Shown here: piece after piece, positions 1 to 64,000 of the stretch | Layout: each line of letters opens with the position of its first letter | Position numbering within the stretch: the stretch's first letter is position 1 | IMG/VR virus record: IMGVR_UViG_3300031957_002938 | Span: 25,659-89,658 of that record | Origin: a virus | Direction: 5' to 3' (one strand) | Length of the DNA stretch: 64,000 nucleotides | The notes under the pieces: generated by a model | What the model saw: the letters and a program-made list of their open reading frames with translations, nothing else | What the model was told of the DNA's origin: nothing | Databases searched by the model: none | Made by a program: the position numbers and the translations under genes

Positions 1-414
1 AACACGGGTAAAGGTTTTCCCAACAACATCCATGCGGCTCTTTGCTGCATAGCGGCGATCAAAATCAACAGCGGCATCAAGAGTGTAAGTAGCTAACTTA
101 AGCTCGGAAGCTGTAGGAAGCACTTGGTTGCTTGGAAGACCACCTGCGTGACTTTGACTCCAAACTCTGACGTAATCTTCGTCAGCGATGTCGTAGTAAA
201 GATCAAGCGGGATGCTTGGGTTGTCATCCGCGTCAAATTGAAGCGAATTGAAAAGGTTGCTAACAGTAGGAGCGTTGTTGAGAACCTCGGCCAAAACTGG
301 TCCGATGAATTCAGCAAGTGCTACTTGAGCCTCGTATGCCACAGAGCGGTTACGAGAAGCCATAGCTTTTACAAGCTCGACTTGTTCTGGAGTTCTTTTT
401 AAAGTAATTTTCAT
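1..414 (-). CDS. Major capsid protein (N-terminal part, runs off the window)
   Basis: Not in the ORF track because it is open-ended. Reads MKITLKRTPEQVELVKAMASRNRSVAYEAQVALAEFIGPVLAEVLNNAPTVSNLF..., with an AAAGGA Shine-Dalgarno upstream. Lies downstream of portal, protease-scaffold and a head accessory gene. Confidence 0.75.
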   Translation of the reverse strand, partial: MKITLKRTPEQVELVKAMASRNRSVAYEAQVALAEFIGPVLAEVLNNAPTVSNLFNSLQFDADDNPSIPLDLYYDIADEDYVRVWSQSHAGGLPSNQVLPTASELKLATYTLDAAVDFDRRYAAKSRMDVVGKTFTRV

Positions 415-433
415 GTTATAAAGTCCTTTCTAA

Positions 434-1102
434 TTATGAGTTACAATCAAACGACACAACGATGTAATTACCAGAGAACTGATCTGTGGTAGGCCCAACA
501 TTGGAGCGTGTTCCTGTTCCGAGAACGTGACCAAAAACCTTATCCTCATCTACTAAGTCTCCAGTAGTAATATTAGCAAGTGCAACACTTGTAAAACCAG
601 TAATTTTACCAGCGTTAGAAGAGAGCTTGATCTTATTTCCTGGGGCGTAGCTTGTAATTGGTCCGTCGAAAGCAGCAGCAGCTAAAGTAAAGATTCCTTT
701 AGTTGCAATAGGAACAGCTTGCCCTGGGAGCATTGCTTGGAGTTCCTCTTGCTTTTGTGGATTGTAAAGCAGCTTTTCGCCGTTCTCATCGTTTTTAGCG
801 GTCTGATAAAGAGTCATACCAATAGCATGATCTTCGTCTTTAGCGCCTGTAACTTTAATATTAACTTCAGGATACATCTCTGTAGTTCCAAGGAACGGAT
901 AGCTGGTGTTACCCAAGTAGCTGTTCGTTTGGTAAGTTACAGGATCGTTATCGAAGTTACCGTCTGACACCTTCACAAATACGCCAGCATCGCCAGCGCC
1001 TGTTCCAGTGGTACTATCGAGAACATCACTATCAATGATAGAGTACATGTTCACGACATCGTGATCAGAGTATTGTCTGAATGGTAGAATACGTAATGCC
1101 AT
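434..1102 (-). CDS. Head decoration/cement-like structural protein
   Basis: 222 aa, Gly/Thr-rich, located between the protease-scaffold and the capsid gene. Confidence 0.55.
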   Translation of the reverse strand: MALRILPFRQYSDHDVVNMYSIIDSDVLDSTTGTGAGDAGVFVKVSDGNFDNDPVTYQTNSYLGNTSYPFLGTTEMYPEVNIKVTGAKDEDHAIGMTLYQTAKNDENGEKLLYNPQKQEELQAMLPGQAVPIATKGIFTLAAAAFDGPITSYAPGNKIKLSSNAGKITGFTSVALANITTGDLVDEDKVFGHVLGTGTRSNVGPTTDQFSGNYIVVSFDCNS

Positions 1103-1122
1103 AATTTTAGTTTTTTTTTAAA

Positions 1123-2613
1123 TTAAGAAATTTCAATGTTTTCGCGAGAAAAAGCAGATTTAAACTTATCCCGCAAAGAGGGTTCGTTAGATGCAACAGC
1201 CTCATTTGCATTAGAGACTTCTGCGTCTACAGGTTCAGCAGCGTCAAGAGCTTCTCCAATTTCGACTTCTTCAACAGAAGCGTTAGAGAGCTTTTTAGCT
1301 ACTTCTTCATCAATACGAGCTTGAATTTGAGAATTAAATTCTTCTTGGACCTCTTTGTTCTTGTTTTTCCAAAGAACATCGAGCTTAGAAGCGAAAGCTT
1401 CGTAAGAAGCATCATCATCTAAAGTTTTCAGTTCAGAGGCGAGAAACTCACGATCTTGATCATCAAGTTCGAATTTCTCGTCAATTTGGTCCATACGAGT
1501 GTTAAACGAAGCGATAGCTTTTTGAGCTTTCTCCTCATTTTCATAACCAGAAATGCGCTCGCTAGCGTTTCCTAGTTTTTCCTCAAGCGCCTTTACAGAA
1601 GCTTTAAGGTCTTCGTATTCTTTAATTTTATCTTCTTTTTCCAATCTCTCTGCTTCGAGATCCTTACGGTACTGTTCGTCCCGTTGACGGATTGCATCAG
1701 CAAAGGTATCAGTCATGGAAGCGACAGCTTCCTTTGAGAATTTCTTCTCATTCAGAAGATCCTTCAATTCATTTAGAGTATTTTCAAGTTCCATATCGAT
1801 AATGTTCTTTTGTGTGTTTACATTTAAATTATTATTTTGTGAAATTTTATCCCTCTTATCGTTTATAAAAATTTGAGTTTTTTCAGGAGGCTTCGAATAT
1901 AAACCTTTCACATCTGCTGCTGGATTTAATGTATAAGCGATGCCTAGCGGGTATATATCACCCATGATTAATCTGTTTATTTTCTCCCCTTTATCAGTCT
2001 TACCATTACCGCCATAACTCCTTAAATTACCTTGTAACTTAGCTATTTCTTCAGGATCAGATATAATTCTAGCCTCACTTAATTTGTCGCTGCCAACAGC
2101 TAAAACATAACTATTGAATCCAACTTCCCAACTAGCAGAAACCTTTTGATATTTATCGCTTTCAGAATCTAAGGAATTTTTTACTAAATTAGTAAAATTT
2201 GGGTTTACAGTCTTATATAAGACAGCTCCCAAAGAGATATTAAAAGGTTCTTTAACGGTTTTAACCTCCTCTTCCCCCATTAACTCACTAGACCCGAACT
2301 TGCTATAACCAGCAGAAACGATGTGTCCGACAATCTTTTGTTTATCATGCTCTATATTTGTAGGCTTATGAATAAACTTGTCAGTGTATTTTATGGCTGT
2401 AGATGTATCCATCCCATCACCATTTTTGTTAAATTCATTAATTACCGCAGCATTAAATGCGACACCCATCAAATCTACGTTTTCATCGTAGTTGATGTTA
2501 TCAGGCACTAAAGGCTCTAGATTTTCCAAAGAAGCTTTAGAAATCAAAGAAGCCTCGCTAATTTCACAAGAAATTAAAGGAGCTTGAAATGTTGTTGTAT
2601 ACTTATACTCCAT
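1123..2613 (-). CDS. Prohead protease-scaffold fusion
   Basis: N-terminal half has protease-like motifs (KPTNIEHD..IVGH, VSASWEV). C-terminal half is an acidic coiled coil. Likely start is MEYKY at 2613, not 2691. Confidence 0.7.
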   Translation of the reverse strand: MEYKYTTTFQAPLISCEISEASLISKASLENLEPLVPDNINYDENVDLMGVAFNAAVINEFNKNGDGMDTSTAIKYTDKFIHKPTNIEHDKQKIVGHIVSAGYSKFGSSELMGEEEVKTVKEPFNISLGAVLYKTVNPNFTNLVKNSLDSESDKYQKVSASWEVGFNSYVLAVGSDKLSEARIISDPEEIAKLQGNLRSYGGNGKTDKGEKINRLIMGDIYPLGIAYTLNPAADVKGLYSKPPEKTQIFINDKRDKISQNNNLNVNTQKNIIDMELENTLNELKDLLNEKKFSKEAVASMTDTFADAIRQRDEQYRKDLEAERLEKEDKIKEYEDLKASVKALEEKLGNASERISGYENEEKAQKAIASFNTRMDQIDEKFELDDQDREFLASELKTLDDDASYEAFASKLDVLWKNKNKEVQEEFNSQIQARIDEEVAKKLSNASVEEVEIGEALDAAEPVDAEVSNANEAVASNEPSLRDKFKSAFSRENIEIS

Positions 2614-2986
2614 CGCTATATTTTTTAGCCGCGATATCAGTAAGTAGTTGAGCGTAACTCTTTTTGTCAGACTTTTCCTTCTTTTTGCCATCTTTATAGC
2701 CAGCCTTCATCTTTTCTTCAGAATCTTTGTCGAACTTCATGTCTTTTTTAAGATCCTTTTTTTCAGCATCTTTTTTCTCTGAAGGAGCGCCTTTATCGAG
2801 TTTTTTCATTTTGCTCTTGTCATCCTTAACAGCATCTTTTTCATGTTCGACTTTTTCTTTTTTGCTGTCTTTCTTCAGTTCTTTGGTATCGATCTTATCA
2901 TACTGCTTCTTTGTCATTGCGGCTTCGATCTCTTCTGAAGAAATAGATACTTCAATTTCTGTAGACTTAAAATTATTGTTTTTCAT
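2603..2986 (-). CDS. Lys/Asp-rich low-complexity protein (possible internal head protein)
   Basis: 127 aa, extremely charged, overlaps both neighbours in the head operon. Confidence 0.6.
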   Translation of the reverse strand: MKNNNFKSTEIEVSISSEEIEAAMTKKQYDKIDTKELKKDSKKEKVEHEKDAVKDDKSKMKKLDKGAPSEKKDAEKKDLKKDMKFDKDSEEKMKAGYKDGKKKEKSDKKSYAQLLTDIAAKKYSDGV

Positions 2987-4931
2987 GGCTGTGATATAAA
3001 ATTGCGGCTGGGTAAGTTTCTAAAGTATGTTGAGCTGAAATATCTAAAACTTCTTTTAAAGTGTCTAAATTTTCAATTTCGTTAAAGTCTTTTACACAAG
3101 ATTCTAACGTTTCGCCCCAATATTCTTTATTATGGGAACAAACGATGGATTCACATAAATTCGACACCATCTCTTCTTGGGCTTGACTAAGCTTAGAAAC
3201 TTTAAGATGAGATATCATTTTATCTTTTGCATCATGAACAAAGCTGTCTATATCATAAATAGTTTTTTGTATATTTGATCTAGAATATTTAGCATTAGCC
3301 AAGGGGATGTCAGTTGTTCCTTCTGGCCTACCTGCTTCTTTTCTAGGCCCACTAGCTTTATCATCTGGAGAATATACAGGCACTCCACCCACAATTGGGT
3401 TGTAGTAACCTTTTTCTCTGTCTTCCAAGAAGTCTTGTTGTGCAGAGTCTAATTGATCTGGCTCTGGGAATTTACCATTATGGAACATTTCCATTCCTTG
3501 CTCTGGAGTAATAATTCCAAGCTCCATAAGCCTTGTAGATGCTCTCATCAGTTGCACCTCATCTCTCATATCAATGTCCTTCATCTTAGCTTCTGGCCAT
3601 GAGCGGAATCCTAAGTCTTTAGCTATTCTTTTAATCTCTTTGTTTAAGAAATCATTTAAAAATCCATATCTAGACTCTTGTAGCCTATCAATAAATATTT
3701 GAGCCTTTACTTGAGTAGAATTAAACTTTTCTTCTCCAACTACGATATTCTGCAAGCCCTGCTTGATATCCTCGTTAAGTATTTGATATTTTTGAGGACC
3801 GAGAACTAGGTTTAGTTCAGGAATGATAAATTCTGCTTTAGTCGTGTAATCAGAAACCAACACGCGCCCGACACTCTCGTTTTTAAACAAGTTTTGCATA
3901 GCAGCCATGTTATTTGGGTTTACCCCTCCTTTTTCTGGATCAGCACCCATAGTGATAAGTAAAATAACATTCTCTACAGTTCTAGTGATGGCTTGGTCCA
4001 TTTTCTTCAACTCCATCTTGGCGTTGATATCTTCAAGGACAGGGAAACCAAAAGGAACCGCAAATGGCTCATAGTCTTGTTTTTTATAAAAAGAGTAAGA
4101 TAACCTTTTAGGGTCTAAGTTTATTTTAATACCTTTATTACTATAAGATCCGTTATTGATAGAATCTTTAATCTCTGGGTCTAGAGCTTCAAATATAGCT
4201 AAGTCTTCTTCTGTTTGAGGGCTTCCAAGTCGCGCTATCTCATATTCAGATAATACCTTTTGGTATACACCCCCGTTAGTAAATGTTGTTGACCTTCTAG
4301 CAATAACATCGTAAGGATTTAGAAGAATATATTTTAAAGGAACTTTATTTGCGGTAGCTCCGATATTGCCTACTTGGTTAATTAATCTAGCATAATCGTC
4401 TGCTTTAAATTTGCCATCAATTCTATATAAAAAGATATTACCACTTCTGTAATATTCTCTAAAATATTGGTCTTTAAGCCCGATAATGTTAACTTTTTTA
4501 AACCACTCGTAAAAAAACTCCCTGCTCTTTTTACTGCCCCCTTCTAAGTAAATGTCAGTGTTTGTGAACTCTGACATTATATCAATTGCGTTTCTAAATA
4601 CAGCTACATTACAATAAGCTTTTTGGCACAGCTCAATAGCATCTCTACAAGTAACTCCATCAGCACCATACTCATAAGGCAGCAATCCCCTACGGATGCT
4701 TGAGAACCTCTCTTTTTGAGTCACATAGGCAGATCTGTTTGTTCTAGACCCACTGAAAGTGCTTGTGGAAGCTCCTTGCCTTCTAGCTTCAGATGTAGAA
4801 CTATAAGAGGCATCGGAAGTATAAAAAGGTTCTCCTAAAAGTTCTGGAGAAGGTTCTTCTCCGATAGTCTGTGATGGGTGAGTGAATTTATCCCAATAAT
4901 CAGAGCGCTTGGTGTATTTTCTTTTAGCCAT
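2973..4931 (-). CDS. Portal protein
   Basis: 652 aa directly downstream of TerL and upstream of the protease, with a portal-like size and position and a C-terminal GRP motif. Confidence 0.75.
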   Translation of the reverse strand: MAKRKYTKRSDYWDKFTHPSQTIGEEPSPELLGEPFYTSDASYSSTSEARRQGASTSTFSGSRTNRSAYVTQKERFSSIRRGLLPYEYGADGVTCRDAIELCQKAYCNVAVFRNAIDIMSEFTNTDIYLEGGSKKSREFFYEWFKKVNIIGLKDQYFREYYRSGNIFLYRIDGKFKADDYARLINQVGNIGATANKVPLKYILLNPYDVIARRSTTFTNGGVYQKVLSEYEIARLGSPQTEEDLAIFEALDPEIKDSINNGSYSNKGIKINLDPKRLSYSFYKKQDYEPFAVPFGFPVLEDINAKMELKKMDQAITRTVENVILLITMGADPEKGGVNPNNMAAMQNLFKNESVGRVLVSDYTTKAEFIIPELNLVLGPQKYQILNEDIKQGLQNIVVGEEKFNSTQVKAQIFIDRLQESRYGFLNDFLNKEIKRIAKDLGFRSWPEAKMKDIDMRDEVQLMRASTRLMELGIITPEQGMEMFHNGKFPEPDQLDSAQQDFLEDREKGYYNPIVGGVPVYSPDDKASGPRKEAGRPEGTTDIPLANAKYSRSNIQKTIYDIDSFVHDAKDKMISHLKVSKLSQAQEEMVSNLCESIVCSHNKEYWGETLESCVKDFNEIENLDTLKEVLDISAQHTLETYPAAILYHSHEKQ

Positions 4932-4979
4932 AAATATAATTTATCTTACACGACAAAGTTAACTTTCAACTTTTAAAAG

Positions 4980-6845
4980 TTAAGAAATAAACATCGGAGT
5001 GAAAGTCGTTTGGGTATCAGAGATATCATCAGACTCCATATCATAAAAAATATTCATCATCCAATTACCTAGCACTAAAGCTGAATAAGAGTCTTTTCTG
5101 GCTTTATCAGCCCCACTTTGTTTTCTCAAGTTACGTGGTAAATCAAAACTTTGTGTGCCTTGGGCAGAAGTCGTAATTTGCACCAAAGCACACTGAACTT
5201 TTATTAAGTCCATCATATCTTTTTGATGCTCTACAAAATCAATCATTCTAGCTCCTTTACCCCCTTTATCATTATTATCACCTTTAATGAACTTTAAATC
5301 ATCTATCGGGACTCTAGATTTCCTTTGATTGTTATAATCGTCATTCATTGCCGCTCCTGCGAAAAATATTCTTTTATGATCGAATGCTGATTGTAAAGAT
5401 TCGTTAGCTAGCCTGATCCATGCCGAAGTCGGCTTCCGAAGAAACACAAATTTCTTTTCTGACTTATTATATTGATTTTTAAGCCTTCTTAAGTTTTTAT
5501 CATAGTCTTTAGATTTATCTAGGTCGGCTTCTATGACACCAAGATTTAAATTTTTCTTTTTAAAGATTTCACTCTCATTGCAGGAGTTAATAAATTGAAC
5601 TCCTCCATTGTAGTCACCTACTACAGCAGCTACATTAAAGTGGGTCAATACGTAAGCCATGTATTTAATATGTGTTTTTAAACTCGATCCAGAAAGCGCA
5701 TAGCTATGGACAGCAGTTCCTTTTCTAGTGTCACGATTCAATTTTATTAAAAGCATCGCGAAATCGTCTGAACTTTCGCTTTCAGACCAAGAGGGGTCAA
5801 AAGCTAGAATATATTCATCTTTGGGATTACCCACAACCTCCACACATTGCCCTTCTCCGTCTGGTATCGTGCAAGCAGCCATCTTACTAACCTTAAAGTA
5901 TCCAGAGCTGTCATCTGTGAATATAGCACCAAACTCCCTGTCAAACTGGGAATCACTCATGGTGGATTTAGATTGATTGATTAGACTCTGATCATACAAC
6001 TGTTCAGGAGCGCAATCATAACTAAAATGCATTATTGTTCTGTGTGCTCCGTCTTGCTTTTTTTTATTTAAGATAAGAGCTTCATATTGCTGATAGATTT
6101 TATATAAATATTCAAATTTATAAGAAGCCGAGGATAAACCAATAATTTTGTTATTAGGCCACCTTTTTCTTTCTTCTTGTTTCATTTTACCCTGCTCAAT
6201 CATCTGGGTTTCTAAATCATAAACCTCTTGACGTTCTGTAGGGTTTTCCACAACAGATAGGAATGGTATGATAACCTCATTGTAAATTTTTTCAGGCATC
6301 AACAATAACTCATCAATAATCATTCTTTGGAATCGGAAACCCCTTAACTTTTCTCCATCTCCCAAAGGAAGCGCTCTGATACTACTTCTGCCGATCTCCA
6401 TAACCCACTCATCGTTCATCTTAGATGTTCTAGTTATGCATTGAGAAAAGAAAGTAGCCTTGGGGCTTTTTGCTATATCTTCGATCTTTTTGAAAATCAT
6501 TTTAGATTGCCTAAAAGACTTAGACAAAATACCTATCTGCACCCCCTGATTGAGAATAGCGTCTAATAGCGCGAAAACGCCCGTAGAGAAGCTTTTGGAC
6601 ATTCCCCGACTCCATATCCCCAAAAAGTAGTCAGACTCCATCATGGCCTTAATAGCCATATGCTGGAATGGGAATAATTTAACCCCTGTAAACAATTCAC
6701 AAGCAAAAGAAGGATTTTCCCTCAAGAATTTATAAAGCAAAACTTTCGCTTCAGTTTCCTCTATAAAACCCTCTTTTTCGAGAATATCTTTGTTTATATC
6801 CTTGTACTGTCGGTGTAGTTTCTGTTTTCCTGTTTCCCAAGCCAT
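4980..6845 (-). CDS. terL: Terminase large subunit
   Basis: LFPFQ Q-motif, Walker A-like SRGMSKS, LRGFRF, Walker B IIDE, RNase H-like AFDPS...DD and RKD motifs. Confidence 0.9.
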   Translation of the reverse strand: MAWETGKQKLHRQYKDINKDILEKEGFIEETEAKVLLYKFLRENPSFACELFTGVKLFPFQHMAIKAMMESDYFLGIWSRGMSKSFSTGVFALLDAILNQGVQIGILSKSFRQSKMIFKKIEDIAKSPKATFFSQCITRTSKMNDEWVMEIGRSSIRALPLGDGEKLRGFRFQRMIIDELLLMPEKIYNEVIIPFLSVVENPTERQEVYDLETQMIEQGKMKQEERKRWPNNKIIGLSSASYKFEYLYKIYQQYEALILNKKKQDGAHRTIMHFSYDCAPEQLYDQSLINQSKSTMSDSQFDREFGAIFTDDSSGYFKVSKMAACTIPDGEGQCVEVVGNPKDEYILAFDPSWSESESSDDFAMLLIKLNRDTRKGTAVHSYALSGSSLKTHIKYMAYVLTHFNVAAVVGDYNGGVQFINSCNESEIFKKKNLNLGVIEADLDKSKDYDKNLRRLKNQYNKSEKKFVFLRKPTSAWIRLANESLQSAFDHKRIFFAGAAMNDDYNNQRKSRVPIDDLKFIKGDNNDKGGKGARMIDFVEHQKDMMDLIKVQCALVQITTSAQGTQSFDLPRNLRKQSGADKARKDSYSALVLGNWMMNIFYDMESDDISDTQTTFTPMFIS

Positions 6846-7761
6846 CTTTTTTTAATTGTTTGTCCCAAAAATACTGAAGGTCTACTGCCCAGAGCTTCGT
6901 GCCTAAAACAAGAATTTTAGGAATTAGTTCTTCGCTTTTTTCTCTAGACCCACTAAACACAAATTGACAGCAGTCTGTATACTCTGCCTGTATTTCACGC
7001 ATCCTATGATAAACATAATCTAATTTAAATTTTTTGTATACCTGTTTATTAACAGCCCACATTTGGTCGAAAGCTGTTTCTATCACTATAAACAAGTAAC
7101 AACCCGTAGATCTGCACCTATCTAATTCTTTTAAGAACCGATTGTATCCATTTGTGACAGTAGAACAAAAATCCTGGTAAGACTTCCTATCCACGAATGT
7201 ATAGTCATATAAATCGCCCCCCACTGCATAATCCCCGACATCAAGCTTCAACAACTTAGAATTGGTGAAATGCAGGGGCTTCTGCTCTCTTGTATCTATC
7301 AGTATGGGTGTATCTGAATAATCTTTGTTGAATTGCTTCGGCAGAGGTTCGGAAAGCATGGGTTTCATGTCTAACTGTTTACATGTCTCTTTGTAGCTGC
7401 CGAAGATCTGTTTACACAGATCTATGTCTGGCAGATTGCTAGTGAGTAGGTAAGTGGACGGGGGTCCAGACGAAACCGCTTTGGAAAGGAATTTTTTGTC
7501 TAAGGATGCGACAATGAAATCTTTAACTTCCTCCTTTGGTGCTTGGAGACACCATTTTTTCATATTTCTTTTATTTATGAAATCTGTAGCGAAATACTGT
7601 TTATAATTTTTAAAAGGTATTAACTCTCCAGTTAACTTGTCTTTTCTTCCGTAATTCTCGACATAGTAGTCTCCCAACAGTTTACCGTGCTTTCTCATGT
7701 GAGAATGCAGTCCTTTTAAGGAATCAAATGAATCCCCACATATTTTACATTTATATGACAT
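6751..7761 (-). CDS. ERCC4/XPF-family nuclease with N-terminal C2H2 zinc finger
   Basis: CKICG...HSHMRKH zinc finger; IDTREQ...LDVGDY...DRKS..D ERCC4 signature. Confidence 0.8.
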   Translation of the reverse strand: MSYKCKICGDSFDSLKGLHSHMRKHGKLLGDYYVENYGRKDKLTGELIPFKNYKQYFATDFINKRNMKKWCLQAPKEEVKDFIVASLDKKFLSKAVSSGPPSTYLLTSNLPDIDLCKQIFGSYKETCKQLDMKPMLSEPLPKQFNKDYSDTPILIDTREQKPLHFTNSKLLKLDVGDYAVGGDLYDYTFVDRKSYQDFCSTVTNGYNRFLKELDRCRSTGCYLFIVIETAFDQMWAVNKQVYKKFKLDYVYHRMREIQAEYTDCCQFVFSGSREKSEELIPKILVLGTKLWAVDLQYFWDKQLKKDGLGNRKTETTPTVQGYKQRYSRKRGFYRGN

Positions 7762-8800
7762 CTTGCTGTCCTATTCCCAAAACTCTTGCTTTCCATTCTG
7801 CCATACCCTCTAATCTTTCCGCTTCCTGCTTCACAGCCTCCTTTTGCATCTCTGCAATTCTTACCATTGTTTCTCTTTCTTCCTCTTCTTGGAAAAGTTG
7901 CACTATAGACAAAAACGAAGCATTTTCTTTGTTCATCTTCTTCATCCTTTCGCTTCTGTCTCCTTGAAGCTTTTTTGTCAGGTTCTCGATGCGGGTTTCA
8001 CATTGATGATACTCTCCGCTCTTAGCTTTGATGATTTCAGCCAACCTGATAGACATTTCTTGCTGCTCGTCAGCATCATCGAACATGCTATTCAGTTTGT
8101 TCAAGTGAGCGCTAATAACTTCTAAGTTTATGACTTCCTTGCACACGTTTAAATACAAATTTATTTCGTCTGCGGTTAAGTCGGGTTTATCCCAAGTCAA
8201 TCGAGTAAATTCGTGTTCGAACAACACTCGATCCTCTTGATTTAAATAATTGTTAATAATTTTAAGAAATCTTGAGTTAGAAAAGTTAACCCCTAGTTTT
8301 TCTACGCAAATTTGTTTTTGTCTATTAAGTTTTGATTCATCTAACCTCAAACCAGTGGCATCATTGATTTTTTTGATGATTCGTGATGAAGACTTCGGTG
8401 CAATGTATGAATTGAGAGCGCCTGAATCTTGAGAAGGTAAAATGTCAGGATTTACCTCTCTAATTTGCGACAGAACAGCTCTTTGCTCATTACTCAATGG
8501 TCTTACAGATCTAGACGGAAAAACTATGCGAGCTATCTCTAAAGAAGACAACCCTTCTCCAGCTTGTTGAATTATAAAATCTTTTTGCTCTTTTGTGAAT
8601 TCTATAGTCTCGGTAGGCATTCTCGCTGTAGTTTTGAAATCTATAGAATTTTCTACCAAAAATTTTCTTACAGCCCTACCTTCTTTGGACCTTCCGTCTA
8701 AAGAATCGTCTTCGAAACACTGTTTCGTTAAATCAATTAGATCAGGGATCTTTGATGCGTTCTCCCTTAAAAAATCCTTCTGTTCTTTAGTTAGATCCAT
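7751..8800 (-). CDS. HTH/coiled-coil protein, candidate terminase small subunit
   Basis: GLSSLEIARIVF HTH-like segment, helical C-terminus, position upstream of TerL. Confidence 0.4.
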   Translation of the reverse strand: MDLTKEQKDFLRENASKIPDLIDLTKQCFEDDSLDGRSKEGRAVRKFLVENSIDFKTTARMPTETIEFTKEQKDFIIQQAGEGLSSLEIARIVFPSRSVRPLSNEQRAVLSQIREVNPDILPSQDSGALNSYIAPKSSSRIIKKINDATGLRLDESKLNRQKQICVEKLGVNFSNSRFLKIINNYLNQEDRVLFEHEFTRLTWDKPDLTADEINLYLNVCKEVINLEVISAHLNKLNSMFDDADEQQEMSIRLAEIIKAKSGEYHQCETRIENLTKKLQGDRSERMKKMNKENASFLSIVQLFQEEEERETMVRIAEMQKEAVKQEAERLEGMAEWKARVLGIGQQDVI

Positions 8801-9461
8801 CTCCTATAATATCTTGGTCCCTAAGTATTTCCATAGCTACCTGTAGGAACTTCTTTTTTAAATTTTTTACTTGTCTATAGCCAAGTTTTCTTTTTTGAGC
8901 AGAAATTTTGTAACCCATGAACTTAGCTACGTCTTCTTCACTGTTTTTTTCGAAATACAACATCCTATACGCAGTATAATGAATATTACTTAAACGAATT
9001 TTCATTTGACCGTTTAACCTCTCTAAAGATACAGTAAAATCAAAATCTATGTATTCTTTACCTTTTACCTCTTTAACAAAATCTTCAGTGGAAAGTGGTA
9101 ACTTAACTTCTAAAGCTGATTTTTTTGTTTTTTTCCATTTTTGACATATAGGGCAAGTTGATGAATCATGATCTGGCTCATGTTGCTTGGGACAAGGGTT
9201 AACATAATTGCCGTAGTGATTTCTCACTAGGTTTCTTATTTGATTAGATATTATTCTACCAATCCAAGGTTCAAGAGGTCTTTCTTGATCCCACATATGC
9301 CACTTCTTAGAAATGTGCAATTTGATGATTTGCTGAACATCATCGAAGTCAAACCATTTTACAGCGTTAAGTCTCCACTTATATTGCTGTTTTTTAATCG
9401 CTGCGTCAATTACTTCAGAAAAGTCTTCATAAGTATACTCACCCTTCTTTTTTCTTTTCAT
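8787..9461 (-). CDS. Phage sigma-factor-like protein (ECF-like)
   Basis: Region-2-like DDVQQ...LEPWIGRIISNQIRNLVR, Cys/His insert, region-4-like HTH SEEDVAKFMG. Confidence 0.65.
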   Translation of the reverse strand: MKRKKKGEYTYEDFSEVIDAAIKKQQYKWRLNAVKWFDFDDVQQIIKLHISKKWHMWDQERPLEPWIGRIISNQIRNLVRNHYGNYVNPCPKQHEPDHDSSTCPICQKWKKTKKSALEVKLPLSTEDFVKEVKGKEYIDFDFTVSLERLNGQMKIRLSNIHYTAYRMLYFEKNSEEDVAKFMGYKISAQKRKLGYRQVKNLKKKFLQVAMEILRDQDIIGDGSN

Positions 9462-9789
9462 CAATAAATTCATTAATAGATCTAGCCCTCTTAGCCCGAC
9501 CCTGATCGGAGTTAGTTGACTCGCCTACCAATGAACCAAAAGTCATAGGACTTTTGTCAGACGCTTGGACTTCTACTTCAAAATTTGAAATTGTAGGTAC
9601 ACTCTCTGCATCTGTCTCGTCTTGAGAAATAACTACAGATTTTTCTAGCACAGGCATACCTGCTGAAGTGTTGGTCGAAGTTGTAGAAGCTAAAGAGTTA
9701 AGTTGTATACCACACTTCCCACAAAAATTAGGTTTTGCATTAGCATAAGAAAGTTTCGCACCGCAACTGTGACAAAATAGATGAGCCAT
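9439..9789 (-). CDS. Zinc-ribbon protein
   Basis: FCHSCG...PNFCGKCG. Confidence 0.7.
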   Translation of the reverse strand: MAHLFCHSCGAKLSYANAKPNFCGKCGIQLNSLASTTSTNTSAGMPVLEKSVVISQDETDAESVPTISNFEVEVQASDKSPMTFGSLVGESTNSDQGRAKRARSINEFIDEKKKEG

Positions 9790-9912
9790 ACTATATATTT
9801 ATATAATTAAAATTAAATTTTTCAAAAAAAGAAAAACAAGGCTTGTGTCTTTTATGTTTGTAGCAGTTCGCCGCTTGCGCGTAACACTTTTTTCTTGCTT
9901 TAATATATAATA

Positions 9913-10629
9913 TTACACTTTCTTGCCTTTTTCTAACTTAGAAATGATAAATTTTAATATTTTGCTTCTAACAATATCGTTTTTGTTAAATGAAAAACAA
10001 CTTATACCGTTTTCTTTAGACTCATCATCAGAAAATATATCAAACATATCTTTAAACCCAGTCTTACCATTAATATCGCTCTGCATAAAGTCTCCGCATA
10101 TACACAGCTTAGTATCTTCTCCGATACGAGTGATTAATGTAGTTAATTCTTTGAACGTAAAGTTTTGAGCTTCATCCGCTACAATTAACTTATTGTTCCA
10201 GTTAGCGCCCCTCAAAAAGTTTATAGGTATAGCGGATACTCTTTCCTTCTGTTTTAAGAACGCTGTATCTCCCTCATGTATTATTTCTTCCAATTTATCA
10301 TATAGAGGTAGAGTGAAAGGGTTAAACTTTTCAGACATATCTCCAGGAAGACTCCCTAACCCTTTATCTGCGCTTTCTACAATGCTTCTGATGTAAAGAA
10401 GGTCTTTCTCGTTATCTTCAGCCATTAAACGTAAACAACCATATAAAGACATGTATGTTTTACTAGAACCCGCTGGCCCAGACACAAACATGATTTTTAC
10501 TTCAGGATCTAGCAGAGTCGCTAGAAATTTGCGTTGATTCGGGGTGAACTTAAATTTCCTCTCTTTGAATTTAATAGAGAAGAATGTATGAGGCTCTAGA
10601 CGAAAATTAGACAATTTTTTAAGTGCCAT
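9913..10629 (-). CDS. phoH: PhoH-family ATPase
   Basis: GPAGSSKT, LGSLPGD, FLRG, DEAQN, TRIG, GDFMQSD, DIVRS. Confidence 0.93.
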   Translation of the reverse strand: MALKKLSNFRLEPHTFFSIKFKERKFKFTPNQRKFLATLLDPEVKIMFVSGPAGSSKTYMSLYGCLRLMAEDNEKDLLYIRSIVESADKGLGSLPGDMSEKFNPFTLPLYDKLEEIIHEGDTAFLKQKERVSAIPINFLRGANWNNKLIVADEAQNFTFKELTTLITRIGEDTKLCICGDFMQSDINGKTGFKDMFDIFSDDESKENGISCFSFNKNDIVRSKILKFIISKLEKGKKV

Positions 10630-10652
10630 ATGTAATATACATTACACTGAAA

Positions 10653-11498
10653 TTATAATTTAACCTGTTTAATTGTCGCGCTAGTCGTTAAAGTCTCTCC
10701 TCCTTGATTAGAGTAAGATTCTGTTAATAACCTAGAACCGACAGTGAAATTAATTAAATCTTGTACAAATGGAGTAGTAGTACCTATTCCATGAACATTC
10801 ACACTTAGACTACTTGATAGCGACTCTCCACTGAAATTTATTAAATTTTTTAAACCTGTAGATGATATGGTTATTTCTTCCTCTACTCCATCAAGAAGCA
10901 TAGATGAAGCGTTTATTGACCCAATCCCGTAAACTGGTGTTCGGGCGTAACTTCTTTGAAAGCTTATTTGAGATTTAACATCACTTAGAATGTTTGCGTT
11001 GTCATTTACAGAACATGTATGACCATATGCGATTAGATTACTATCTAATGGTATTTCTCCCCCATTATAAGGATTTGGATCTCCGCTCACAGGTTGACCA
11101 ACCGCAGGTTCCAAAGAAACAAAATTAGCCTTTAATGTAACAGGAGCGAATGGACTAACGTCTATAGAAACATCTTTAGCGTAACATTTATGATAAACAC
11201 CACTCCCCACTTGGATTGATACAAAATTATCTTGATTCGCATCTTTTAAAAAGTCTAAACCAGATACCATACCTGATTGGAAAACGCAGTTAACTGATAT
11301 ATCAGCAGTAAGCGCTCCATTAAAACCAAACTGGTCATTAGAGGCTATTGTTTTTCCTTGTTTACGGTTGGGGCTATGATTTGTATTGTAATTTACACTG
11401 GCTTGAGTGGCAGGAACATAACCATTTACTTCATTCGGAACGGCTGTAGATCCGACACTCCCAATATAAACAGGAAACTCACTATATGGTAAACTCAT
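10653..11498 (-). CDS. Virion structural protein (tail-tube/baseplate-like)
   Basis: 281 aa, beta-rich with Ser/Thr/Val, RTPVYGIG motif, preceded by the GTGTAA motif. Confidence 0.45.
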   Translation of the reverse strand: MSLPYSEFPVYIGSVGSTAVPNEVNGYVPATQASVNYNTNHSPNRKQGKTIASNDQFGFNGALTADISVNCVFQSGMVSGLDFLKDANQDNFVSIQVGSGVYHKCYAKDVSIDVSPFAPVTLKANFVSLEPAVGQPVSGDPNPYNGGEIPLDSNLIAYGHTCSVNDNANILSDVKSQISFQRSYARTPVYGIGSINASSMLLDGVEEEITISSTGLKNLINFSGESLSSSLSVNVHGIGTTTPFVQDLINFTVGSRLLTESYSNQGGETLTTSATIKQVKL

Positions 11499-11517
11499 TT
11501 GTTTAATTTACACCATT

Positions 11518-11679
11518 TTACTGATTACCAACTACCATAAGGCCAAAATTTGCCGTAGCATATGATATCCAGATCACACCCCAACCATATTCCTTCTTCA
11601 TGAAATACGCAACAGCCACAACCCCATACATCAATCCCGCCAACAAAGGCACATACTTTGTTATATCGTCAAGAGTCAC
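11518..11679 (-). CDS. Small two-TM membrane protein
   Basis: MTLDDITKYVPLLAGLMYGVVAVAYFMKKEYGWGVIWISYATANFGLMVVGNQ, GTG start 5 nt after a TATAAT. Confidence 0.6.
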   Translation of the reverse strand: MTLDDITKYVPLLAGLMYGVVAVAYFMKKEYGWGVIWISYATANFGLMVVGNQ

Positions 11680-11911
11680 TCTTAATTATAGGGTCTGATT
11701 ATTTTTTTTAAACAATAAATAGAACTCATGCCCCCGTTTACCACGCCCAGACAAATGGGTGGGGGTTTCACCGTTGATAAATTGATAATGGACTCCCCCG
11801 CTCATTTTGCCACGCAAACGCTTAAAAATATTTTCAGAAATGGGGTGGGGTCTTGTGGGGTGTCAAGTCTTTTTTTAAATAAAAAAAAATAAAAAAAATA
11901 CAATAAACTAG

Positions 11912-11940
11912 TTGCGTTTAGTTTTAATCTGTGCTATACT
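11912..11940 (+). promoter_or_regulatory. First of about 15 sigma70-type early promoters with leaderless geometry
   Basis: TTGCGT-17-TATACT with an upstream A-tract; ATG follows 6 nt after the -10 box. Confidence 0.8.
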
Positions 11941-11946
11941 TACTAC

Positions 11947-12177
11947 ATGAAAAACAAAGAATTAATAAATCGTTTAGGTAATGGAGTTGAGTTCACCGCA
12001 CAAGGTGAGTGGTTTGTAGTCGCAGACACCGACTTTGAAAATGGTGTCGTGTGGGGCGTTGATCAAGACGGCGGCGAGCGCGAGGTCTCTATAGATTCTA
12101 TAGATGACATAAGCGAAAGTTTAGCCGACATGGTAAGCCGTGATTGGTCGCCTATGCTCAACAAATTGAGCATATAA
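11947..12177 (+). CDS. Early hypothetical protein
   Basis: 76 aa, own promoter. Confidence 0.75.
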   Translation: MKNKELINRLGNGVEFTAQGEWFVVADTDFENGVVWGVDQDGGEREVSIDSIDDISESLADMVSRDWSPMLNKLSI

Positions 12178-12235
12178 AAAAAAGATCAAAAAAGATCAAA
12201 AAAGATCTTGATTAACTTTTAACCCTGTGCTATAT
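12176..12235 (+). repeat. AAAAAAGATC tandem units fused to a promoter (also at about 12387-12432 and 12898-12925)
   Basis: (aaaaaagatc)x2-3 immediately followed by TTGAyT. Confidence 0.8.
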
Positions 12236-12241
12236 TCAGAT

Positions 12242-12388
12242 ATGGAAAATAAAACAGATAAATACATCATCTACGGTCAGTATGACCGAGATCATGAGTT
12301 TGACGGCACACTCGAAGAGTGCCGCGAGTGGATTCGCGTAGTCGATCCTAAGTGCAAGTGGTACTTCATAGCTCACGAGAGTGAGTAA
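12242..12388 (+). CDS. Early small protein (48 aa)
   Basis: MENKTDKYIIYGQYDRD..., own promoter TTGATT-17-TATATT. Confidence 0.7.
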   Translation: MENKTDKYIIYGQYDRDHEFDGTLEECREWIRVVDPKCKWYFIAHESE

Positions 12389-12441
12389 AAAAGATCAAAA
12401 AAGATCTTGACTAACTTTTAACCCTGTGCTATAGTATAAAC

Positions 12442-12645
12442 ATGACAGCAAAACAAGAATTACAATCAATCGAAGGCGAGGAAATCATTTTCAACATCTT
12501 TGACAATCAAGTCGAGCAAGGCATCCTTTCCTTTGATGCAAATGAAAATGCGATAGTGACCTTTGACGATGGCGAGACAATGCAAATAAAAGTCGAGCAG
12601 TTCGTTGACACATACGAAAATTGGAGCAAAGAAAACTTCAGCTAA
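12442..12645 (+). CDS. Early hypothetical protein
   Basis: 67 aa, acidic, own promoter. Confidence 0.75.
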   Translation: MTAKQELQSIEGEEIIFNIFDNQVEQGILSFDANENAIVTFDDGETMQIKVEQFVDTYENWSKENFS

Positions 12646-12698
12646 AAAAATATAATAAAATAGTTGCAATCAATTCTAATCTAGATTATACTTAAGCC

Positions 12699-12899
12699 AT
12701 GACAAAGACCAATCAAATCAGAATCACACGTTACTCTCACGCAAATCAGTATGACAATTCTCATTGTGGAATTGTTATAAACAAGGACAGATCAAAAGCA
12801 TATGTCACGGTTCACGTTGCAGAAATGGCTTTTAAGTGCGTAGATGTCTCAAGAGAGGACGCGCTAAAGATCCTCAAGACAATGAAATCGGAGGCATAA
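12699..12899 (+). CDS. Early hypothetical protein
   Basis: 66 aa, promoter TTGCAA-17-TATACT. Confidence 0.75.
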   Translation: MTKTNQIRITRYSHANQYDNSHCGIVINKDRSKAYVTVHVAEMAFKCVDVSREDALKILKTMKSEA

Positions 12900-12951
12900 A
12901 AAGATCAAAAAAGATCTTGATTAAAATCTAAAATTCAACTATACTACCCAC

Positions 12952-13125
12952 ATGACAGCAACCGAAGAAGCACTAGCAGCAATGGCCAAAGCAGAAGAAG
13001 CGTGGAACGAAATGGTTAACAGAACCGTCGATGTCTCGGGCCAGTTCGTAAAAGAATGCCAAGAGTTCCAGAAAGAGCAGCGGGAATGGCTGCGCGAAAA
13101 AAAAGATTCTAAAAACGCAAAATAA
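12952..13125 (+). CDS. Early small helical protein (57 aa)
   Basis: MTATEEALAAMAKAEEAW..., own promoter. Confidence 0.7.
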   Translation: MTATEEALAAMAKAEEAWNEMVNRTVDVSGQFVKECQEFQKEQREWLREKKDSKNAK

Positions 13126-13162
13126 TCCTTGCACTAATCCAAAATTCAACTATACTACTCAC

Positions 13163-13423
13163 ATGACAGCAAGCAAAGAATACTACCGCAGCGTAACTTG
13201 GGACGATGGCCGCACAGTCAAATTCAACGATGACTTCGAAGTCGAAGGCTTCACCAAGGTCACCGATATATGGCCTTCTGAAAGTTCTATAGCTAGGAAC
13301 CTTGAGCAACGCAAAGCTTTAGGCGGCGGCAAGTCTTTCGGATACCGCTACAAGTCTATGCAAAGACAAGACTGGTATGTAGACTTCGACGCAAAAGCTT
13401 TCTGGGCTTCTGATAACGTCTAA
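13163..13423 (+). CDS. Early hypothetical protein
   Basis: 86 aa, own promoter. Confidence 0.75.
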   Translation: MTASKEYYRSVTWDDGRTVKFNDDFEVEGFTKVTDIWPSESSIARNLEQRKALGGGKSFGYRYKSMQRQDWYVDFDAKAFWASDNV

Positions 13424-13466
13424 AAAAAAACTTTACTAACTTCTAAAACTACACTATACTACCCAC

Positions 13467-13715
13467 ATGAAAAAATTATTCTCTACTATCAATCACTTCA
13501 TCGACCGCTTTCTCTTTAGCCTGATGATATGCGTTAGCTTTAACCTTGCGCTCATATGCATAGCCGTCTTAATCGGTAGCGGTCCCGCACTTTTCAAAAG
13601 CGTTCTTCACGGTTGGGATGGCCTCGACTTTCTCGCTGTCATGTTTATACCGAGCACTTTCGGCGCGGTTGTGTTATTGTTAGGGGATGCAGTCTTGAAA
13701 ATAGTTCACAAATAA
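13467..13715 (+). CDS. Early membrane protein (2 TM)
   Basis: Two hydrophobic segments, own promoter. Confidence 0.7.
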   Translation: MKKLFSTINHFIDRFLFSLMICVSFNLALICIAVLIGSGPALFKSVLHGWDGLDFLAVMFIPSTFGAVVLLLGDAVLKIVHK

Positions 13716-13745
13716 TCTTGACAGGGTAACCTGTCGCTGTCATGG

Positions 13746-13780
13746 AGCCTCGTCACCCAAGGGTGGCGGGGCTTTTACTT
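13746..13780 (+). terminator. Rho-independent terminator
   Basis: agcctcgtcaccc-aa-gggtggcggggct followed by T-run. Confidence 0.8.
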
Positions 13781-13842
13781 TCTAAAAAAAAGTTAAAAAA
13801 AAACTTGACAAAGCTGCTTGTTGATAGTATGTAAAAAGCCTC

Positions 13843-13919
13843 GTAACTCACTGATAGTCAACGACTTACAAGGGCGCGGCCCCCGCCGCCCCGTAAGTGA
13901 CTGATACTCAACGACTTAC
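13843..13919 (+). repeat. 77-bp double-dyad element, copy 1
   Basis: 27-bp imperfect palindrome GTAAcTCnyTGAnnnTCAnnGAcTTAC, 23-bp GC-rich spacer, second 27-bp palindrome. Confidence 0.9.
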
Positions 13920-14103
13920 GAGCCTTTATACGCACAGTCGATCTGGGGGGCTGTCAAGTAAAAAAACACACTATTTACTATTTATCTATTTAACGTGTGA
14001 CCTGCGACCTGCAACGTGTCAAGTGAAATTTAAATAATAAAAAATAATAAAAAAGAATAAAAATGGTTGCATTAAACAAAAAATAGGTTATACTTACCCC
14101 ATC

Positions 14104-14274
14104 ATGACAGAGACAAAATCAGATCTTCAACAACTCCTCCAAGAACAGACTGCGGTCGCACTTATGAGAGACGACATCTCGTTTCTTATCGGTTGGACTA
14201 AAGCCGACAATCCAGAAATCGCTCAAAGACTTGAGGACATCTTGGCTAATCACACAAAAAACAGAAATAAGTAA
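14104..14274 (+). CDS. Early small protein (56 aa)
   Basis: MTETKSDLQQLLQEQ..., promoter TTGCAT-17-TATACT. Confidence 0.65.
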   Translation: MTETKSDLQQLLQEQTAVALMRDDISFLIGWTKADNPEIAQRLEDILANHTKNRNK

Positions 14275-14275
14275 A

Positions 14276-14467
14276 ATGATAAATCGAATCGATCAAATCC
14301 TAGCAAACCTAAACTGTGCCGCTGTAGATGGCGGCTTCTGCCTCTTTGTAAAGGATGGGGAAATTGTAGCCAAGGATCTTCTCTCCGAGGAGCCTCTTGA
14401 GTTTAATATCAGATTCGTTGGAACTGACATCTCTGACATCGAAGCAAAACCACTCACCAAAAAGTAA
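14276..14467 (+). CDS. Hypothetical protein
   Basis: MINRIDQ..., starts 1 nt after the upstream stop codon. Confidence 0.6.
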   Translation: MINRIDQILANLNCAAVDGGFCLFVKDGEIVAKDLLSEEPLEFNIRFVGTDISDIEAKPLTKK

Positions 14468-14468
14468 C

Positions 14469-14843
14469 ATGGGACTAGACCAATACGCAAAAAAAGTAAA
14501 GAGGAGATACAATCACGAAACCCTCACGGAGACAATCGTCAAAACTGAAATAGGTTACTGGCGCAAGCATCACGCACTAGAGTCTTATATGGCTGAACTA
14601 TACAGCACTAAGACATATGATACAGGAGAGTTTAACCTTAAAACTCTTAATCTTGACTCTGATGACTTGGATACCTTGGAAATGGTAATTAAAAAAAGTT
14701 TGTTACCTAAAACAGTATGGGGAGGGGTCAAGGATTGCACTGAAGATAATGACGAATATAAAGAAACTGATCTTGAGTTTATAACTAAAGCAAGAAAATG
14801 TCTCGCCAAAGGTTTCGAGGTGCAATATACATCTTGGTGGTAA
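14469..14843 (+). CDS. Conserved phage hypothetical protein (MGLDQY...YWRKH...SWW family)
   Basis: Recognisable N-terminal MGLDQY and YWRK motifs; start at 14469. Confidence 0.75.
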   Translation: MGLDQYAKKVKRRYNHETLTETIVKTEIGYWRKHHALESYMAELYSTKTYDTGEFNLKTLNLDSDDLDTLEMVIKKSLLPKTVWGGVKDCTEDNDEYKETDLEFITKARKCLAKGFEVQYTSWW

Positions 14844-14904
14844 AGACTTAAAAAAAAAGTAATAAAACGCTTGCGCCCTCATAGGATCGGGGTATACTAA
14901 TAGC

Positions 14905-15111
14905 ATGACAGTTCAAAATCCAATAGGCGACTTACAACCAATGAATGAAACCGATCTCCGCGAAATGCTCGACGACGGGCCTCGCGCTGGCAACTGGAAT
15001 CCCACACCCGACGAGGTGCAGGAGGCGCTAGCGCAGATCCACGCCGACATGGGTGACCGCGACCCTAACTGGTCATCGGAGGTTGAGGATCAAGACGAGA
15101 TCCCGATGTAA
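14905..15111 (+). CDS. Early acidic small protein
   Basis: 68 aa, promoter TTGCGC-17-TATACT. Confidence 0.7.
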   Translation: MTVQNPIGDLQPMNETDLREMLDDGPRAGNWNPTPDEVQEALAQIHADMGDRDPNWSSEVEDQDEIPM

Positions 15112-15114
15112 GCT

Positions 15115-15191
15115 GTAACTCCCTAAGTCTCAACGACTTAGGGGGGCGCGGCCCCCGCCCACTCGTAACTCGTTGATACTCAACAGGTTAT
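15115..15191 (+). repeat. 77-bp double-dyad element, copy 2
   Basis: Same 27-23-27 layout as copy 1. Confidence 0.9.
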
Positions 15192-15351
15192 GAAGCAAAA
15201 ATAAAAATGCATTTAAATGCAAAAAAAAGGTTGCAATCTCTATTTGTTGTGATATACTACGTCCATGAAGTTGAAATTCCCCAAACTCTGGAGCAAAAAA
15301 AACAACAAATTACCACTTGACCTAACCCCACTTATCGGTTATACTACTCTC

Positions 15352-15639
15352 ATGAATAAAACAACACACATCCTCAACACAGGTCCACACAACGACCTTC
15401 CTTCCAACCCTATCGAACTCGCCTCTGCTTTGACTGGCAAAACTTTGGTATACAATGCTATCAAGTCCACCGTTAAAAGTAATAACACTAGAGTGTTTAA
15501 AGTTCAAAAGGTTGATGACGTATATACTTCAAACTCTACTGGTGAGAAGTGCGTGACTGTTTGGGCTAACGACATCGATAGAGATGGAGAACTTGTCCCT
15601 CGCACTTTGCACGTTCACGGTATCAAATCAATTTCCTAA
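15352..15639 (+). CDS. Early hypothetical protein (second in-frame start with its own promoter at 15265)
   Basis: TTGACC-17-TATACT-6-ATG at 15352. Confidence 0.7.
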   Translation: MNKTTHILNTGPHNDLPSNPIELASALTGKTLVYNAIKSTVKSNNTRVFKVQKVDDVYTSNSTGEKCVTVWANDIDRDGELVPRTLHVHGIKSIS

Positions 15640-15640
15640 T

Positions 15641-15709
15641 GGGGGAAGTGTGTGGTGGGGGGTGGTCTGCTGAAAGTAAAAGTATGTAGGCGGCTGCCCC
15701 CCATTTCCC
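15641..15709 (+). ncRNA. Candidate structured RNA (long G-U-rich stem)
   Basis: tggggggtggtc pairs with ggctgcccccca and gtctgc with gtaggc only when G-U pairs are allowed on the + strand; no U-tract follows. Confidence 0.35.
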
Positions 15710-15752
15710 TAAAAAAACTTTACAAACAATAAACAATAAACTATACTAACCC

Positions 15753-15971
15753 ATGTCAAAATCACCTGAATCAATTCGTATCGAAGTCCAAAATAAAGAT
15801 CAAGCTATCTTGCTTCAACACGCCTTACGTATCGTTCATCAAGACCTCGCCTCATATATGGGAGAGGTGCAAGATGACAAGTTCGAAAATTTTGTGGATA
15901 ATGTGAAATGGACGCGTAAGCATCTAACTTCATTAGACAAAAAGTTTTCTTTGACTGCTAGCGAGTCTTAG
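15753..15971 (+). CDS. Early hypothetical protein
   Basis: 72 aa, own promoter. Confidence 0.7.
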   Translation: MSKSPESIRIEVQNKDQAILLQHALRIVHQDLASYMGEVQDDKFENFVDNVKWTRKHLTSLDKKFSLTASES

Positions 15972-15974
15972 AAA

Positions 15975-16077
15975 ATCGGTGGTAACAGTGACCAACTCTT
16001 AATTGACTGGCACTCGTCAACAAGCCGACCCTCTCCTGTTTTTTCAGCGCAGTCTAATTAGTGGGAGGGGGAACCAA
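15975..16077 (+). ncRNA. Candidate pseudoknotted RNA
   Basis: taattgactg/cagtctaatta and ccctctc/gggaggg are interleaved A-B-A'-B'. Confidence 0.35.
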
Positions 16078-16097
16078 TTTTCTTTTGGACATATCTA

Positions 16098-16131
16098 CCT
16101 CGTCCCCTTCTGTCATGGGGGGCGGGGTTTT
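16098..16131 (+). terminator. Rho-independent terminator
   Basis: cctcgtcccc...ggggcgggg followed by tttt. Confidence 0.7.
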
Positions 16132-16136
16132 CCTTT

Positions 16137-16213
16137 GTAACTCACTGATACTTAGGGGGTTACGAGGCAGCGGCCCCCCGCGCCGTGTAACTCGTTGATA
16201 CTCAATGACTTAC
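16137..16213 (+). repeat. 77-bp double-dyad element, copy 3
   Basis: Same 27-23-27 layout. Confidence 0.9.
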
Positions 16214-16353
16214 GAGGCAAAAATAAGCACACTTTTCTAGGTCTGTCAAGCATTTATTCTAACTATTTTGTCAAGAACTATTTTACCCAAAAAAGATTCA
16301 AATTAAATGCAGAAAGTTATTGCAATCCGTCTCATTCTCGCTATACTTCTTGC

Positions 16354-17208
16354 ATGAGCTTAATCCTAGCTAAAAACAAAGTAAGTCGCGAGCAACTCGC
16401 GGCTGTCGATTCAGACACAGGTCTGTTTCTCGAAGGATTCGGTGAAAACGGAGTAGCTAAAAGGACTCCTGATTCCACCGATACCCACACACCAATCGCT
16501 CACTCGCTTCTCGTTGATGAAGCGCACAAGGCATTGGATCGGTTCGGCTTCGCAGTCGAAGAAGAAGAACACGCTCTCGCGTGTGCAGGTGACCAATACT
16601 TTGGCGGCTTTGCCATCAAAGGTCAAGATATCGAAGCTGCTGACCGCCGTTTGGTTGTCGGTCTTCGCAACTCGCATAACAAGCGTTTTTCCGCTTCGGT
16701 TTGCATCGGCAACCAAATGATGGTTTGTGAAAACCTTTGTTTCTCTTCTGATGTAAAGCTTGCTCGCAAGCATACAAAATACATCGTCGGGGATCTTTCG
16801 CGCCTCCTTTCGGATGCAATCTCTAGTGTCGTCGAGCATTGGTCCGACATGGGCGACCGCATCAAAGCCTACAAGGCTACAGAGGTCGCTTCTAATCGCG
16901 TTGCCGACTTGGTTGTAGACTTGGTTGATGCCAAGGCCGTTGCTAAAGGTCGCATCTACGATGTTGTCGAAGAGTTTCGCAACCCTCGTCACGACGAGTT
17001 CAAAGGCGGCTCTCTCTGGACTCTCTACAATGGGATCACAGAGAATCTCAAGGGCAACGATATGACTTTGTTGTCAAATCGGACTCGCAAGATTCAAGGA
17101 ATCTTTGACAGGGTAGCGGGTCACACCTCGCTCGCGCAAATCGAAGCGGCTAAAAAAGCCGCCGAGGAAGCCGCGAAAGAGGCCGAGATGGTCGCGCTTC
17201 CCGCGTAG
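16354..17208 (+). CDS. DUF932/DUF945-like protein of phages and plasmids
   Basis: THTPIAH, LRNSHNK...VCENL, RKHT and SLWTLYNGITE motifs. True start MSLIL follows TTGCAA-17-TATACT. Confidence 0.75.
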   Translation: MSLILAKNKVSREQLAAVDSDTGLFLEGFGENGVAKRTPDSTDTHTPIAHSLLVDEAHKALDRFGFAVEEEEHALACAGDQYFGGFAIKGQDIEAADRRLVVGLRNSHNKRFSASVCIGNQMMVCENLCFSSDVKLARKHTKYIVGDLSRLLSDAISSVVEHWSDMGDRIKAYKATEVASNRVADLVVDLVDAKAVAKGRIYDVVEEFRNPRHDEFKGGSLWTLYNGITENLKGNDMTLLSNRTRKIQGIFDRVAGHTSLAQIEAAKKAAEEAAKEAEMVALPA

Positions 17209-17222
17209 GTAAACCCATCACA

Positions 17223-17252
17223 GCCCGTCCCCGAGAGGGGGCGGGTTTTTTT
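17223..17252 (+). terminator. Rho-independent terminator
   Basis: gcccgtcccc-gaga-gggggcgggt followed by T-run. Confidence 0.85.
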
Positions 17253-17301
17253 GTGCTTTCTTAAAACTTTTTTCTTGACACGCATTAAAGTAATAACCTT
17301 C

Positions 17302-17378
17302 GTAACTCGTTGGTTATCAATGAGTTAGGCGGCGCGGGGGGCCGCGCCCTCGTAACCCCTTGACTATCAACGTGTTAC
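17302..17378 (-). repeat. 77-bp double-dyad element, copy 4 (inverted)
   Basis: Spacer reverse complement gagggcgcggccccccgcgccgc matches copies 1 and 3. Confidence 0.9.
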
Positions 17379-17437
17379 AACTGAAAATAAATGCAATTAA
17401 ATTTGACAACGGTTTGCCCCCGTGCTATATTTAAGCC

Positions 17438-17674
17438 ATGACACCACCGAGACTAACCACAGAATCTTTTTCTATTTGCTATTATGATGGCAATACTGGA
17501 GAAGTAATAGAGCTTAAAACTTATCTTAATAACACTGGCCGAGTAATAGATACTTTGGAAATGGCTGTTGACAGCAAGCCCGAGTATGATGGACTTGTGC
17601 TATGGGATATAAACACTGTGAAAGAAGCAGATGACGACAGGAAACACATTGCAAAAAAAGTTTACCACAAGTAA
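17438..17674 (+). CDS. Early hypothetical protein
   Basis: 78 aa, TTGACA-17-TATATT promoter. Confidence 0.7.
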   Translation: MTPPRLTTESFSICYYDGNTGEVIELKTYLNNTGRVIDTLEMAVDSKPEYDGLVLWDINTVKEADDDRKHIAKKVYHK

Positions 17675-17739
17675 ATTAATTTAATTAATTTTAATTAAAA
17701 AAAATTGACAAACCGAGCGAGTCTTGTATACTAATGCTC

Positions 17740-18426
17740 ATGTCAAACCTACTTAATTCAGGAAACTATAAAACGAGTAAGGGCGAAAAGTATGGTTGGA
17801 AAACCTATGGCTTGCACCTTGCACCCTTTAACTTATCAGGAAAAAATGTTTGCTCTTCTGCTTCTGTTGGTTGTTCTACTGCTTGCCTCAATACTGCTGG
17901 TCGTGGATCAATGCATTCAGTTCAAGATGCCCGAGTTAAAAAAACACAGAGGTTTTTCGAGGATCGGGTTGAATTCTTATCGCAGCTATTCAAGGAAATC
18001 AAAAGCTCGGTCAAGAGCGCGGCGAAGAAACAAATAAACTCTTGTTTCAGGCTTAATCTCACAAGCGACTTGCCTTGGGAGAATATGGTGGTCAAACACT
18101 TTCCAGATTCTCAATTCTACGACTACACAAAACACTTAAAAAGATTCGTTGCATACTTAGAGGGAAAGCTCCCTGACAATTACCATCTTACTTACTCCAG
18201 GGATGAAACAACGCCCGATACATTAGTTCAAAGCTTGTGTGCAAGTGGTGGAAACGTCGCTGTCGTTTTCCGAGGAAGTCTCCCAAAGACATGGCTTGGA
18301 ATCGAAGTGATCGATGGCGACGATTCAGACTTGCGCTTTAAAGATGGCAACGGTAAAATTGTTGGGTTGCTAGAGAAAGGTCTTGCTAAGAAAGATGAAA
18401 CTGGATTCGTAGTAGAGCCATGTTAA
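17740..18426 (+). CDS. Gp88-like protein (degenerate radical-SAM-like, CxxxxxxCxxxC)
   Basis: NVCSSASVGCSTACLNTAGRG, FRLNLTSD, FYDYTK, NYHLTYS, DGDDSDLRF motifs. Confidence 0.75.
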   Translation: MSNLLNSGNYKTSKGEKYGWKTYGLHLAPFNLSGKNVCSSASVGCSTACLNTAGRGSMHSVQDARVKKTQRFFEDRVEFLSQLFKEIKSSVKSAAKKQINSCFRLNLTSDLPWENMVVKHFPDSQFYDYTKHLKRFVAYLEGKLPDNYHLTYSRDETTPDTLVQSLCASGGNVAVVFRGSLPKTWLGIEVIDGDDSDLRFKDGNGKIVGLLEKGLAKKDETGFVVEPC

Positions 18427-18503
18427 TAGATCCTCACTGGTTTATAATAATGATGACTTTACTTTTAACCCTTTGCTGCTATAGAAAACGAGAGTAATAA
18501 GAT

Positions 18504-18686
18504 ATGACAATAGAAGTAACACAAAAAGAAGTTTATGGAAACACCCTCACCTATGTGGCAGATGAATCCATAAGGAACTCCATAAAGAAACTAACGGGAA
18601 GAAAAACCTTGACAGACTATGACATCGAAGCTCTTAAAGAGCTAGGCTTTGTCTTAGTGCTTAAGCAAATGACCGTTGCTATCTAA
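18504..18686 (+). CDS. Small phage protein (VYG...LTGRKTLT family)
   Basis: 60 aa. Confidence 0.7.
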   Translation: MTIEVTQKEVYGNTLTYVADESIRNSIKKLTGRKTLTDYDIEALKELGFVLVLKQMTVAI

Positions 18687-18693
18687 AACCCCC

Positions 18694-18770
18694 GTAACTC
18701 CTTGAGTATCAAGGGGTTAGAGGGCGCGGGGGGGCGCTCCCGCCTAACTCGTTGAGTATCAGTGACTTAC
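18694..18770 (-). repeat. 77-bp double-dyad element, copy 5 (inverted)
   Basis: Same 27-23-27 layout; centre triplets GTA are the reverse complement of TAC. Confidence 0.88.
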
Positions 18771-18795
18771 AAGGCGAATCTTTATGAATGCACAC

Positions 18796-18822
18796 AAAAA
18801 AACCCGCATTGCTGCGGGTTTG
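18796..18822. terminator. Terminator at the convergence of + and - gene blocks
   Basis: aaaaaaacccgca-ttgc-tgcgggttt. Confidence 0.8.
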
Positions 18823-18866
18823 GTTATTTATTTGATCTTATTTGATCTGGTATTATAGTTATTTAG

Positions 18867-19349
18867 TCAAGATCTCACGACCTGCAACTTACCATATGTT
18901 TCTTTCTTTCTACCTCTCATCCACATACAATCCCAACGCTGTCTTCGAGGTTTGCGGTGGTAGTATCGATAGACCTCACCTGTTTCTTTATTAATGAGTT
19001 TATATTTACCCTTGATTGTTTTTACATTGCCCCCGTTATCTTCTGATTTATAACACCTCTCTGGTCTGGCCCCGACCTTCCGACACATACGTTTCCATAC
19101 AAAGTCATGCCCATGTCCTGGGCCTGTAAGTGCGTGGGCGATTTCATGGAGAACAACATCTTTTGTTTCTTCGAGAGTATTAATACTTGCGAGTTTCTTC
19201 GTAATACCAATCTCCTTACTTCCGTATCGGCACTGCCCGTATCTTCGAACAGCTCTAGTATCCCATACAAACTTCCAATCAGATATGCCCCACTTGTCCA
19301 TCTCTTCTAATGCGAACAGTTTTACTTGGTGTAATTTAATTAAGTCCAT
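18867..19349 (-). CDS. SprT-like zinc metalloprotease
   Basis: RYGQC, VLHEIAHAL, HGHDFVWK...C. Confidence 0.85.
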   Translation of the reverse strand: MDLIKLHQVKLFALEEMDKWGISDWKFVWDTRAVRRYGQCRYGSKEIGITKKLASINTLEETKDVVLHEIAHALTGPGHGHDFVWKRMCRKVGARPERCYKSEDNGGNVKTIKGKYKLINKETGEVYRYYHRKPRRQRWDCMWMRGRKKETYGKLQVVRS

Positions 19350-19398
19350 TTTCTTAAGGTCTGTATAAACAATAATATTAATAGTAATAAGACTTCAA

Positions 19399-19683
19399 TC
19401 ACTGGTTGTGGATATGTTCGATGTGCTTCTCAACATACTGCTCGAAGTCTCCTATATTGTTTAGGTGCTTGCGCCTCTCATCATATGCCATAGAGAAAGC
19501 ATCAACATCCACAGCTTCCAGATCTTGGATATAATAATCTCTGCCGTGGAATTCACAAGAACTAATAGCTTCCCTTAATTCATTAATAGCAGATAGGATT
19601 CGAACATTTCCCTCCAATAACGATTCTTTTGAAGTGCCATTAAGGTGAACTGTCGGTAGTGGATACTCTTTTGTTTCAGTCAT
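19399..19683 (-). CDS. Hypothetical protein (LPTVHLNGT...HGRDYY family)
   Basis: Start MTETK lies 6 nt after TTGACT-17-TAGTAT. Confidence 0.7.
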   Translation of the reverse strand: MTETKEYPLPTVHLNGTSKESLLEGNVRILSAINELREAISSCEFHGRDYYIQDLEAVDVDAFSMAYDERRKHLNNIGDFEQYVEKHIEHIHNQ

Positions 19684-19912
19684 GTGCATATACTACTACC
19701 ACCTACGGTGGTAGTCAAGAAATAAAAAGAAAAAAAATTAAATTTAATTCAAAACCCAAAACAGATCAAATTCGTTCGCGATTGGATATCACGGCATCAA
19801 CATCATTATTAAGCGTTATATGCCGCGACCTGCATTATTTAGTTATTTACGTTTGATCCTACGACCTGGGCCTTCTTGTTTATTTAGATTATTTGAATTG
19901 AACTGGGCAATC

Positions 19913-19986
19913 TAGGTGCGGTGGGATTCGAACCCACACTTTACGGATTTTAAGTCCGTTGCCTCTGCCAGTTGGGCTACGCACCC
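19913..19986 (-). tRNA. tRNA-Leu(TAA), short variable loop, CCA not encoded
   Basis: GGGTGCG/CGCACCT acceptor stem with A73, D-loop AACTGGCAG, anticodon arm ACGGA-CTTAAAA-TCCGT, T-arm GTGGG-TTCGAAT-CCCAC. Confidence 0.92.
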
Positions 19987-20111
19987 TAGCCATCAGACCA
20001 GTAATCGTCTATGTCTTCGTCTCTATGTGATGTTTTCTCTCCCCTACTAAAAGCAAGTAAAACAAAAGAAAAAAAGAGAATAATTGTCCCCCAAGGGGTT
20101 CCGTCTTCCAT
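19986..20111 (-). CDS. Small membrane protein (41 aa)
   Basis: MEDGTPWGTIILFFSFVLLAF...; the last base of its stop codon is tRNA G1. Confidence 0.45.
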   Translation of the reverse strand: MEDGTPWGTIILFFSFVLLAFSRGEKTSHRDEDIDDYWSDG

Positions 20112-20287
20112 AAACTATTTAAAAATAATAAAAATGTTATTTAATTAATTAAAAAGGGTAGGTTGAAAGCTATCCTGCTAATAAAGATTAATCCTTATGT
20201 TTACAGTATATTCTTTTATATTCTCCCCTATATGTATCTTATGCTGTGAGTGATTGTAAATGCGTGAAAGAAGAGGTGTTTTTATAA

Positions 20288-20500
20288 TTACAAACGGCGA
20301 TTGAATAAATCTATATTCTTAGCGTTGGAATACTTGTTATTATATTCTACTAGTTCTTTTACTCTGTATATCTCCCCTAGAGTCTCTTTAGTCCTACCAG
20401 AATTGTCTACCTGACGTAGTGCTATGAGATCTGCTTCAGCAGATGATAGGACGTTGAAAAGCTCTCTGATAAGCTCATCGGGGGATTGATACTCACTCAT
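20288..20500 (-). CDS. Hypothetical protein
   Basis: ORF track, co-oriented with neighbours. Confidence 0.6.
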   Translation of the reverse strand: MSEYQSPDELIRELFNVLSSAEADLIALRQVDNSGRTKETLGEIYRVKELVEYNNKYSNAKNIDLFNRRL

Positions 20501-20512
20501 TGTCGATCTGAA

Positions 20513-20815
20513 TTAATCATTAATAAGAATAATAATCTTACCCCGATTCTTTTTGAGTGTTACTGTATCTCCTGCCTCTGCTTGATGTTTTAGCTTGGTA
20601 ATAGAGATTCTCTTATCTCCTCTGGTCTTAGCCTTATAGAAGGTCACCTTGGCTTCTGTCCCATCAGGATACTTACCCGATACTAGATGCTTGGCTCCAC
20701 TCTCTGCTTCTGAATAATCAAAAGAGAATTGCTTGGCTAGTTCACAAACTGATTTGTTTGCGTCTATGATGCTCTTGTTGAGCATGGTGTCTGTTATGTT
20801 AATGGTTGCTTTCAT
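20513..20815 (-). CDS. Hypothetical protein (possible B3/EcoRII-N-like DNA-binding barrel)
   Basis: ITDTMLNKSIIDAN...RGDKRISI...AEAGDTV. Confidence 0.55.
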   Translation of the reverse strand: MKATINITDTMLNKSIIDANKSVCELAKQFSFDYSEAESGAKHLVSGKYPDGTEAKVTFYKAKTRGDKRISITKLKHQAEAGDTVTLKKNRGKIIILIND

Positions 20816-20818
20816 AAA

Positions 20819-21094
20819 TTAATTAATCTCGTAAACTGATGTTATTGTCTCTATCTCATGATCTGGGTTGTCACTGCCATCCCAAGTCTTTCCTACTAAA
20901 TCGTTATCTTCTGACAACTCTTCTTTCTCGAAGTAATAAGAAATAGTGCCATCCATAGCAACTAAATCTAAATCTTCTACTTTATCGTGGTCGAAGTTCT
21001 TAATGTCTTCTGAAAATTTATCATCCCCCAACCAACAAACAGTTGTAGCATATCCTGTCTTATCTATTACTGTGATTATCTTGCTCTTCTGCAT
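20819..21094 (-). CDS. Acidic hypothetical protein
   Basis: ORF track. Confidence 0.65.
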   Translation of the reverse strand: MQKSKIITVIDKTGYATTVCWLGDDKFSEDIKNFDHDKVEDLDLVAMDGTISYYFEKEELSEDNDLVGKTWDGSDNPDHEIETITSVYEIN

Positions 21095-21251
21095 TTTCTG
21101 TTTCTATGTTACTATCTGCTAGTATCTGGTCTTCTGTCCCTAACAATTCTGTGAGAACTAGGCTTTCTGCCCTGTTACAAGCATCTGTATTGTTTCCTGC
21201 TACCACTCGCACATCTTGAGTTACGGTGACTTTTACTGTATACCATTTCAT
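21060..21251 (-). CDS. Hypothetical protein
   Basis: ORF track, ATGA overlap with upstream gene. Confidence 0.6.
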   Translation of the reverse strand: MKWYTVKVTVTQDVRVVAGNNTDACNRAESLVLTELLGTEDQILADSNIETENAEEQDNHSNR

Positions 21252-21568
21252 TTGCCGCTAATATACCTCTTGTATTCTGCTTTGACAAGTGGAATAACCA
21301 TATAATCCACAATTCTTACTAAAGCCTCTTCTGTATTATCGCAGTCGAGAATGTTAGATAAACCGCCGACTCCTAAAGCTGCATGATGAGCTTCATGAAT
21401 CAAAGTATCTAACTGCTCCTCTGGACTAAGACCTTTTCTGATTGCAATAACCCTCTTATCAAAATCCATTTGCCCGAAATCATCCATCTCTTTGAAGACA
21501 ACTTTGAACTTCATCCCTCCCACGGTTATCGTGGAAGGGGGCTTGTAAATCTTTTTTCTTTGGGCCAT
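21248..21568 (-). CDS. Small HExxH zincin-like protein
   Basis: DTLIHEAHHAAL...EEALV. Confidence 0.7.
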   Translation of the reverse strand: MAQRKKIYKPPSTITVGGMKFKVVFKEMDDFGQMDFDKRVIAIRKGLSPEEQLDTLIHEAHHAALGVGGLSNILDCDNTEEALVRIVDYMVIPLVKAEYKRYISGK

Positions 21569-22491
21569 TATCCTATCTTTTCTAATGCTTTAATTCCTTT
21601 ACCTGTAATCTCTCTCTTGCCATCGATTCTCATAAACCCATTCTTCAAGAGAAACACTTCTGAATCTTTTTGTAATGCGGTTCTAGACATACCAGTAACA
21701 GCAGATAACATCTGCAAGGTGCAAGCTCCACGCTCTTTCAAGATTCGCATCACTTGTAGCTCGGTGTTATTGATACCATATGGCATAATACCTAGCAAGT
21801 CACATAGATTATCCCACTCTTTTTTGCCGAATCTGGATTTGTTATTAACTTCGGCCCATGCACTGATCTCTAATGCTCTCTTGATAGCAGACCGTGCATT
21901 ACCTCGAACTGTTTGGCAGACTTCTTTAAGAACATTACCCTCGAACTTAATCCAGTCTAATTTTCTTTGCAGTATGCCACCCAACTGATCTGCGGTATAA
22001 GGTTCAAAATCAAGTTGAGTAAGGCGATCTTTAAATGGTGGGAACAATTTATCAAGCTCTGTAGTAGCGAATAGAAAAGTCTGACGCTCGAACTCGAAGA
22101 ATAAGGTAGATTCACCGAACTCAAACCTCTTGGTCTTCGCTCCCTCTACGTTAAATATTGTAAGGAATGCCATCTCAAGATCTTTGGGTAGTGAGTGACA
22201 CTCATCCAAAAGAATGGTAACGTCCTTATCTAAAATAGCAGGAATAAAAATTTGTTCAAAGAACTGCTCTGCATTACGAATGGTAGAACAATTAATTTCA
22301 ATCATTGGCTTCTGTAGAGACTTAGCAAAAGATTTCGCAAACTCTGTCTTGCCCAATCCTTTAGCTCCATTAAAAACAATAAAAGGAAGCGTTCCTGTAG
22401 CTTTCTTTGCTCTGCTGTAAAACTTGAGACGCTTTTTAAGTGTCTCCTGTCCAATCAGCCCATCAAACATATCAGTGGTATTGCTCATCAA
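21568..22491 (-). CDS. ruvB: RuvB-like Holliday-junction AAA+ helicase
   Basis: FDGLIGQE, GAKGLGKT, LLDECH, FATTE...PPFKDR, RGNAR, C-terminal winged helix with EVFLLKNGF...GKREIT. Confidence 0.8.
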   Translation of the reverse strand: MMSNTTDMFDGLIGQETLKKRLKFYSRAKKATGTLPFIVFNGAKGLGKTEFAKSFAKSLQKPMIEINCSTIRNAEQFFEQIFIPAILDKDVTILLDECHSLPKDLEMAFLTIFNVEGAKTKRFEFGESTLFFEFERQTFLFATTELDKLFPPFKDRLTQLDFEPYTADQLGGILQRKLDWIKFEGNVLKEVCQTVRGNARSAIKRALEISAWAEVNNKSRFGKKEWDNLCDLLGIMPYGINNTELQVMRILKERGACTLQMLSAVTGMSRTALQKDSEVFLLKNGFMRIDGKREITGKGIKALEKIG

Positions 22492-22733
22492 TCAAATGTG
22501 TTTACGGTAAATTCGATTCTCTCTTCGGTTTCTTCTTTTTTAGCGGGAGCAGGATCGATTGTCAAGGCTTCTTGTGCTTCGATTACATCTTCCAGCCAAC
22601 GCTTGGATACTACAATGGTCGCTTGATTGGTCATGCCTACATCACGCAAACGATCAGACAAGTCTTTAAGTCTGATCTTAGTGAATGAAGTAGAACCTTT
22701 CTTGCGTCCTCTTTTCTTTGGTGTTTCGCTCAT
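22488..22733 (-). CDS. Small protein with AT-hook-like KRGRKKGS
   Basis: 81 aa, sigma70 promoter upstream. Confidence 0.65.
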   Translation of the reverse strand: MSETPKKRGRKKGSTSFTKIRLKDLSDRLRDVGMTNQATIVVSKRWLEDVIEAQEALTIDPAPAKKEETEERIEFTVNTFD

Positions 22734-22821
22734 ATGTTGGGTATTATATATGGGTCAGAACCAAGCGCAAGTCTTTTTTTTCATTTAAATTAATTTTTTT
22801 TCTATAAGTGTAATTAATAGT

Positions 22822-23154
22822 ATGACTCTCATTGTAGTTTCCCAACTCACAACAAAGGAAGGACTATACTTTAGATATCTGACAAGTGCTATAAAATTAC
22901 ACTATAATATGGACGTAATTGTAGAGGCACAAAAAGCACAAATAGATCATTATTATTCGTTATTAAAAAAAAGAGGTCTATATGATTTTGTATCAGAGAT
23001 TGTGACCCCAGAGATGAGAGAGGAAGGAATTAGACTTGATACGGAGATGAATTATCCACTCACCGTAACGACACAGAAAATAAACGTAATTAACGTTTCA
23101 GGTTTAATTACTTCCATAAATAATCTTTATCAAATTAAAAATAATTTTAATTAA
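22822..23154 (+). CDS. Hypothetical protein (lone + strand gene with GTGTAA motif)
   Basis: 110 aa; GTGTAA 8 nt upstream. Confidence 0.65.
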   Translation: MTLIVVSQLTTKEGLYFRYLTSAIKLHYNMDVIVEAQKAQIDHYYSLLKKRGLYDFVSEIVTPEMREEGIRLDTEMNYPLTVTTQKINVINVSGLITSINNLYQIKNNFN

Positions 23155-23216
23155 TTTTAATTGTTTTTAAATAATTTTAATTCTTTTATTTGAAAAAAAA
23201 TCATTCGATCTGGGAC

Positions 23217-23705
23217 TTATTTGGCGCAAGATGATTCGATCTGGGAAATAAACCAAGAAGGGGTTTCTCTTTTACTCCATTTAGCGAAGTAAGCTTTCTC
23301 TCCATTGTAATAAGAGCGGTAAGCTGTAACAGAGCATTCGTTTTTGTATTCATCTGGCATTGCTTGAGCGAACTTAGTCAGACCTATGCGTGGTAGATCT
23401 AATTTGTGGTAGTTACACCCACACCAGTGGATAGCTTCTAGAGATTTATGCACCTTACTGTAGCGTCTAGTATACTCTTGGCACATGGCGTAAGCGTGAG
23501 AAAGTAGCCATTCGTAATTTTCTTCGGATTCTCTTGCCCATTTAGTGCATGGATGATTGTAGAATGCTCTTTTGTATGGAGCATCTCCCTTGGGGAAGAC
23601 AGCGCAAAGCATTTGGGCTGACTCAAGAATCATTTTTACTACATGTTTATCGCACAATTGTTGTGCGGCTATCTTGGGGTCGGTATCTACTGCGAATATA
23701 TTCAT
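23217..23705 (-). CDS. Pyrimidine-dimer DNA glycosylase/DenV-related protein
   Basis: MNIF..D.DP..AAQ..CDKHVVKMILESAQML, NHPCTKW, FAQAMPDEYK, AYRSYY. Confidence 0.8.
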   Translation of the reverse strand: MNIFAVDTDPKIAAQQLCDKHVVKMILESAQMLCAVFPKGDAPYKRAFYNHPCTKWARESEENYEWLLSHAYAMCQEYTRRYSKVHKSLEAIHWCGCNYHKLDLPRIGLTKFAQAMPDEYKNECSVTAYRSYYNGEKAYFAKWSKRETPSWFISQIESSCAK

Positions 23706-23708
23706 GTT

Positions 23709-24425
23709 TCAGACACTGTGTCCGAGAAAACGGAGAAGATCAAGATATTTTTTTGATTCCTCATCTCTTATATCATGATCACCAGCCATATGAAAGACAT
23801 ATGGTAAAGCTTTCAATTTAGCTAGTATCTCGCGCTCACTGACATTGTAATGCTGAAGCTCTAAATAAGGAATAAGTTTTGTTATGCTATTTACATTATC
23901 TACATCGTCTTGATAAAAACCTCTGACAAGAGCTTGGTCTTCAATCCAGTTCATTTTAGGACACAATAAACTTTTCCATTTTCTTTTTCCGCAATATTTA
24001 TCTTTTAGTTCATCTGAAAAAGACCATTTCTTTAAAATCTCCACGACCCTCTGTGTATTTTTGAAAATAGCAACGCCTGTATTTATTGCAGGGGGATTGA
24101 TTTTAGAATCGTCCTCGCCAAACATAATTTCTTTTTTATACTTTTTAATTATTTTAGTTATAGGAGGAGACATATTATAAAAAAAAGCATCAGCATCTAC
24201 CCATACTATGTAATCATAATCATTTATGTATTCAAGTATGAACGGATATCTCTCCCAATGACCGCTTCTAGGTTCTCCCTTCCAAGCAGAAGATGTATAA
24301 TACTTCTTAGAAGATTTTATTAAATCATATCCATATTTGTCGCAATAAACTTTATTTATTTTATGGCAGTTATCTCCATAAGATTTAAATTTTCCGTCAT
24401 ACCACATTAAAAAAGCGATCTTCAT
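23709..24425 (-). CDS. Glycosyltransferase, GT34 (GMA12/MNN10)-like
   Basis: YCDKYGYD, YDYIVWVDADA (DxD), INTGV, EDQ, HMAG. Confidence 0.75.
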   Translation of the reverse strand: MKIAFLMWYDGKFKSYGDNCHKINKVYCDKYGYDLIKSSKKYYTSSAWKGEPRSGHWERYPFILEYINDYDYIVWVDADAFFYNMSPPITKIIKKYKKEIMFGEDDSKINPPAINTGVAIFKNTQRVVEILKKWSFSDELKDKYCGKRKWKSLLCPKMNWIEDQALVRGFYQDDVDNVNSITKLIPYLELQHYNVSEREILAKLKALPYVFHMAGDHDIRDEESKKYLDLLRFLGHSV

Positions 24426-24580
24426 TACCAATTCTTTATAATATTAGCTACAATAAATAAATTACAGACGACAGCTTGAAGGATAATTACAGTTCTAATG
24501 AAAGCTACACAATCAGCTTCATGATTTTTTCCCTGTTTTTCTCCTAATGCTTTTGCCCACAATCTCCAAACATTTTTCAT
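24425..24580 (-). CDS. Small conserved phage membrane protein (WRLWAKALGEK family)
   Basis: MKNVWRLWAKALGEKTG...IRTVIIL...ANIIKNW; below the ORF-track cutoff and overlapping both neighbours. Confidence 0.7.
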   Translation of the reverse strand: MKNVWRLWAKALGEKQGKNHEADCVAFIRTVIILQAVVCNLFIVANIIKNW

Positions 24581-25035
24581 GGCATATCTCCCTCTCCGAC
24601 AGAGTAAGTCTGCTTATAGTGAAGACCTTCGTTACCGTTTTGTCCGATAACATTCATACGCTTTTCCGCTTGGATCTCTTCTTTTCCAGTTGGTAATTTG
24701 GAAACTGGTCGTTCGATCTGGGATCTTTCTTCCATCAACATCGCTTTAGCTAATATCGCGTAATTTACGATATCATCGCAAGCGTCCTCCACTGTCTCAT
24801 TTGGAACAGATAGTTCTTTATCGTTAGTGAACGAACGGATTCTCTGCACCTTATCTATAACACGCAAGAGTAAACCCTGCACAGGATGGATGTTAAGGAT
24901 TTTGGATGAATTAAAATTAGCGAATATATCTGTGGCAGTTTTGCCTCCAGTGTAATCATTATTTTTCTTAAGCATGATGTCCCTACAAGATTTGCAAGTG
25001 TCATCGTGGAGTTGGAGTAGTTCTTTACTGTTCAT
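24577..25035 (-). CDS. DUF1599/nucleotide-modification-associated (Nmad1-like) protein
   Basis: KKNNDY...FANF...DKVQR...DDIVNYAIL. Confidence 0.7.
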   Translation of the reverse strand: MNSKELLQLHDDTCKSCRDIMLKKNNDYTGGKTATDIFANFNSSKILNIHPVQGLLLRVIDKVQRIRSFTNDKELSVPNETVEDACDDIVNYAILAKAMLMEERSQIERPVSKLPTGKEEIQAEKRMNVIGQNGNEGLHYKQTYSVGEGDMP

Positions 25036-25069
25036 TTTGATATTTTTTTATGGAAGGTAAATAAACATG

Positions 25070-25207
25070 TTATTTCGATTCCCTTTCTGCTTCTTTTAAA
25101 AATTTATCCAACTCTTCTTCAGTGGGATAACGCATCTCGTCTTTCATTCCCTCGGGAATTTGACCAAGCCAGCAAATACTTTTTTCTTTTTCTGGTTTAT
25201 GTTTCAT
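25070..25207 (-). CDS. Small hypothetical protein (45 aa)
   Basis: MKHKPEKEKSICW...; ATGA overlap with the EndoVII gene. Confidence 0.5.
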   Translation of the reverse strand: MKHKPEKEKSICWLGQIPEGMKDEMRYPTEEELDKFLKEAERESK

Positions 25208-25617
25208 TGTTTAAGATATTCTATTGCTTTTTTAAGTAAATTAACATCGTCTTTAAAACACCCAATCGCACGATTACATGGATGGCAAAGCCAACCTCTG
25301 GCCTTATCTGTTAAATGGCAATGATCTAAAACCCAAGCGCCCAACTTTAACCCTCCTTTTCCTACGACATCCCCTTCACTTCCCCCACAAATAGGACAGC
25401 GGTGATCGGGTGAGGGAGGAGGTGTTATTTGTTTTAAACGCTCTCGGACATGAGCTAGTTCATTATTACATTTTCTGCACTCTGGTCGATAATAGTTTGC
25501 TCCTCCATGCATCGAAAAGCTATCAATAGGTAGAACCTTGTGACATTTATTGCACTGGCGAGTTTCTACTCCTTTAGGTATCGAATAAATTTCTCCAAAT
25601 AATTCTGTTTGGATCAT
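25204..25617 (-). CDS. Endonuclease VII-like (His-Me) nuclease
   Basis: CPICG...LDHCHLTDKARGWLCHPCNRAIG...AIEYL, with N-terminal CxxC pairs. Confidence 0.85.
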   Translation of the reverse strand: MIQTELFGEIYSIPKGVETRQCNKCHKVLPIDSFSMHGGANYYRPECRKCNNELAHVRERLKQITPPPSPDHRCPICGGSEGDVVGKGGLKLGAWVLDHCHLTDKARGWLCHPCNRAIGCFKDDVNLLKKAIEYLKQ

Positions 25618-25922
25618 TCAATTGGTTTCCTAGCTAAATGCGTAGAAGAAATATTATATTCTTCTGAATGTTTACTTCCTTTAGCTATCGAGGTAAAGGT
25701 AAGACTGTCTTGGGGTGCAGCAGGACCACCATAACCGCTATCTTCATCGATCATGTTAAGCATTTTCTCCAGTTGATACTTAGTGAGAGTGACTTTGACT
25801 GGAATTTCTTTTTGTTTGTTGTAAGTCACCACTAATTCTTCATTAAGAATGATTTTATCTTTTTTGAGATAAATTAAACTGGCGGCGGTTACAATTCCCA
25901 CGGATAATAATATGTATTTCAT
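25614..25922 (-). CDS. Hypothetical protein with N-terminal TM
   Basis: ORF track. Confidence 0.65.
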   Translation of the reverse strand: MKYILLSVGIVTAASLIYLKKDKIILNEELVVTYNKQKEIPVKVTLTKYQLEKMLNMIDEDSGYGGPAAPQDSLTFTSIAKGSKHSEEYNISSTHLARKPIE

Positions 25923-26401
25923 TACTCTACTAGTAGTTGGAATATTTGTTCGTCTGTATATTTGTCAGGATTATTAGAAGCGTCAATCAATAAGTCTGTA
26001 TGATTTAATAGCTCCTGTCTAATTTGGCCATAAGTTTTAGAATCAAGAACTAATTCTCTTGTTTTTAGATCATAAACATATAAGTCTTCATGGAATCTCG
26101 TATACTCATTTAGATAATCTAAAACATCTTCTATTGTAGGGAGGACTTCTAGCTGCTCATCATCATATGAATTCTGTATTCTTATTTCATATTTGAATGT
26201 TACCTCTGTGACATCTGGCTCACCTTCTTCTAAAGGGTGAACCTCTGGAGCCATAACTTCGACTTTGATTTTTGGTTTTAAAACTTCATCTGTTTCAAAC
26301 TCTGTGTCTACAAAAAACAAAAAGATTTGAATGAATACGAATACGAGTAAACCGAATACAAGTCCACCTACTAAAGCTTTTATTAAATCTTTTTTAGACA
26401 T
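25922..26401 (-). CDS. Membrane-anchored acidic protein
   Basis: N-terminal TM segment. Confidence 0.65.
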   Translation of the reverse strand: MSKKDLIKALVGGLVFGLLVFVFIQIFLFFVDTEFETDEVLKPKIKVEVMAPEVHPLEEGEPDVTEVTFKYEIRIQNSYDDEQLEVLPTIEDVLDYLNEYTRFHEDLYVYDLKTRELVLDSKTYGQIRQELLNHTDLLIDASNNPDKYTDEQIFQLLVE

Positions 26402-26711
26402 CTTTTACAAATTTTCCGTCAACCATCTTGCCAGTTCTATCTTTAATTTCGTTGTATGCTTGCTCCAGACAAGTAGTAGGATCAAGATCCATCATTTTGG
26501 CAGCAATGATAATAGTAACAAGCATATCGCCAATACCATCAGCTATTTCAGTATGATCACCGCCATGAAAATCATTCTTTACTGCCTCTATTGTTTCATT
26601 CAACTCTTCTTGAGTCTTATCTAATTGAGCCAAAGGATCTCCACCATTGAAAATACCTCTCTCTTCTGCCCATTTTATGACATACAAACTTAATTCGTAA
26701 AACGATTTCAT
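26394..26711 (-). CDS. mazG: MazG-like NTP pyrophosphohydrolase
   Basis: WAEERG...KTQEELNE...DGIGDMLVT...AYNEIKDRTGKMVDGKFVK. Confidence 0.85.
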   Translation of the reverse strand: MKSFYELSLYVIKWAEERGIFNGGDPLAQLDKTQEELNETIEAVKNDFHGGDHTEIADGIGDMLVTIIIAAKMMDLDPTTCLEQAYNEIKDRTGKMVDGKFVKDV

Positions 26712-27013
26712 TAGTTATTATTATTGTTGTTCTTTTTTTGTTCCATTCTTCGGATATGTTTATCCCAAATAGATTCTTCTTGAGCGGGGACTTGAAAATC
26801 GGCACGTTTAAAGTCTTTGGAGACACCAAAAATTTTCTGTAACCTTCTGACCCGAGACGCTTCTACAGACTGCTTGTAAATTTGCAAGGGAAATGTGACA
26901 AGAGAATTAAAAAAAGCACAAAGCCCAATAAATACTGCCAAAAGCAAACCCACTGTCAATCCTGCCACTAAGCTAAATAAGCCATATAAAAAGTTTCTGT
27001 AATTAAATTTCAT
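26711..27013 (-). CDS. Membrane protein
   Basis: Start MKFNY, followed by a long hydrophobic segment. Confidence 0.6.
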   Translation of the reverse strand: MKFNYRNFLYGLFSLVAGLTVGLLLAVFIGLCAFFNSLVTFPLQIYKQSVEASRVRRLQKIFGVSKDFKRADFQVPAQEESIWDKHIRRMEQKKNNNNNN

Positions 27014-27227
27014 AAACAACTGTGTAGTTATCAGGTTTGATGCCAACAACATTGAACTCAATGTATTCAGCAGCTTCGTCTACACTCATGCCAGACTTAG
27101 AAAAATAGTCAAGCATTTTTTTATGAGAATAAACAAGAAACCCTCTTTGATCGTTGCCAATGATACAATCATCTAGACCATCAAACTTTATTGCCTCTTC
27201 ACATAAGGCTAATTCGTCTATCTCCAT
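27003..27227 (-). CDS. Conserved phage hypothetical protein (DG.DD.IIG...EA.EYIEFN)
   Basis: Recognisable motif. Confidence 0.7.
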   Translation of the reverse strand: MEIDELALCEEAIKFDGLDDCIIGNDQRGFLVYSHKKMLDYFSKSGMSVDEAAEYIEFNVVGIKPDNYTVVYEI

Positions 27228-27337
27228 ATAAAATAATTAGATAAAATATAAAAAGAATACAATAAAAAAAGCAAATAAATAAAGGCTTCTATTCTAGACA
27301 TGTCGATTTTAACGTTAACGTTCGACATGTATTACAT

Positions 27338-27571
27338 TCATGCGTTCACATTCGACGCATGTTCTTCAGGAAAATACCTGCGAAGACAATCCAAACGATC
27401 ATCTGCATCGACCAAAAGTTCCAAAGCTTGCCTCGCATTCTTCCAGTAATCATCTGTAGAATGATCGCCAATACCTACGGAATGGTCAGATAGTAAATCA
27501 AGAGAAAGCAATGCCTTATCTCTTTCCGCAATAGCTTCGCTGTGAAGCATGTCATATAGTTGTCGTTTCAT
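27338..27571 (-). CDS. Conserved phage hypothetical protein (VGIGDH motif)
   Basis: 77 aa, helical. Confidence 0.7.
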   Translation of the reverse strand: MKRQLYDMLHSEAIAERDKALLSLDLLSDHSVGIGDHSTDDYWKNARQALELLVDADDRLDCLRRYFPEEHASNVNA

Positions 27572-27699
27572 TTATTTTCTTCTTTTTTTCTTTGATGCTC
27601 CTCAATAAAGCGGTCCTGTTCTGCATTAATCCCTAGAAGGCGGCAAACAAATAGGATAAAGGCTATCCAGGCGATAATAATAAATATCCATAATAGCAT
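27568..27699 (-). CDS. Small membrane protein (43 aa)
   Basis: MLLWIFIIIAWIAFILFVCRLLG...; sigma70 promoter directly upstream. Confidence 0.55.
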   Translation of the reverse strand: MLLWIFIIIAWIAFILFVCRLLGINAEQDRFIEEHQRKKEENK

Positions 27700-27776
27700 A
27701 GAGTCGATTATACTTACAATTTAAGTTGCGTCAATAGATTTTTCAAGAATCTAGAAAAAAGTGTAACTAAAAGAGT

Positions 27777-28052
27777 ATGCCTATAGACTTATTAAGCGAA
27801 ATTCATTCTAGCATTTCAGTTGAATCTGGTGATTGGGCCAGTTTTAGAGCTGAAGTCACTGGTATGTATTTATTAAGTGGACAAAATGGTGAAGTCGGTA
27901 GACAACACTTATTAAGAGAATACAACAGGAATATCAACGAGAGATATAAATCTTGGACTGGTTCTGCACCTGTCACCACTGGTTTGTTTATAGAGCCTTA
28001 TAATAACGGGTTTAGTTATATAGGGACTGGAGACTTCAGAGACTACCCTTAA
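27777..28052 (+). CDS. Hypothetical late protein
   Basis: GTGTAA 10 nt upstream; SG/TG-rich like the virion proteins. Confidence 0.65.
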   Translation: MPIDLLSEIHSSISVESGDWASFRAEVTGMYLLSGQNGEVGRQHLLREYNRNINERYKSWTGSAPVTTGLFIEPYNNGFSYIGTGDFRDYP

Positions 28053-28585
28053 ACACTATCTATAGGTAGCTCATACTCCTGATATGGGAGAATCCAATGT
28101 TCGCAATTGGCAATGAATATATCTTGTAGATTAACCATAGACATTAAGTCTTTCCTACCTTTTCTCCTATAACCTTTATAAAGACACTCATTTACTTTTG
28201 TTACAGTGTCTCTCAAATCACATTTTTTCTTTGCTAACTGGTATAAATCAGAATTTTTAACATGCAAAAAGAAAGCTCCTACATCAAAAGCTATCCAAAC
28301 TGGGGTTCCACTTTCATTGCACCAACCAGTTTTGCCACCGACATTTAGAAACTCTAAAAGTATCTTACCTTCTCTTGTAGAGTTTTTTAAACCTTTTAAA
28401 TCCACAGTCTCACCTTCTACAACAAAATCAACATGCCCTATGTCTTGAGCTTTACCTGTCTTCTTGATAGATAAACCTGCCGACAAACAAGAGTCATGAT
28501 ACCTCTTTACAGACTCATCCATCAATTTTTTTGTATGAGCTACATGGCTTAAGCCAGACAGACCTTTAGCTTTATTGGAGATCAT
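28049..28585 (-). CDS. PD-(D/E)XK nuclease-like protein
   Basis: DIGHVDF...TVDLKG...LLEF...GKTGW. Confidence 0.6.
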   Translation of the reverse strand: MISNKAKGLSGLSHVAHTKKLMDESVKRYHDSCLSAGLSIKKTGKAQDIGHVDFVVEGETVDLKGLKNSTREGKILLEFLNVGGKTGWCNESGTPVWIAFDVGAFFLHVKNSDLYQLAKKKCDLRDTVTKVNECLYKGYRRKGRKDLMSMVNLQDIFIANCEHWILPYQEYELPIDSV

Positions 28586-28633
28586 AAGTTGTATTGTAGC
28601 TTATAATTAATTTAAATCAAGTAAATATACAGC

Positions 28634-28662
28634 AAAACCCCCAACCCAAAAGGGAGGGGGTG
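28634..28662 (-). terminator. Rho-independent terminator
   Basis: On the minus strand, accccctccc-tttt-gggttggggg followed by tttt. Confidence 0.65.
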
Positions 28663-28694
28663 TCTAGAGATTAATCTATAAAATAACCCGTAGA

Positions 28695-28877
28695 CTATTT
28701 CTGCTTGGCTTTCCCGACATTTAACGCCGCCCAATCAATTATAGAATAGATTTTAGACCAAATCGTCCCCTCTTTAGGGGTAGGGGTGGCAGCAGCGATT
28801 GCAGATGCGAAAGCGATTCCAGCAGTCACTACACCAAACCAAGGGTTATCTTGAACTAGTTGAAGAATGATATCCAT
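28695..28877 (-). CDS. Small holin-like membrane protein
   Basis: ASAIAAATPTP...IDWAALNVGKAK family; GTGTAA 8 nt upstream. Confidence 0.55.
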   Translation of the reverse strand: MDIILQLVQDNPWFGVVTAGIAFASAIAAATPTPKEGTIWSKIYSIIDWAALNVGKAKQK

Positions 28878-28891
28878 ATTGTTATTTACAC

Positions 28892-29494
28892 CTAATCAGG
28901 ATAAACTATGTAACCTTTTTCTTTGATTTTAGACCAAATTTGCCTTTCTGCCCATTCCTCCTGAAATCTTTCTTGATTAGATTTTAGCCATCTTTCGTGA
29001 GAGTCTTTTGTTATTTGAAGAGCTGCACTCTTAGATTTCCAATCTCCCACTTTAGTATCAGAATCTCTGTCTATTTTGTAAATTTTGAAAAATTGCCTGT
29101 AGATTTTAAGGTGGGCTAATTCAATATCGTGAACTGTTTTGTATTTATCCACAGGTGACCAATGAGGCACGGCAATTAGTTTATTATCAACTTCTCCACC
29201 GTCAATAAAACCTAAAACCCCAAGGACACGGCAAGATACTAAACTCCCTCTATCTATAGGGTCATGGTTAAAAATTAAAACATCTAGAGGATCGTTATCA
29301 AGGGCAATAGTTTGTGGAATAAACCCATAATTTATTGGATATTGCAAAGAAGAAACAAGACATCTATCTAATTTAAATATGTTTAAACTCTCATCATACT
29401 CATATTTTGTATTAGTCCCTTTAGGTATTTCTACGATACAATTCACATGCTCATAATCATCTGAAGTAATAGGAATATCGTTAACTAAATTCAT
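28892..29494 (-). CDS. ppa: Inorganic pyrophosphatase (family I)
   Basis: EIPKG..KYEYD, LDR, YPINYGFIPQT..DNDPLDVL, DNKLIAV, FFKIYK. Confidence 0.95.
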   Translation of the reverse strand: MNLVNDIPITSDDYEHVNCIVEIPKGTNTKYEYDESLNIFKLDRCLVSSLQYPINYGFIPQTIALDNDPLDVLIFNHDPIDRGSLVSCRVLGVLGFIDGGEVDNKLIAVPHWSPVDKYKTVHDIELAHLKIYRQFFKIYKIDRDSDTKVGDWKSKSAALQITKDSHERWLKSNQERFQEEWAERQIWSKIKEKGYIVYPD

Positions 29495-29978
29495 TTAAAT
29501 CTTTATTTTCTATTTCCCAATTATCTGCTCTTAGGGGAAAAGATTCTGGACCCCTCATCCGAACCGTCCCTTTCGGGTAGAAAGACGCTCTCTTTTTAAA
29601 ATCTTTTTTAGAAACCCAACCACAGATAGAGAGATTTTTCTTTTTAGTATTCAAGGAAGTAAAAATGTAAGCCTCTGATTTGTGTTTCAATTGCACATCA
29701 AAAACATTATTTATGTAAAAAGGTTTGGGATCTACAGTCCTATTCATAGACTTTATGTCGGTTTTCTGGCCTTTATACATTACATCGTAACCGCCATCAA
29801 ACCCTTTAGGTTCTATTAACGGGAGTTTTAAATATTGCCTCACCATATTTTCAGAAAGTATCCCAATAAATTGTTCTTTGGGACTTCCATCATCTTTACC
29901 TCTTTGCCCAAAATTATTTTCTTCTACTAATTTTTTACTGTAATCATAAACTTCTTTCTTAATAGGTAATGTTATCAT
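29481..29978 (-). CDS. PD-(D/E)XK endonuclease-like protein
   Basis: GILSE...FDGGYD...TDIKS...CGW. Confidence 0.6.
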   Translation of the reverse strand: MITLPIKKEVYDYSKKLVEENNFGQRGKDDGSPKEQFIGILSENMVRQYLKLPLIEPKGFDGGYDVMYKGQKTDIKSMNRTVDPKPFYINNVFDVQLKHKSEAYIFTSLNTKKKNLSICGWVSKKDFKKRASFYPKGTVRMRGPESFPLRADNWEIENKDLNEFS

Positions 29979-29984
29979 TTGTTT

Positions 29985-31244
29985 TTAATTATTGAATTCA
30001 AGCTTAATAGCTTTTGAAGTCCCAGCCAAACCAAGATAAACATCGTCGCCTTTTACTAAAGGTGCTGTTGAGTATCCCGTCCCGATGCTCATAATACCAG
30101 AGCCGTCTTCAACAGTCAAGTTGCCATCTGAAAATTCATATTCATAATCTTTCCACTGTATCTCATAAGTCTCTGGATTAATCCTAAAACATTTTGTATC
30201 AGCCCAAAACGTGCTGTAAACCCAACCGTCAGGGGCTAAATAACCTTGAAAGCTTTTGTTTTTATTAGCTACCGCCAAGAAATCTGGAGGCAAATCAATC
30301 TCTTCATAGCTATCGTCAGAACAATCAATGATAAGAATTTTTCTACCTGTTCTTGGGATGCAAAATACTTTATTAACTGATGCAACATATGTAGCTCCTA
30401 CATATTTGACATCAAACCCACTGGTCCCAGATTTAACAGGTTCTCCCTCAAGATATTTAAAAACGCCATTTTTATCTATTTTAGCGACGCTTTGATTCAA
30501 AGCAGGGGGCATATAAATCTCTCCCTTTGCATCTGCTGCTGCACCCCAAATATGGCCAAAAGCTGACCAAAATCCACCTTTGACTGGTTTATCTGGGGTG
30601 TATGATCCTACTTCTCCAGTATTTGTATCTAAAGTATAAATCTTTAGAGTCTTAGTGTATGAGGGCATATAAATAATACCATTTAACCCCTCTGCCCCAG
30701 ATCTAATTTGAGGACTCGTCCTGAATTTTTTTTCTATGGTTATAGAACCAGTCTTCCTACCAAGCTTACCAATAGAACTCGCATAAGCTGGCATAAAATA
30801 AGTGTATCCATCTGAAGCTTCAACAGTGCCGATAAAACCTTTATAACCTAATTCATTTCTTTTTATAGAATCAGTAGCTGTATCAGTCTCAATATGCATA
30901 TTCGACTTATAACCTAATGAATGAATTGTCCCGTTATCATCCATAGCCATAGTGCGTGTTTTGGTAAGATTACCTACTATTTCATTTTTTAAATATTTAA
31001 AATTCGGCCAAGGCAAATTCCTTAAATTAATACTGACGCTCGTCGAACCGATGCCAACACTCGTCGAACCAATGCCAACGCTCGTCGAACCGATACCAAC
31101 GCTCGTCGAACCGATACCAACGCTCGTCGAACCAATGCCAACGCTCGTCGAACCGATACCAACTCTTGGAGACACAACCTCGTCAACTGCTTTGTTGTAA
31201 CTTTTAAATAAGTTAATTATTTTTTTTATAAATCCAAAAAACAT
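29985..31244 (-). CDS. Beta-propeller-like protein with N-terminal (VGIGSTS)x6 repeat
   Basis: Repeating DG.IY.MP / G.VY blade-like motifs. Confidence 0.65.
   Translation of the reverse strand: MFFGFIKKIINLFKSYNKAVDEVVSPRVGIGSTSVGIGSTSVGIGSTSVGIGSTSVGIGSTSVGIGSTSVSINLRNLPWPNFKYLKNEIVGNLTKTRTMAMDDNGTIHSLGYKSNMHIETDTATDSIKRNELGYKGFIGTVEASDGYTYFMPAYASSIGKLGRKTGSITIEKKFRTSPQIRSGAEGLNGIIYMPSYTKTLKIYTLDTNTGEVGSYTPDKPVKGGFWSAFGHIWGAAADAKGEIYMPPALNQSVAKIDKNGVFKYLEGEPVKSGTSGFDVKYVGATYVASVNKVFCIPRTGRKILIIDCSDDSYEEIDLPPDFLAVANKNKSFQGYLAPDGWVYSTFWADTKCFRINPETYEIQWKDYEYEFSDGNLTVEDGSGIMSIGTGYSTAPLVKGDDVYLGLAGTSKAIKLEFNN
31038..31163 (-). repeat. Six tandem 21-bp in-frame repeats
   Basis: (gctcgtcgaaccratrccaac)x6. 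Confidence 0.95.
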
Positions 31245-31249
31245 CTTTT

Positions 31250-31549
31250 TTAATAATCTAAAAGAACATACGTAGGTGCAATTTCAGAAATTTCTTTGCA
31301 GACACTTTCTATCTCTTGTTTTTCCATTTTCCGAGACAATCTCTTAAGCCTAGTGACCTCCCAACAAAACTTTTGGTATTCTTCGTTTTGGGTGATGTTT
31401 GTTCTAGTCTCGCTGTCGTAGACAAACGAGTCAAAAGTCTCGTATCTTGTCGGGTCGATACACCTCTCAATAGGATCAAAAACTGAATTACCAACAACCC
31501 AATTAAAGATATCATGGGTGTTGACCTTGATGTTGAATTTATTCATCAA
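31250..31549 (-). CDS. Hypothetical protein
   Basis: ORF track. Confidence 0.6.
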   Translation of the reverse strand: MMNKFNIKVNTHDIFNWVVGNSVFDPIERCIDPTRYETFDSFVYDSETRTNITQNEEYQKFCWEVTRLKRLSRKMEKQEIESVCKEISEIAPTYVLLDY

Positions 31550-31579
31550 GTATTATATATAGCGATAACTATATGTCTA

Positions 31580-32200
31580 CTAAACTATTCTGATTCTACT
31601 CCTGATTTTAGAGACATGGCGTTTCTTCTCTAATACGGAGCCACCTTCTCTACTACCAGCGCCATTAGTATTGCCTTCTATAGTGATAACATAACCACTA
31701 GAATCAATGTCTTTTACAGCGAGACCTATATGAGAGAATGAGAAAACAACAATGTCACCAGCTTTGATGTCCTCATTCGTTGGCTTACGTAGGTCTACAC
31801 CTTTACCAGATTGTTGTTTAGCCCAATTTTCAAAATCCCAAGCACCCGCAGTTCTAGGACGTTTAAAAGAAACGTCTTCTCCTTCTATAGCTTCTCTGAC
31901 TAGCCAACAAATAAAAGCCGCGCACCAAGGCCAACCTTTATCTGGGTCTAACCAAGTAGCAGCTTTATATTGATCTACTCTTGGGCCACAATTACTACCA
32001 TCAACTTCTGATACTCCTATCTCTCCGCGAGCTAATTGAACCATTTTATCTCCTATACCACCAGAGAGATTAACGGCTTCTTTTGTAGATAGTTCCGCTA
32101 ATATAGCATTCCAAGTTACAGGTCCATCAGCACCATCAGAAGAAACACCGAGGAGTTTTTGAATCGCTTTTACAACTTCTTTTTTACCTTTAAAATTCAT
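31580..32200 (-). CDS. Endolysin: PG-binding domain plus CHAP amidase
   Basis: IQKLLGV..DG.DGP.TW; PWCAAFI, GDIVVF..SHIG, TIEGNT. Confidence 0.9.
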   Translation of the reverse strand: MNFKGKKEVVKAIQKLLGVSSDGADGPVTWNAILAELSTKEAVNLSGGIGDKMVQLARGEIGVSEVDGSNCGPRVDQYKAATWLDPDKGWPWCAAFICWLVREAIEGEDVSFKRPRTAGAWDFENWAKQQSGKGVDLRKPTNEDIKAGDIVVFSFSHIGLAVKDIDSSGYVITIEGNTNGAGSREGGSVLEKKRHVSKIRSRIRIV

Positions 32201-32805
32201 TACGCACACTTTCTACTAAATCCAGTACATATCGACATTACAACACATAATACGATAGCCAAGATCATAAAATCTCTATAAGTCGAAATTTCATTATTTA
32301 AAATTTCAGATTGAGCTTCATTATAATACATTTTTATATCCATTATTTGATTAATAGCGTCAATCGTGGGGTCGGTCATCTCATACATTACAGGAACTGA
32401 AGCTTTAATTTTATCTACCTCACCAGCTTGACCCCATTTAATTAACTTATCTACATACAAAGTTATTTTTTCTTCTTGATCAAAAACAAATTGAGCGAAT
32501 TCTTTTTCTTCAGAAGTAATATTTTTTTTATAATCTTTTAGAAGTTTATCTTTATTAACCCTTTCCTCTTCTAAAACATCCACCATTTCTAAAGGAGTAA
32601 TGACTCCATGAGAAGTTTTAACTACGGAATCGACTATAATTACTCCATACCAATCAAAACACATCCCTATTTCCATAATAGAAGACTCCGATTGCCTAGC
32701 ATTTTCTTTTAAGGTCGATTCGATATTCTCCGTAAGAATTAAACCTTTCCAAGCAAAGCAAAGGGAAATAGCAGCTAAACAATAAACTATAAATTTAGGT
32801 CTCAT
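32200..32805 (-). CDS. Stand-alone chemoreceptor-type four-helix-bundle sensor (TM-periplasmic-TM)
   Basis: DWYGVIIVDSVVK..HG.I, Y...ITSEEK and MYEMTDPTIDAINQIMDI resemble 4HB_MCP ligand-binding domains; no cytoplasmic signalling domain. Confidence 0.55.
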   Translation of the reverse strand: MRPKFIVYCLAAISLCFAWKGLILTENIESTLKENARQSESSIMEIGMCFDWYGVIIVDSVVKTSHGVITPLEMVDVLEEERVNKDKLLKDYKKNITSEEKEFAQFVFDQEEKITLYVDKLIKWGQAGEVDKIKASVPVMYEMTDPTIDAINQIMDIKMYYNEAQSEILNNEISTYRDFMILAIVLCVVMSICTGFSRKCA

Positions 32806-33119
32806 CTTTTAATAAATTTCGCTGGGTTTTTAGCGAATTTTTCTCCTAGACGCACAATTCCAGCAATTATTTCAGGGCTAATTACACCAATAATACCATA
32901 AGTAACTGCTTTCGTAAGAGAGGATACATCTGTTTGCTCTAAAACAAACCAAGCAATACCAGCAGATATGGCTGCTGTTAATACTCTTTTTAATTGTTGT
33001 TTTATTGATAATCCATTATGACCAGACAAAAGTCTAGCAAACATAGCTGCTGCGCCGACTAGAGGTACTAACCATCCCCCATTTAAAAACTCTCTTAAAA
33101 TAGACTTTTCAGGTTCCAT
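32802..33119 (-). CDS. Holin (LydA-like, 3 TM)
   Basis: Three hydrophobic segments, basic C-terminus, upstream of the endolysin, GTGTAA motif. Confidence 0.7.
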   Translation of the reverse strand: MEPEKSILREFLNGGWLVPLVGAAAMFARLLSGHNGLSIKQQLKRVLTAAISAGIAWFVLEQTDVSSLTKAVTYGIIGVISPEIIAGIVRLGEKFAKNPAKFIKR

Positions 33120-33142
33120 GTTTAATTAATTACACGGAATAT

Positions 33143-33171
33143 AAAAAAAGCCCCCCTTTCGGGAGGCTTTT
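33143..33171 (-). terminator. Rho-independent terminator (possibly bidirectional)
   Basis: aaaaaaagccccc-ctttc-gggaggctttt. Confidence 0.75.
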
Positions 33172-33195
33172 AATAACAATTTTTTTAGTCTGTTA

Positions 33196-33888
33196 TTAGA
33201 ATTCGTATTTAAATCCTAGTCCAAAGTTCCAATCATGATCAAGACTATATGGTGAATTGTCTACATCATTGTGGTTATAAGTAGCTTTAGCTGCGACTGA
33301 AAGTCCGTTGCCAAAATCATAATCAACAACTGTCCCAACCTCTACTGCGTTGTAAGAGTTAGCTAAGTTAGTTGTGATAAATGGAATGACGCTAAGATTA
33401 GCGACTGGAGTTTCAAAGATTCGGGAAGCAGTAAGCTCTACACCGTAGGAAGCGCTTGATCCAAGCTCATGCCAAACAGTTGCACTTACGTCAGCCAACT
33501 CATGAGAGTAAGCTAAACCCAAACCAACTTGCTCCCAACCTCCGAAATCAGTTTCTACCTTTTGGAAAGATACTTTAGCATCGAAAGCTTGACCCAAAAA
33601 ATCGACACCTCTACTCCAAGAAACATCAACCTGTGAATCAGTGTCATTATCTGTTTCGAAGAGACCTACACCAGCAGAAAGAGATCCTCCACCAACATCA
33701 GTGCCGAGAAGAAGAGAATAGTTAAATGCATCATCTCTTACTTTTAGACCCCTAGTGTTTGTTAATTCAGTGTGAGAAACTCCGAGATCTACAGAGATAC
33801 CTTGAGTAAGGCTAGAAGAAGTTTCGGTTCCTGCGCTACTGAAAGCAGCGCCCAACATAGTCATAAGACCAATTACTAGTTTTTTCAT
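33196..33888 (-). CDS. Outer-membrane beta-barrel protein
   Basis: Sec signal peptide, alternating amphipathic strands, C-terminal GLGFKYEF BAM motif. Confidence 0.8.
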   Translation of the reverse strand: MKKLVIGLMTMLGAAFSSAGTETSSSLTQGISVDLGVSHTELTNTRGLKVRDDAFNYSLLLGTDVGGGSLSAGVGLFETDNDTDSQVDVSWSRGVDFLGQAFDAKVSFQKVETDFGGWEQVGLGLAYSHELADVSATVWHELGSSASYGVELTASRIFETPVANLSVIPFITTNLANSYNAVEVGTVVDYDFGNGLSVAAKATYNHNDVDNSPYSLDHDWNFGLGFKYEF

Positions 33889-33946
33889 ATATATTTTCTA
33901 TTATTACAATTTTTTAATTTTTGTCAAATAAAAGTTACACTAAAAG

Positions 33947-34189
33947 TTATTTTCCAGAGTAAATTTCTCTTTCTAATCTACGGAAACGAGCATCTGAATG
34001 CCAAACTTCATCAGTTTGAGGTGTATAAATACCCTCTTTAGTCTGTATTGGAAGCCCCTTGTCCAGTTTTAGAATAGAAGGTTGATAAATGTTTAAACTG
34101 TTTACGCTCATCAGCGAGTTGCTGGCGCAAGAGGTCAGCCCTATCAGCGTCATCGCTAGTGCCATTTTGCCTAAGTTTTTCAATTTCAT
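33947..34189 (-). CDS. o-spanin-like lipoprotein
   Basis: Lipobox LTSC; overlaps 34038-34307 in another frame. Confidence 0.6.
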   Translation of the reverse strand: MKLKNLGKMALAMTLIGLTSCASNSLMSVNSLNIYQPSILKLDKGLPIQTKEGIYTPQTDEVWHSDARFRRLEREIYSGK

Positions 34190-34307
34190 TAATAAGTTTT
34201 ACTTCTGTTTGTTGATGTTCCTTATGTAAATCGTAATAAAATTTATTATTTTTTATATTTAAAAATAATTCTAAAGATTTTAAAATAGATTTAATTATGG
34301 AAAACAT
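34038..34307 (-). CDS. i-spanin-like protein
   Basis: Amphipathic N-terminus plus coiled coil; Rz/Rz1-like overlap with the lipoprotein. Confidence 0.5.
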   Translation of the reverse strand: MFSIIKSILKSLELFLNIKNNKFYYDLHKEHQQTEVKLINEIEKLRQNGTSDDADRADLLRQQLADERKQFKHLSTFYSKTGQGASNTD

Positions 34308-34504
34308 TATTTTTTGGCTTTCTTACTATAATCAAAAATAAGTTTTTCTGTAACATCGCCGTCATAGACTTCTTTTACAACGCCTCTAACTGCTTTAGCA
34401 CAATCAATAGCCCAATCGCGAGAACCTTTTAGCTTTGCACTGTAGCCATGATGATACTCGCCCTTCTTCGTATATACCCTGTAAAGGATAGGTTTCGATT
34501 TCAT
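34307..34504 (-). CDS. Hypothetical protein
   Basis: ORF track, overlapping neighbours. Confidence 0.6.
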   Translation of the reverse strand: MKSKPILYRVYTKKGEYHHGYSAKLKGSRDWAIDCAKAVRGVVKEVYDGDVTEKLIFDYSKKAKK

Positions 34505-35211
34505 TTATTTGGTATAAATTGCAGGGAGATATTCCCTACATTGTTTTCATTATCAGAGATAAGTCCATTTAGAAGAACAGATTCAGAGAGAAAGTCAACC
34601 CCTTTTTCATCTAAAAGGTAAATTTCTTCATCAATAGCAATTTCTCTTAGCAATCCATGCTTAACTCTTCGAGTTGATCTAAGGAACGCATCCTTACCAA
34701 CTAAATGTTCAGTTGCTTTATTTGTTCCTACTACTTTGAATTTAACGGTCATAATATTTTTATTACAGAAAATTACAGTGTTGTCCTCGTCATTGAGGAT
34801 AATAGCGTTTTTGCAATATTTTTCAATCCATTTTTTGAAAGACCTAACTTTAAAAGTGCGCCTGATTTCACTTTTTAAATAAGCTTTATCAGAGTCTTCA
34901 AGAGCTTTTTTTACCAAAAGACGAGCTGTTGATGCGAGCTTAAAGTTGCCAGCTTTTGAAGAAATACCAAAAATAAAAACTAAATCTAAACACATCTGCT
35001 CTTCTTTGATAAACGAAAAAGCAAATGGCCCGTCTTCTTTTTCAACTTTATAAACCCTGTAAGACGAAAATTCTTCGAATACGTTTTTTATTTTATAATC
35101 CCTTAAAGCTTTTGATTTGAGAGAGCAGAAGTCATAAGGTTTTGATTTTACACAAAACTCATAAAAATATGGCCATACTTCAGCAGGGTCTTTTACCTGT
35201 GTAATTTTCAC
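34501..35211 (-). CDS. Hypothetical protein (possible degenerate GNAT-like N-domain)
   Basis: 236 aa ORF. Confidence 0.55.
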   Translation of the reverse strand: MKITQVKDPAEVWPYFYEFCVKSKPYDFCSLKSKALRDYKIKNVFEEFSSYRVYKVEKEDGPFAFSFIKEEQMCLDLVFIFGISSKAGNFKLASTARLLVKKALEDSDKAYLKSEIRRTFKVRSFKKWIEKYCKNAIILNDEDNTVIFCNKNIMTVKFKVVGTNKATEHLVGKDAFLRSTRRVKHGLLREIAIDEEIYLLDEKGVDFLSESVLLNGLISDNENNVGNISLQFIPNK

Positions 35212-35238
35212 TTCTTTTTTATATTATATAATAATAAA

Positions 35239-35244
35239 GTGTAA
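35239..35244 (+). promoter_or_regulatory. GTGTAA candidate late promoter (also at 4946, 10642, 11508, 22808, 27761, 28886, 33130)
   Basis: Same hexamer 8-14 nt upstream of start codons of structural and lysis operons. Confidence 0.65.
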
Positions 35245-35252
35245 TTTAAAAT

Positions 35253-37406
35253 ATGGCGGCAGAAGGAAAAAACAAAGTAGCAAGTAGTCTATTAGACCTA
35301 CAACCGACCGCCATACTAGAATTATTTAGGGTTTTCCCCGACAGAATTAACAAACCCACTTTGTTTTTAGGGTTTCACGGAGGTGCTGTTTATGAAAAAT
35401 CAATTGTTTGGCAAGGAGTAGAATATTTGCCGTTAGCTGTAGAAACAGAAGGCTTTGATATATTGGGAGATGGTAAGCTAGCTAGACCAAAAATAAGAGT
35501 AGCCAATCAAAACAATATCATCACTAATTTCCTACAAAATTATAAGGATTTTAAGAATGCTAAGATAGTTAGAAAGAGAGTATCTGTAAAATTTATAGAC
35601 GATGTGAACTTTGAAGGAGGAAACCCTTTCGGTTCAGCAGATCCTAAAGCAGAACTAACGGATGAAACATGGTTAATGGGCAGAAAAACCCAAGAATCAA
35701 AGATATTTGTTGAGTTTGAATTAAATTCTCCATTAGATTTAGAAAATTTTTCAGTCAACAATAGAAATATCGTATCTAAGTTCTGTTACTGGCAATATAG
35801 AGGGGAAGGATGTAGATATGCTGGAATCCCTATAGAAAGAGCTGATGGAGATAAATTTCTAGATCCCACTGGGGGACCAGTCGTTCCTAAATATAGGCCA
35901 GAAGGGAATGCAAATCCTGCCGCTGCTGCATCTCCAACATATTTTTTAGCTGATCGAAATGCGATATGGAACCCCACAAAAGAATATATAAAAGGAGATA
36001 TAGCTGTCACTGAAAGCCCGACAATTCTTTTACCTAGCCCGAATCCTAATGAAGATGGCAAACCTTTAAAAACAGTTTTTGTTTGTGTCTCTGGTAACAG
36101 CGGTCAATCCCCAGAAGGTAATCCTACATATTGGCAAAGAGATGGTTGCACTAAAAAATTATCAGCCTGTCGCAAAAGATTTAATGATATCGATTTAGTG
36201 AGTTTTATATCTGCACAAAATATACAAAGTGGTTTCAGTGGAATCAGAATATCAGGCTCATCGAGTGAAAATAATCACTTAATCCCAAATCACACAGGGT
36301 TATTTCATTCTACAGAACAAGGATTAACTGGCCATTTCACAGGAGCATGGACAATTATGGGATGGGTAAATATTAATACAAACAGCCCTGTAGGGGCTGG
36401 GGTCTTAAGCACCACACCTAGAGATGATCAGAATTGGCCGAATATGCAATTCTTAAACATCAATGCTAATACAACCACACAAACACAAGATGGTAGTAGC
36501 TCAAGAAAAATAAGAGGTAACAAAACGAACACAATTGCCGCTAACTATTTAGGCTATAAAATTAATAGTACAAGCACAAATGCCGACAAGAACGCTTTTA
36601 GAAATGTTTCCCTCCACGAAGAACAAAACGGCGGGGATTCAAGAGAATGGGTCCAATATGTAATCACTAACAGCACAGGAACAGCTAATTTTATTAATGG
36701 TGAGGGCGCAGAACAAGATACAATTATAAAATTCTTTGTAAATGGTGTCAGTAAATCTGCTGATAATACTACTAGGTTTGCTAGACATGGACTGGATCGG
36801 GAAAACCAATTATTATCACAGAATCTTGGAAACTTCGGCAGTTTAGCGGAGAGACTAGCAACAACCAGTTTAGCTCACCAGCCTGTCGCCGCGCCAGCAT
36901 TACCTCAAACATTTATGTTGGGAGCTGTGGAATATTACCCAGGAAGGATAGGTTATGATACCAGATTCGGAGGCGTTACAACCCCTTACACGACTTCTAT
37001 GAACGGATGCCTTGGACCGTGGGCTGTTTGGAATAGAGCTATTAATCAAGAAGAGATCGGTTTTCTATATAAAAGCATAAGAACTCCAAATGGAGTTACA
37101 AACTCTTTAGATTTTGTCCCAAGAGATTATTATGAATGCACAGGGACATACAGCGGTGTGACTGGAGATGGATTAATCGCTTGGTGGGATGGGTCTACAG
37201 GTAATATGAGTATCGGTAACGGGATGGTAGATATACATACTGTCGGGCCTTATCATTTAACAGGTAGTGGAGAATTCGAAGCTATTGAAGAAAGCTACCA
37301 AGAAGCCCCACAAACACTTTTACCAAACCCGACACCTAAATTTCCAAGATTTGGTGGATTCCCAGGAACTGACGGATTTAGCTATGGCAGAAACGCACAA
37401 ATGTAA
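35253..37406 (+). CDS. Lambda gpL-like minor tail tip protein with inserted LamG-like domain
   Basis: ILELF, WQG.EY.P, ARPKI, KF.D..NF, FELNSPLD, CYWQYRGEGC...GCTKKLSACRKRF, C-terminal FGGFPG. Confidence 0.85.
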   Translation: MAAEGKNKVASSLLDLQPTAILELFRVFPDRINKPTLFLGFHGGAVYEKSIVWQGVEYLPLAVETEGFDILGDGKLARPKIRVANQNNIITNFLQNYKDFKNAKIVRKRVSVKFIDDVNFEGGNPFGSADPKAELTDETWLMGRKTQESKIFVEFELNSPLDLENFSVNNRNIVSKFCYWQYRGEGCRYAGIPIERADGDKFLDPTGGPVVPKYRPEGNANPAAAASPTYFLADRNAIWNPTKEYIKGDIAVTESPTILLPSPNPNEDGKPLKTVFVCVSGNSGQSPEGNPTYWQRDGCTKKLSACRKRFNDIDLVSFISAQNIQSGFSGIRISGSSSENNHLIPNHTGLFHSTEQGLTGHFTGAWTIMGWVNINTNSPVGAGVLSTTPRDDQNWPNMQFLNINANTTTQTQDGSSSRKIRGNKTNTIAANYLGYKINSTSTNADKNAFRNVSLHEEQNGGDSREWVQYVITNSTGTANFINGEGAEQDTIIKFFVNGVSKSADNTTRFARHGLDRENQLLSQNLGNFGSLAERLATTSLAHQPVAAPALPQTFMLGAVEYYPGRIGYDTRFGGVTTPYTTSMNGCLGPWAVWNRAINQEEIGFLYKSIRTPNGVTNSLDFVPRDYYECTGTYSGVTGDGLIAWWDGSTGNMSIGNGMVDIHTVGPYHLTGSGEFEAIEESYQEAPQTLLPNPTPKFPRFGGFPGTDGFSYGRNAQM

Positions 37407-37791
37407 AGGAGAAGTTTCAGCTCTCCATAAGATAAAAGAAATAGCTCACAAGTATTTTACGAAGGAGATATGTGGTTTTCTTGGGTATGATCATGAAAAT
37501 AAAGAATTTATTGTGCAATTAGAAGACAATGTTTCTGAAGACCCTAGATCATATTTTTTAATAAATCCTCTAAGTTATTTATTGTTTAAAGATTCCTACG
37601 ATATGGTAGCCGTTTTCCACAGTCATTTGATAGGAGATGAAACAGAATCTGAATTTGATATCAAAATGTCTGACAATTGCTGCCAACCATTTTTGATTTA
37701 TAGTTTAAATACAAAAAAAATAAATATTTATACGCCCAAAACCATAGAAGCTGATGTAAATATACTAGAAAGGATTAAGGCAGTAGCATGA
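37384..37791 (+). CDS. gpK-like JAB/MPN-domain tail assembly protein
   Basis: EICG...VFHSH....ESEFD JAMM motif; start MAETH. Confidence 0.8.
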   Translation: MAETHKCKGEVSALHKIKEIAHKYFTKEICGFLGYDHENKEFIVQLEDNVSEDPRSYFLINPLSYLLFKDSYDMVAVFHSHLIGDETESEFDIKMSDNCCQPFLIYSLNTKKINIYTPKTIEADVNILERIKAVA

Positions 37792-38393
37792 CACAAGTAT
37801 ACATACATGGAATTTTGGCTCGGGAATACGGCGATAATTTTAAATTGAGCCTACCAAACCCAAAAGATGTCTTAGAGGCTATAGATTGTAATAGGATTGG
37901 TTTTATTCAAAGGTTAGTGGAATTACAAAAACAAGGATTTTGCTACGATATTATAATAGACAAAAAAAGAGTCACCCAAGAAGAACATATGACAGGGGTC
38001 AAAAACCCTAAAACTATAGATTTAGTTCCAGCTATCACAGGAGCAGGACCATTCGCGGGTGTTTTTCTTTTTTTAGGCTCGGGAACCCTTTTAGCTAACA
38101 TAGCCGTTTCACTTATATTCGCTGCGATTTCTTACGCTTTAACACCTAAACCAGAAGTAGAAGCTTTGGAGATCGAGGCAGATGCATCTAAATCTTCCCT
38201 TATATTCAGTAATACAGTCAATGTAGCTAGCCAAGGTTCCCCAGTCCCGATTGGATATGGTAGATTAAAGGTAGGTTCACAAGTGATACAAGCCACAATT
38301 AAATCATTTCCTCAACATCAAGCGCCACAAGAATCTTTAGGGGGGAGTAGAAATAACCCCGTTTTTGTAGGTAATAGGGTAAGTCCAATATAA
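37788..38393 (+). CDS. gpI-like (ubiquitin-like) tail assembly protein
   Basis: VYIHG.L...G, IDLVPAITGAG, SQGSPVPIGYGRLKVGS. Confidence 0.85.
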   Translation: MTQVYIHGILAREYGDNFKLSLPNPKDVLEAIDCNRIGFIQRLVELQKQGFCYDIIIDKKRVTQEEHMTGVKNPKTIDLVPAITGAGPFAGVFLFLGSGTLLANIAVSLIFAAISYALTPKPEVEALEIEADASKSSLIFSNTVNVASQGSPVPIGYGRLKVGSQVIQATIKSFPQHQAPQESLGGSRNNPVFVGNRVSPI

Positions 38394-41300
38394 TGAAACA
38401 CTTACTCAAAAAACTTAGTATTGCTGGCGGTGGAAGTCGTAAAAAACCTAAACCGCCTATTTATAAACCTCCTGTAATGGGGGAGCTGCAATATGGAGCT
38501 TCATTTAGTTATGCAGAAACTTTAGATTTAATTAGTGATGGACCCATCGAGGGGTTGGTAAATGCCAATGGAAAAACTGTAGATGGATTAGAGATGCTAC
38601 AAGGTATTTATTTAGATGATACCGCTGTAGCAGTAACTACAGATTCTGATACAACTGGAGATGAATTAACTACTTTAGAAACAGAAACTATAGAAACTCT
38701 TAATATGGAGTTGGATAGTACTAAAGGGATTGCATTTTGTAGTGAGTTTTTTCAAGAGTTAAAAGAATCTTCTAATCGTAGCTCTGATGGAAGAATAACA
38801 GCTCTTAATTCCAATACCGCTGGAGGAATTGATTCTGATGAAGGATCTTCTAATTCAGATGTGGCTATGGTTTATTTAAGGGAAACTAAAACCTTATTTA
38901 ACTCATTAAGAAACTCGGTAACAGAACCACTATTGCCAGCAGCTATATCAGATTTCGCTGCCTACATTAGAGGCTTCGTAAAATACAGGGGTAGTGCTGG
39001 AGCACAAACTTTCCAATGGTATTTAAATGGAGAAAGACAAACTGGTTACAGTGATTCTAATGCAGCATTTAGAGACGATAGTAGAGCTAAAGGAACATTA
39101 GGTAGCCTCTTATGGGCAGATACAGTTTTAGCATCATCTAAATTTGTTTTTTCTTTTCAACCTAATTTAAGGTTTGTCGAAATAAGCCGAGGAAGAAGAA
39201 TCCCTTTCCGTGGGGCGTTTCATAGTAACAGCGAAGGCGTATTTGATCAAAACGAACAAAGGATTAATGAAGTAGTTTATGATGAACTAAACACTATTTA
39301 CGGTTTGTTCGCTAATAATAACCAACAAGGAGGGAATAGACTTCAAAAAGAATTAGCTCTAAGAGCTTTAAACCGTTTAAATTTCACCGAAGATAATGTA
39401 AATAATTTAATATTTAATTATTTAAATCCAGAAGAATACGGCGGGGTTATTATAGTCAAAGTAGAAGACTCAAATAGTAATTTAAATAAATCAATTTTAG
39501 ATGGGAATCAGTTATTTAATATGACTACTTTCCCAGTCGGATCACAAAGCAATTTTAATTTAATCGCAGTCATGCAGAATGCTGGCATGAGAGTTACGGA
39601 TGTTACATGTCCCGAAATTAATTCTGATGGAACTCTGACAGGAAAAATGCATGGGTTTTTGATTTTTGAATTTCCAATTGAAAATGATTCTGTAGAAACT
39701 TTTGCTCCCACAAACATAGATAACACTCTTTTTAAATATGGCGAGGCTCATACTTACAAAATACCCCGAGAGGTTATTGTGGCATTAAGCGATTTGAATT
39801 CTTTCAAATATGCTAAAACTCTGGAGATAACTGAAGATCTTATACAAACAGATTCTACTGTAAATAATTTCAATACAACTAATTTAAAATACAATTATAG
39901 TAATGTCTTAGCCGAGTTTAAAAAAGGAGAAGAGACACAAGACGCATTTACATATTTCAGCAAAGTTTTTATCGATCACCTATATGATAGAGAGCTTTTC
40001 GGACCTTTCGGAACTGCAAGAGCCGAGGGAAATTCAAACACAGAGGCAGATCAAGTCAATACCCCTCAAAGGATTATTACTAATGTCTCAATGTTAACTA
40101 GAGACAGAGTTTTAGGTGAAAGCGCGACTAATTATAATACAGATCTAGTAAATGGTTTACCTTTAAACGAGGGTAGTGATGACGAAAGAAGAGACGCTCG
40201 AAACATACAAAGGAATTATTCAAATTGGGGAGAGAATTCATTCGCAAATTTTGATGAACAAGAAATACCTGTTGTTCATACAGTATATAATCCTAACGTA
40301 GACGAGGCTTTTGTCACTATAGATATATCAGCTTTAAAAGATACCTTAATCAAAGATGTAGATGATGTCAGGACGGGGAGAGGAAAAGATAATAAAGATT
40401 TATCCATAGGCACTTCATTCCCCACTGTTCTAAACATAAAAGTAGAAACAGGAACAATACTTGAAAACGAAGGTCTACAAAAACATAAAGAATATATCTA
40501 TCGTATAGTAGCTCTTATAGAAGGGAATACCTTAATTGATATAGGAAACCCTGATTATAAAGCTGCAACTGGTAGAGAATTTGTAGTTCAACTCAATGGC
40601 GCAGATGATCACTTAAATTATTTGTCTAGACCTTTCGAATTACCTGAATCTAAAAGTAAAAATAAATTAGTCTTAAGTGCTGATGGTGAAGTAGGTATAG
40701 AAGCGGGAACTTTAGATCAAGATAGTACTCAAAAGAGATATGTAAAAGTTAGTAAACTTTCTTACGAAACAAACTCTGCTCTGTTAGCTAAATCAGTTAA
40801 TGTAAGAAAAGTAACAGAAATAATTAAAGTTAATCTTCCTTATCCTTATTCCGCTATAGTAGGAACCAAATTAGATTCAAGAGCCTTTGGAAGTATCCCG
40901 AGAAGGAGTTTCGACTGTAAATTAAAAAAAGTAAAAGTCCCGAGTAATTACTTCCCTACTAAAAATGGAAGAGATAAAAGATATTACAATAATCAAGAAC
41001 TTTTTGATAACACAAGTAAGAGAGATAAACTAATTTACAAAGGCGATTGGGATGGATCTTTTAGAGACGAATTAATATGGACAGACAATCCTGCGTGGAT
41101 TTTATATGATTTGCTGACTAGCTCTAGATATGGGATGGGTTCTCATATAAATAGTGACACCATTAATAAATGGCAGTTATATAAAATAGGAAGATTTTGC
41201 GATGCTGTAGACGAGCAAGGATATTTTGAAGGAGTAACTGATGGAAGAGGAGGTAAAGAGCCTCGATATTCTTGCAATATTGTATTTGACCAAGGACAAA

Positions 41301-43042
41301 AGATTTTCGATGCGATAAACACCATCGCAGCTTTATTCAGAGGAAGAACATTCTTTAGTAATTCTGAAATTAATTTTGTAGACGATAGGCCGCGAACAGC
41401 AGTAAATTTATTCACAAACGAAAGTGTTAAAGATGGTCTTTTCTTCTACTCAAACAATAGGAGAGATGAGCAATTTAACTGTATAGAAGTCGGATATAGA
41501 GATAGATTCGATAATTTTTCTCCTAAAATTGAGGTAGTAGAAGACGAGGAAGACATTAAAGAGCGTGGTATTTTTAAGAAAAAAATAGAAGGTATAGGCA
41601 TCACTTCTAGAGCGATGGCTCGTAGAACTGCACAACACCAAATTTTCTCTAAGTTAAAAGAGAATCAACAAGTTGCATTTACCGCAGGACTAGAAAGTCT
41701 ATTATGCAAACCTGGAGATCTTGTTATAGTAGAAGATGAATTAAAAACTAATGTAGCAAATTTTGGAAAAGTATTAGCTGTAGACTTAGAGGCAGAAACC
41801 ATTAGATTAACAAACCAATTTAACTCCTCGTCTATGAATGGAGTGTTAAGCGTCTACAATCCTACAGGTTCTGATTCTTACGAAGAATTAAATTTAATAG
41901 CTAATTCTAGGAGACAAAGGTATGACAACTTTACAGTAACAGGTATAGATAGTGATAGTTGGTCAAGATACACAGGAGAATATGTTTTTTCTGGTTATAC
42001 TCAAGGATATCCTGAAGCCACAGGAGCAGGAGATCCTAGATTCCAGCAATACGCAGCTTATACAGGTCTGCCCGAAAGCGGAACAATGGTTTACTTTGAT
42101 CCTGTAACAGTAGGGTGGATTTTCGCCTCTGGAACAGGAGAAGGTAATGCAAGCGCTATTGATTTAAGATCTGGTGATCTAATATCTGAATTAACTGGCG
42201 CTCAAACATTGTCTGATTTTAATACTGGTAAAATAGCCGTGTATAATATGCCAGCTAGGACAAGAGGGGCATCTACCGTTTTTAGCGGTATAACTTCTTT
42301 TGAAGTTCCGACAAGGGGCATAACTGAATCTGAACTTTCTGTAGCGAATCCAAATCAAATATCTATTTTAAGTGTTACGGGATCTGTTATAGACCAAGAT
42401 TATGGATCGATAGTTTCTGGTTTCAGTAATCCAAGCATATTACCTTTTGTCAAATTGGGTAGCCCTGCAAAATTTGAGAGAGCAAAAGCTAGCCCATTTT
42501 TCTATAAAGTTATTTCTATGCAGGAACAAGCCACTAACGAATATTTAGTCACTGCTACAAAATACGATACGGGCAAGTTTAATTTAATTGATAAAAATAT
42601 AAGTATCGAAGAAAAAGTAGACACTTTTAGTTATCAAGTAGCTCAAACAATAAATGGAGTCACATATAAAACATTAGATGCTCCCGTTCTTGACAATGTT
42701 ACGACAGGAGTTCCTAACGCTTCAGATGGAACCTTCACTATCACAGGAATGTGGACTGGGATCACTCCAGTTAGCGATATCACAGGATACAATATGGTTT
42801 TAGATTTGCCTAATGGACAATCTGCGAGTGAATTTGTAGAAAAGACAATTACTGGAGGAGAATTTACAGGGCTTAATCAGGTGGGTGTATATAACTTTAA
42901 AGTGAATGCATTAGGAAATAAAGCTGGCAGTGCAGGTAATGCATATTTCGATTCTGACTACGCATCATCAGGTATATTTGTCCTTTATGAAGAATCTTTA
43001 ACATTTTCTAAATCATTTTTAGATAGAATAACAATCCTATAA
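38393..43042 (+). CDS. gpJ-like central tail tip/host-specificity protein
   Basis: DLISDGPIEGL, YPYSA, KVKVPSNY, WTDNPAWILYDLL...RYGMG, EPRYSCN, GITSR..ARR, C-terminal FN3-like domain. Confidence 0.9.
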   Translation: MKHLLKKLSIAGGGSRKKPKPPIYKPPVMGELQYGASFSYAETLDLISDGPIEGLVNANGKTVDGLEMLQGIYLDDTAVAVTTDSDTTGDELTTLETETIETLNMELDSTKGIAFCSEFFQELKESSNRSSDGRITALNSNTAGGIDSDEGSSNSDVAMVYLRETKTLFNSLRNSVTEPLLPAAISDFAAYIRGFVKYRGSAGAQTFQWYLNGERQTGYSDSNAAFRDDSRAKGTLGSLLWADTVLASSKFVFSFQPNLRFVEISRGRRIPFRGAFHSNSEGVFDQNEQRINEVVYDELNTIYGLFANNNQQGGNRLQKELALRALNRLNFTEDNVNNLIFNYLNPEEYGGVIIVKVEDSNSNLNKSILDGNQLFNMTTFPVGSQSNFNLIAVMQNAGMRVTDVTCPEINSDGTLTGKMHGFLIFEFPIENDSVETFAPTNIDNTLFKYGEAHTYKIPREVIVALSDLNSFKYAKTLEITEDLIQTDSTVNNFNTTNLKYNYSNVLAEFKKGEETQDAFTYFSKVFIDHLYDRELFGPFGTARAEGNSNTEADQVNTPQRIITNVSMLTRDRVLGESATNYNTDLVNGLPLNEGSDDERRDARNIQRNYSNWGENSFANFDEQEIPVVHTVYNPNVDEAFVTIDISALKDTLIKDVDDVRTGRGKDNKDLSIGTSFPTVLNIKVETGTILENEGLQKHKEYIYRIVALIEGNTLIDIGNPDYKAATGREFVVQLNGADDHLNYLSRPFELPESKSKNKLVLSADGEVGIEAGTLDQDSTQKRYVKVSKLSYETNSALLAKSVNVRKVTEIIKVNLPYPYSAIVGTKLDSRAFGSIPRRSFDCKLKKVKVPSNYFPTKNGRDKRYYNNQELFDNTSKRDKLIYKGDWDGSFRDELIWTDNPAWILYDLLTSSRYGMGSHINSDTINKWQLYKIGRFCDAVDEQGYFEGVTDGRGGKEPRYSCNIVFDQGQKIFDAINTIAALFRGRTFFSNSEINFVDDRPRTAVNLFTNESVKDGLFFYSNNRRDEQFNCIEVGYRDRFDNFSPKIEVVEDEEDIKERGIFKKKIEGIGITSRAMARRTAQHQIFSKLKENQQVAFTAGLESLLCKPGDLVIVEDELKTNVANFGKVLAVDLEAETIRLTNQFNSSSMNGVLSVYNPTGSDSYEELNLIANSRRQRYDNFTVTGIDSDSWSRYTGEYVFSGYTQGYPEATGAGDPRFQQYAAYTGLPESGTMVYFDPVTVGWIFASGTGEGNASAIDLRSGDLISELTGAQTLSDFNTGKIAVYNMPARTRGASTVFSGITSFEVPTRGITESELSVANPNQISILSVTGSVIDQDYGSIVSGFSNPSILPFVKLGSPAKFERAKASPFFYKVISMQEQATNEYLVTATKYDTGKFNLIDKNISIEEKVDTFSYQVAQTINGVTYKTLDAPVLDNVTTGVPNASDGTFTITGMWTGITPVSDITGYNMVLDLPNGQSASEFVEKTITGGEFTGLNQVGVYNFKVNALGNKAGSAGNAYFDSDYASSGIFVLYEESLTFSKSFLDRITIL

Positions 43043-46000
43043 TGAACCAAACAGGCTATACAGTATTAAAAATACCCAAGACTGGTGCAGCTTTTGCATA
43101 CGCAAAACAAGCTAGAGATTTCGCTACTGGAGCTACAGGTGCAGGGGGATATTTACATACTACTGCAACTAATGAACAATGGAGAGATGTTAGGTTTGTA
43201 AGTGCAATTTTAGAAGGGTCTAGTTCTTTACCTGTATCTATCGGAGCTTCTTATTCGGATCTTTACACTGGGGTAACCACTGTTATTGGTGGGACAACCC
43301 CTATCGGAGATTTAAGATCGGAAGATGGACCTTACGTTACTGTAGGATCTTCAAGTTTATACTATACGAAAAAAGGTCAAGAATATGGAGGAGCTTTTTA
43401 TGCTGCGTATATCGGGGGAACTAATTCATTACCAACAAAAATAGGTGTTGGAACTACGGCTGGTGATGTAACTGCAAATGGATATTTTGAAGGGTCTTTC
43501 ACGACCAACGATATTCATGAATTTCAGACATCTTTTACTGCTGACTCTACAGATTTATCAAAAATTACAACTGGAAGTGGAGTTTATACAGAAGGAGCTG
43601 ACGTAACTTTACAGTTTAATATTTTAAACAGAAATGGAGAACAATTATCTTCAGCAGCACAAATAGCTGCCGATCCATTTGTAAGTGGGCAAAAAATAAG
43701 CATTCTAAACACAGATGGAACCATAGCTTTCTCTGATTATAGAATCGGTGGAGACTCTACTTTTACTTTTTCTAGCTCACAAAACATAGATGTCTTCGGG
43801 ACTTTTACTAGAAACTTCGGAATTAGAAATCAAGTAGTAAACCAAGATGGAGGAGTCCACACTAGTGAGTTTTATTTATATGCTAACACGGCTACTTTTG
43901 ATAAAGTATTTGTTAGGTCTTCGGGGCAAACAGTTTTAAATGAAAGCTATACAAATAATAGCCCCCCAAACACTGGTAGTATACCAACCTCAAGTGAAAG
44001 AGCAAATGCGCTTAAATATTTTAACAATCAACCGATAAATGATTCGGGTGTTACTGGGTTTATTGAGTTTGATTTAGGGTTTAATGAATCACCAAACTTC
44101 ACAAGTTTAGGGGATCTTGTTGTATTTTATGGAACTAGCGGAGACTTTACGACAAATAGAAGTTCTCTAGTAGGAAACTTCCCCCTTAATTCTGTGCAAG
44201 AGGGGCAAAGAATTAGACTAACGGCCAATGATGGGATTCCAGAGGGAACAGGTCTATTTTTCAAATTAGCTGCCGATACTGAAGTAGGATTTAATGAAGA
44301 GTTATTTAATGTAGGGCCATTTACTCTCGAACCAGAAGTAGAAGGCCCAGATTTAAATCTTTATAACCAAGGAGACCAAACTCTTGTAGGAGATTTCACA
44401 ATCGAAGGAGGATTAGAAGGAGATGACGCAGACGGAGGTAATCTCAATGTTAGTGGTAATGCGTTAGGAACAGGAGAGGCAGGAAGATTAACTGGTCCGA
44501 CAGGTATCCCTTATTTACTTTCTGGAGATGCCGCAGGAACCGAATCAGATACTTTACAAACTGTAACAGCTCGCGGAAACACTACTGTAGGTCTAGACGT
44601 AAATTTCCAAGATATTCTATATGTCGATCACACTAATGACAGAGTAGGAATAGGGACAATTAGCCCACAAACGCCTTTACATGTTGAATCAGAATCCTTC
44701 TTTGATGGTAATGTAGGTATAGGGACAATTAATCCAACACAAAAATTAGATGTAAATGGAATAATAACCAGTAAAGGGTTACAGACAAATACAACTAACA
44801 CTAATTACAACCTAATCAGTAGAAACAATGCAGGTAATTCACCGCTTTATGTTCAGTCTGCTAACTCAAATACTGATCAACCAATAGCCTTCTTTAGTTA
44901 TGGTAGTGCTACAGCAAATGCGGGGACTAAAATATTAAAAGTAGGAAAAGATAAAAGTTATTTTGATAATACTAATGTTGGTATAGGATCAACAATCCCA
45001 ACAGTCGCATTAGATGTCGCAGGAGCTGGCAAATTTACAAGTCAAGTAACAATACCCGCCACCCCTTTAGCCTCAACAGATGCTGCATCAAAAGGATATG
45101 TCGATGCTCAAGTAGGTTCGGCAGATACACTACAAGAAGTGGTGGACAATGGTAATGCTACAACTACTGATATTAATTATAATGGATCGAAGATTATCTT
45201 CAATGGAGACACTGATAAATCAATTGGTTACTCTACAGATAGCCCAGAAGGTTTGCTTCTCGGAACAGATGTAAAATCAATTAAGACAGCACATAGTGAC
45301 CAATTCACTTTATTCCCAAATCAATCAGTAGCTATTGGAGCATCTGCTGAAATTATTGGAGCTTCTCCAGCTACAGGGTCAGCAGTTCTCGGAGGGACAG
45401 GAAATCGTATCAGTGGACACTTCAATACTTTGGTCGGTGGCGCTCAAAACAAAATATCTGGAGACTTATTAGGTTTTAACTTTATCGGGGGTGGTTCTGG
45501 AATTGATGTAATAGATAGCCAATATTCTTCTAGTGTAGGCGGTTACAATAATGATGTTTTAGGTTCTGACTATTCAGTAATTGCTGGAGGTCATGGAAAC
45601 AAAGCCACTGGAGTAAATGGTATATTTATAGGTGGAGGTTTTGGTAACACAGCCAAAGGGGGTAGTTCGGTTATTGTCGGAGGCCAGAGCAATACAATCC
45701 ACGGTAATAGCAACCGTAGTTTTATCGGAGCTGGAGCATCAAATGTTATAAGTGGAGAGGAAAATGTCATAGGAGGCGGTAATAATCATCTAATCGAAGG
45801 AAGTCGCTCTGTTATTCTTGGTGGTGACTTTAACGAAATCAAAGCCGATGACGGTGTAGTCGCTGGTTCTTATTCTAAAGTCCAAGCGGGGCATGGGGGA
45901 GCTTTTGTATTTAGTGATTCTAATTCCACGCCAACATTATCCACTGGTGCGAATGCAATGGTATTAAATTTCGCTGGTGGCGTTCATGTGCCTACCAGTG

Positions 46001-49000
46001 GAGTATTCGGACAAGGCTTATTTGTTAGTGGTGTTCCTGTTTTGACTGGCGAGAATAATCCAGCAGAGGCTGATACTTTACAGACTGTTACTGATCGTGG
46101 CGCTACCACCACTAATAGTATCACGGTAGGACTTACATTAGATGTCGCCGATTCTGTAAGACATGCTGGTGATACAGATACAAGATTAGACTTCGCTCCA
46201 GATCAGGTGAAACTTGTTTCTAATGGCATAACACGTTTACAAACGGAAAACGCTGGAGTCATTATTAATGAAGGAGGTGTTTCTGCCGACTTTAGAGTCG
46301 AGGGTGACACTGATACTCACGCATTATTTGTAGATGGCTCTGCTGATAATGTAGGTATAGGCGTAAATACCCCTACAACGAAATTAGCAGTTGATGGGAC
46401 GATATCTGGCGTTAGTGGACAATTTGATCAAGGCTTGTTCATAAGCGGTGTCCCAGTGTCAACGGGTTCTGCCGCTGAAGCGGATACTCTACAAACTGTC
46501 ACAGATCGCGGTGCTACTAGCACCAATGCTATTAGCGTATCTAATGTTGTAACAGCTAACCAGTTCAATGTGGGTAATGAAGGTAAGGTTATCTCTACCT
46601 CCACATTAGGTCTTCAACTCCAAGCTAATAGCACAGATAAGCCAATTATATTTTCCACTAACAGTGGAGGTATGACTGAAAGGATGCGTATTACAAGGAC
46701 GGGTGTCGGAATAGGTGTGCCAGATCCTGTGGAAATGTTAGAGTTGGGTGCAGGAGGAAGAATAGGATTAACAGATTCTGCTGGGACATATGATAGTGTT
46801 GTTTATAATGATGGCTCTACTTTCAAAGTAGCTGACGGTGCGGGTAGTTATCATGTTGATAAAATCAATCTATTAGGTCTATTAGACTTAGGTGTTGGGC
46901 ATACTATCAAAGGAGTAGATAACTCAATTATAGCAAACAAAGATATTTTAGCACCAAAAGATGGAAGTTTTGGTTTTAGAACTTACGGAGCTACTAATCA
47001 ATACGATGCAATAAGTTCTCAATTCATTGATAACAACAACAATGCATTGTCATTTAATGTAAAAGCTGGTGGCACTACGTCAGAAGCCTTCCGTATAGAC
47101 AAAGATGGAAACATAGGTGTCGATACGACTGCTCCATTAGCTAAACTTGACGTTAGAGGTGACATCTCTGGTTCTGGTAGTTTTTTAGGCACTGGCGTAG
47201 GTAATCGCATAACAAATAACGGTGTTCCTTATCTCCTTTCAGGTGATTCACCAGCAGAAACCCAAACTCTTCAAGACGTTTGTGATAACGGCAACACAAC
47301 CACTACTGCCGTTAATATTAGTGGAGATATAACTGTAGCTAATAATATATTTAAAAATGTAGAAAATTCATCTTTAGGACTATATGGAGGATCAGATACA
47401 CTCACTAATGATGGGTTTATAAAGATTCATGGCAACGCAAACAATTGGGGTAAAGTCCAAACTAACATAGGATATGATGCCACAAATAGTAAGGCTCATT
47501 GGACATTAAATAATACCACAGAGTTAATGACTCTGAAGGGAGATGGCTCTTTAGGTCTAGGAACAACCGCTCCAACTGAAACATTAGATGTAAGAGGAAC
47601 CACACTTTTGTCTGGAGATGTAACAGTCGCAGATGGCAAAGATATACTATTAGACGGTCACAGTTCGCAAATTCAGTTTGATACTACTAGTAACTTTATA
47701 GATAAAAGTTCTGATTCTAGTATGCGTATTAGAGTTTCGGATAATAGTGCGACTTTAAGACATGAGCTTCTAGGTGCTAGAGAACACGACATGAACTTTA
47801 GGTGGTTCCAAGGTCCACACTCTAGTTCTTTTAAAGAACTAATGACCCTTAGTGCGAGCGGTCGCCTTCGTATTGGACAGGATACAGACGGTTCTGTGCC
47901 TCTGACCACGCTGGACGTAAGAGGAGATATCTCTGGTTCAGGTAGTTTCTTGGGAACAGGAGACGGAAATAGAATTACCAATAACGGTGTGCCTTACCTC
48001 CTCTCTGGAGATTCTCCTGCGGAGAATGACACACTGCAAGATGTCACGACTCGCGGCAACAGCACAAGCACTTCGATTCTTTCTACTGGCCCACACATCT
48101 CTGGTGTTACGGGATTATACAGCGATAAGGTGGGGATAGGAACAGATAATCCTCAAGAAAAACTTCATGTAGATGAAGGCTATATACTAGCTGATGGCGC
48201 GTCTACAAATCACGGATTTGAATTAAGAAGAGATTCTTCTGATACTTTCCAAATAAGACATTTAGGAGGTAATTTTACTATAAATAACCTTACAGATAAC
48301 CGCAAAGATTTATCTATTGATGGAGATGGTAATGTTGGTATTGGAACAAATGCTCCATCAGAGAGATTAGATATAGTATCAGGTCATATAAGCGTCCAAT
48401 CCAATCCAGTTGGTGGTATAACTCCTCCAGTTTTAACTATAGGACAAGTTAATAATGCTTATCAAGCAGGATTAATATCTGACACCCATGTAACCCTTAA
48501 ATCAACTAACGGGGCTGGAAACATCTACTTCCAACCTGGAAATGCACAAGGGTCCCGCTCCATTGTGAAGAATGATGGCAAAATGGGGGTCAATACTGTT
48601 AGCCCAAACTCCACACTGCATGTCAATGGAGATATTACTGGAGCAGGAGATGTTTTAGGAACAGGTGTTGGTAATAGAATTACCAATAACGGCACACCTT
48701 ATCTACTCTCTGGAGATTCTCCTGCGGAAACGCAAACTCTTCAAGACGTTTGCGACAATGGGAATACAACTACAACTTCCATAATTTCCACGGGACCGCA
48801 CATCTCTGGAGTCACGGGACTGTATAGCACAGTAAAAATAGGAGAAGATGGAGTTGCTGGCGGGAGATTAATTACCGCCGACTCAATGATTTTCCAAATT
48901 GATTGCGACAATACCTCTAGCTCATCAAGCTATAGGTTTAGGAAAGATAGCACAGTTGACGCTGGGACTGAACTAATGCGTATCCAAGAAGATGGTAACG

Positions 49001-51957
49001 TAGGTATAGGAACAGATGCTCCATCTAGCACCCTTGAAGTTGTAGGTCATACAATATCGATAAGCACAACAGGTATTGTTGGTAAGGGGTTCCATTTAGG
49101 AGATTCTTATGGCTCTTTAGGTCTATTTGGCTCTTCAGATGTAGGAACACACTATAATCCAGAAAGTATTACTGTCTCTGCTGGTAATAGAAATGAGTCA
49201 AATAGTGCTTATATAGATATTTATAGTAGATTTGGTAGCACCGCTAGTTCATTTGGTGATATAGATCTTCGTGCTGGTTACAGTTCTGCTAGCAACATGG
49301 AGGGTGATATTAGTTTATATACATCTGGTCAAAATAGATTAATAGCAAAACACGATGGTAATGTAGGGGTAGGAACATCTAGTCCAGACGCGCATTTAAA
49401 TGTATATAATACAGGAATAACTTCAAGTGTAGCTGATGTTCATATTGTCGGCTCTGGTAATACTTATGGTTTACTTTATGAGAGATTAAGAAATGATTCT
49501 CTTATTGTTTCTAAATCAACAAGTGCTGGTTCTTATTTTAAAACAGATTCAGCTACTCCTTCTTTCCAAGGTTATGAAATTGGGACAAACTGGTTCTTGG
49601 GCCAATATGGTTATAATGACTTTAGAATAACCGATGGGTCAAAGAGTGGTGGAACTGCCGCATTGACGATTCAAGATTCTACTCAAAATGTTGGTATAGG
49701 GACAACTGTTCCATCTCAAACACTCCACGTTAAAGGTATTGGTATGATTGAAGATACCAGTTCCACTGCTTATGGAACACTTCAATTTGGAACTAATACC
49801 TCACGTTATATACGTGGTAATTCTGCTGAATTACAAGTTGGTTCTACGATACAGCAACTTCATTTCCAAAACACAAGTGCTGCTGGACAAATCGCCTCAA
49901 GCGCAGCAGACGGAACAGACGCAATCCAAATACTTGCTAGAACTGTTCATACTTCTGCTAATATACTGGAAGTAGTAAATGGCAATGGAGCAGCACCAAT
50001 ATTTACTATTGATTATACTGGTAATGCAGAGGTCACTGGCAGTATCTATGGAACAGGCGCGGGAAATAGAATTACCAAAGATGGAATACCTTATCTGCTT
50101 TCTGGAGATTCTCCTGCGGAGACTCAAACTCTCCAAGACGTTTGTGACAATGGTAATACCACAACGACTTCCATTCTCTCCTCTGGCCCTTATATTTCTG
50201 GGGTTACAGGATTATTTGAAGGGTCTGCGCAAGTCAAAGGCGCTAATAGTTGGGCTGGAGTAGACACCCAAGGTGGCGCTATATATATGTCTGAACTGGG
50301 CAAAGGTCTTCTTGGTAACATGGGTAGTAACTACGCTAGACCACTGATTAGTTCAACAACCCAAACCATAAATATTGGCAGCGACGGAACAAGCGCAATA
50401 AGAAACATTAAATATAATGCTGGTAATGGTGCTGGAGCAGCAGATAGCGAACATAATTTCTACACTAGCGGATCTAACAATAGATTTCATATCGCAAAAG
50501 ACGGTAATGTCGGTATAAACTACGATGATCCTCAATCAAAACTTGATGTCAGATTAGCTGTCGGCGGCACTTCACCTTTAATGGATGCTGGTAATGTTAA
50601 TAACCTTTTAACTTTACGAGTTCCCAATAACTCTGATCCTGCAAGTGTTGCAAACACAGGCGCTAAGTGGGGAATGAAATTAAGAGGTTATATTACCGAT
50701 GCTTCTAATCCAAATAGAAAAACCGCTGCTGTTTACGCTGTTTCTGAAGACTCTTTAGGTTATAACAGAAAAGTTGGGATGGCCTTACACACAAGTCCAT
50801 TCGATGCAGATCATGTAGAGAGAGTTCGTATAGATTGTGATGGTAATGTTGGTATAGGGACAACAAATCCTGTTCAAGAATTACAAGTTAATGGCAATAT
50901 TTATGCAGCAGGAGGACACTTCTTTGTAGATAATGATAAATCTTTAACTGCTGTTGGTGATTTACGTTTAAGAACAAACAATGGAACCACAGCAGTTTTC
51001 ATAGATACAAGTCAAGATGTTGGTATAGGAACAACTAGTCCAGCAGCGAAACTGCATGTAGCAGACTCTAGTAGCACCTCACCGATTAGGGCTTATAACG
51101 GATCATATTACGCTTCTATAGGAGCAAATAATAACGCTGCATGGGTTCAGGCGGGAGGAAGCCCAACCCACGGGTTACGTTTATCCGCTGGGGCCAATGG
51201 AGCAATGTCTGTATATGCTTCTCGCGGCGTAGCAATAGGAGAATACCCTACAACAGATCCAGGAGCAGATAATTTTACTGTCGCAGGTAATGTTGGTATA
51301 GGAACAAATAGTCCAAGTTCCACATTACATGTTTACGATTCAGCAGGACCAACTATAAAGTTTGAAAGAAATAGTAACTCTAATCTAGAATTTATATTTG
51401 GAACTGCTAACACTTCAATTATAGGAGCAGGAGAACTTCAATTTAGAGCTAATGGTGGTACTTCTAATAAGTTTGTAATCAATAATTCTTTGATTACAGC
51501 AAGTGCTGATTTATATGTTAATGCAAATGTAGGTATAGGAACTTCTTCTCCAAGCTATGAACTTGATGTAAATGGAACAACAAGATCTACATACTACATA
51601 GGTGGTGCTTACTTGGAGGAGAACGCATCCTCTAGCAAACTAAAGTTATACCCTGATGGCACAGTCCTTGTAATAAATAAAGATGGAGAACTTGAGCCAT
51701 GTAAAAAAGAAAATGACACTTTAGTCTTTGGTGTCACAAAGGTAGACTTTGATTCTCCTGTAGTGCTTGGTGCAGAGCCTGTTCTTGTAACAGGGCCAGT
51801 CGAAGTGGGTGATTATATTGTGACTTCAAATAAACAAGGTCATGGACAAGCGGCGAAAGATCTTTGGAAAATAAAAGTAGGAACTGTTATTGCACAAGCT
51901 ATGGAAAGTGGTGATGGAGAATCTTATAATATAAAAGCGATGATTAGAAAAATGTAA
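43042..51957 (+). CDS. Giant modular tail fibre 1 (2971 aa) with C-terminal intramolecular-chaperone-like domain
   Basis: More than a dozen GNVGIGT..P repeats, DTLQxVxDxG linkers, a GGxxN YadA-head-like tract, C-terminal GPVEVGDYIVTS...IAQAME. Confidence 0.8.
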   Translation: MNQTGYTVLKIPKTGAAFAYAKQARDFATGATGAGGYLHTTATNEQWRDVRFVSAILEGSSSLPVSIGASYSDLYTGVTTVIGGTTPIGDLRSEDGPYVTVGSSSLYYTKKGQEYGGAFYAAYIGGTNSLPTKIGVGTTAGDVTANGYFEGSFTTNDIHEFQTSFTADSTDLSKITTGSGVYTEGADVTLQFNILNRNGEQLSSAAQIAADPFVSGQKISILNTDGTIAFSDYRIGGDSTFTFSSSQNIDVFGTFTRNFGIRNQVVNQDGGVHTSEFYLYANTATFDKVFVRSSGQTVLNESYTNNSPPNTGSIPTSSERANALKYFNNQPINDSGVTGFIEFDLGFNESPNFTSLGDLVVFYGTSGDFTTNRSSLVGNFPLNSVQEGQRIRLTANDGIPEGTGLFFKLAADTEVGFNEELFNVGPFTLEPEVEGPDLNLYNQGDQTLVGDFTIEGGLEGDDADGGNLNVSGNALGTGEAGRLTGPTGIPYLLSGDAAGTESDTLQTVTARGNTTVGLDVNFQDILYVDHTNDRVGIGTISPQTPLHVESESFFDGNVGIGTINPTQKLDVNGIITSKGLQTNTTNTNYNLISRNNAGNSPLYVQSANSNTDQPIAFFSYGSATANAGTKILKVGKDKSYFDNTNVGIGSTIPTVALDVAGAGKFTSQVTIPATPLASTDAASKGYVDAQVGSADTLQEVVDNGNATTTDINYNGSKIIFNGDTDKSIGYSTDSPEGLLLGTDVKSIKTAHSDQFTLFPNQSVAIGASAEIIGASPATGSAVLGGTGNRISGHFNTLVGGAQNKISGDLLGFNFIGGGSGIDVIDSQYSSSVGGYNNDVLGSDYSVIAGGHGNKATGVNGIFIGGGFGNTAKGGSSVIVGGQSNTIHGNSNRSFIGAGASNVISGEENVIGGGNNHLIEGSRSVILGGDFNEIKADDGVVAGSYSKVQAGHGGAFVFSDSNSTPTLSTGANAMVLNFAGGVHVPTSGVFGQGLFVSGVPVLTGENNPAEADTLQTVTDRGATTTNSITVGLTLDVADSVRHAGDTDTRLDFAPDQVKLVSNGITRLQTENAGVIINEGGVSADFRVEGDTDTHALFVDGSADNVGIGVNTPTTKLAVDGTISGVSGQFDQGLFISGVPVSTGSAAEADTLQTVTDRGATSTNAISVSNVVTANQFNVGNEGKVISTSTLGLQLQANSTDKPIIFSTNSGGMTERMRITRTGVGIGVPDPVEMLELGAGGRIGLTDSAGTYDSVVYNDGSTFKVADGAGSYHVDKINLLGLLDLGVGHTIKGVDNSIIANKDILAPKDGSFGFRTYGATNQYDAISSQFIDNNNNALSFNVKAGGTTSEAFRIDKDGNIGVDTTAPLAKLDVRGDISGSGSFLGTGVGNRITNNGVPYLLSGDSPAETQTLQDVCDNGNTTTTAVNISGDITVANNIFKNVENSSLGLYGGSDTLTNDGFIKIHGNANNWGKVQTNIGYDATNSKAHWTLNNTTELMTLKGDGSLGLGTTAPTETLDVRGTTLLSGDVTVADGKDILLDGHSSQIQFDTTSNFIDKSSDSSMRIRVSDNSATLRHELLGAREHDMNFRWFQGPHSSSFKELMTLSASGRLRIGQDTDGSVPLTTLDVRGDISGSGSFLGTGDGNRITNNGVPYLLSGDSPAENDTLQDVTTRGNSTSTSILSTGPHISGVTGLYSDKVGIGTDNPQEKLHVDEGYILADGASTNHGFELRRDSSDTFQIRHLGGNFTINNLTDNRKDLSIDGDGNVGIGTNAPSERLDIVSGHISVQSNPVGGITPPVLTIGQVNNAYQAGLISDTHVTLKSTNGAGNIYFQPGNAQGSRSIVKNDGKMGVNTVSPNSTLHVNGDITGAGDVLGTGVGNRITNNGTPYLLSGDSPAETQTLQDVCDNGNTTTTSIISTGPHISGVTGLYSTVKIGEDGVAGGRLITADSMIFQIDCDNTSSSSSYRFRKDSTVDAGTELMRIQEDGNVGIGTDAPSSTLEVVGHTISISTTGIVGKGFHLGDSYGSLGLFGSSDVGTHYNPESITVSAGNRNESNSAYIDIYSRFGSTASSFGDIDLRAGYSSASNMEGDISLYTSGQNRLIAKHDGNVGVGTSSPDAHLNVYNTGITSSVADVHIVGSGNTYGLLYERLRNDSLIVSKSTSAGSYFKTDSATPSFQGYEIGTNWFLGQYGYNDFRITDGSKSGGTAALTIQDSTQNVGIGTTVPSQTLHVKGIGMIEDTSSTAYGTLQFGTNTSRYIRGNSAELQVGSTIQQLHFQNTSAAGQIASSAADGTDAIQILARTVHTSANILEVVNGNGAAPIFTIDYTGNAEVTGSIYGTGAGNRITKDGIPYLLSGDSPAETQTLQDVCDNGNTTTTSILSSGPYISGVTGLFEGSAQVKGANSWAGVDTQGGAIYMSELGKGLLGNMGSNYARPLISSTTQTINIGSDGTSAIRNIKYNAGNGAGAADSEHNFYTSGSNNRFHIAKDGNVGINYDDPQSKLDVRLAVGGTSPLMDAGNVNNLLTLRVPNNSDPASVANTGAKWGMKLRGYITDASNPNRKTAAVYAVSEDSLGYNRKVGMALHTSPFDADHVERVRIDCDGNVGIGTTNPVQELQVNGNIYAAGGHFFVDNDKSLTAVGDLRLRTNNGTTAVFIDTSQDVGIGTTSPAAKLHVADSSSTSPIRAYNGSYYASIGANNNAAWVQAGGSPTHGLRLSAGANGAMSVYASRGVAIGEYPTTDPGADNFTVAGNVGIGTNSPSSTLHVYDSAGPTIKFERNSNSNLEFIFGTANTSIIGAGELQFRANGGTSNKFVINNSLITASADLYVNANVGIGTSSPSYELDVNGTTRSTYYIGGAYLEENASSSKLKLYPDGTVLVINKDGELEPCKKENDTLVFGVTKVDFDSPVVLGAEPVLVTGPVEVGDYIVTSNKQGHGQAAKDLWKIKVGTVIAQAMESGDGESYNIKAMIRKM
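47145..50215 (+). repeat. Four copies of an approximately 150-200 bp intragenic repeat (GTG.GNRIT.NG.PYLLSGDSPAE..TLQDV..)
   Basis: Copies near 47145, 47910, 48625 and 50030; a diverged copy near 44460. Confidence 0.85.
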
Positions 51958-52154
51958 TGAGAGTTTATTTTAAATATAATAAAAACACAGACGAGACCTC
52001 TCTTTATGGAGATGAAGAGGCTCTAAAATTATTCGAGGTAGAAAATATCACAAATAATGAAGAAGAAGTTTTATTGAGCGTTGTCATACAAACAGATTTA
52101 GGCTCGCTGGCAGCGCCCCCAACACTAGAAGAGGAGGAATTCGAAAATGGCTAA
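51957..52154 (+). CDS. Small acidic protein (possible fibre chaperone)
   Basis: 65 aa, overlapping the flanking genes. Confidence 0.55.
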   Translation: MRVYFKYNKNTDETSLYGDEEALKLFEVENITNNEEEVLLSVVIQTDLGSLAAPPTLEEEEFENG

Positions 52155-54810
52155 TTATACTTCTACACAAAACGGTAATTTTAATAACGCAGCTACATGG
52201 GGTGGCGGTGGATTTCCTAGTGCAAACGCAGATACATTTACTATTACTAATGGTCATACTGTTGTTTATAATGTGAGTGGCACAATAAGCGATGGCTTTG
52301 GTGATTCTAGTATTTATGGTCATTTAAGACACTCTGGGGGAATGGTCACAGAGTTAAGGATGGACGGAAACTTGAATGTAAGGACAAATGGTCTTTATGA
52401 GATGGTCGATGATAGCACTTTGGTTATAAAAGGAGATAATAACGACGATCATCAATTTAGTGTTTATAACGAGGCTGGAGCAAGTTTTCTAGCAACTGGC
52501 AGTTCTCCAACTCAAGAAACAAAAATCGCTGTTTCAGGGGACGCAGGAGATGATTATTTCAATGTAGATGACTCTACAAACTTTCAAACAGGTGATTGGT
52601 GTAGTATACATTTTAGGTATTCTAATTTAAAAAGTAGAGAAGATTGGGTTAACAATACCGCATACCCAACTGGGCCTCTATCTGGAGATGGGGTTAATCA
52701 GTCGAGGAATAGTTGGGAAAGTAGCAATCAAAACCACAACGAAAGCTCACATAATTTAGATGAGGGTTTTATCATTCATGATATTAATGGTAATAATATT
52801 TATCCTAGAAATTTAGTAGGACCAGAAGAGACAGTCGTGACTGCTAAAGCAAATCGAATTAAAGTAAGTGATTCTAGAGTTTTTAGAGTTGGGCAAAAGC
52901 TAATTTTTGGAACCTCTAGCACAAGGAATGTTAAAGAAGTTTCAGAAATTAATAATAATTTAAATGTAATTAAATTCACTTCTAATTTATCTTCGACAAA
53001 TGTAGTAGGACAAAAGGTTTACATAGGAGGAGCAGGAAGTCACCATTATGGCGAATCTACAGTAAGAAGAGTCGCCTCTCAAATCGCCACCACCGCCGCC
53101 AAAGACGCTACCACAATAACAATAAATGAAGCTAGTGATTATGTAGTAGGAGATGAGTTTTATGTTGATCATGTAAAAACAGATGATGAAACATGGACAA
53201 ACCTTTTTGGAGGTTATGGAAGTAGTTCCTATTATCAAGACTGCAATAAGAGACACAAAGTAACAAACAAATCAGGCAACACCTTAACTTTCACTCCTGC
53301 CTTACCCCACGCTGCTACTGCTGGAACTTTTCTTTATAAAGCTAATAGAAAAATAACGATCAGAGGAGCAGATTACTCTGTAGATAAACCCTCAATCTAT
53401 TTTAGAAGCAGATCTACAACCACTACAATAGATGGTCACAGCAGGTATGATAGAAAACTTTTAATTAAAGATGTTCAGTTTTTAGGAATGGGGAATAGTA
53501 GCTCTAGTAACCAAGTCTGGTTTAGAGGAGGTTATAATGACGGCTACTGGAGAAACTCTCACAATGTTGAGGGTCTAGTAATTGATGGGATGGGGAATTC
53601 TCATGCCTACTATGTAAGAGCAGATAGTTTGTATTATGCCACTTGGAGAAACTGGATCATAGCAAATATGTATAGAGGTGGTTATAGTGGGAATGTAGAT
53701 AACAATATATTTAATACTGTTTATTTAAACTGCCGCCGTTCAAACGAAAACAGATACATGTATTATCGTAATGGTAGATATTGGTATAATAGAATGATTA
53801 AAATTTATGATTATGATTATTCTAGATCTCCTACTTTATGGAATTCTATGACCACTCATTTTCAAAATTACTATAATGGTTGGCATGGACCATATTTATA
53901 TAATGGTGCTAACTGGTTTCAATGTGAAGTTTGTTATAGATACTATCCTGTGAGAGCTTACCAAGCAGAACATAAATCAATATCTTATACAAAATTTAAA
54001 AATATTCCTGATGATGCAAATAGTGATCCTTATTACTATGAAACAAGTAGAGAACTTTATAGAAATGACCCTCCTGCGTCAAGCCTACTTGTAAAAGATA
54101 AAGATTACATTTTAGGTAATGATTTTATATTTGCTGGAGGGGCCGCTAAATGTTGGAAAGAGGAAGAGGGAGCTTATAGAATTTATGGTGGTAGAACTGG
54201 AGGATATGACTCTCCAGATGGAACTTTTCAAGAAATTGAAATACCGCCCAAATCAACAATTAGAATTACTGGGGAAGCAAAGCTACCTGCTACAACTTAT
54301 AACAATGCGACAAGTTGGAGTTATTGTCCACATTTATTGTTTTATTTTTGTAGCTCAAGACATCATCAGCAGTGTGCTTATGGCGATAATTTTTATGATT
54401 CTGATTTCTATAGTTCTAATAGAAAATTTAGTAAATTTGCTAATGTCCCTGAACAAGATGTCAACTGGGGCGCAGAGGGCCGTTTTGATTATGATAACGC
54501 CACTGTATCAGGCCAGCCAAGAGGAAGTTATAGAGACACTCCGTTTAATTCAAAAACAGAATATAAGAGCAAAACTATCACAATAGTTAATGATTCTTGG
54601 TTCCCAAAACCTTTAAGGGTCGGTTTTTGTAGCGTTAGCTCTAACGCAAGATTCGGGTGGTTTGAAAAACCCCTTAAAATAGCCATGACAAAACAAGGAG
54701 GTCTTGGAGACAGTAGATTAAATTCACTAAAAAAGATGGGGGAATACATCATGAAAATAGGTGTAAGTACAGTTAGTAACATCAAGCGAATTGGGGGTTC
54801 TAGATTATAA
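52147..54810 (+). CDS. Virion-associated protein with G8-like N-terminus and beta-helix-like region
   Basis: TSTQNGNFNNAATWGG..P...D..TI..GHTV; Tyr/Asn-rich repeats. Confidence 0.6.
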   Translation: MANYTSTQNGNFNNAATWGGGGFPSANADTFTITNGHTVVYNVSGTISDGFGDSSIYGHLRHSGGMVTELRMDGNLNVRTNGLYEMVDDSTLVIKGDNNDDHQFSVYNEAGASFLATGSSPTQETKIAVSGDAGDDYFNVDDSTNFQTGDWCSIHFRYSNLKSREDWVNNTAYPTGPLSGDGVNQSRNSWESSNQNHNESSHNLDEGFIIHDINGNNIYPRNLVGPEETVVTAKANRIKVSDSRVFRVGQKLIFGTSSTRNVKEVSEINNNLNVIKFTSNLSSTNVVGQKVYIGGAGSHHYGESTVRRVASQIATTAAKDATTITINEASDYVVGDEFYVDHVKTDDETWTNLFGGYGSSSYYQDCNKRHKVTNKSGNTLTFTPALPHAATAGTFLYKANRKITIRGADYSVDKPSIYFRSRSTTTTIDGHSRYDRKLLIKDVQFLGMGNSSSSNQVWFRGGYNDGYWRNSHNVEGLVIDGMGNSHAYYVRADSLYYATWRNWIIANMYRGGYSGNVDNNIFNTVYLNCRRSNENRYMYYRNGRYWYNRMIKIYDYDYSRSPTLWNSMTTHFQNYYNGWHGPYLYNGANWFQCEVCYRYYPVRAYQAEHKSISYTKFKNIPDDANSDPYYYETSRELYRNDPPASSLLVKDKDYILGNDFIFAGGAAKCWKEEEGAYRIYGGRTGGYDSPDGTFQEIEIPPKSTIRITGEAKLPATTYNNATSWSYCPHLLFYFCSSRHHQQCAYGDNFYDSDFYSSNRKFSKFANVPEQDVNWGAEGRFDYDNATVSGQPRGSYRDTPFNSKTEYKSKTITIVNDSWFPKPLRVGFCSVSSNARFGWFEKPLKIAMTKQGGLGDSRLNSLKKMGEYIMKIGVSTVSNIKRIGGSRL

Positions 54811-54813
54811 ATT

Positions 54814-57800
54814 ATGCCGACAGTAACAGGAGACAATTTCTATATAGATAAGCACAACCTCCAATTCAGGACTGGAGTAGAGTCATTAGCTTCTATAGAA
54901 TATAGCAAGTTATCAGAGAGTATTAGTATAAATACTGCTGGAACAGGAGCTATCAATATCGGAGACGCTGGTGGAGATATCTTTATAGGAGATGGCTTAA
55001 ATCAAACTGACATTGTTTTTGAACAAAATGGGGCGATAAGAGGGTTGTCTAATAAAACTTTATCTCTAGGCCAACCTGACTCTTTTGTCCAAGTAAACGC
55101 ACAAGACTTTATTGTTAGTGGAGATGCTCAATTTAGTGGCCAATTAACAGTTGATGGAAACCCTGTAATGACAGGAGCTAACCCTTTTGATGAGGATACC
55201 CTACAAACTGTTACTGATAGAGGAGCTACCACTACAAATAGTATAGGTATAGGAACAAACAGTCCTAGAGGTAAGTTAGATATTGTTGGAAACACAGATA
55301 ATGATACTGATTTTTTGACAATACAAGATGATGATCCTTCTGCTGGTTCACATAGACCAAGTATAAGATTTAGATCAGATAGCGCTCAAATTGGACAGAT
55401 TGTAAGTTTAAATAATGGAATGAGGTTTTCTGTGGGGACTACAGAAGATTCATTACTGGAAATCAAGAGTGGTGGCAATGTTGGTATAGGAACAACTAGT
55501 CCAAGTAACAAATTAACAGTAACAACAAGCACTACTTCTGATGGGGTGTTTATAGAAACTTCTCAACCTGTTACATATGCAAAGCTATTCAATTCTAATT
55601 CAGAGTCTTTTCCTGTAGGAAATTTGAACTTGAGTTATGGATCAAACTCTACTGCGGTTATTGTTGCATTAAGCAATAGAATGACTTTGAAAGGGGGCTA
55701 CACTACAGGAGGTCAAATATCCTTTTTGTCAGCTTCTTCAGAAATAATGAGAATGACCTCTACAGGTCTAGGTATAGGAACAACTAGTCCAACTGTTGCT
55801 TTAGATGTTGTGGGAAGATTGAATGTTAGTGGCATCACTAATATAAATGGAACTTATTTAAATATAGGTGGTGGGTATGGCTCTACAGGCTCTTCATTAG
55901 ATAGTTCAGGTAATATACAAGCAAATGGATATTTACATGTTGACGGTAACGTTGGTATAGGAACAACGAGTCCAACATCGCCTTTAACTATAAAGTCAAA
56001 CAGTGTTAGCTCAAACGACTCTGCTTTAACAATACAGGGGAACAGCAATACTAACGCTATTGTCAAAATAGCAGAAAAGGCAACTGATGGAGCAAGATTC
56101 CACATGTATGACGGGGGTGTAGAAAAAATAGCTTTTTACACTGATGGAACAGCTAACCACATTTCTGCTGGCAACGTTGGCATAGGAACAAATAGTCCAA
56201 CTGCACAATTACAAAGTGTAGCACCAGACGGTAATAAATCTTCTTTAAGGCTAGGTAGATCCGATACATCAATTTTCTGGGATTTCAATCATGCTGGAGG
56301 TGACCTAAGAATTTGGAACTCGGCAGCTTCTGGTTCAGATATTTTGCTTGGAGTAGATGCAGGAGGTACGGCAAAAAATAATAAATTAGGTATAGGAACA
56401 GCGAGTCCGACTGCGAAGTTACATGTTCAAGGAACTTCTTTCTTTTTTGATCAAGCTATTTTTGACGACAAGGTTGGTATAGGAACAGCTAGTCCAAGTA
56501 AGAAATTAGAAGTTAATTCTGGTTCAGGAAACACAGACGGTATTAGAATTACTGGTAGTGGAGCAAATACATCACTTATAATTAATAATACTGGTAGTAA
56601 TGGAGTTGCTTGGGACATAACTTCAACAGGTGGAGGACATGGATATGGAGATGGTGCATTACATTTCGGAGTAGCTTTTGGTCTGCCAAAAATGAAAATA
56701 ACCAGCACTGGCAACGTTGGTATAGGAACAACGGATCCAGCCACTATTTTAGACATAGATGATGGAACCCTTTCCGATATAAGAATAAGAGGTAATGCTA
56801 CAACTGATGTTAGATTTGCTGGAATTGCCTTTTATAATACAGCTGGAAGTGATACTGTAGCTGCGGTTAATGTAGACAGGGATGGAGCTAACGATGCGGG
56901 AGCTTTAACTTTTGATACTCAACCTGCTGGCGGAGGTAATACAGAACGATTGCGTATTTCCTCTACTGGAGCTATTAAATTCAACAACTACGGAGCTGGA
57001 ACATTCACGGGGACAGTAACGCAAAAACTAGGCGTTGATTCCTCTGGTAACGTAATTGAAATGCCAATCGGAGCGGGGCCAGTTGATGGATCAGGAACCG
57101 CTAATTACCTAGCGAGGTGGATAGATTCAGATACTTTAGGGATTGGAGCTGCATATGATAATGGTACGAATGTCGGTATAGGAACAAATAGTCCAAGTGC
57201 CAAGCTGGATATTGGTTCCGTTTTTACATTTAACACTTCAACTGATCTTTTAACTATAACCAATAATCAAAATACTGGTGGAATTAATTTATCTGGTGGA
57301 AATAGTAGAATATATTTTGGTGGTTATAGGGCTATTGAAGGCGATCAAAGTGGTGGCACATTATACATAGGTGAGGGGTATGGGACGATATCCTTGATGG
57401 ATGATGTCTCTATAAATGGTCAGTTGACACTTAATGGCTACGTCCAAGCAGGAAATGTAAAATTTGAGAGGGGTGGAATCAATAATTCTACATACACAAT
57501 GCTTTGCACTGTTGCAGGTGATCGCCTTGCGTCTATTGTGAATATGACAATCACGGGAACGAGTAACGCTGTTGTGTTATCTAGTTCCTTTGAGATAAAT
57601 GTAAATCATTATCAAGATATACATGTTAGGTCTTTGAGTGGAGATTACACCGAAGCCACGATCAGAATCACAAGTAATAATAATGAAGATTATTCTATTG
57701 AATTAAAACACAATGGTAGCACCACTACTAATGTGGAAGTTTGTGTTTTCCCACAGGCTGGCGAAACCATAACACCCACAACAACAGACCCTAACTATAC

Positions 57801-60800
57801 AGGCACTGAATACGTGCATCTAGCTACTGAAGGTATCAGATTTGGAGGAACTGATGGCGCAACTGAATCTTCTAATCTAGTAGTTGATGGTAAAGTTGGT
57901 ATAGGAACAACTAATCCGTCAGACAATTTAACTGTCGAGGGCGGAGGTATCACATTAGGTGGAACAGGCAGAATACAAGGTATTGATACTGTTTCATCAG
58001 GGACGGACGCTACGAGTAAAACTTATGTTGATAATGCCATCTCTTCTGGTGTCGGCAGTTACTTGCCACTAGCAGGTGGAACTCTGACAGGCAACTTAAC
58101 AATAGGTAGTGATACTAATGGAAAAGACTTTCTAGTATACGGTAATGCTACTGGTGAAAAATTAAGTTGGGATGCTAGTGAAAGTAAATTACAAATTAAT
58201 CATGATACTGATGATTTTGGTGTTGGTATATTTACAGTTTCATCAGCATCAATGACTCAACCTCAATTGAAAGTAGGTAGAGATCAAAATCAATATTGGG
58301 GAGTTTACACTAATGACAGAGACGCACATTTAGTGCATAGACAAGATGAAACTAGTGGCAATATGTCTACTAGATTTGATCAATGGGATAGTAATACATC
58401 CGACAACAACGGTTTTTGGGCGTGGAGGGTCGGCAATGGCACTGGAGCTAGTATGCAAACCGCTATGACTTTAACTCAAGCAGGAAACTTAACTCTTGAG
58501 GGCGGAGGTATCACATTAGGTGGAACTGGTAGAATACAAGGGATTGATACGGTTTCATCAGGGACTGACGCTACGAGTAAGACTTACGTTGATAACGCCA
58601 TCTCTTCTGGTGTCGGGAGTTACTTACCACTAGCAGGTGGCACAGTGACTGGAACTTTGAATGTCAGCGGTTCATCTAGTGTATTACTAAGAGTAAGAGG
58701 TGGAGCTAGAATAGCTTTAGAAAACGCAAGCCAGACGGATAGTTTTTATTTATCTAATACGGGAGGTAATGGCGCTTCTATTTTAGATTTAGGAGGAGCA
58801 TTAACTCTCGCAGAAGGCGGCGAAGCAACCTTTGCAGGTAATATTATAGCTGGCGGCGCTGTTTACCCTGCTACAAATGCAGCGGCTAGTTTGGGTTTAA
58901 GTAATAAGCAATGGGCTGGGTTAGACTTAAGTTCTAGTTCTGCTATTACTTGGGGCAATGGAGATGCGGAAATAATAGAAGGAGAAACTAACAATTATAG
59001 TTTAACATTTAAAACTTACGACGGAAGCGCTAACTCGGCCGCTCTAAGATTAGATGGCGATAATACTGCAACTTTTGCAGGGGCTGTTACAATAGCAAAT
59101 TTATCAGTATCACAAACAGCACCTACCACTCAACTTCTTTTTGATAATAACAATATTGATGATGGTGGAGGTTATAATATTGATTTTAAATCAAGTTCTA
59201 ATGATACCGCCAATAGATTCATGGCAAGAATCCAAGCATTGCGAGGTAGCGGTGCTATAAGTAGTTTAGGATTTTTTACAGAAACAGGATCGGCATTAAC
59301 AAGGGCGTTGCTATTAGATAGCTCACAAAACGCAACTTTTGCAGGTGATGTAATCGTAAGTGGCGGCGGTATCACATTAGGTGGAACTGGTAGAATACAA
59401 GGTGTTGATACTGTAACAGACGGTACAGACGCTACAAGTAAAACTTACGTTGATAATGCCATTACGTCTGGTGTCGGTAGTTACTTGCCACTAACAGGTG
59501 GAACTCTAACGGGAGCCTTAACTATTAGTACCTCTGCTGATGCAATGATTAATCTTGATCAGACAGGTTCAGATACAGGTTGGAGTTATATTAATTTTAA
59601 AACTTTAGGCACTAGAAACTATTACGTCGGTCAAGATTCTAGTAAAAACTTTAACATTTATAATGATAATATTGATGTTGTAGCACTATCTGTATCTTAT
59701 GCTTCAAACGTTACCACAATCGGTGGCGACTTAACTGTCGCAGGAGGAGATATCACATTAAGTGGGACGGGTAGAATACAAGGGATTGATACCGTAACAA
59801 ATTCCACAGACGCAGCTAACAAAGCTTATGTAGATGCTCAAGTCGGTAGCGCAGATACTTTACAAGAAGTAACGGATAATGGAGCCACTACGACGAATAA
59901 CATAAGTATAGGAACAACGAATACGTTTACTGCTGGCGGGACAGCTAAGTTGTCTGTAAGTGGACTAATTAGTTGGGGAGCTTCCAGTTCAGATCTTTCT
60001 TATTTTAGAAGGTTGTCTGCTGGTAATTTCCAATGGCAAACATACAATGGAGGCAACAGTGGAAACATACATTTGCAACCTTATGGCGGTAGCGTTGGTA
60101 TCGGAACAACGAGTCCTAGCGGATTATTACAAGTCGGCGAATACACAGTAGCATCGCAGGGAAACCAAGGCACTTATGGAAATTTAAGTAGTTTCGCTAA
60201 CAGTGATACTGATAATATATTTTTAGGATTAAAGAATGGATCTTATCCGAATAGGGGTTTTGCATTCAGAACCGTAGCAGTAGGCGTTAATTGTGATTTT
60301 ACTATTTACGAACACGGGCAAGGCTCGGCAGAAGTATTTAGAATAACCGCTGGCGGTAACGTTGGTATAGGAACAGATGACCCTAGTGCAGAACTAGAGA
60401 TAGCTTCATCGGCAGCTACTATAAGATTAACAGATTCTGATTTAACAAATACTTTTAGTGAAATAGAAAAAGGTGGAGATTATTTATATTTCTACTCTAG
60501 AGCTAATTCTTCTAACGGAGGCTTTTTATTCGCTGGAGATAATGGAACTACTGAAACGGAGTTCATGCGTATCGCAACCGATGGAGATGTCGGTATAGGT
60601 AGTAATACTCCATCAGCAAAACTTGATGTCGCTGGAGGTATAAAATTATTAGATAATAATTACTTAACTTGGAATAGTAGTAACACAAGAATAGTTGGTA
60701 ACTCTTCTTACTTGCAATTTCAAGTTGCGGCATCTGATAAAGTCAGAATAACGAGCGCAGGTAATGTTGGTATAGGAACAAATAGTCCGAATGTTAGGTT

Positions 60801-63800
60801 AGAATTAAGGAGGGAAGATAGTGGAGATTTGTTTGAGTTAAATAGACCAGCTAGCGGAGTCAGTGCATTATATGGAGGCGTTTCTAGTAACGATCCTTAT
60901 CTTTACTCAAACAACGGTATTTTCTCTTTAGGAGTCAACAATCCTAATGGAGGATTAGGAGGTGAAGTAGCTTACATAACGATGCGGAATGGCTCCACTA
61001 GATACACTACTTTTGAAGCTGGTAATGTTGGTATAGGGACAAATAGTCCAGCTTATAAACTTGATGTTGCTGGAGGCCAAGCAAGAATAGGTAGCAGTTC
61101 AGAAACTACAACCTCACTTTACTTAACGGCTACTAATACGGCTGGATCGCCAGCTATAGCGGTCCGAACAATAATGCAAGGTTATGAGGGTAGAGGTATG
61201 GGAACCTTCTATACAGATACTACATATGCTGGAGAAGAGTGGTTTTGTGGGATGAATTACTCTGGCGGTTTCAACAGATGGTCAGTAGGTTATGATGAAT
61301 CTGGTGGTCAGGCAGAGTATTTGGCTAATGCTAAATTTACTGTATTCCATAATGGTTACGTTGGTGTAGGAACACATAATCCATCCTCTCTACTCCATAT
61401 TGCAGATAGTGGTAGTGATGTAAAATTCACTTTAGATAGAACTGATGCGAGAACATATTCTATATATACAAATTCAACCAGTGATTTAAAAATTAAAGAT
61501 GAAGACGCTGGTGCGGATCGGATTACAATAAAAAGCGACGGTAACGTTGGTATAGGAACAAATAGTCCATCGCACAAGTTAGAAATAGGATTAACTAGCT
61601 CTGTTGCTTTAGCCAATCAACCCGCAGAACCTTTACATGTAAGCAATAATGGACAAAGTGTAGATGGAAGAGTCTTTATATCCGTCAAACATGACATAAT
61701 AAATACAGCATCAGCTCCTGGGGCTGGATTAAAAATGACAGCAGGTGCGGTCACTTCTGGAACTGCATCTTACTTTGATTCATTAATATACTTGGAGTCA
61801 GCGGGTCCAGGAAGTGATACTATCCACTCTGCTCCAAAAGCTATTAAGTTTTATGTAGATAATCACGCTACAAATGCTGGTAGTGGGACAAATTATAGTG
61901 ATTTAGGTGACCTTGCATTGACTATTTCAGAAGATGCTCTAGTTGGTATTGGCACTAGTCCCAACAGAAATCTTAGCATTGTAGGTCAGATTGGTATAGA
62001 TAACTCAACATCACCTACAGGTGGTATGTTGATTGCTCCCGATGGGAATTCTAATAAAATCTATTCAAGAACGAGTAATAGTAGCGGTTCACCTCACCCG
62101 TTAGACTTCCTTATAGGTAGTGATTTAGCTATGACTATCGATGCTGATAGTCATGTCCTCATCAATGGCGCTAATGACAATAGTAATAGGGCAGACTTCG
62201 CTGTAGGCGTTGGAGGAAGCCCAAGGGTTTCATGGCATGGAAACCAAGTTCAGATAGGCGGGACCGACATGAACTACAATGGAAACATCACACATGATGG
62301 GACTTTTAGAATGACCTCTTGGTCTAGTTCTATAAACTTCATGTGTAATTCTTCAAATGGAGGTTCCACAAGAGACATATCATTTACACCCTTCAATGGA
62401 GCTGCTCCTGTAACATCAGTGACCATGAAAGGTGCTGGTCAAGTTGGTATAGGCACTAATACTCCATCAGATGGAGATTTAAGCGTAAACACACCAATAC
62501 TTCACGTAAGAGGCCCAGACACCGCAAGCGCTTACAATCTAGTTGCTAGGTTCCAAGGAGGAAATGATAACAATAACACGGGTGCAGCTATCTTAATAAA
62601 CCACAGTAATGACAGAGGGTTATTGATTAATGCTGGTAGGGCTGATAGTGATAGAGAAGTCGCTTATTTTAATTTAGTAAGCTCTGGCGCTGTAGTTACT
62701 AATGTCCTTACACTTAGGAAGGTAGGTTCTTATCATAATGCTGGTATAGGTGTAGAAGATCCAGATGCCAAATTAGAAATCAAAGGTTCGTCTACAGGAG
62801 GTAGCGCTTATTCATTGAGAGTTAGGAATAGTAATGACAATGAGCTTTTGACCGTTAGAGATGACGGTGTAAGTTACTTTAACGGCGGCGATGTTGGTAT
62901 AGGAACAACTGGTCCACAGACTGAATTGCACGTAAACGGTAGTATCGGAGCATACACTTCTGATTACGCAACTGGGTCTACAGGATCTAGACTGTTAATG
63001 AAAACCTCTGCTTCTACAGGCAATACATACTCTTTTATCCAAGCTCAAGATGTTGGAGGAACTAGCAATAACGTTTTAGCTCTACAACCTTATGGGGATA
63101 ATGTCGGTATAGGAACAACTGCTCCAGATTTTAAATTAGATGTCGCTGGAGATATAGGTATGGATGGGAAACTATACCACAACGGAGATCACAATACATA
63201 TATAGGATTTGAAAGCGATAATATTAAGTTGAGGACTGGTGGTACTGATGCGATTACTATAAATTCATCTCAAAACGTTGGTATAGGAACAACTAGTCCT
63301 GATTCTAGACTAGAAGTGCAGACTTCTGTTGGCTCTCCAATGTTACATTTGAGGCCAAATGCAGCCTCTACAGCACTCAATCCTGTTATATTATATAGGA
63401 ATCAGCTTAATGGCTCTGCAAACTATATGCTTTGTGAAGGGACTTCGACTTACTTCGGAACATACAATGGAGGCGCTCCAACTGATAAGTCCGAAATGAT
63501 CCGAATACTTCCGAGTTCTTCGGATTCTCCTTCTTTAAGAATAGGTGACGCAGGATCTACTGCCGCTAATTTACAAGTTGGAGGGAATATAAAATTATTA
63601 AATAATGGAACCAGCTACATTAATGGTGGCGATGTTGGTATAGGAACAACTAGTCCTGATACAATTTTGGAAATTTATGAAACAGACACATCGACCTCGG
63701 CCACATCTGGTTTAAAAATTACTAATAACAGTTCAACCACTAACACTATTGCTGGGATTTTATTCCAAAATTATGACAATCATGGGGCTTGGATTCGTTC

Positions 63801-64000
63801 CATAAGAACTGGAAGCTCAAACGGGAAACTCTCATTCGGAACTAATAGTGGAGCAGGTATTGCGGAGTCAAATATTTCTGAAAGAATGGTCATTGACCAT
63901 AACGGCAACGTTGGTATAGGAACAACGAGTCCAATTGCTAAATTTGAAGTAACTGATGGTAGTTCTTCTATAACCTTGCAAGAATATTCAAGCGGCGCAG
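54814..64000 (+). CDS. Giant modular tail fibre 2 (>3000 aa, runs off the window)
   Basis: Starts MPTVTGDNF and is in frame at the window end. About 25 NVGIGT..P repeats plus DTLQTVTDRG linkers. Absent from the ORF track, consistent with no stop codon in the window. Confidence 0.85.
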   Translation, partial: MPTVTGDNFYIDKHNLQFRTGVESLASIEYSKLSESISINTAGTGAINIGDAGGDIFIGDGLNQTDIVFEQNGAIRGLSNKTLSLGQPDSFVQVNAQDFIVSGDAQFSGQLTVDGNPVMTGANPFDEDTLQTVTDRGATTTNSIGIGTNSPRGKLDIVGNTDNDTDFLTIQDDDPSAGSHRPSIRFRSDSAQIGQIVSLNNGMRFSVGTTEDSLLEIKSGGNVGIGTTSPSNKLTVTTSTTSDGVFIETSQPVTYAKLFNSNSESFPVGNLNLSYGSNSTAVIVALSNRMTLKGGYTTGGQISFLSASSEIMRMTSTGLGIGTTSPTVALDVVGRLNVSGITNINGTYLNIGGGYGSTGSSLDSSGNIQANGYLHVDGNVGIGTTSPTSPLTIKSNSVSSNDSALTIQGNSNTNAIVKIAEKATDGARFHMYDGGVEKIAFYTDGTANHISAGNVGIGTNSPTAQLQSVAPDGNKSSLRLGRSDTSIFWDFNHAGGDLRIWNSAASGSDILLGVDAGGTAKNNKLGIGTASPTAKLHVQGTSFFFDQAIFDDKVGIGTASPSKKLEVNSGSGNTDGIRITGSGANTSLIINNTGSNGVAWDITSTGGGHGYGDGALHFGVAFGLPKMKITSTGNVGIGTTDPATILDIDDGTLSDIRIRGNATTDVRFAGIAFYNTAGSDTVAAVNVDRDGANDAGALTFDTQPAGGGNTERLRISSTGAIKFNNYGAGTFTGTVTQKLGVDSSGNVIEMPIGAGPVDGSGTANYLARWIDSDTLGIGAAYDNGTNVGIGTNSPSAKLDIGSVFTFNTSTDLLTITNNQNTGGINLSGGNSRIYFGGYRAIEGDQSGGTLYIGEGYGTISLMDDVSINGQLTLNGYVQAGNVKFERGGINNSTYTMLCTVAGDRLASIVNMTITGTSNAVVLSSSFEINVNHYQDIHVRSLSGDYTEATIRITSNNNEDYSIELKHNGSTTTNVEVCVFPQAGETITPTTTDPNYTGTEYVHLATEGIRFGGTDGATESSNLVVDGKVGIGTTNPSDNLTVEGGGITLGGTGRIQGIDTVSSGTDATSKTYVDNAISSGVGSYLPLAGGTLTGNLTIGSDTNGKDFLVYGNATGEKLSWDASESKLQINHDTDDFGVGIFTVSSASMTQPQLKVGRDQNQYWGVYTNDRDAHLVHRQDETSGNMSTRFDQWDSNTSDNNGFWAWRVGNGTGASMQTAMTLTQAGNLTLEGGGITLGGTGRIQGIDTVSSGTDATSKTYVDNAISSGVGSYLPLAGGTVTGTLNVSGSSSVLLRVRGGARIALENASQTDSFYLSNTGGNGASILDLGGALTLAEGGEATFAGNIIAGGAVYPATNAAASLGLSNKQWAGLDLSSSSAITWGNGDAEIIEGETNNYSLTFKTYDGSANSAALRLDGDNTATFAGAVTIANLSVSQTAPTTQLLFDNNNIDDGGGYNIDFKSSSNDTANRFMARIQALRGSGAISSLGFFTETGSALTRALLLDSSQNATFAGDVIVSGGGITLGGTGRIQGVDTVTDGTDATSKTYVDNAITSGVGSYLPLTGGTLTGALTISTSADAMINLDQTGSDTGWSYINFKTLGTRNYYVGQDSSKNFNIYNDNIDVVALSVSYASNVTTIGGDLTVAGGDITLSGTGRIQGIDTVTNSTDAANKAYVDAQVGSADTLQEVTDNGATTTNNISIGTTNTFTAGGTAKLSVSGLISWGASSSDLSYFRRLSAGNFQWQTYNGGNSGNIHLQPYGGSVGIGTTSPSGLLQVGEYTVASQGNQGTYGNLSSFANSDTDNIFLGLKNGSYPNRGFAFRTVAVGVNCDFTIYEHGQGSAEVFRITAGGNVGIGTDDPSAELEIASSAATIRLTDSDLTNTFSEIEKGGDYLYFYSRANSSNGGFLFAGDNGTTETEFMRIATDGDVGIGSNTPSAKLDVAGGIKLLDNNYLTWNSSNTRIVGNSSYLQFQVAASDKVRITSAGNVGIGTNSPNVRLELRREDSGDLFELNRPASGVSALYGGVSSNDPYLYSNNGIFSLGVNNPNGGLGGEVAYITMRNGSTRYTTFEAGNVGIGTNSPAYKLDVAGGQARIGSSSETTTSLYLTATNTAGSPAIAVRTIMQGYEGRGMGTFYTDTTYAGEEWFCGMNYSGGFNRWSVGYDESGGQAEYLANAKFTVFHNGYVGVGTHNPSSLLHIADSGSDVKFTLDRTDARTYSIYTNSTSDLKIKDEDAGADRITIKSDGNVGIGTNSPSHKLEIGLTSSVALANQPAEPLHVSNNGQSVDGRVFISVKHDIINTASAPGAGLKMTAGAVTSGTASYFDSLIYLESAGPGSDTIHSAPKAIKFYVDNHATNAGSGTNYSDLGDLALTISEDALVGIGTSPNRNLSIVGQIGIDNSTSPTGGMLIAPDGNSNKIYSRTSNSSGSPHPLDFLIGSDLAMTIDADSHVLINGANDNSNRADFAVGVGGSPRVSWHGNQVQIGGTDMNYNGNITHDGTFRMTSWSSSINFMCNSSNGGSTRDISFTPFNGAAPVTSVTMKGAGQVGIGTNTPSDGDLSVNTPILHVRGPDTASAYNLVARFQGGNDNNNTGAAILINHSNDRGLLINAGRADSDREVAYFNLVSSGAVVTNVLTLRKVGSYHNAGIGVEDPDAKLEIKGSSTGGSAYSLRVRNSNDNELLTVRDDGVSYFNGGDVGIGTTGPQTELHVNGSIGAYTSDYATGSTGSRLLMKTSASTGNTYSFIQAQDVGGTSNNVLALQPYGDNVGIGTTAPDFKLDVAGDIGMDGKLYHNGDHNTYIGFESDNIKLRTGGTDAITINSSQNVGIGTTSPDSRLEVQTSVGSPMLHLRPNAASTALNPVILYRNQLNGSANYMLCEGTSTYFGTYNGGAPTDKSEMIRILPSSSDSPSLRIGDAGSTAANLQVGGNIKLLNNGTSYINGGDVGIGTTSPDTILEIYETDTSTSATSGLKITNNSSTTNTIAGILFQNYDNHGAWIRSIRTGSSNGKLSFGTNSGAGIAESNISERMVIDHNGNVGIGTTSPIAKFEVTDGSSSITLQEYSSGA
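57937..59845 (+). repeat. Four copies of an approximately 100-145 bp intragenic repeat (GGGITLGGTGRIQGIDTV..GTDATSKTYVD...YLPLAGGT)
   Basis: Copies start near 57937, 58498, 59362 and 59740 (the last is partial). Confidence 0.85.

Follow-up and report, generated by a model that had tools for sequence, protein, structure and literature searches.

The promoter-early stem-loops (PeSLs) of T4-type phages combine a sigma-70 promoter with an AT-rich tract and a terminator stem-loop, and have been shown to function as both promoter and terminator (Arbiol et al. 2010, PMC2839356; Comeau et al. 2014, PMC4122927). The BIME-1 elements (RIP) of enterobacteria consist of two REPs joined by an IHF-site linker, and the roles listed for REPs include topological insulation and the binding of IHF and gyrase (PMC3333891). 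The 77-bp element analysed here resembles both systems, as far as they are described in these sources, but is built differently. It is composed of two 27-bp dyads separated by a 23-bp GC spacer, and is present in five copies in a window of 64,000 nucleotides (positions 25,659 to 89,658 of the IMG/VR virus record IMGVR_UViG_3300031957_002938). We found no published description of it in the literature. The copies, together with the one gene of the array that will be of further importance, are:

13843..13919, plus strand, element copy 1 (dyad 13843-13869, spacer 13870-13892, dyad 13893-13919)
15115..15191, plus strand, element copy 2 (from repeat finder, geometry pattern, and PWM orientation)
16137..16213, plus strand, element copy 3 (from repeat finder, geometry pattern, and PWM orientation)
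16354..17208, plus strand, DUF932-family gene (Pfam PF06067, E 1.2e-05)
17302..17378, minus strand, element copy 4 (from repeat finder, geometry pattern, and PWM orientation)
18694..18770, minus strand, element copy 5 (from repeat finder, geometry pattern, and PWM orientation)

The copies lie exactly where the initial annotation had placed them. The repeat finder returned the same five copies as one family (D13), and the geometry pattern matches only these five (expected 0 from 100 shuffles). With up to three mismatches the dyad pattern is found 10 times in the 89,658-bp record, compared to 0 and 1 in the reversed control. Because these are five times two sites, the five elements account for all matches, and the rest of the record does not contain further copies. 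All five have the 27-23-27 geometry, and the spacers are indeed almost pure GC (20-22 of the 23 positions in each copy, at a genome GC content of about 38%). Plus polarity denotes a spacer that is first G-rich and then C-rich with dyad centres reading T-A-[A/C], and the PWM orientation of the five copies is +++--, as had been noted. Both polarities occur within one co-directional gene block.

The elements recur about every 1.1 kb between early cassettes, which are ORFans, often single-gene, and have their own predicted promoters and terminators. The region is promoter-dense and the early genes are leaderless. Copy 1 begins 9 nt past a predicted -10 box (read by eye). Copy 2 begins 4 nt past the stop codon of the ORF 14905-15111, and none of the other nine dyads in the window is as degenerate as its left one. 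A predicted terminator (16097-16128) ends in a T-run just ahead of copy 3, which has the DUF932 gene downstream; a predicted minus-strand promoter (16249-16220) is aimed into this copy. Copy 4 is located 94 nt past the stop codon of the DUF932 gene, and the next promoter has its -35 box (17403) 25 nt further downstream. Copy 5 begins 8 nt past the stop codon of the ORF 18504-18686; a bidirectional terminator (18800-18821) follows 30 nt further on, where the early block ends convergently. Three copies had been supposed to come right after a terminator. This holds for copy 3 (about 9 nt), but the distances of copies 1 and 4 are 68 and 55 nt, while copies 2 and 5 are those directly behind stop codons.

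Public viral contigs contain at least 117 stretches with elements of this family, which has 280 unique copies, and dyad matches in the family sequence amount to 822 in 1.16 Mb versus 4-15 in shuffles. The carriers are siphovirus-type phages, and in complete genomes the elements cluster in one region. The consensus derived from the 280 copies is kept across the clade although the terminases of the clade are just 36-53% identical, with the apparent conservation being inflated because the regular expression used for copy selection fixed 10 of the 27 dyad positions. The spacing, which had been noted never to change among the five copies, is conserved in the relatives but not absolutely fixed: the dyad-to-dyad distance is exactly 50 bp in 352 of 380 close neighbours, the others being 44 bp (9), 51 bp (6), 53 bp (4), 47 bp (3), and five single values. 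The family is restricted to phages and almost absent from bacterial and archaeal genomes, where we found merely nine stretches in five MAGs among 185,579 species genomes.

Like the PeSLs as described in the cited accounts, the element is a short repeated intergenic motif with a polyG...polyC centre that is limited to plastic, ORFan-rich early-gene regions, and relatives gain and lose cassette-plus-motif units with a chimeric motif left at the junction (the enrichment of breakpoints at elements over other intergenic DNA is only 1.3-1.6 fold). Unlike those PeSLs, it contains a rigid arrangement of two 27-bp palindromes spaced by 50 bp, is found in either orientation to the genes, and is carried by phages unrelated to T4. 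It also lacks a promoter and a T-run. Excised mini-circles that arise when two motifs recombine are a further feature of PeSLs. The 77-bp consensus does not contain a sigma-70-type promoter with an AT-rich upstream tract, and in a strict scan a promoter was found within 125 nt downstream of just 17 of the 154 elements between co-directional genes. The spacer has the G-rich and C-rich parts but no T-run follows, and its pairing is not under selection.

This last point concerns the question whether the element works as a folded strand, that is as terminator, processing site, sRNA, or extruded hairpin promoter. Each part can be folded on paper, near-perfect stems are possible in some window copies if G-U pairs are allowed, and the predicted minus-strand promoter near copy 3 is directed into it. 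In the family, three-hairpin pairing reaches 74.6% versus 72.4% in shuffles, which is above all 500 shuffles but by 2.2 points only, and this slight excess would equally be expected from the symmetric co-variation of the half-sites of a dimer site. Two covariation measures that are robust to relatedness show no excess (482 and 423 of 500 shuffles are as high), long-hairpin pairing is 68.5% with 68.0% expected, several stem positions are unpaired in 40-67% of the cells, and only 59.7% of the spacer cells are paired. Chimeric arms fold as well as real ones (spacer -11.1 versus -11.3 to -11.5 kcal/mol). Polarity is unrelated to the strand of the flanking genes (76 co-oriented, 80 anti-oriented), and the single gene block of the window has elements in both orientations. 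Rfam does not have a match at the elements (E <= 1, region 11400-19400). Function as RNA or single-stranded DNA is therefore very unlikely, and we rejected it. Outside the elements, there are two weak Rfam leader-peptide matches at 18794-18896. Because pairing is hardly selected and polarity is independent of the direction of transcription, the element is best understood as a double-stranded protein site, and the main inference of the initial annotation, a protein-bound architectural site, is the favoured one.

The reading that we prefer, at a probability of about 45% and judged from sequence, is that a DNA-bending dimer, probably host IHF, uses the element as a paired site. The element would then be a fixed module at the cassette boundaries, and the exchange of cassettes would be a by-product. 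The site consensus of IHF (DNABII) is WATCAANNNNTTR, as for example in lambda attP H'. The dyad corresponds to this consensus and its mirror image, with TCAA starting 2 bp off the centre and TTA 10-12 bp out on both strands. In the window, five perfect matches are found in the 385 bp of the elements (13 per kb) versus 14 in the other 63.6 kb (0.22 per kb), and all ten dyads are at most one mismatch away from the consensus; copy 4 has a perfect match in both dyads on the plus strand. In the family, 277 of 560 dyads match perfectly on at least one strand, where about 0.35% per strand would be expected from the five unforced letters. The four exact IHF strings quoted earlier were all recovered. 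In all 292 of 292 perfect matches the W is at position 14 or 64, which is the dyad centre, and thus TCAA and TTR fall where a dyad-centred IHF dimer would contact them. The size of IHF sites (about 27-30 bp) fits as well. An HU/IHF protein (PF00216), whose gene had been suggested as a target of search, is not encoded in nine element-bearing phage records, four of them complete. Because the dyads are IHF-like and the phages do not encode such a protein themselves, host IHF or another DNABII protein is the most likely binder. The leaderless early genes would also fit hosts without classical IHF. A ParB is not encoded by the element-bearing phages either.

The similarity to IHF sites has its limits. 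The two halves of a known IHF site differ, one carrying the consensus and the other an A/T tract, whereas the second half of the element dyads is the mirrored consensus, and the element holds a pair of sites at a fixed 50-bp distance. In addition, T6, C7, G21, and A22, which belong to the unspecified NNNN of the IHF consensus, are conserved in 88-93% of the copies. Given these positions and the asymmetry of real IHF sites, the binder may be a different and more specific protein. It could be possible that it is a clade-specific phage protein, such as the DUF932 protein or another core protein, and that the elements are operators, for example for shutting off or coordinating early transcription. 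The restriction of the element to one phage clade and the higher similarity of spacers within (0.64) than between genomes (0.50) would agree with this. The DUF932 gene, whose probable start is the leaderless ATG at 16354, forms a one-gene cassette in the window with elements on both sides, right at the point where the polarity switches. Homologues are present in 50 of 118 loci, making it the one conserved gene of the arrays, and in the four complete genomes, all of which have it, it is within or adjoining the array and flanked by elements. The N-terminal domain of the predicted model (pLDDT 76.8) resembles saddle-type DNA-binding domains, namely the C-terminal domains of TnsE (Z 8.3) and MotA (Z 6.2). 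These matches are marginal, as the stated background of the fold comparison is Z 7-8, and Foldseek found nothing below E 0.03. Furthermore, DUF932 genes are frequent on plasmids and ICEs of bacteria, which lack the element, a Pfam scan of 20 small proteins from the early region or its neighbourhood yielded no DNA-binding domain, and the distance from element to promoter varies. A phage-encoded binder is therefore rather unlikely.

The combination of IHF-type sites with a GC-rich part also invites comparison with BIME-1. In the features described for it (PMC3333891), BIME-1 is likewise a composite intergenic repeat of fixed geometry with a GC-rich palindromic part and an IHF-type site, and architectural or topological roles have been proposed for both. 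The order is inverse here (IHF-like, GC, IHF-like), and the element is phage-borne and not chromosomal, is not selected for hairpin complementarity, and is lacking the GTAG tag and a Y1 transposase. Membership in the REP/BIME group was rejected given the missing covariation excess, the nine stretches in 185,579 genomes, and the absence of PF01797 (0/9 records). The elements might still be topological devices of similar kind, at which gyrase or topoisomerase, with the help of IHF, takes up the supercoiling generated by strong early promoters. The shared features, the listed REP roles, and the density of promoters in the region would be in accordance with such a function, but the inverse arrangement, the missing selection for complementarity, the absence of a Y1 transposase, and the lack of a bias against divergent gaps are not, and we give it little credence.

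Concerning recombination, the initial annotation had considered integron-like or PeSL-like shuffling of the early cassettes. The attC sites of integrons, which are conserved in structure and not in sequence, need IntI, and their cassettes do not have promoters. Like attC, the element consists of imperfect palindromes bounding small arrayed gene cassettes. Unlike attC, it is conserved in sequence and not in pairing, and the cassettes have promoters and terminators. The IntI-type tyrosine recombinases (PF00589), as well as any other tyrosine or serine recombinase, are absent from the own record and five relatives, four of these relatives being complete. The integron interpretation was rejected. 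Shuffling by homology has more in its favour. The arrays of relatives differ by entire cassettes, relatives gain or lose cassette-plus-element units with the crossover within the element, and copy 1 is a hybrid of two elements between which the relatives L059 and L075 carry an additional cassette. Elements are at both ends of 20 of the 47 larger insertions, 12 of the 24 loose contig ends among those listed are at elements, which make up 4.8% of the stretch, and polarity tends to occur in runs (64 switches in 210 adjacent pairs). The cassette indels are thus real, but breakpoints are just 1.3-1.6 times denser at elements than in other intergenic DNA, 25 of the 47 insertions have an element at one end only, and apparent joints in the run contigs are foreign elements matching piecewise, which are artefacts of dyad similarity. 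Moreover, homology alone would need neither a rigid 50-bp geometry nor a palindrome conserved across such divergent terminases. That recombination is the primary function, through PeSL-like homology or as att-like sites of a recombinase, is therefore improbable. The element could also be a selfish MITE- or REPIN-like mobile element without function for the phage, to which its terminal inverted symmetry and its multiple intergenic copies in both orientations would correspond. Among 433 collinear flank pairs an element-sized gap is kept in 346, showing that orthologous elements are retained between relatives, and empty sites were not found (0/433). At one site that could be compared in filled and shorter form, about 190 bp of variable DNA were gained without target duplication. 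The Y1 (RAYT) transposase PF01797 is absent from nine of nine element-bearing records, and the element is confined to one region per genome. The MITE interpretation, lacking presence/absence polymorphism and target duplication, was rejected and seems scarcely credible.

For the preferred paired bending site, the following mechanism can be envisaged. Each element would offer two docking sites to a symmetric DNA-bending dimer, and the stiff, hard-to-melt GC spacer would hold these exactly 50 bp apart. Two sharp bends at a constant distance and helical phase would give the intergenic DNA a single defined form, and the folded module may mark and insulate the boundaries between the independently promoted early cassettes. 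We infer which protein binds, that it bends the DNA, and that the modules insulate, and the boundary or insulator role is pure inference given that the elements favour none of the three gap types (tandem, convergent, divergent) and stand at varying distances from promoters. Because the same 77 bp recur every ~1.1 kb, they would at the same time provide portable homology for the gain and loss of cassette-plus-element units. Taken further, the array might represent a new phage cassette platform, in which a conserved DUF932 gene stands amid ORFan cassettes bounded by rigid double-bend modules that, bound by host IHF or a phage saddle-domain protein, insulate the cassettes and direct their exchange without known recombinase families, integron-like but with different parts. 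This is a speculation with a small chance of being correct.

Few non-coding features of this widespread clade of large, uncultured aquatic phages are as strictly conserved as the element, which marks their region of fast-changing host-takeover genes. If it is an IHF-type module, the phage would be using a host protein to give its DNA fixed shapes and thereby arrange the early genes, and the module could serve as a compact synthetic insulator or bending part. If the element directs cassette exchange, this would explain how the ORFan repertoire of the clade is renewed. In both cases the early region, and membership of the clade, can be recognised bioinformatically by the element. The phage of the window has been detected in the seawater metagenomes of at least seven studies.

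The 77-bp element is present five times in the window, at exactly the positions that the initial annotation had assigned to it, and every copy consists of a 27-bp imperfect palindrome (dyad), a 23-bp spacer with 20-22 G or C, and a second 27-bp palindrome. Copies whose spacer is first G-rich and then C-rich are said to have '+' polarity.

13843-13919, + polarity, element copy 1
15115-15191, + polarity, element copy 2
16137-16213, + polarity, element copy 3
16354-17208, + strand, DUF932 gene
17302-17378, - polarity, element copy 4
18694-18770, - polarity, element copy 5
19913-19986, - strand, single tRNA-Leu gene (anticodon TAA), just past the early block

A repeat finder grouped these five copies, and no others, into one family (D13). 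When a degenerate pattern was reduced to the geometry and the invariant letters, its matches in the 64 kb were these five copies alone (0 expected). The window corresponds to bases 25659-89658 of an IMG/VR record of 89,658 bp, and a dyad pattern allowing up to three mismatches matched ten sites in the whole record, two per element, compared with 0 and 1 sites when the pattern was reversed as a control. According to CheckV the record is 81% complete. The phage is of the large siphovirus type and encodes a terminase, tail protein L, a gpJ-like protein, a tape measure protein of 2132 aa, ribonucleotide reductase, PhoH, and a RuvB-like ATPase. The elements are spread through a run of small plus-strand ORFans at 11.7-18.7 kb, which have their own predicted sigma-70-type promoters and terminators. 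The single tRNA-Leu gives no clue to the host.

In public viral contigs, the geometry pattern is found in at least 117 stretches. Because this pattern itself forces the geometry, the 117 fetched loci and the window (118 sequences, 1.16 Mb) were rescanned for single dyads, which resulted in 822 matches compared with 4-15 in shuffled sequences. The distance between neighbouring dyads, where it does not exceed 200 bp, is exactly 50 bp in 352 of 380 cases; the others are 44 (9), 51 (6), 53 (4), and 47 bp (3) and five single values. The geometry described as fixed is therefore strongly preferred but not absolute across the family. In two related loci (L106, about 1087-1160; L107, about 1122 and 8518) a third dyad is attached through a short AT-rich spacer instead of the GC spacer, at a dyad distance of 44 bp, and in two others (L109 and L114) a TTGACA-containing stretch takes the place of the left dyad. 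The largest arrays contain 11 copies, and the median spacing is 1147 bp. Five further records were scanned, of which four are 100% complete; there, the elements are confined to one compact region (all 11 copies at 17.9-32.2 kb of a 166.5-kb genome and all 11 at 17.6-32.4 kb of a 178.5-kb genome), except for one genome with two clusters; reversed controls gave 0 throughout. All five share with the window's phage a terminase (36-53% identity) and a neighbouring ERCC4 nuclease gene, and these element-bearing phages therefore form one deep clade. The protein in question (window 6751-7761, minus strand, adjoining the terminase at 4980-6845, minus strand) combines an N-terminal C2H2 zinc finger with an ERCC4 (XPF/Mus81-type) nuclease domain, and in the control panel the family was matched only in archaea. 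As an element-specific partner it was rejected: its gene is beside the terminase in 5/5 relatives and belongs to the core of the clade, and is therefore uninformative on the elements specifically.

Cultured relatives were not found: megablast with 6.5 kb gave no match, blastn with one element gave only three matches at chance level (E 0.8), and the best terminase match in this search is 26% identical. The early region of the phage is present in seawater or marine metagenome runs of at least seven studies. Among 185,579 species genomes of bacteria and archaea, the pattern occurs in nine stretches of five MAGs, from which no host was drawn because their labels are inconsistent and the contigs mostly short. 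With this distribution, and no Y1 transposase in nine element-bearing records, a REP/RAYT system is ruled out.

Two adjacent palindromes might be the footprint of a folded RNA or single DNA strand, or a site read in double-stranded DNA. The 280 unique copies, oriented by an iterated weight matrix, have the consensus dyad GTAA-S-TC-r-Y-TGA / T-A-m / TCA-A-s-GA-S-TTAC, flanked by C and G, and a spacer with a G-rich left and a C-rich right part. Because the dyad regular expression fixes 10 of the 27 positions, only the remaining ones carry independent information. At these variable positions Watson-Crick pairs are as frequent as expected from multiplying the column frequencies, both within a dyad and between dyads (0.57 vs 0.53 at positions 5/23, 0.31 vs 0.27 at 8/20, and 0.42 vs 0.50 at 9/19). 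Pairs were counted in 140 copies aligned without gaps, to which the window contributed its five and every other locus no more than two. A three-hairpin model gives 74.6% paired cells compared with 72.4% in shuffles, a value that none of 500 shuffles reached. This small excess within the dyads would also be expected if the half-sites of a dimer site co-varied. No excess is seen with the two covariation measures that are robust to relatedness (482/500 and 423/500 shuffles as high), several stem positions have 40-67% unpaired cells, and a single long hairpin is paired at 68.5% compared with 68.0%. Base pairing in the element is barely selected. Chimeras of the left and right arms of different copies fold like real ones (spacer, -11.1 vs -11.3 to -11.5 kcal/mol), and no Rfam family was matched. 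The polarity of the element is real, with a median margin of 12 bits, and is unrelated to the direction of flanking genes (76 co-oriented, 80 anti-oriented, based on crude longest-ORF calls and on loci that are not independent samples). The elements also have no preference for a type of gap: tandem, convergent, and divergent gaps account for 0.62/0.19/0.19 of the elements and for 0.59/0.22/0.19 of all gaps of at least 90 bp. The missing Rfam match, the column-product pairing, the chimera folding, the independence of polarity, and the pair counts rule out the folded strand, and the element very probably is a double-stranded DNA site.

The resemblance of the half-sites to the IHF consensus, already recognised in the initial annotation, is borne out. 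All ten window dyads match WATCAANNNNTTR with at most one mismatch, and there are five perfect matches in the 385 bp of elements vs 14 in 63.6 kb. In the oriented set, perfect matches always have their W exactly at a dyad centre (position 14 or 64), and 277 of 560 dyads match perfectly on at least one strand, where chance would give about 0.35% per strand for the five letters left free by the regular expression. On both strands the distance from the centre is two bases for TCAA and ten to twelve for TTA, so that the dyad looks like a mirrored IHF-type site. Judging from the IHF-H' structure, a DNABII dimer centred on the dyad would make its contacts at these positions. Right-hand dyads prefer one strand (127 vs 44), which accounts for much of the polarity of the element. 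Features that speak against a plain IHF site are the asymmetry of known IHF sites, whereas here the site is mirrored and doubled, and the conservation of T6, C7, G21, and A22, where the consensus has NNNN. The nine element-bearing records do not encode an HU/IHF protein. Other DNA-binding proteins were considered. ParB/parS is ruled out by the absence of ParB from the nine records. The CtrA box is a direct repeat, TTAA-N7-TTAA, which is at odds with the dyad. A DnaA box, as brought up by a preprint on T5 injection stop (10.1101/866236), fits the dyad centre by eye with two to three mismatches and thus more poorly than IHF.

Related arrays differ by whole cassettes, the early genes between neighbouring elements. 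Written as strings of cassette families, the window has 17|0|5|1|3|13 and the related locus L059 has 17|4|0|5|1|3|13. Copy 1 of the window is a hybrid, its left flank and left dyad matching one element of L059/L075 and its right flank the next one. Therefore, a unit of cassette plus element has been gained or lost by a crossover inside an element. There are 433 cases in which the two flanks of an element align collinearly with another locus, and the gap between them is element-sized in 346, contains more than 300 bp of extra DNA in 58 and 96-300 bp in 28, and is 48 bp in one; none is an empty site. Larger intervals, of which there are 47 distinct ones, are bounded by elements on both sides in 20 cases, on one side in 25, and on neither in two. 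One site is short in the window but filled in L082 and L063, where about 190 bp of unrelated DNA arrive together with the element without target duplication. A MITE is ruled out by the lack of empty sites and of a target duplication at this one filled site. An integron-like arrangement, one of the readings originally offered, has to be abandoned as well: the cassettes have their own predicted promoters, pairing is barely selected, and neither tyrosine nor serine recombinases were found in the window's own record and five relatives.

That synteny breakpoints fall at elements holds for the cassette indels with the hybrid copy, but the density of breakpoints is only 1.3-1.6 times that of other intergenic DNA. 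With other intergenic DNA as control, the number of distinct homology breakpoints per kb at 70-85% identity is 5.94 for elements (+/-20 bp), 4.50 for the other intergenic DNA, and 1.77 for coding DNA; at 85% identity or more it is 2.84, 1.82, and 0.43, respectively. Thus, the elements share in cassette exchange, being only slightly hotter than any gene boundary. In Logan contigs of four sequencing runs from four studies, all five apparent joints are dyad-GC-dyad pieces of foreign elements and were not counted because these match piecewise. Among the loose contig ends listed, 12 of 24 are at elements, which make up 4.8% of the stretch. The similarity of spacers is higher inside a locus than across loci (0.64 vs 0.50), a larger difference than at the variable dyad positions (0.62 vs 0.56). 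This would fit conversion between the copies or a spacer reader that is specific to the lineage.

The closest systems described in the literature covered are the promoter-early stem-loops (PeSLs) of T4-type phages (PMC2839356, PMC4122927), IHF sites, and BIME-1/RIP elements (PMC3333891). The PeSL-like idea is partly borne out, in that both mark plastic ORFan regions and take part in cassette indels. However, the element is not a PeSL, because it has no internal promoter, no terminator tail, and two palindromes at rigid spacing. BIME-1 has parts in common with the element, but in the element their order is inverse and the REP hallmarks are missing. A description of the element itself was not found in the openly accessible articles searched.

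Among the genes of the arrays, only DUF932 is conserved (50/118 loci, 4/4 complete genomes); it forms a cassette on its own between two elements. In its frame, upstream elements tend to be '+' and downstream ones '-' (flanking pairs (+,-) 13, (-,-) 13, (+,+) 10, and (-,+) 2 in 38 loci, many of them related), so that a polarity switch at DUF932 is only a trend. A model from 25 sequences reached a pLDDT of 76.8 (single-sequence model, 36). Foldseek with this model gave nothing better than E 0.03, and a profile search of PDB sequences gave no match. VIA-align proposed the Fbxo7 FP domain (Z 9.6), the C-terminal DNA-binding domain of TnsE (8.3), and the DNA-binding domain of T4 MotA (6.2), scores that it grades itself as near background. 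The likeness of the modelled fold to DNA-binding domains may be a lead, no more. An internal stop codon lies within the BLAST match in four of the 28 DUF932 homologues from related contigs (L030, L096, L084, and L085); these four are either broken copies or assembly errors.

In the window, DUF932 probably starts at the ATG of position 16354, which follows a -10 box at a distance of six bases. The same distance implies leaderless mRNAs for several early genes (16342-16356, 17426-17440, and others; e.g. TATATT-taagcc-ATG at 17438), which could bear on the identity of the host. Early promoters at 12189-12978 carry a second repeat family, AAAAAGATCAAAAAAGATCTTGA..., after which come a TATA-type -10 box and the ATG (3-5 copies, families D17 and D18). 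A predicted minus-strand promoter (16249-16220; TTGACA, 18 nt, TATTTT; 10/12 matches) is aimed into copy 3, and a related word, 'TCTGTCAAG', is present after copies 1 and 3.

Outside the early block, a 419-aa ORF (29985-31244, minus strand) has no Pfam match and contains 6-7 tandem 21-bp repeats at 31009-31176 that encode a repeated heptapeptide (family D12). Two giant ORFs (43042-51957, 2971 aa; 54814-64000, more than 3062 aa and running off the end of the window) are packed with a repeated unit (DNA core GTTGGTATAGGAACAA...AGTCCA, protein motif N-V-G-I-G-T...S-P, 20-26 copies per repeat family), and their products are probably very long tail fibres.

Follow-up and report, generated by a model that had tools for sequence, protein, structure and literature searches.

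What does a chemoreceptor-like membrane protein do when its gene sits between the holin and the endolysin of a phage? To our knowledge, regulated lysis timing is known in molecular detail for very few phages (e.g. T4 RI/RIII, P1 LydB), and the cue for T4 lysis inhibition and its sensor are still debated. The locus that raises this question lies in a 64,000-nt stretch of DNA (the window) within the 89,658-base record of an uncultured marine phage. Its lysis unit comprises a holin-like gene, a gene for a two-pass membrane protein of 201 aa (hereafter the sensor protein) and a CHAP endolysin gene, all on the minus strand and at the positions that a preliminary description of this DNA had given. 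The features of the lysis cluster are, read along the minus strand:

33947..34307, minus strand: probable two-component spanin, assigned to this lysis cluster, overlapping ORFs in two frames
34307-34038, minus strand: coiled-coil ORF of this pair, 89 aa, N-terminal anchor weakly hydrophobic
34189-33947, minus strand: lipoprotein ORF of this pair, 80 aa, lipobox LTSC, in another frame than the 89-aa ORF
33146..33171, minus strand: intrinsic-terminator-like hairpin, 11-pair stem and T run
33126..33139, minus strand: TTCCGTGTAATTAA, which contains GTGTAA, 6 nt upstream of the holin ATG
32802..33119, minus strand: holin-like gene, 105 aa, three hydrophobic helices, LydA-like by sub-threshold scores
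32200..32805, minus strand: sensor gene, 201 aa, two membrane passes around a periplasmic chemoreceptor-type four-helix bundle, output domain absent
31580..32200, minus strand: CHAP-domain endolysin, 206 aa (Pfam, PHROG)

The preliminary description had read the three genes as one overlapping operon behind a GTGTAA motif. The overlaps are confirmed: the holin stop and the sensor start share ATGA, and the sensor stop and the endolysin ATG form TAATG, in which one base is common to TAA and ATG. The unit begins directly past the hairpin (33171-33146), which closes the upstream outer-membrane-protein gene adjoining it. The motif is also present, but its extended form occurs 13 times in the 64,000-nt window against 10.4 expected, which is not above chance. 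We therefore rejected GTGTAA as a repeated late-promoter element of the window and regard it as present, not as an established signal. The interval between the terminator and the holin start contained no convincing sigma-70-like site.

The product of the first gene has the traits of a holin, being small, with membrane helices and a charged C-terminal tail, and encoded upstream of the CHAP gene. Its hydrophobic helices, at residues about 17-32, 39-62 and 67-97 according to a model of low confidence (pLDDT 63), lie between a short conserved N-terminal tail (REF.GGW) and a basic C-terminal tail. The LydA family PF16083 matches 9 of 13 members of the holin family, in an alignment spanning profile positions 2-77 of 78 and with a best E value of 1e-5 (26.0 bits, under the cut-off of 28.4), and among named ESM clusters those of Phage_holin_3 families lie nearest. 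The window holin itself gave no match to PF16083 at E≤0.1, no significant similarity to P1 LydA by BLASTP and nothing significant in PHROGs (best 0.0016, a family of unknown function). On these sub-threshold scores, we class the 105-aa protein as a putative LydA-like holin of holin superfamily III. A search of genome contigs with the holin profile returned a single match, on a 1.8-kb contig in a metagenome-assembled genome.

The endolysin matches CHAP in Pfam (8.8e-8, above the cut-off) and an endolysin family in PHROGs (2.6e-15), and its sequence contains no signal or SAR-like hydrophobic stretch. Its start is most likely the ATG at 32200 (MNFKG..., 206 aa) rather than the GTG at 32209, because the former creates the TAATG overlap and because relatives keep MNFKG while the sequence upstream of it is variable.

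Hydropathy backs two membrane helices in the sensor protein, and the AF2 model (pLDDT 88.3, pTM 0.72; helices 3-65, 71-93, 98-126, 130-135 and 137-200) has an antiparallel four-helix bundle between them, an architecture that the structure matches share:

32734..32796, minus strand: TM1, residues about 4-24, running on into bundle helix 1
32290..32733, minus strand: periplasmic four-helix bundle, residues about 25-172 (AF2 model)
32218..32289, minus strand: TM2, residues about 173-196 (hydropathy, AF2 model)

Past TM2, five residues (SRKCA) precede the stop codon. The protein thus ends where the preliminary description had placed its end, with no cytoplasmic output in the form of HAMP plus an MCP signalling or kinase domain. 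Relatives extend beyond TM2 by a basic tail of 20-60 residues at most, and no chemoreceptor signalling domain was found in the 89,658-base virus record.

By eye, the protein had been likened to the four-helix sensor domains of MCPs and histidine kinases. The motifs quoted for this likeness (DWYGVIIVDSVVKTSHGVI, TSEEK and YEMTDPTIDAINQI) are found in the sequence, and homology searches bear it out. Using phmmer against 1.84 billion representatives, we obtained 42 matches at E≤1e-3, which include relatives of 195-257 aa with the same architecture and the chemoreceptor-type proteins P0143 (1.3e-7), P0151 (1.3e-5) and P0159 (4.7e-4). Pfam recognises 4HB_MCP_1 in all three (5.3e-24, 1.7e-20 and 1.4e-12, respectively), TarH in P0143 and P0151, MCPsignal in P0151 and P0159, and HAMP above the cut-off in P0159 only. 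A phage-side profile of 33 members, free of chemoreceptors, was aligned by hhalign with P0143 across 151 columns covering the periplasmic part, with a probability of 97.9% and an E value of 6e-13.

The predicted fold leads to the same proteins. In a structure search (VIA, 48,161 chains), the top six matches were all sensor domains, with Z scores of 13.5-14.6, values of 13-14 also being possible between unrelated helical bundles: PcaY_PP (Z 14.6, rmsd 2.4, 137 aligned), MCP2201 (14.6), Vc1313 (14.5), the kinase sensor Adeh_2942 (14.2), HK9 (13.7) and PilJ (13.5). The best of them (Z 14.2-14.6) have an rmsd of 2.3-2.7 over 132-154 residues; Tar (12.4) and Tsr (12.3) come lower, as does NarQ including its membrane helices (12.2 over 184 residues). 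The best BFVD match is a '4HB MCP domain-containing protein'. Family thresholds were missed: the sensor protein had no match to Pfam 4HB_MCP_1 (PF12729) or TarH (PF02203) at E≤1, and 3 of the 33 family members match 4HB_MCP_1 below the cut-off (best E 0.0051), one of them, P0133, with 16.1 bits where the cut-off is 27. In the PDB, Foldseek had no match at E≤1e-3, although its best TM-scores were to sensor domains; the sensor profile found designed helical repeats only among PDB sequences, and PHROGs held nothing significant (best 0.023). The sequence and model comparisons together support the view that the 201-aa protein is remotely homologous to 4HB_MCP_1/TarH sensor domains and matches them in structure. 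Like the modules of Tar, Tsr, PcaY_PP, MCP2201, Vc1313 and NarQ, it has the order TM1, antiparallel bundle, TM2; unlike them, it is phage-encoded, is without HAMP, methyl-accepting and kinase parts and is translationally coupled to a holin. Conservation is highest in two motifs, FDWY..VD..VK..HG where helix 1 ends and MY..TDP...IN where helix 4 begins, the region in which Tar binds aspartate.

As is typical of an antiholin, the sensor gene is encoded with its cognate holin: besides the ATGA overlap, it adjoins the holin gene in each of the 156 fetched loci that extend at least 600 nt downstream (98 distinct sequences; 154 calls by an automatic rule, L158 and L159 by ORF reading). The order holin-sensor-endolysin, the conservation of which the preliminary description had put forward for checking, is kept in close relatives. 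The holin-sensor pair persists even in three distant clades, with identities to the window proteins of 19-28% for the sensor and 35-58% for the holin. In these clades, tblastn with the window CHAP only did not place it adjacent to the pair, and among the fetched loci all neighbours change except the pair itself. The genes are real. The sensor gene is under purifying selection (pN/pS 0.20; 400 pairs, 43 loci), changing at about double the rate of the neighbouring holin (0.11) and CHAP (0.11) genes. Among the cultured phages of INPHARED, we found no DNA match for positions 31000-35000, and tblastn with the sensor, the holin and P0135, a distant relative, found nothing at E≤1 either, so that no named phage anchors the sensor family; for P0127 and P0140, no viral loci were found.

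Known systems of lysis control resemble this pair in part. In P1, the holin gene lydA overlaps lydB, much as the stop of the LydA-like holin gene overlaps the next start in the window, and the endolysin sits elsewhere, just as the pair in distant clades stands without the window's CHAP beside it. P1 lydB is annotated as 'LydA antagonist', and one report describes LydB as delaying LydA-dependent lysis and as having no predicted membrane helix (PMC9025707). LydB is not homologous to the sensor protein (hhalign probability 0.3%) and, unlike it, is without a four-helix bundle; given the missing homology and membrane helix, the P1 parallel is positional only. For T4, two reports describe RI, like the sensor protein a phage product with a domain in the periplasm, as restraining the holin on a periplasmic cue (PMC8385771, PMC11413866). 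The target of RI is the large periplasmic domain of holin T. Only one short loop and a tail of 15 residues of the window holin are periplasmic, and a contact with the sensor protein would therefore be in the membrane or at the tail. Among the papers listed by a literature search, in which lysis-cassette papers were judged by title and the opening of the abstract, none joined an antiholin with a chemoreceptor ligand-binding domain.

We propose, with a probability of about one half, that the 201-aa protein binds the holin and regulates lysis timing, with its periplasmic domain as the input, and that it may tune the moment of host-cell burst. By its topology pattern it is an inner-membrane hairpin of TM1 and TM2 with both termini in the cytoplasm, and its periplasmic loop shares descent with the 4HB_MCP_1/TarH modules of chemoreceptors and sensor kinases. 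Translational coupling ties its production to that of the LydA-like three-helix holin. The membrane hairpin would meet this holin in the bilayer and set its triggering, in an antiholin-like or a pro-holin direction. The bundle may report the state of the envelope, be it a small molecule or, as with T4 RI, a sign of superinfection, and the signal would reach the hairpin via the connection between helix 4 and TM2, the route used by chemoreceptors. A complex prediction from the holin and sensor alignments, run with no controls, scored 0.00 and gave no answer either way.

In its most direct form, the chemoreceptor input module would be a one-protein transmembrane switch acting directly on the holin: a periplasmic ligand or superinfection cue would shift helix 4/TM2 in the manner of Tar, and this movement would hold back or release the holin without any kinase or second messenger; we consider this form possible but on the doubtful side. 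Constraint within the sensor protein is strongest on helix 1 (pN/pS 0.09) and weakest on TM2 (0.34). That TM2, the would-be signal carrier, is the least constrained part of the protein counts against a signalling reading.

The distribution of constraint, strongest on helix 1 and not on the predicted signalling helix, also suits a passive holin accessory, in which the hairpin is a structural co-factor (part of a two-component holin, or a hole size or placement factor) and the bundle an inert spacer or dimerisation knob. So does a sister lineage. On six distinct metagenome contigs, the sensor slot is filled by an 81-aa version (TM1, about 35 residues, TM2), always of exactly this length and 74-98% identical to P0137; slot, overlaps and an intact holin are retained on five of the six, and CHAP follows on four (L176-L179). 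This lineage has the TM hairpin only, so the bundle is an optional add-on, dispensable for whatever the hairpin does. However, a domain of 150 residues that purifying selection maintains in four or more divergent clades would be a costly spacer, and its two top conserved motifs lie where Tar binds aspartate and are shared with a real chemoreceptor. We therefore regard a purely passive accessory as rather unlikely.

We find it improbable that the gene encodes an envelope protein unrelated to holin triggering, one that serves superinfection exclusion or a host envelope block and merely shares the late operon. Many phage proteins for superinfection exclusion are small, sit in the inner membrane and have periplasmic parts, and the sensor protein can be likened to them; an outer-membrane-protein gene adjoins, and the sensor evolves at about twice its neighbours' rate. 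Yet the sensor start overlaps the holin stop, the pair is kept in every fetched locus, and an exclusion protein made only together with the holin would arrive late.

The preliminary description had also suggested a dominant-negative decoy of host receptors, that is, a truncated sensor that pairs with a host 4HB chemoreceptor or kinase and silences it. The sensor protein is truly related to such receptors and has no output of its own, and 4HB sensors act as dimers, which would allow pairing. The suggestion nonetheless fits poorly and is very improbable: identity to the nearest cellular chemoreceptor found is about 22%, far too low for specific heterodimers, the gene is always linked to the holin and not to early host-takeover genes, and the hairpin-only lineage is without the part needed for pairing. 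An inner-membrane spanin subunit is hardly credible, despite a membrane helix at the N-terminus, helices in the periplasmic part and a place inside the lysis cluster, because the helices fold back into a bundle, because the protein ends in a second membrane helix (173-196) and so has, in place of a single N-terminal anchor and a free periplasmic C-terminus, no free end to reach an outer-membrane partner, and because a separate overlapping lipoprotein/coiled-coil pair with spanin-like layout exists, both frames of which relatives conserve.

A domain of a kind that normally reads the periplasm is firmly linked to a holin here, in about a hundred distinct sequences of uncultured aquatic phages of several types, with the 81-aa form as a natural sensor-less control. 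Even if the bundle senses nothing, the protein would represent a new and widespread class of holin partner. If the direct switch is true, burst time would be signal-dependent in widespread marine and freshwater phages, and lysis inhibition would have a new modular form. If sensing is true, the chemistry or infection state of the surroundings would influence when abundant ocean phages burst their hosts, which would matter for models of marine viral lysis and provide a compact ligand-to-lysis switch for synthetic biology.

The sensor (the 201-aa middle protein) is encoded within three chained ORFs that also specify the holin and the CHAP endolysin. The unit and its flanking elements read as follows:

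33947-34307 (-): 80-aa lipoprotein ORF (lipobox LTSC) and, in a different frame, an overlapping 89-aa coiled-coil ORF
33171-33146 (-): terminator-like hairpin closing the gene that precedes the holin
6 nt ahead of the holin ATG (-): TTCCGTGTAATTAA, as read from the sequence
33119-32802 (-): ORF 1, holin, 105 aa, first of the three chained ORFs
32805-32200 (-): ORF 2, sensor, 201 aa; its start overlaps the ORF 1 stop as ATGA
32209/32200-31580 (-): ORF 3, CHAP endolysin, joined to ORF 2 via a TAATG overlap

The ATG at 32200 (MNFKG...) is the most likely CHAP start because ORFs 2 and 3 overlap there as TAATG; MNFKG is kept in relatives and the preceding bases are variable. ORF 3 encodes a CHAP endolysin, identified by Pfam (8.8e-8, exceeding the cut-off) and by PHROG (endolysin, 2.6e-15); hydropathy revealed no hydrophobic leader. 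The extended TTCCGTGTAATTAA motif matched 13 times in the window against 10.4 expected, i.e. no repetition beyond chance. The parent record is an IMG/VR virus of 89,658 bases (estimated completeness 81%). The window encodes a large terminase and carries tail-tip genes of lambda type as well as giant ORFs; nothing similar was found in the cultured-phage collection. Two giant ORFs lie 3' of the tail-tip genes: 43042-51957 (+), 2971 aa, and 54814-63999 (+), more than 3062 aa and leaving the window. A 419-aa protein (29985-31244, -) begins with six tandem VGIGSTS copies; neither Pfam nor PHROG places it in a family, and tblastn finds it in just 3 of 80 related loci.

The sensor has membrane helices at residues ~4-24 and ~173-196, with basic residues at both ends (hydropathy), and itself has no match in Pfam or PHROGs. 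A word-indexed search returned 197 relatives at E<=0.01; the 120 listed were all 66-100% identical and from marine metagenomes, and 119 were exactly 201 aa long. Searching 1.84 billion representatives exhaustively with phmmer gave 42 matches at E<=1e-3. About two dozen of these share the TM/helical/TM build (195-257 aa, 17-34% identical), and the search also reached three longer or different proteins: P0143 (1.3e-7), P0151 (521 aa, 1.3e-5) and P0159 (541 aa, 4.7e-4). All three carry the chemoreceptor ligand-binding domain 4HB_MCP_1 (Pfam; 5.3e-24, 1.7e-20 and 1.4e-12, respectively), with TarH additionally in P0143 and P0151. P0151 and P0159 also have the MCP signalling domain, making them full chemoreceptors; among the three, HAMP exceeded the cut-off in P0159 only.

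A profile of 33 phage-side proteins and zero chemoreceptors (A2) aligned with P0143 at 97.9% probability (E 6e-13, 151 columns) over residues 13-165, which is the periplasmic part, beyond mere membrane helices. The chemoreceptor motifs picked out by eye in the preliminary description occupy columns common to the sensor family and P0143. Only 3 of the 33 A2 members matched 4HB_MCP_1, all short of the Pfam cut-off (best E 0.0051), and the sensor has no output domain; we therefore class it as a remote, truncated relative of 4HB_MCP_1, outside the family in Pfam's sense. As had been proposed, HAMP and signalling domains are missing: the protein ends five residues after the second membrane helix. 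A Cys near this cytoplasmic end (residues 197-201, ..SRKCA; 32200-32217, -) is kept in close relatives.

An AlphaFold2 model of the sensor on A2 (pLDDT 88.3, pTM 0.72) consists of a long helix 3-65, in which TM1 continues into bundle helix 1, middle helices 71-93, 98-126 and 130-135, and helix 137-200, in which bundle helix 4 continues into TM2. Foldseek gave weak E-values, as is usual for helical bundles, and its top TM-scores were sensor domains. In an independent scan of 48,161 chains, ranks 1-6 were all sensor domains: PcaY_PP (Z 14.6, rmsd 2.4, 137 residues aligned), MCP2201 (Z 14.6), Vc1313 (Z 14.5, 154 residues aligned), the kinase sensor Adeh_2942 (Z 14.2), HK9 (Z 13.7) and PilJ (Z 13.5). 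Tar (Z 12.4), Tsr (Z 12.3) and NarQ including its membrane helices (Z 12.2, 184 residues) ranked lower. Unrelated helical bundles may score Z 13-14 in such a scan, so the fold match is insufficient by itself. Among predicted viral structures, the best match (E 6.4e-3) bears the label of a 4HB MCP domain protein. P0099, 67% identical to the sensor, is named "soluble cytochrome b562" in one source, after a different four-helix-bundle family; the label, presumably a weak match made automatically, agrees with the fold and is uninformative. Combining fold and sequence, we conclude that the sensor is homologous to 4HB chemoreceptor sensor domains; the MCP-like bundle suspected earlier is borne out by both the A2-P0143 alignment and the structure scan.

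Of 80 IMG/VR loci retrieved using the sensor (66-99% identity), all contained the holin and 77 contained CHAP. In a pooled set of 165 loci (several contigs counted twice), 156 combined a holin match with 600 nt or more of downstream sequence; these comprise 98 distinct 900-nt holin-plus-downstream sequences. The sensor adjoined the holin in 154 of the 156 by an automatic rule and, with L158 and L159 resolved by ORF reading, in 156/156; CHAP came next in 127 of the 145 loci with enough room. Direct reading of three distant clades found a holin homologue immediately upstream of the sensor, ends overlapping or abutting: L081, L085, L087 and L089 (24% identity to the window's sensor and 54-56% to its holin), L161 and L162 (relatives of P0131, whose identity to the window sensor is 28%; holin 58%; followed by T4-like structural genes), and L158 and L159 (relatives of P0156, ~20% identical; holin 35-36%). 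The gene downstream of the sensor differs in these clades, thus the conserved unit is holin plus sensor rather than holin-sensor-endolysin. The proposed three-gene order holds among close relatives, and its holin-sensor half in all 156 informative loci; in the distant clades tblastn did not find the window's CHAP next to the pair.

Purifying selection acts on the sensor gene, with pN/pS at 0.20 compared with 0.11 each for the holin and CHAP (43 loci, 400 random pairs). Its tightest constraint is on helix 1 (0.09) and its weakest on TM2 (0.34). In one relative, the 81-aa P0137, TM1 and TM2 are joined by ~35 residues and the bundle is neatly absent. Genes of this type (74-98% identical to P0137, length invariant) occupy the sensor's slot in six distinct metagenome contigs and overlap the holin stop; CHAP follows in four (L176-L179). 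The holin is intact in five of the six; the remaining contig (L167 = L178, ~158-163) has an in-frame TAA where relatives have a Leu/Ile codon, which may reflect an error in sequencing or mark the variant as defective. Since these 81-aa forms occupy the same slot, the membrane hairpin is the constant element and the bundle an optional module. The hairpin forms share a post-TM2 Cys (..SKRCR), and several distant clades also have a Cys shortly after TM2.

In the 105-aa holin, three hydrophobic helices, modelled at 17-32, 39-62 and 67-97 with low confidence (pLDDT 63), precede a basic tail (hydropathy). The window's copy has no significant Pfam match; 9 of 13 family members match nearly the whole profile of PF16083 (LydA holin, superfamily III), sub-threshold at best (1e-5, 26.0 bits against a cut-off of 28.4). 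By language-model features, the closest named clusters are Phage_holin_3 families (0.90-0.93). Its short N-terminal tail is strongly conserved (K5, E10, F11 and G14-W16 invariant across clades) and, by the positive-inside pattern, would face the periplasm.

Upstream, the 80-aa/89-aa overlap has the layout of an overlapped two-component spanin, judging by sequence. The lipoprotein ORF is kept in 64 of 80 loci and the coiled-coil ORF, whose N-terminal anchor is weakly hydrophobic in the window copy, in 63; the pair is also present in the distant loci L158 and L159. Between this pair and the holin, with its own terminator, lies a gene (33196-33888, -) for a 230-aa protein with a signal peptide, an alternating strand-like pattern and terminal ...GFKYEF, which resembles an outer-membrane beta-barrel. 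No Pfam family reaches the cut-off for this protein, and the gene recurs in 76 of 80 related loci in very divergent form (37-94% identity).

The most likely reading, to which we give about an even chance (roughly 0.5), is that the hairpin would join the holin in the inner membrane, possibly as a dimer, and determine when the holin triggers, by delaying or advancing it; the periplasmic bundle would feed in an input, perhaps from a ligand. Against this reading, TM2 is weakly constrained, sensor-less forms exist and the holin assignment is sub-threshold. The sensor might instead be a holin accessory with a purely passive role and a bundle that senses nothing, which we consider unlikely; an envelope function such as superinfection exclusion, just carried along in the operon, is more doubtful still. 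A dominant-negative decoy of host receptors, also raised in the preliminary description, is disfavoured and very improbable given that the nearest cellular receptor is only ~22% identical, holin linkage is constant and a hairpin-only lineage exists. Least credible is an inner-membrane spanin subunit, a role excluded because the C-terminus is a membrane helix and a separate spanin-like overlapped pair lies at 34307-33947.

The arrangement recalls that of phage P1: there the holin gene lydA overlaps lydB ("LydA antagonist"), as the window's holin overlaps the sensor, and the endolysin is unlinked to the pair. However, LydB and the sensor are not homologues (probability 0.3%). According to PMC9025707, lydB amber mutants of P1 lyse early and how LydB acts is unknown. 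Excerpts of PMC8385771 and PMC11413866 present T4 RI as a holin-linked regulator with a periplasmic domain. A literature search spanning mostly titles and abstract openings returned no account of a holin paired with a sensor of chemoreceptor type. Holin-linked regulators with a periplasmic domain being known from T4 RI, what is new here is that a module of this type is used and is wired directly to a holin with three helices.
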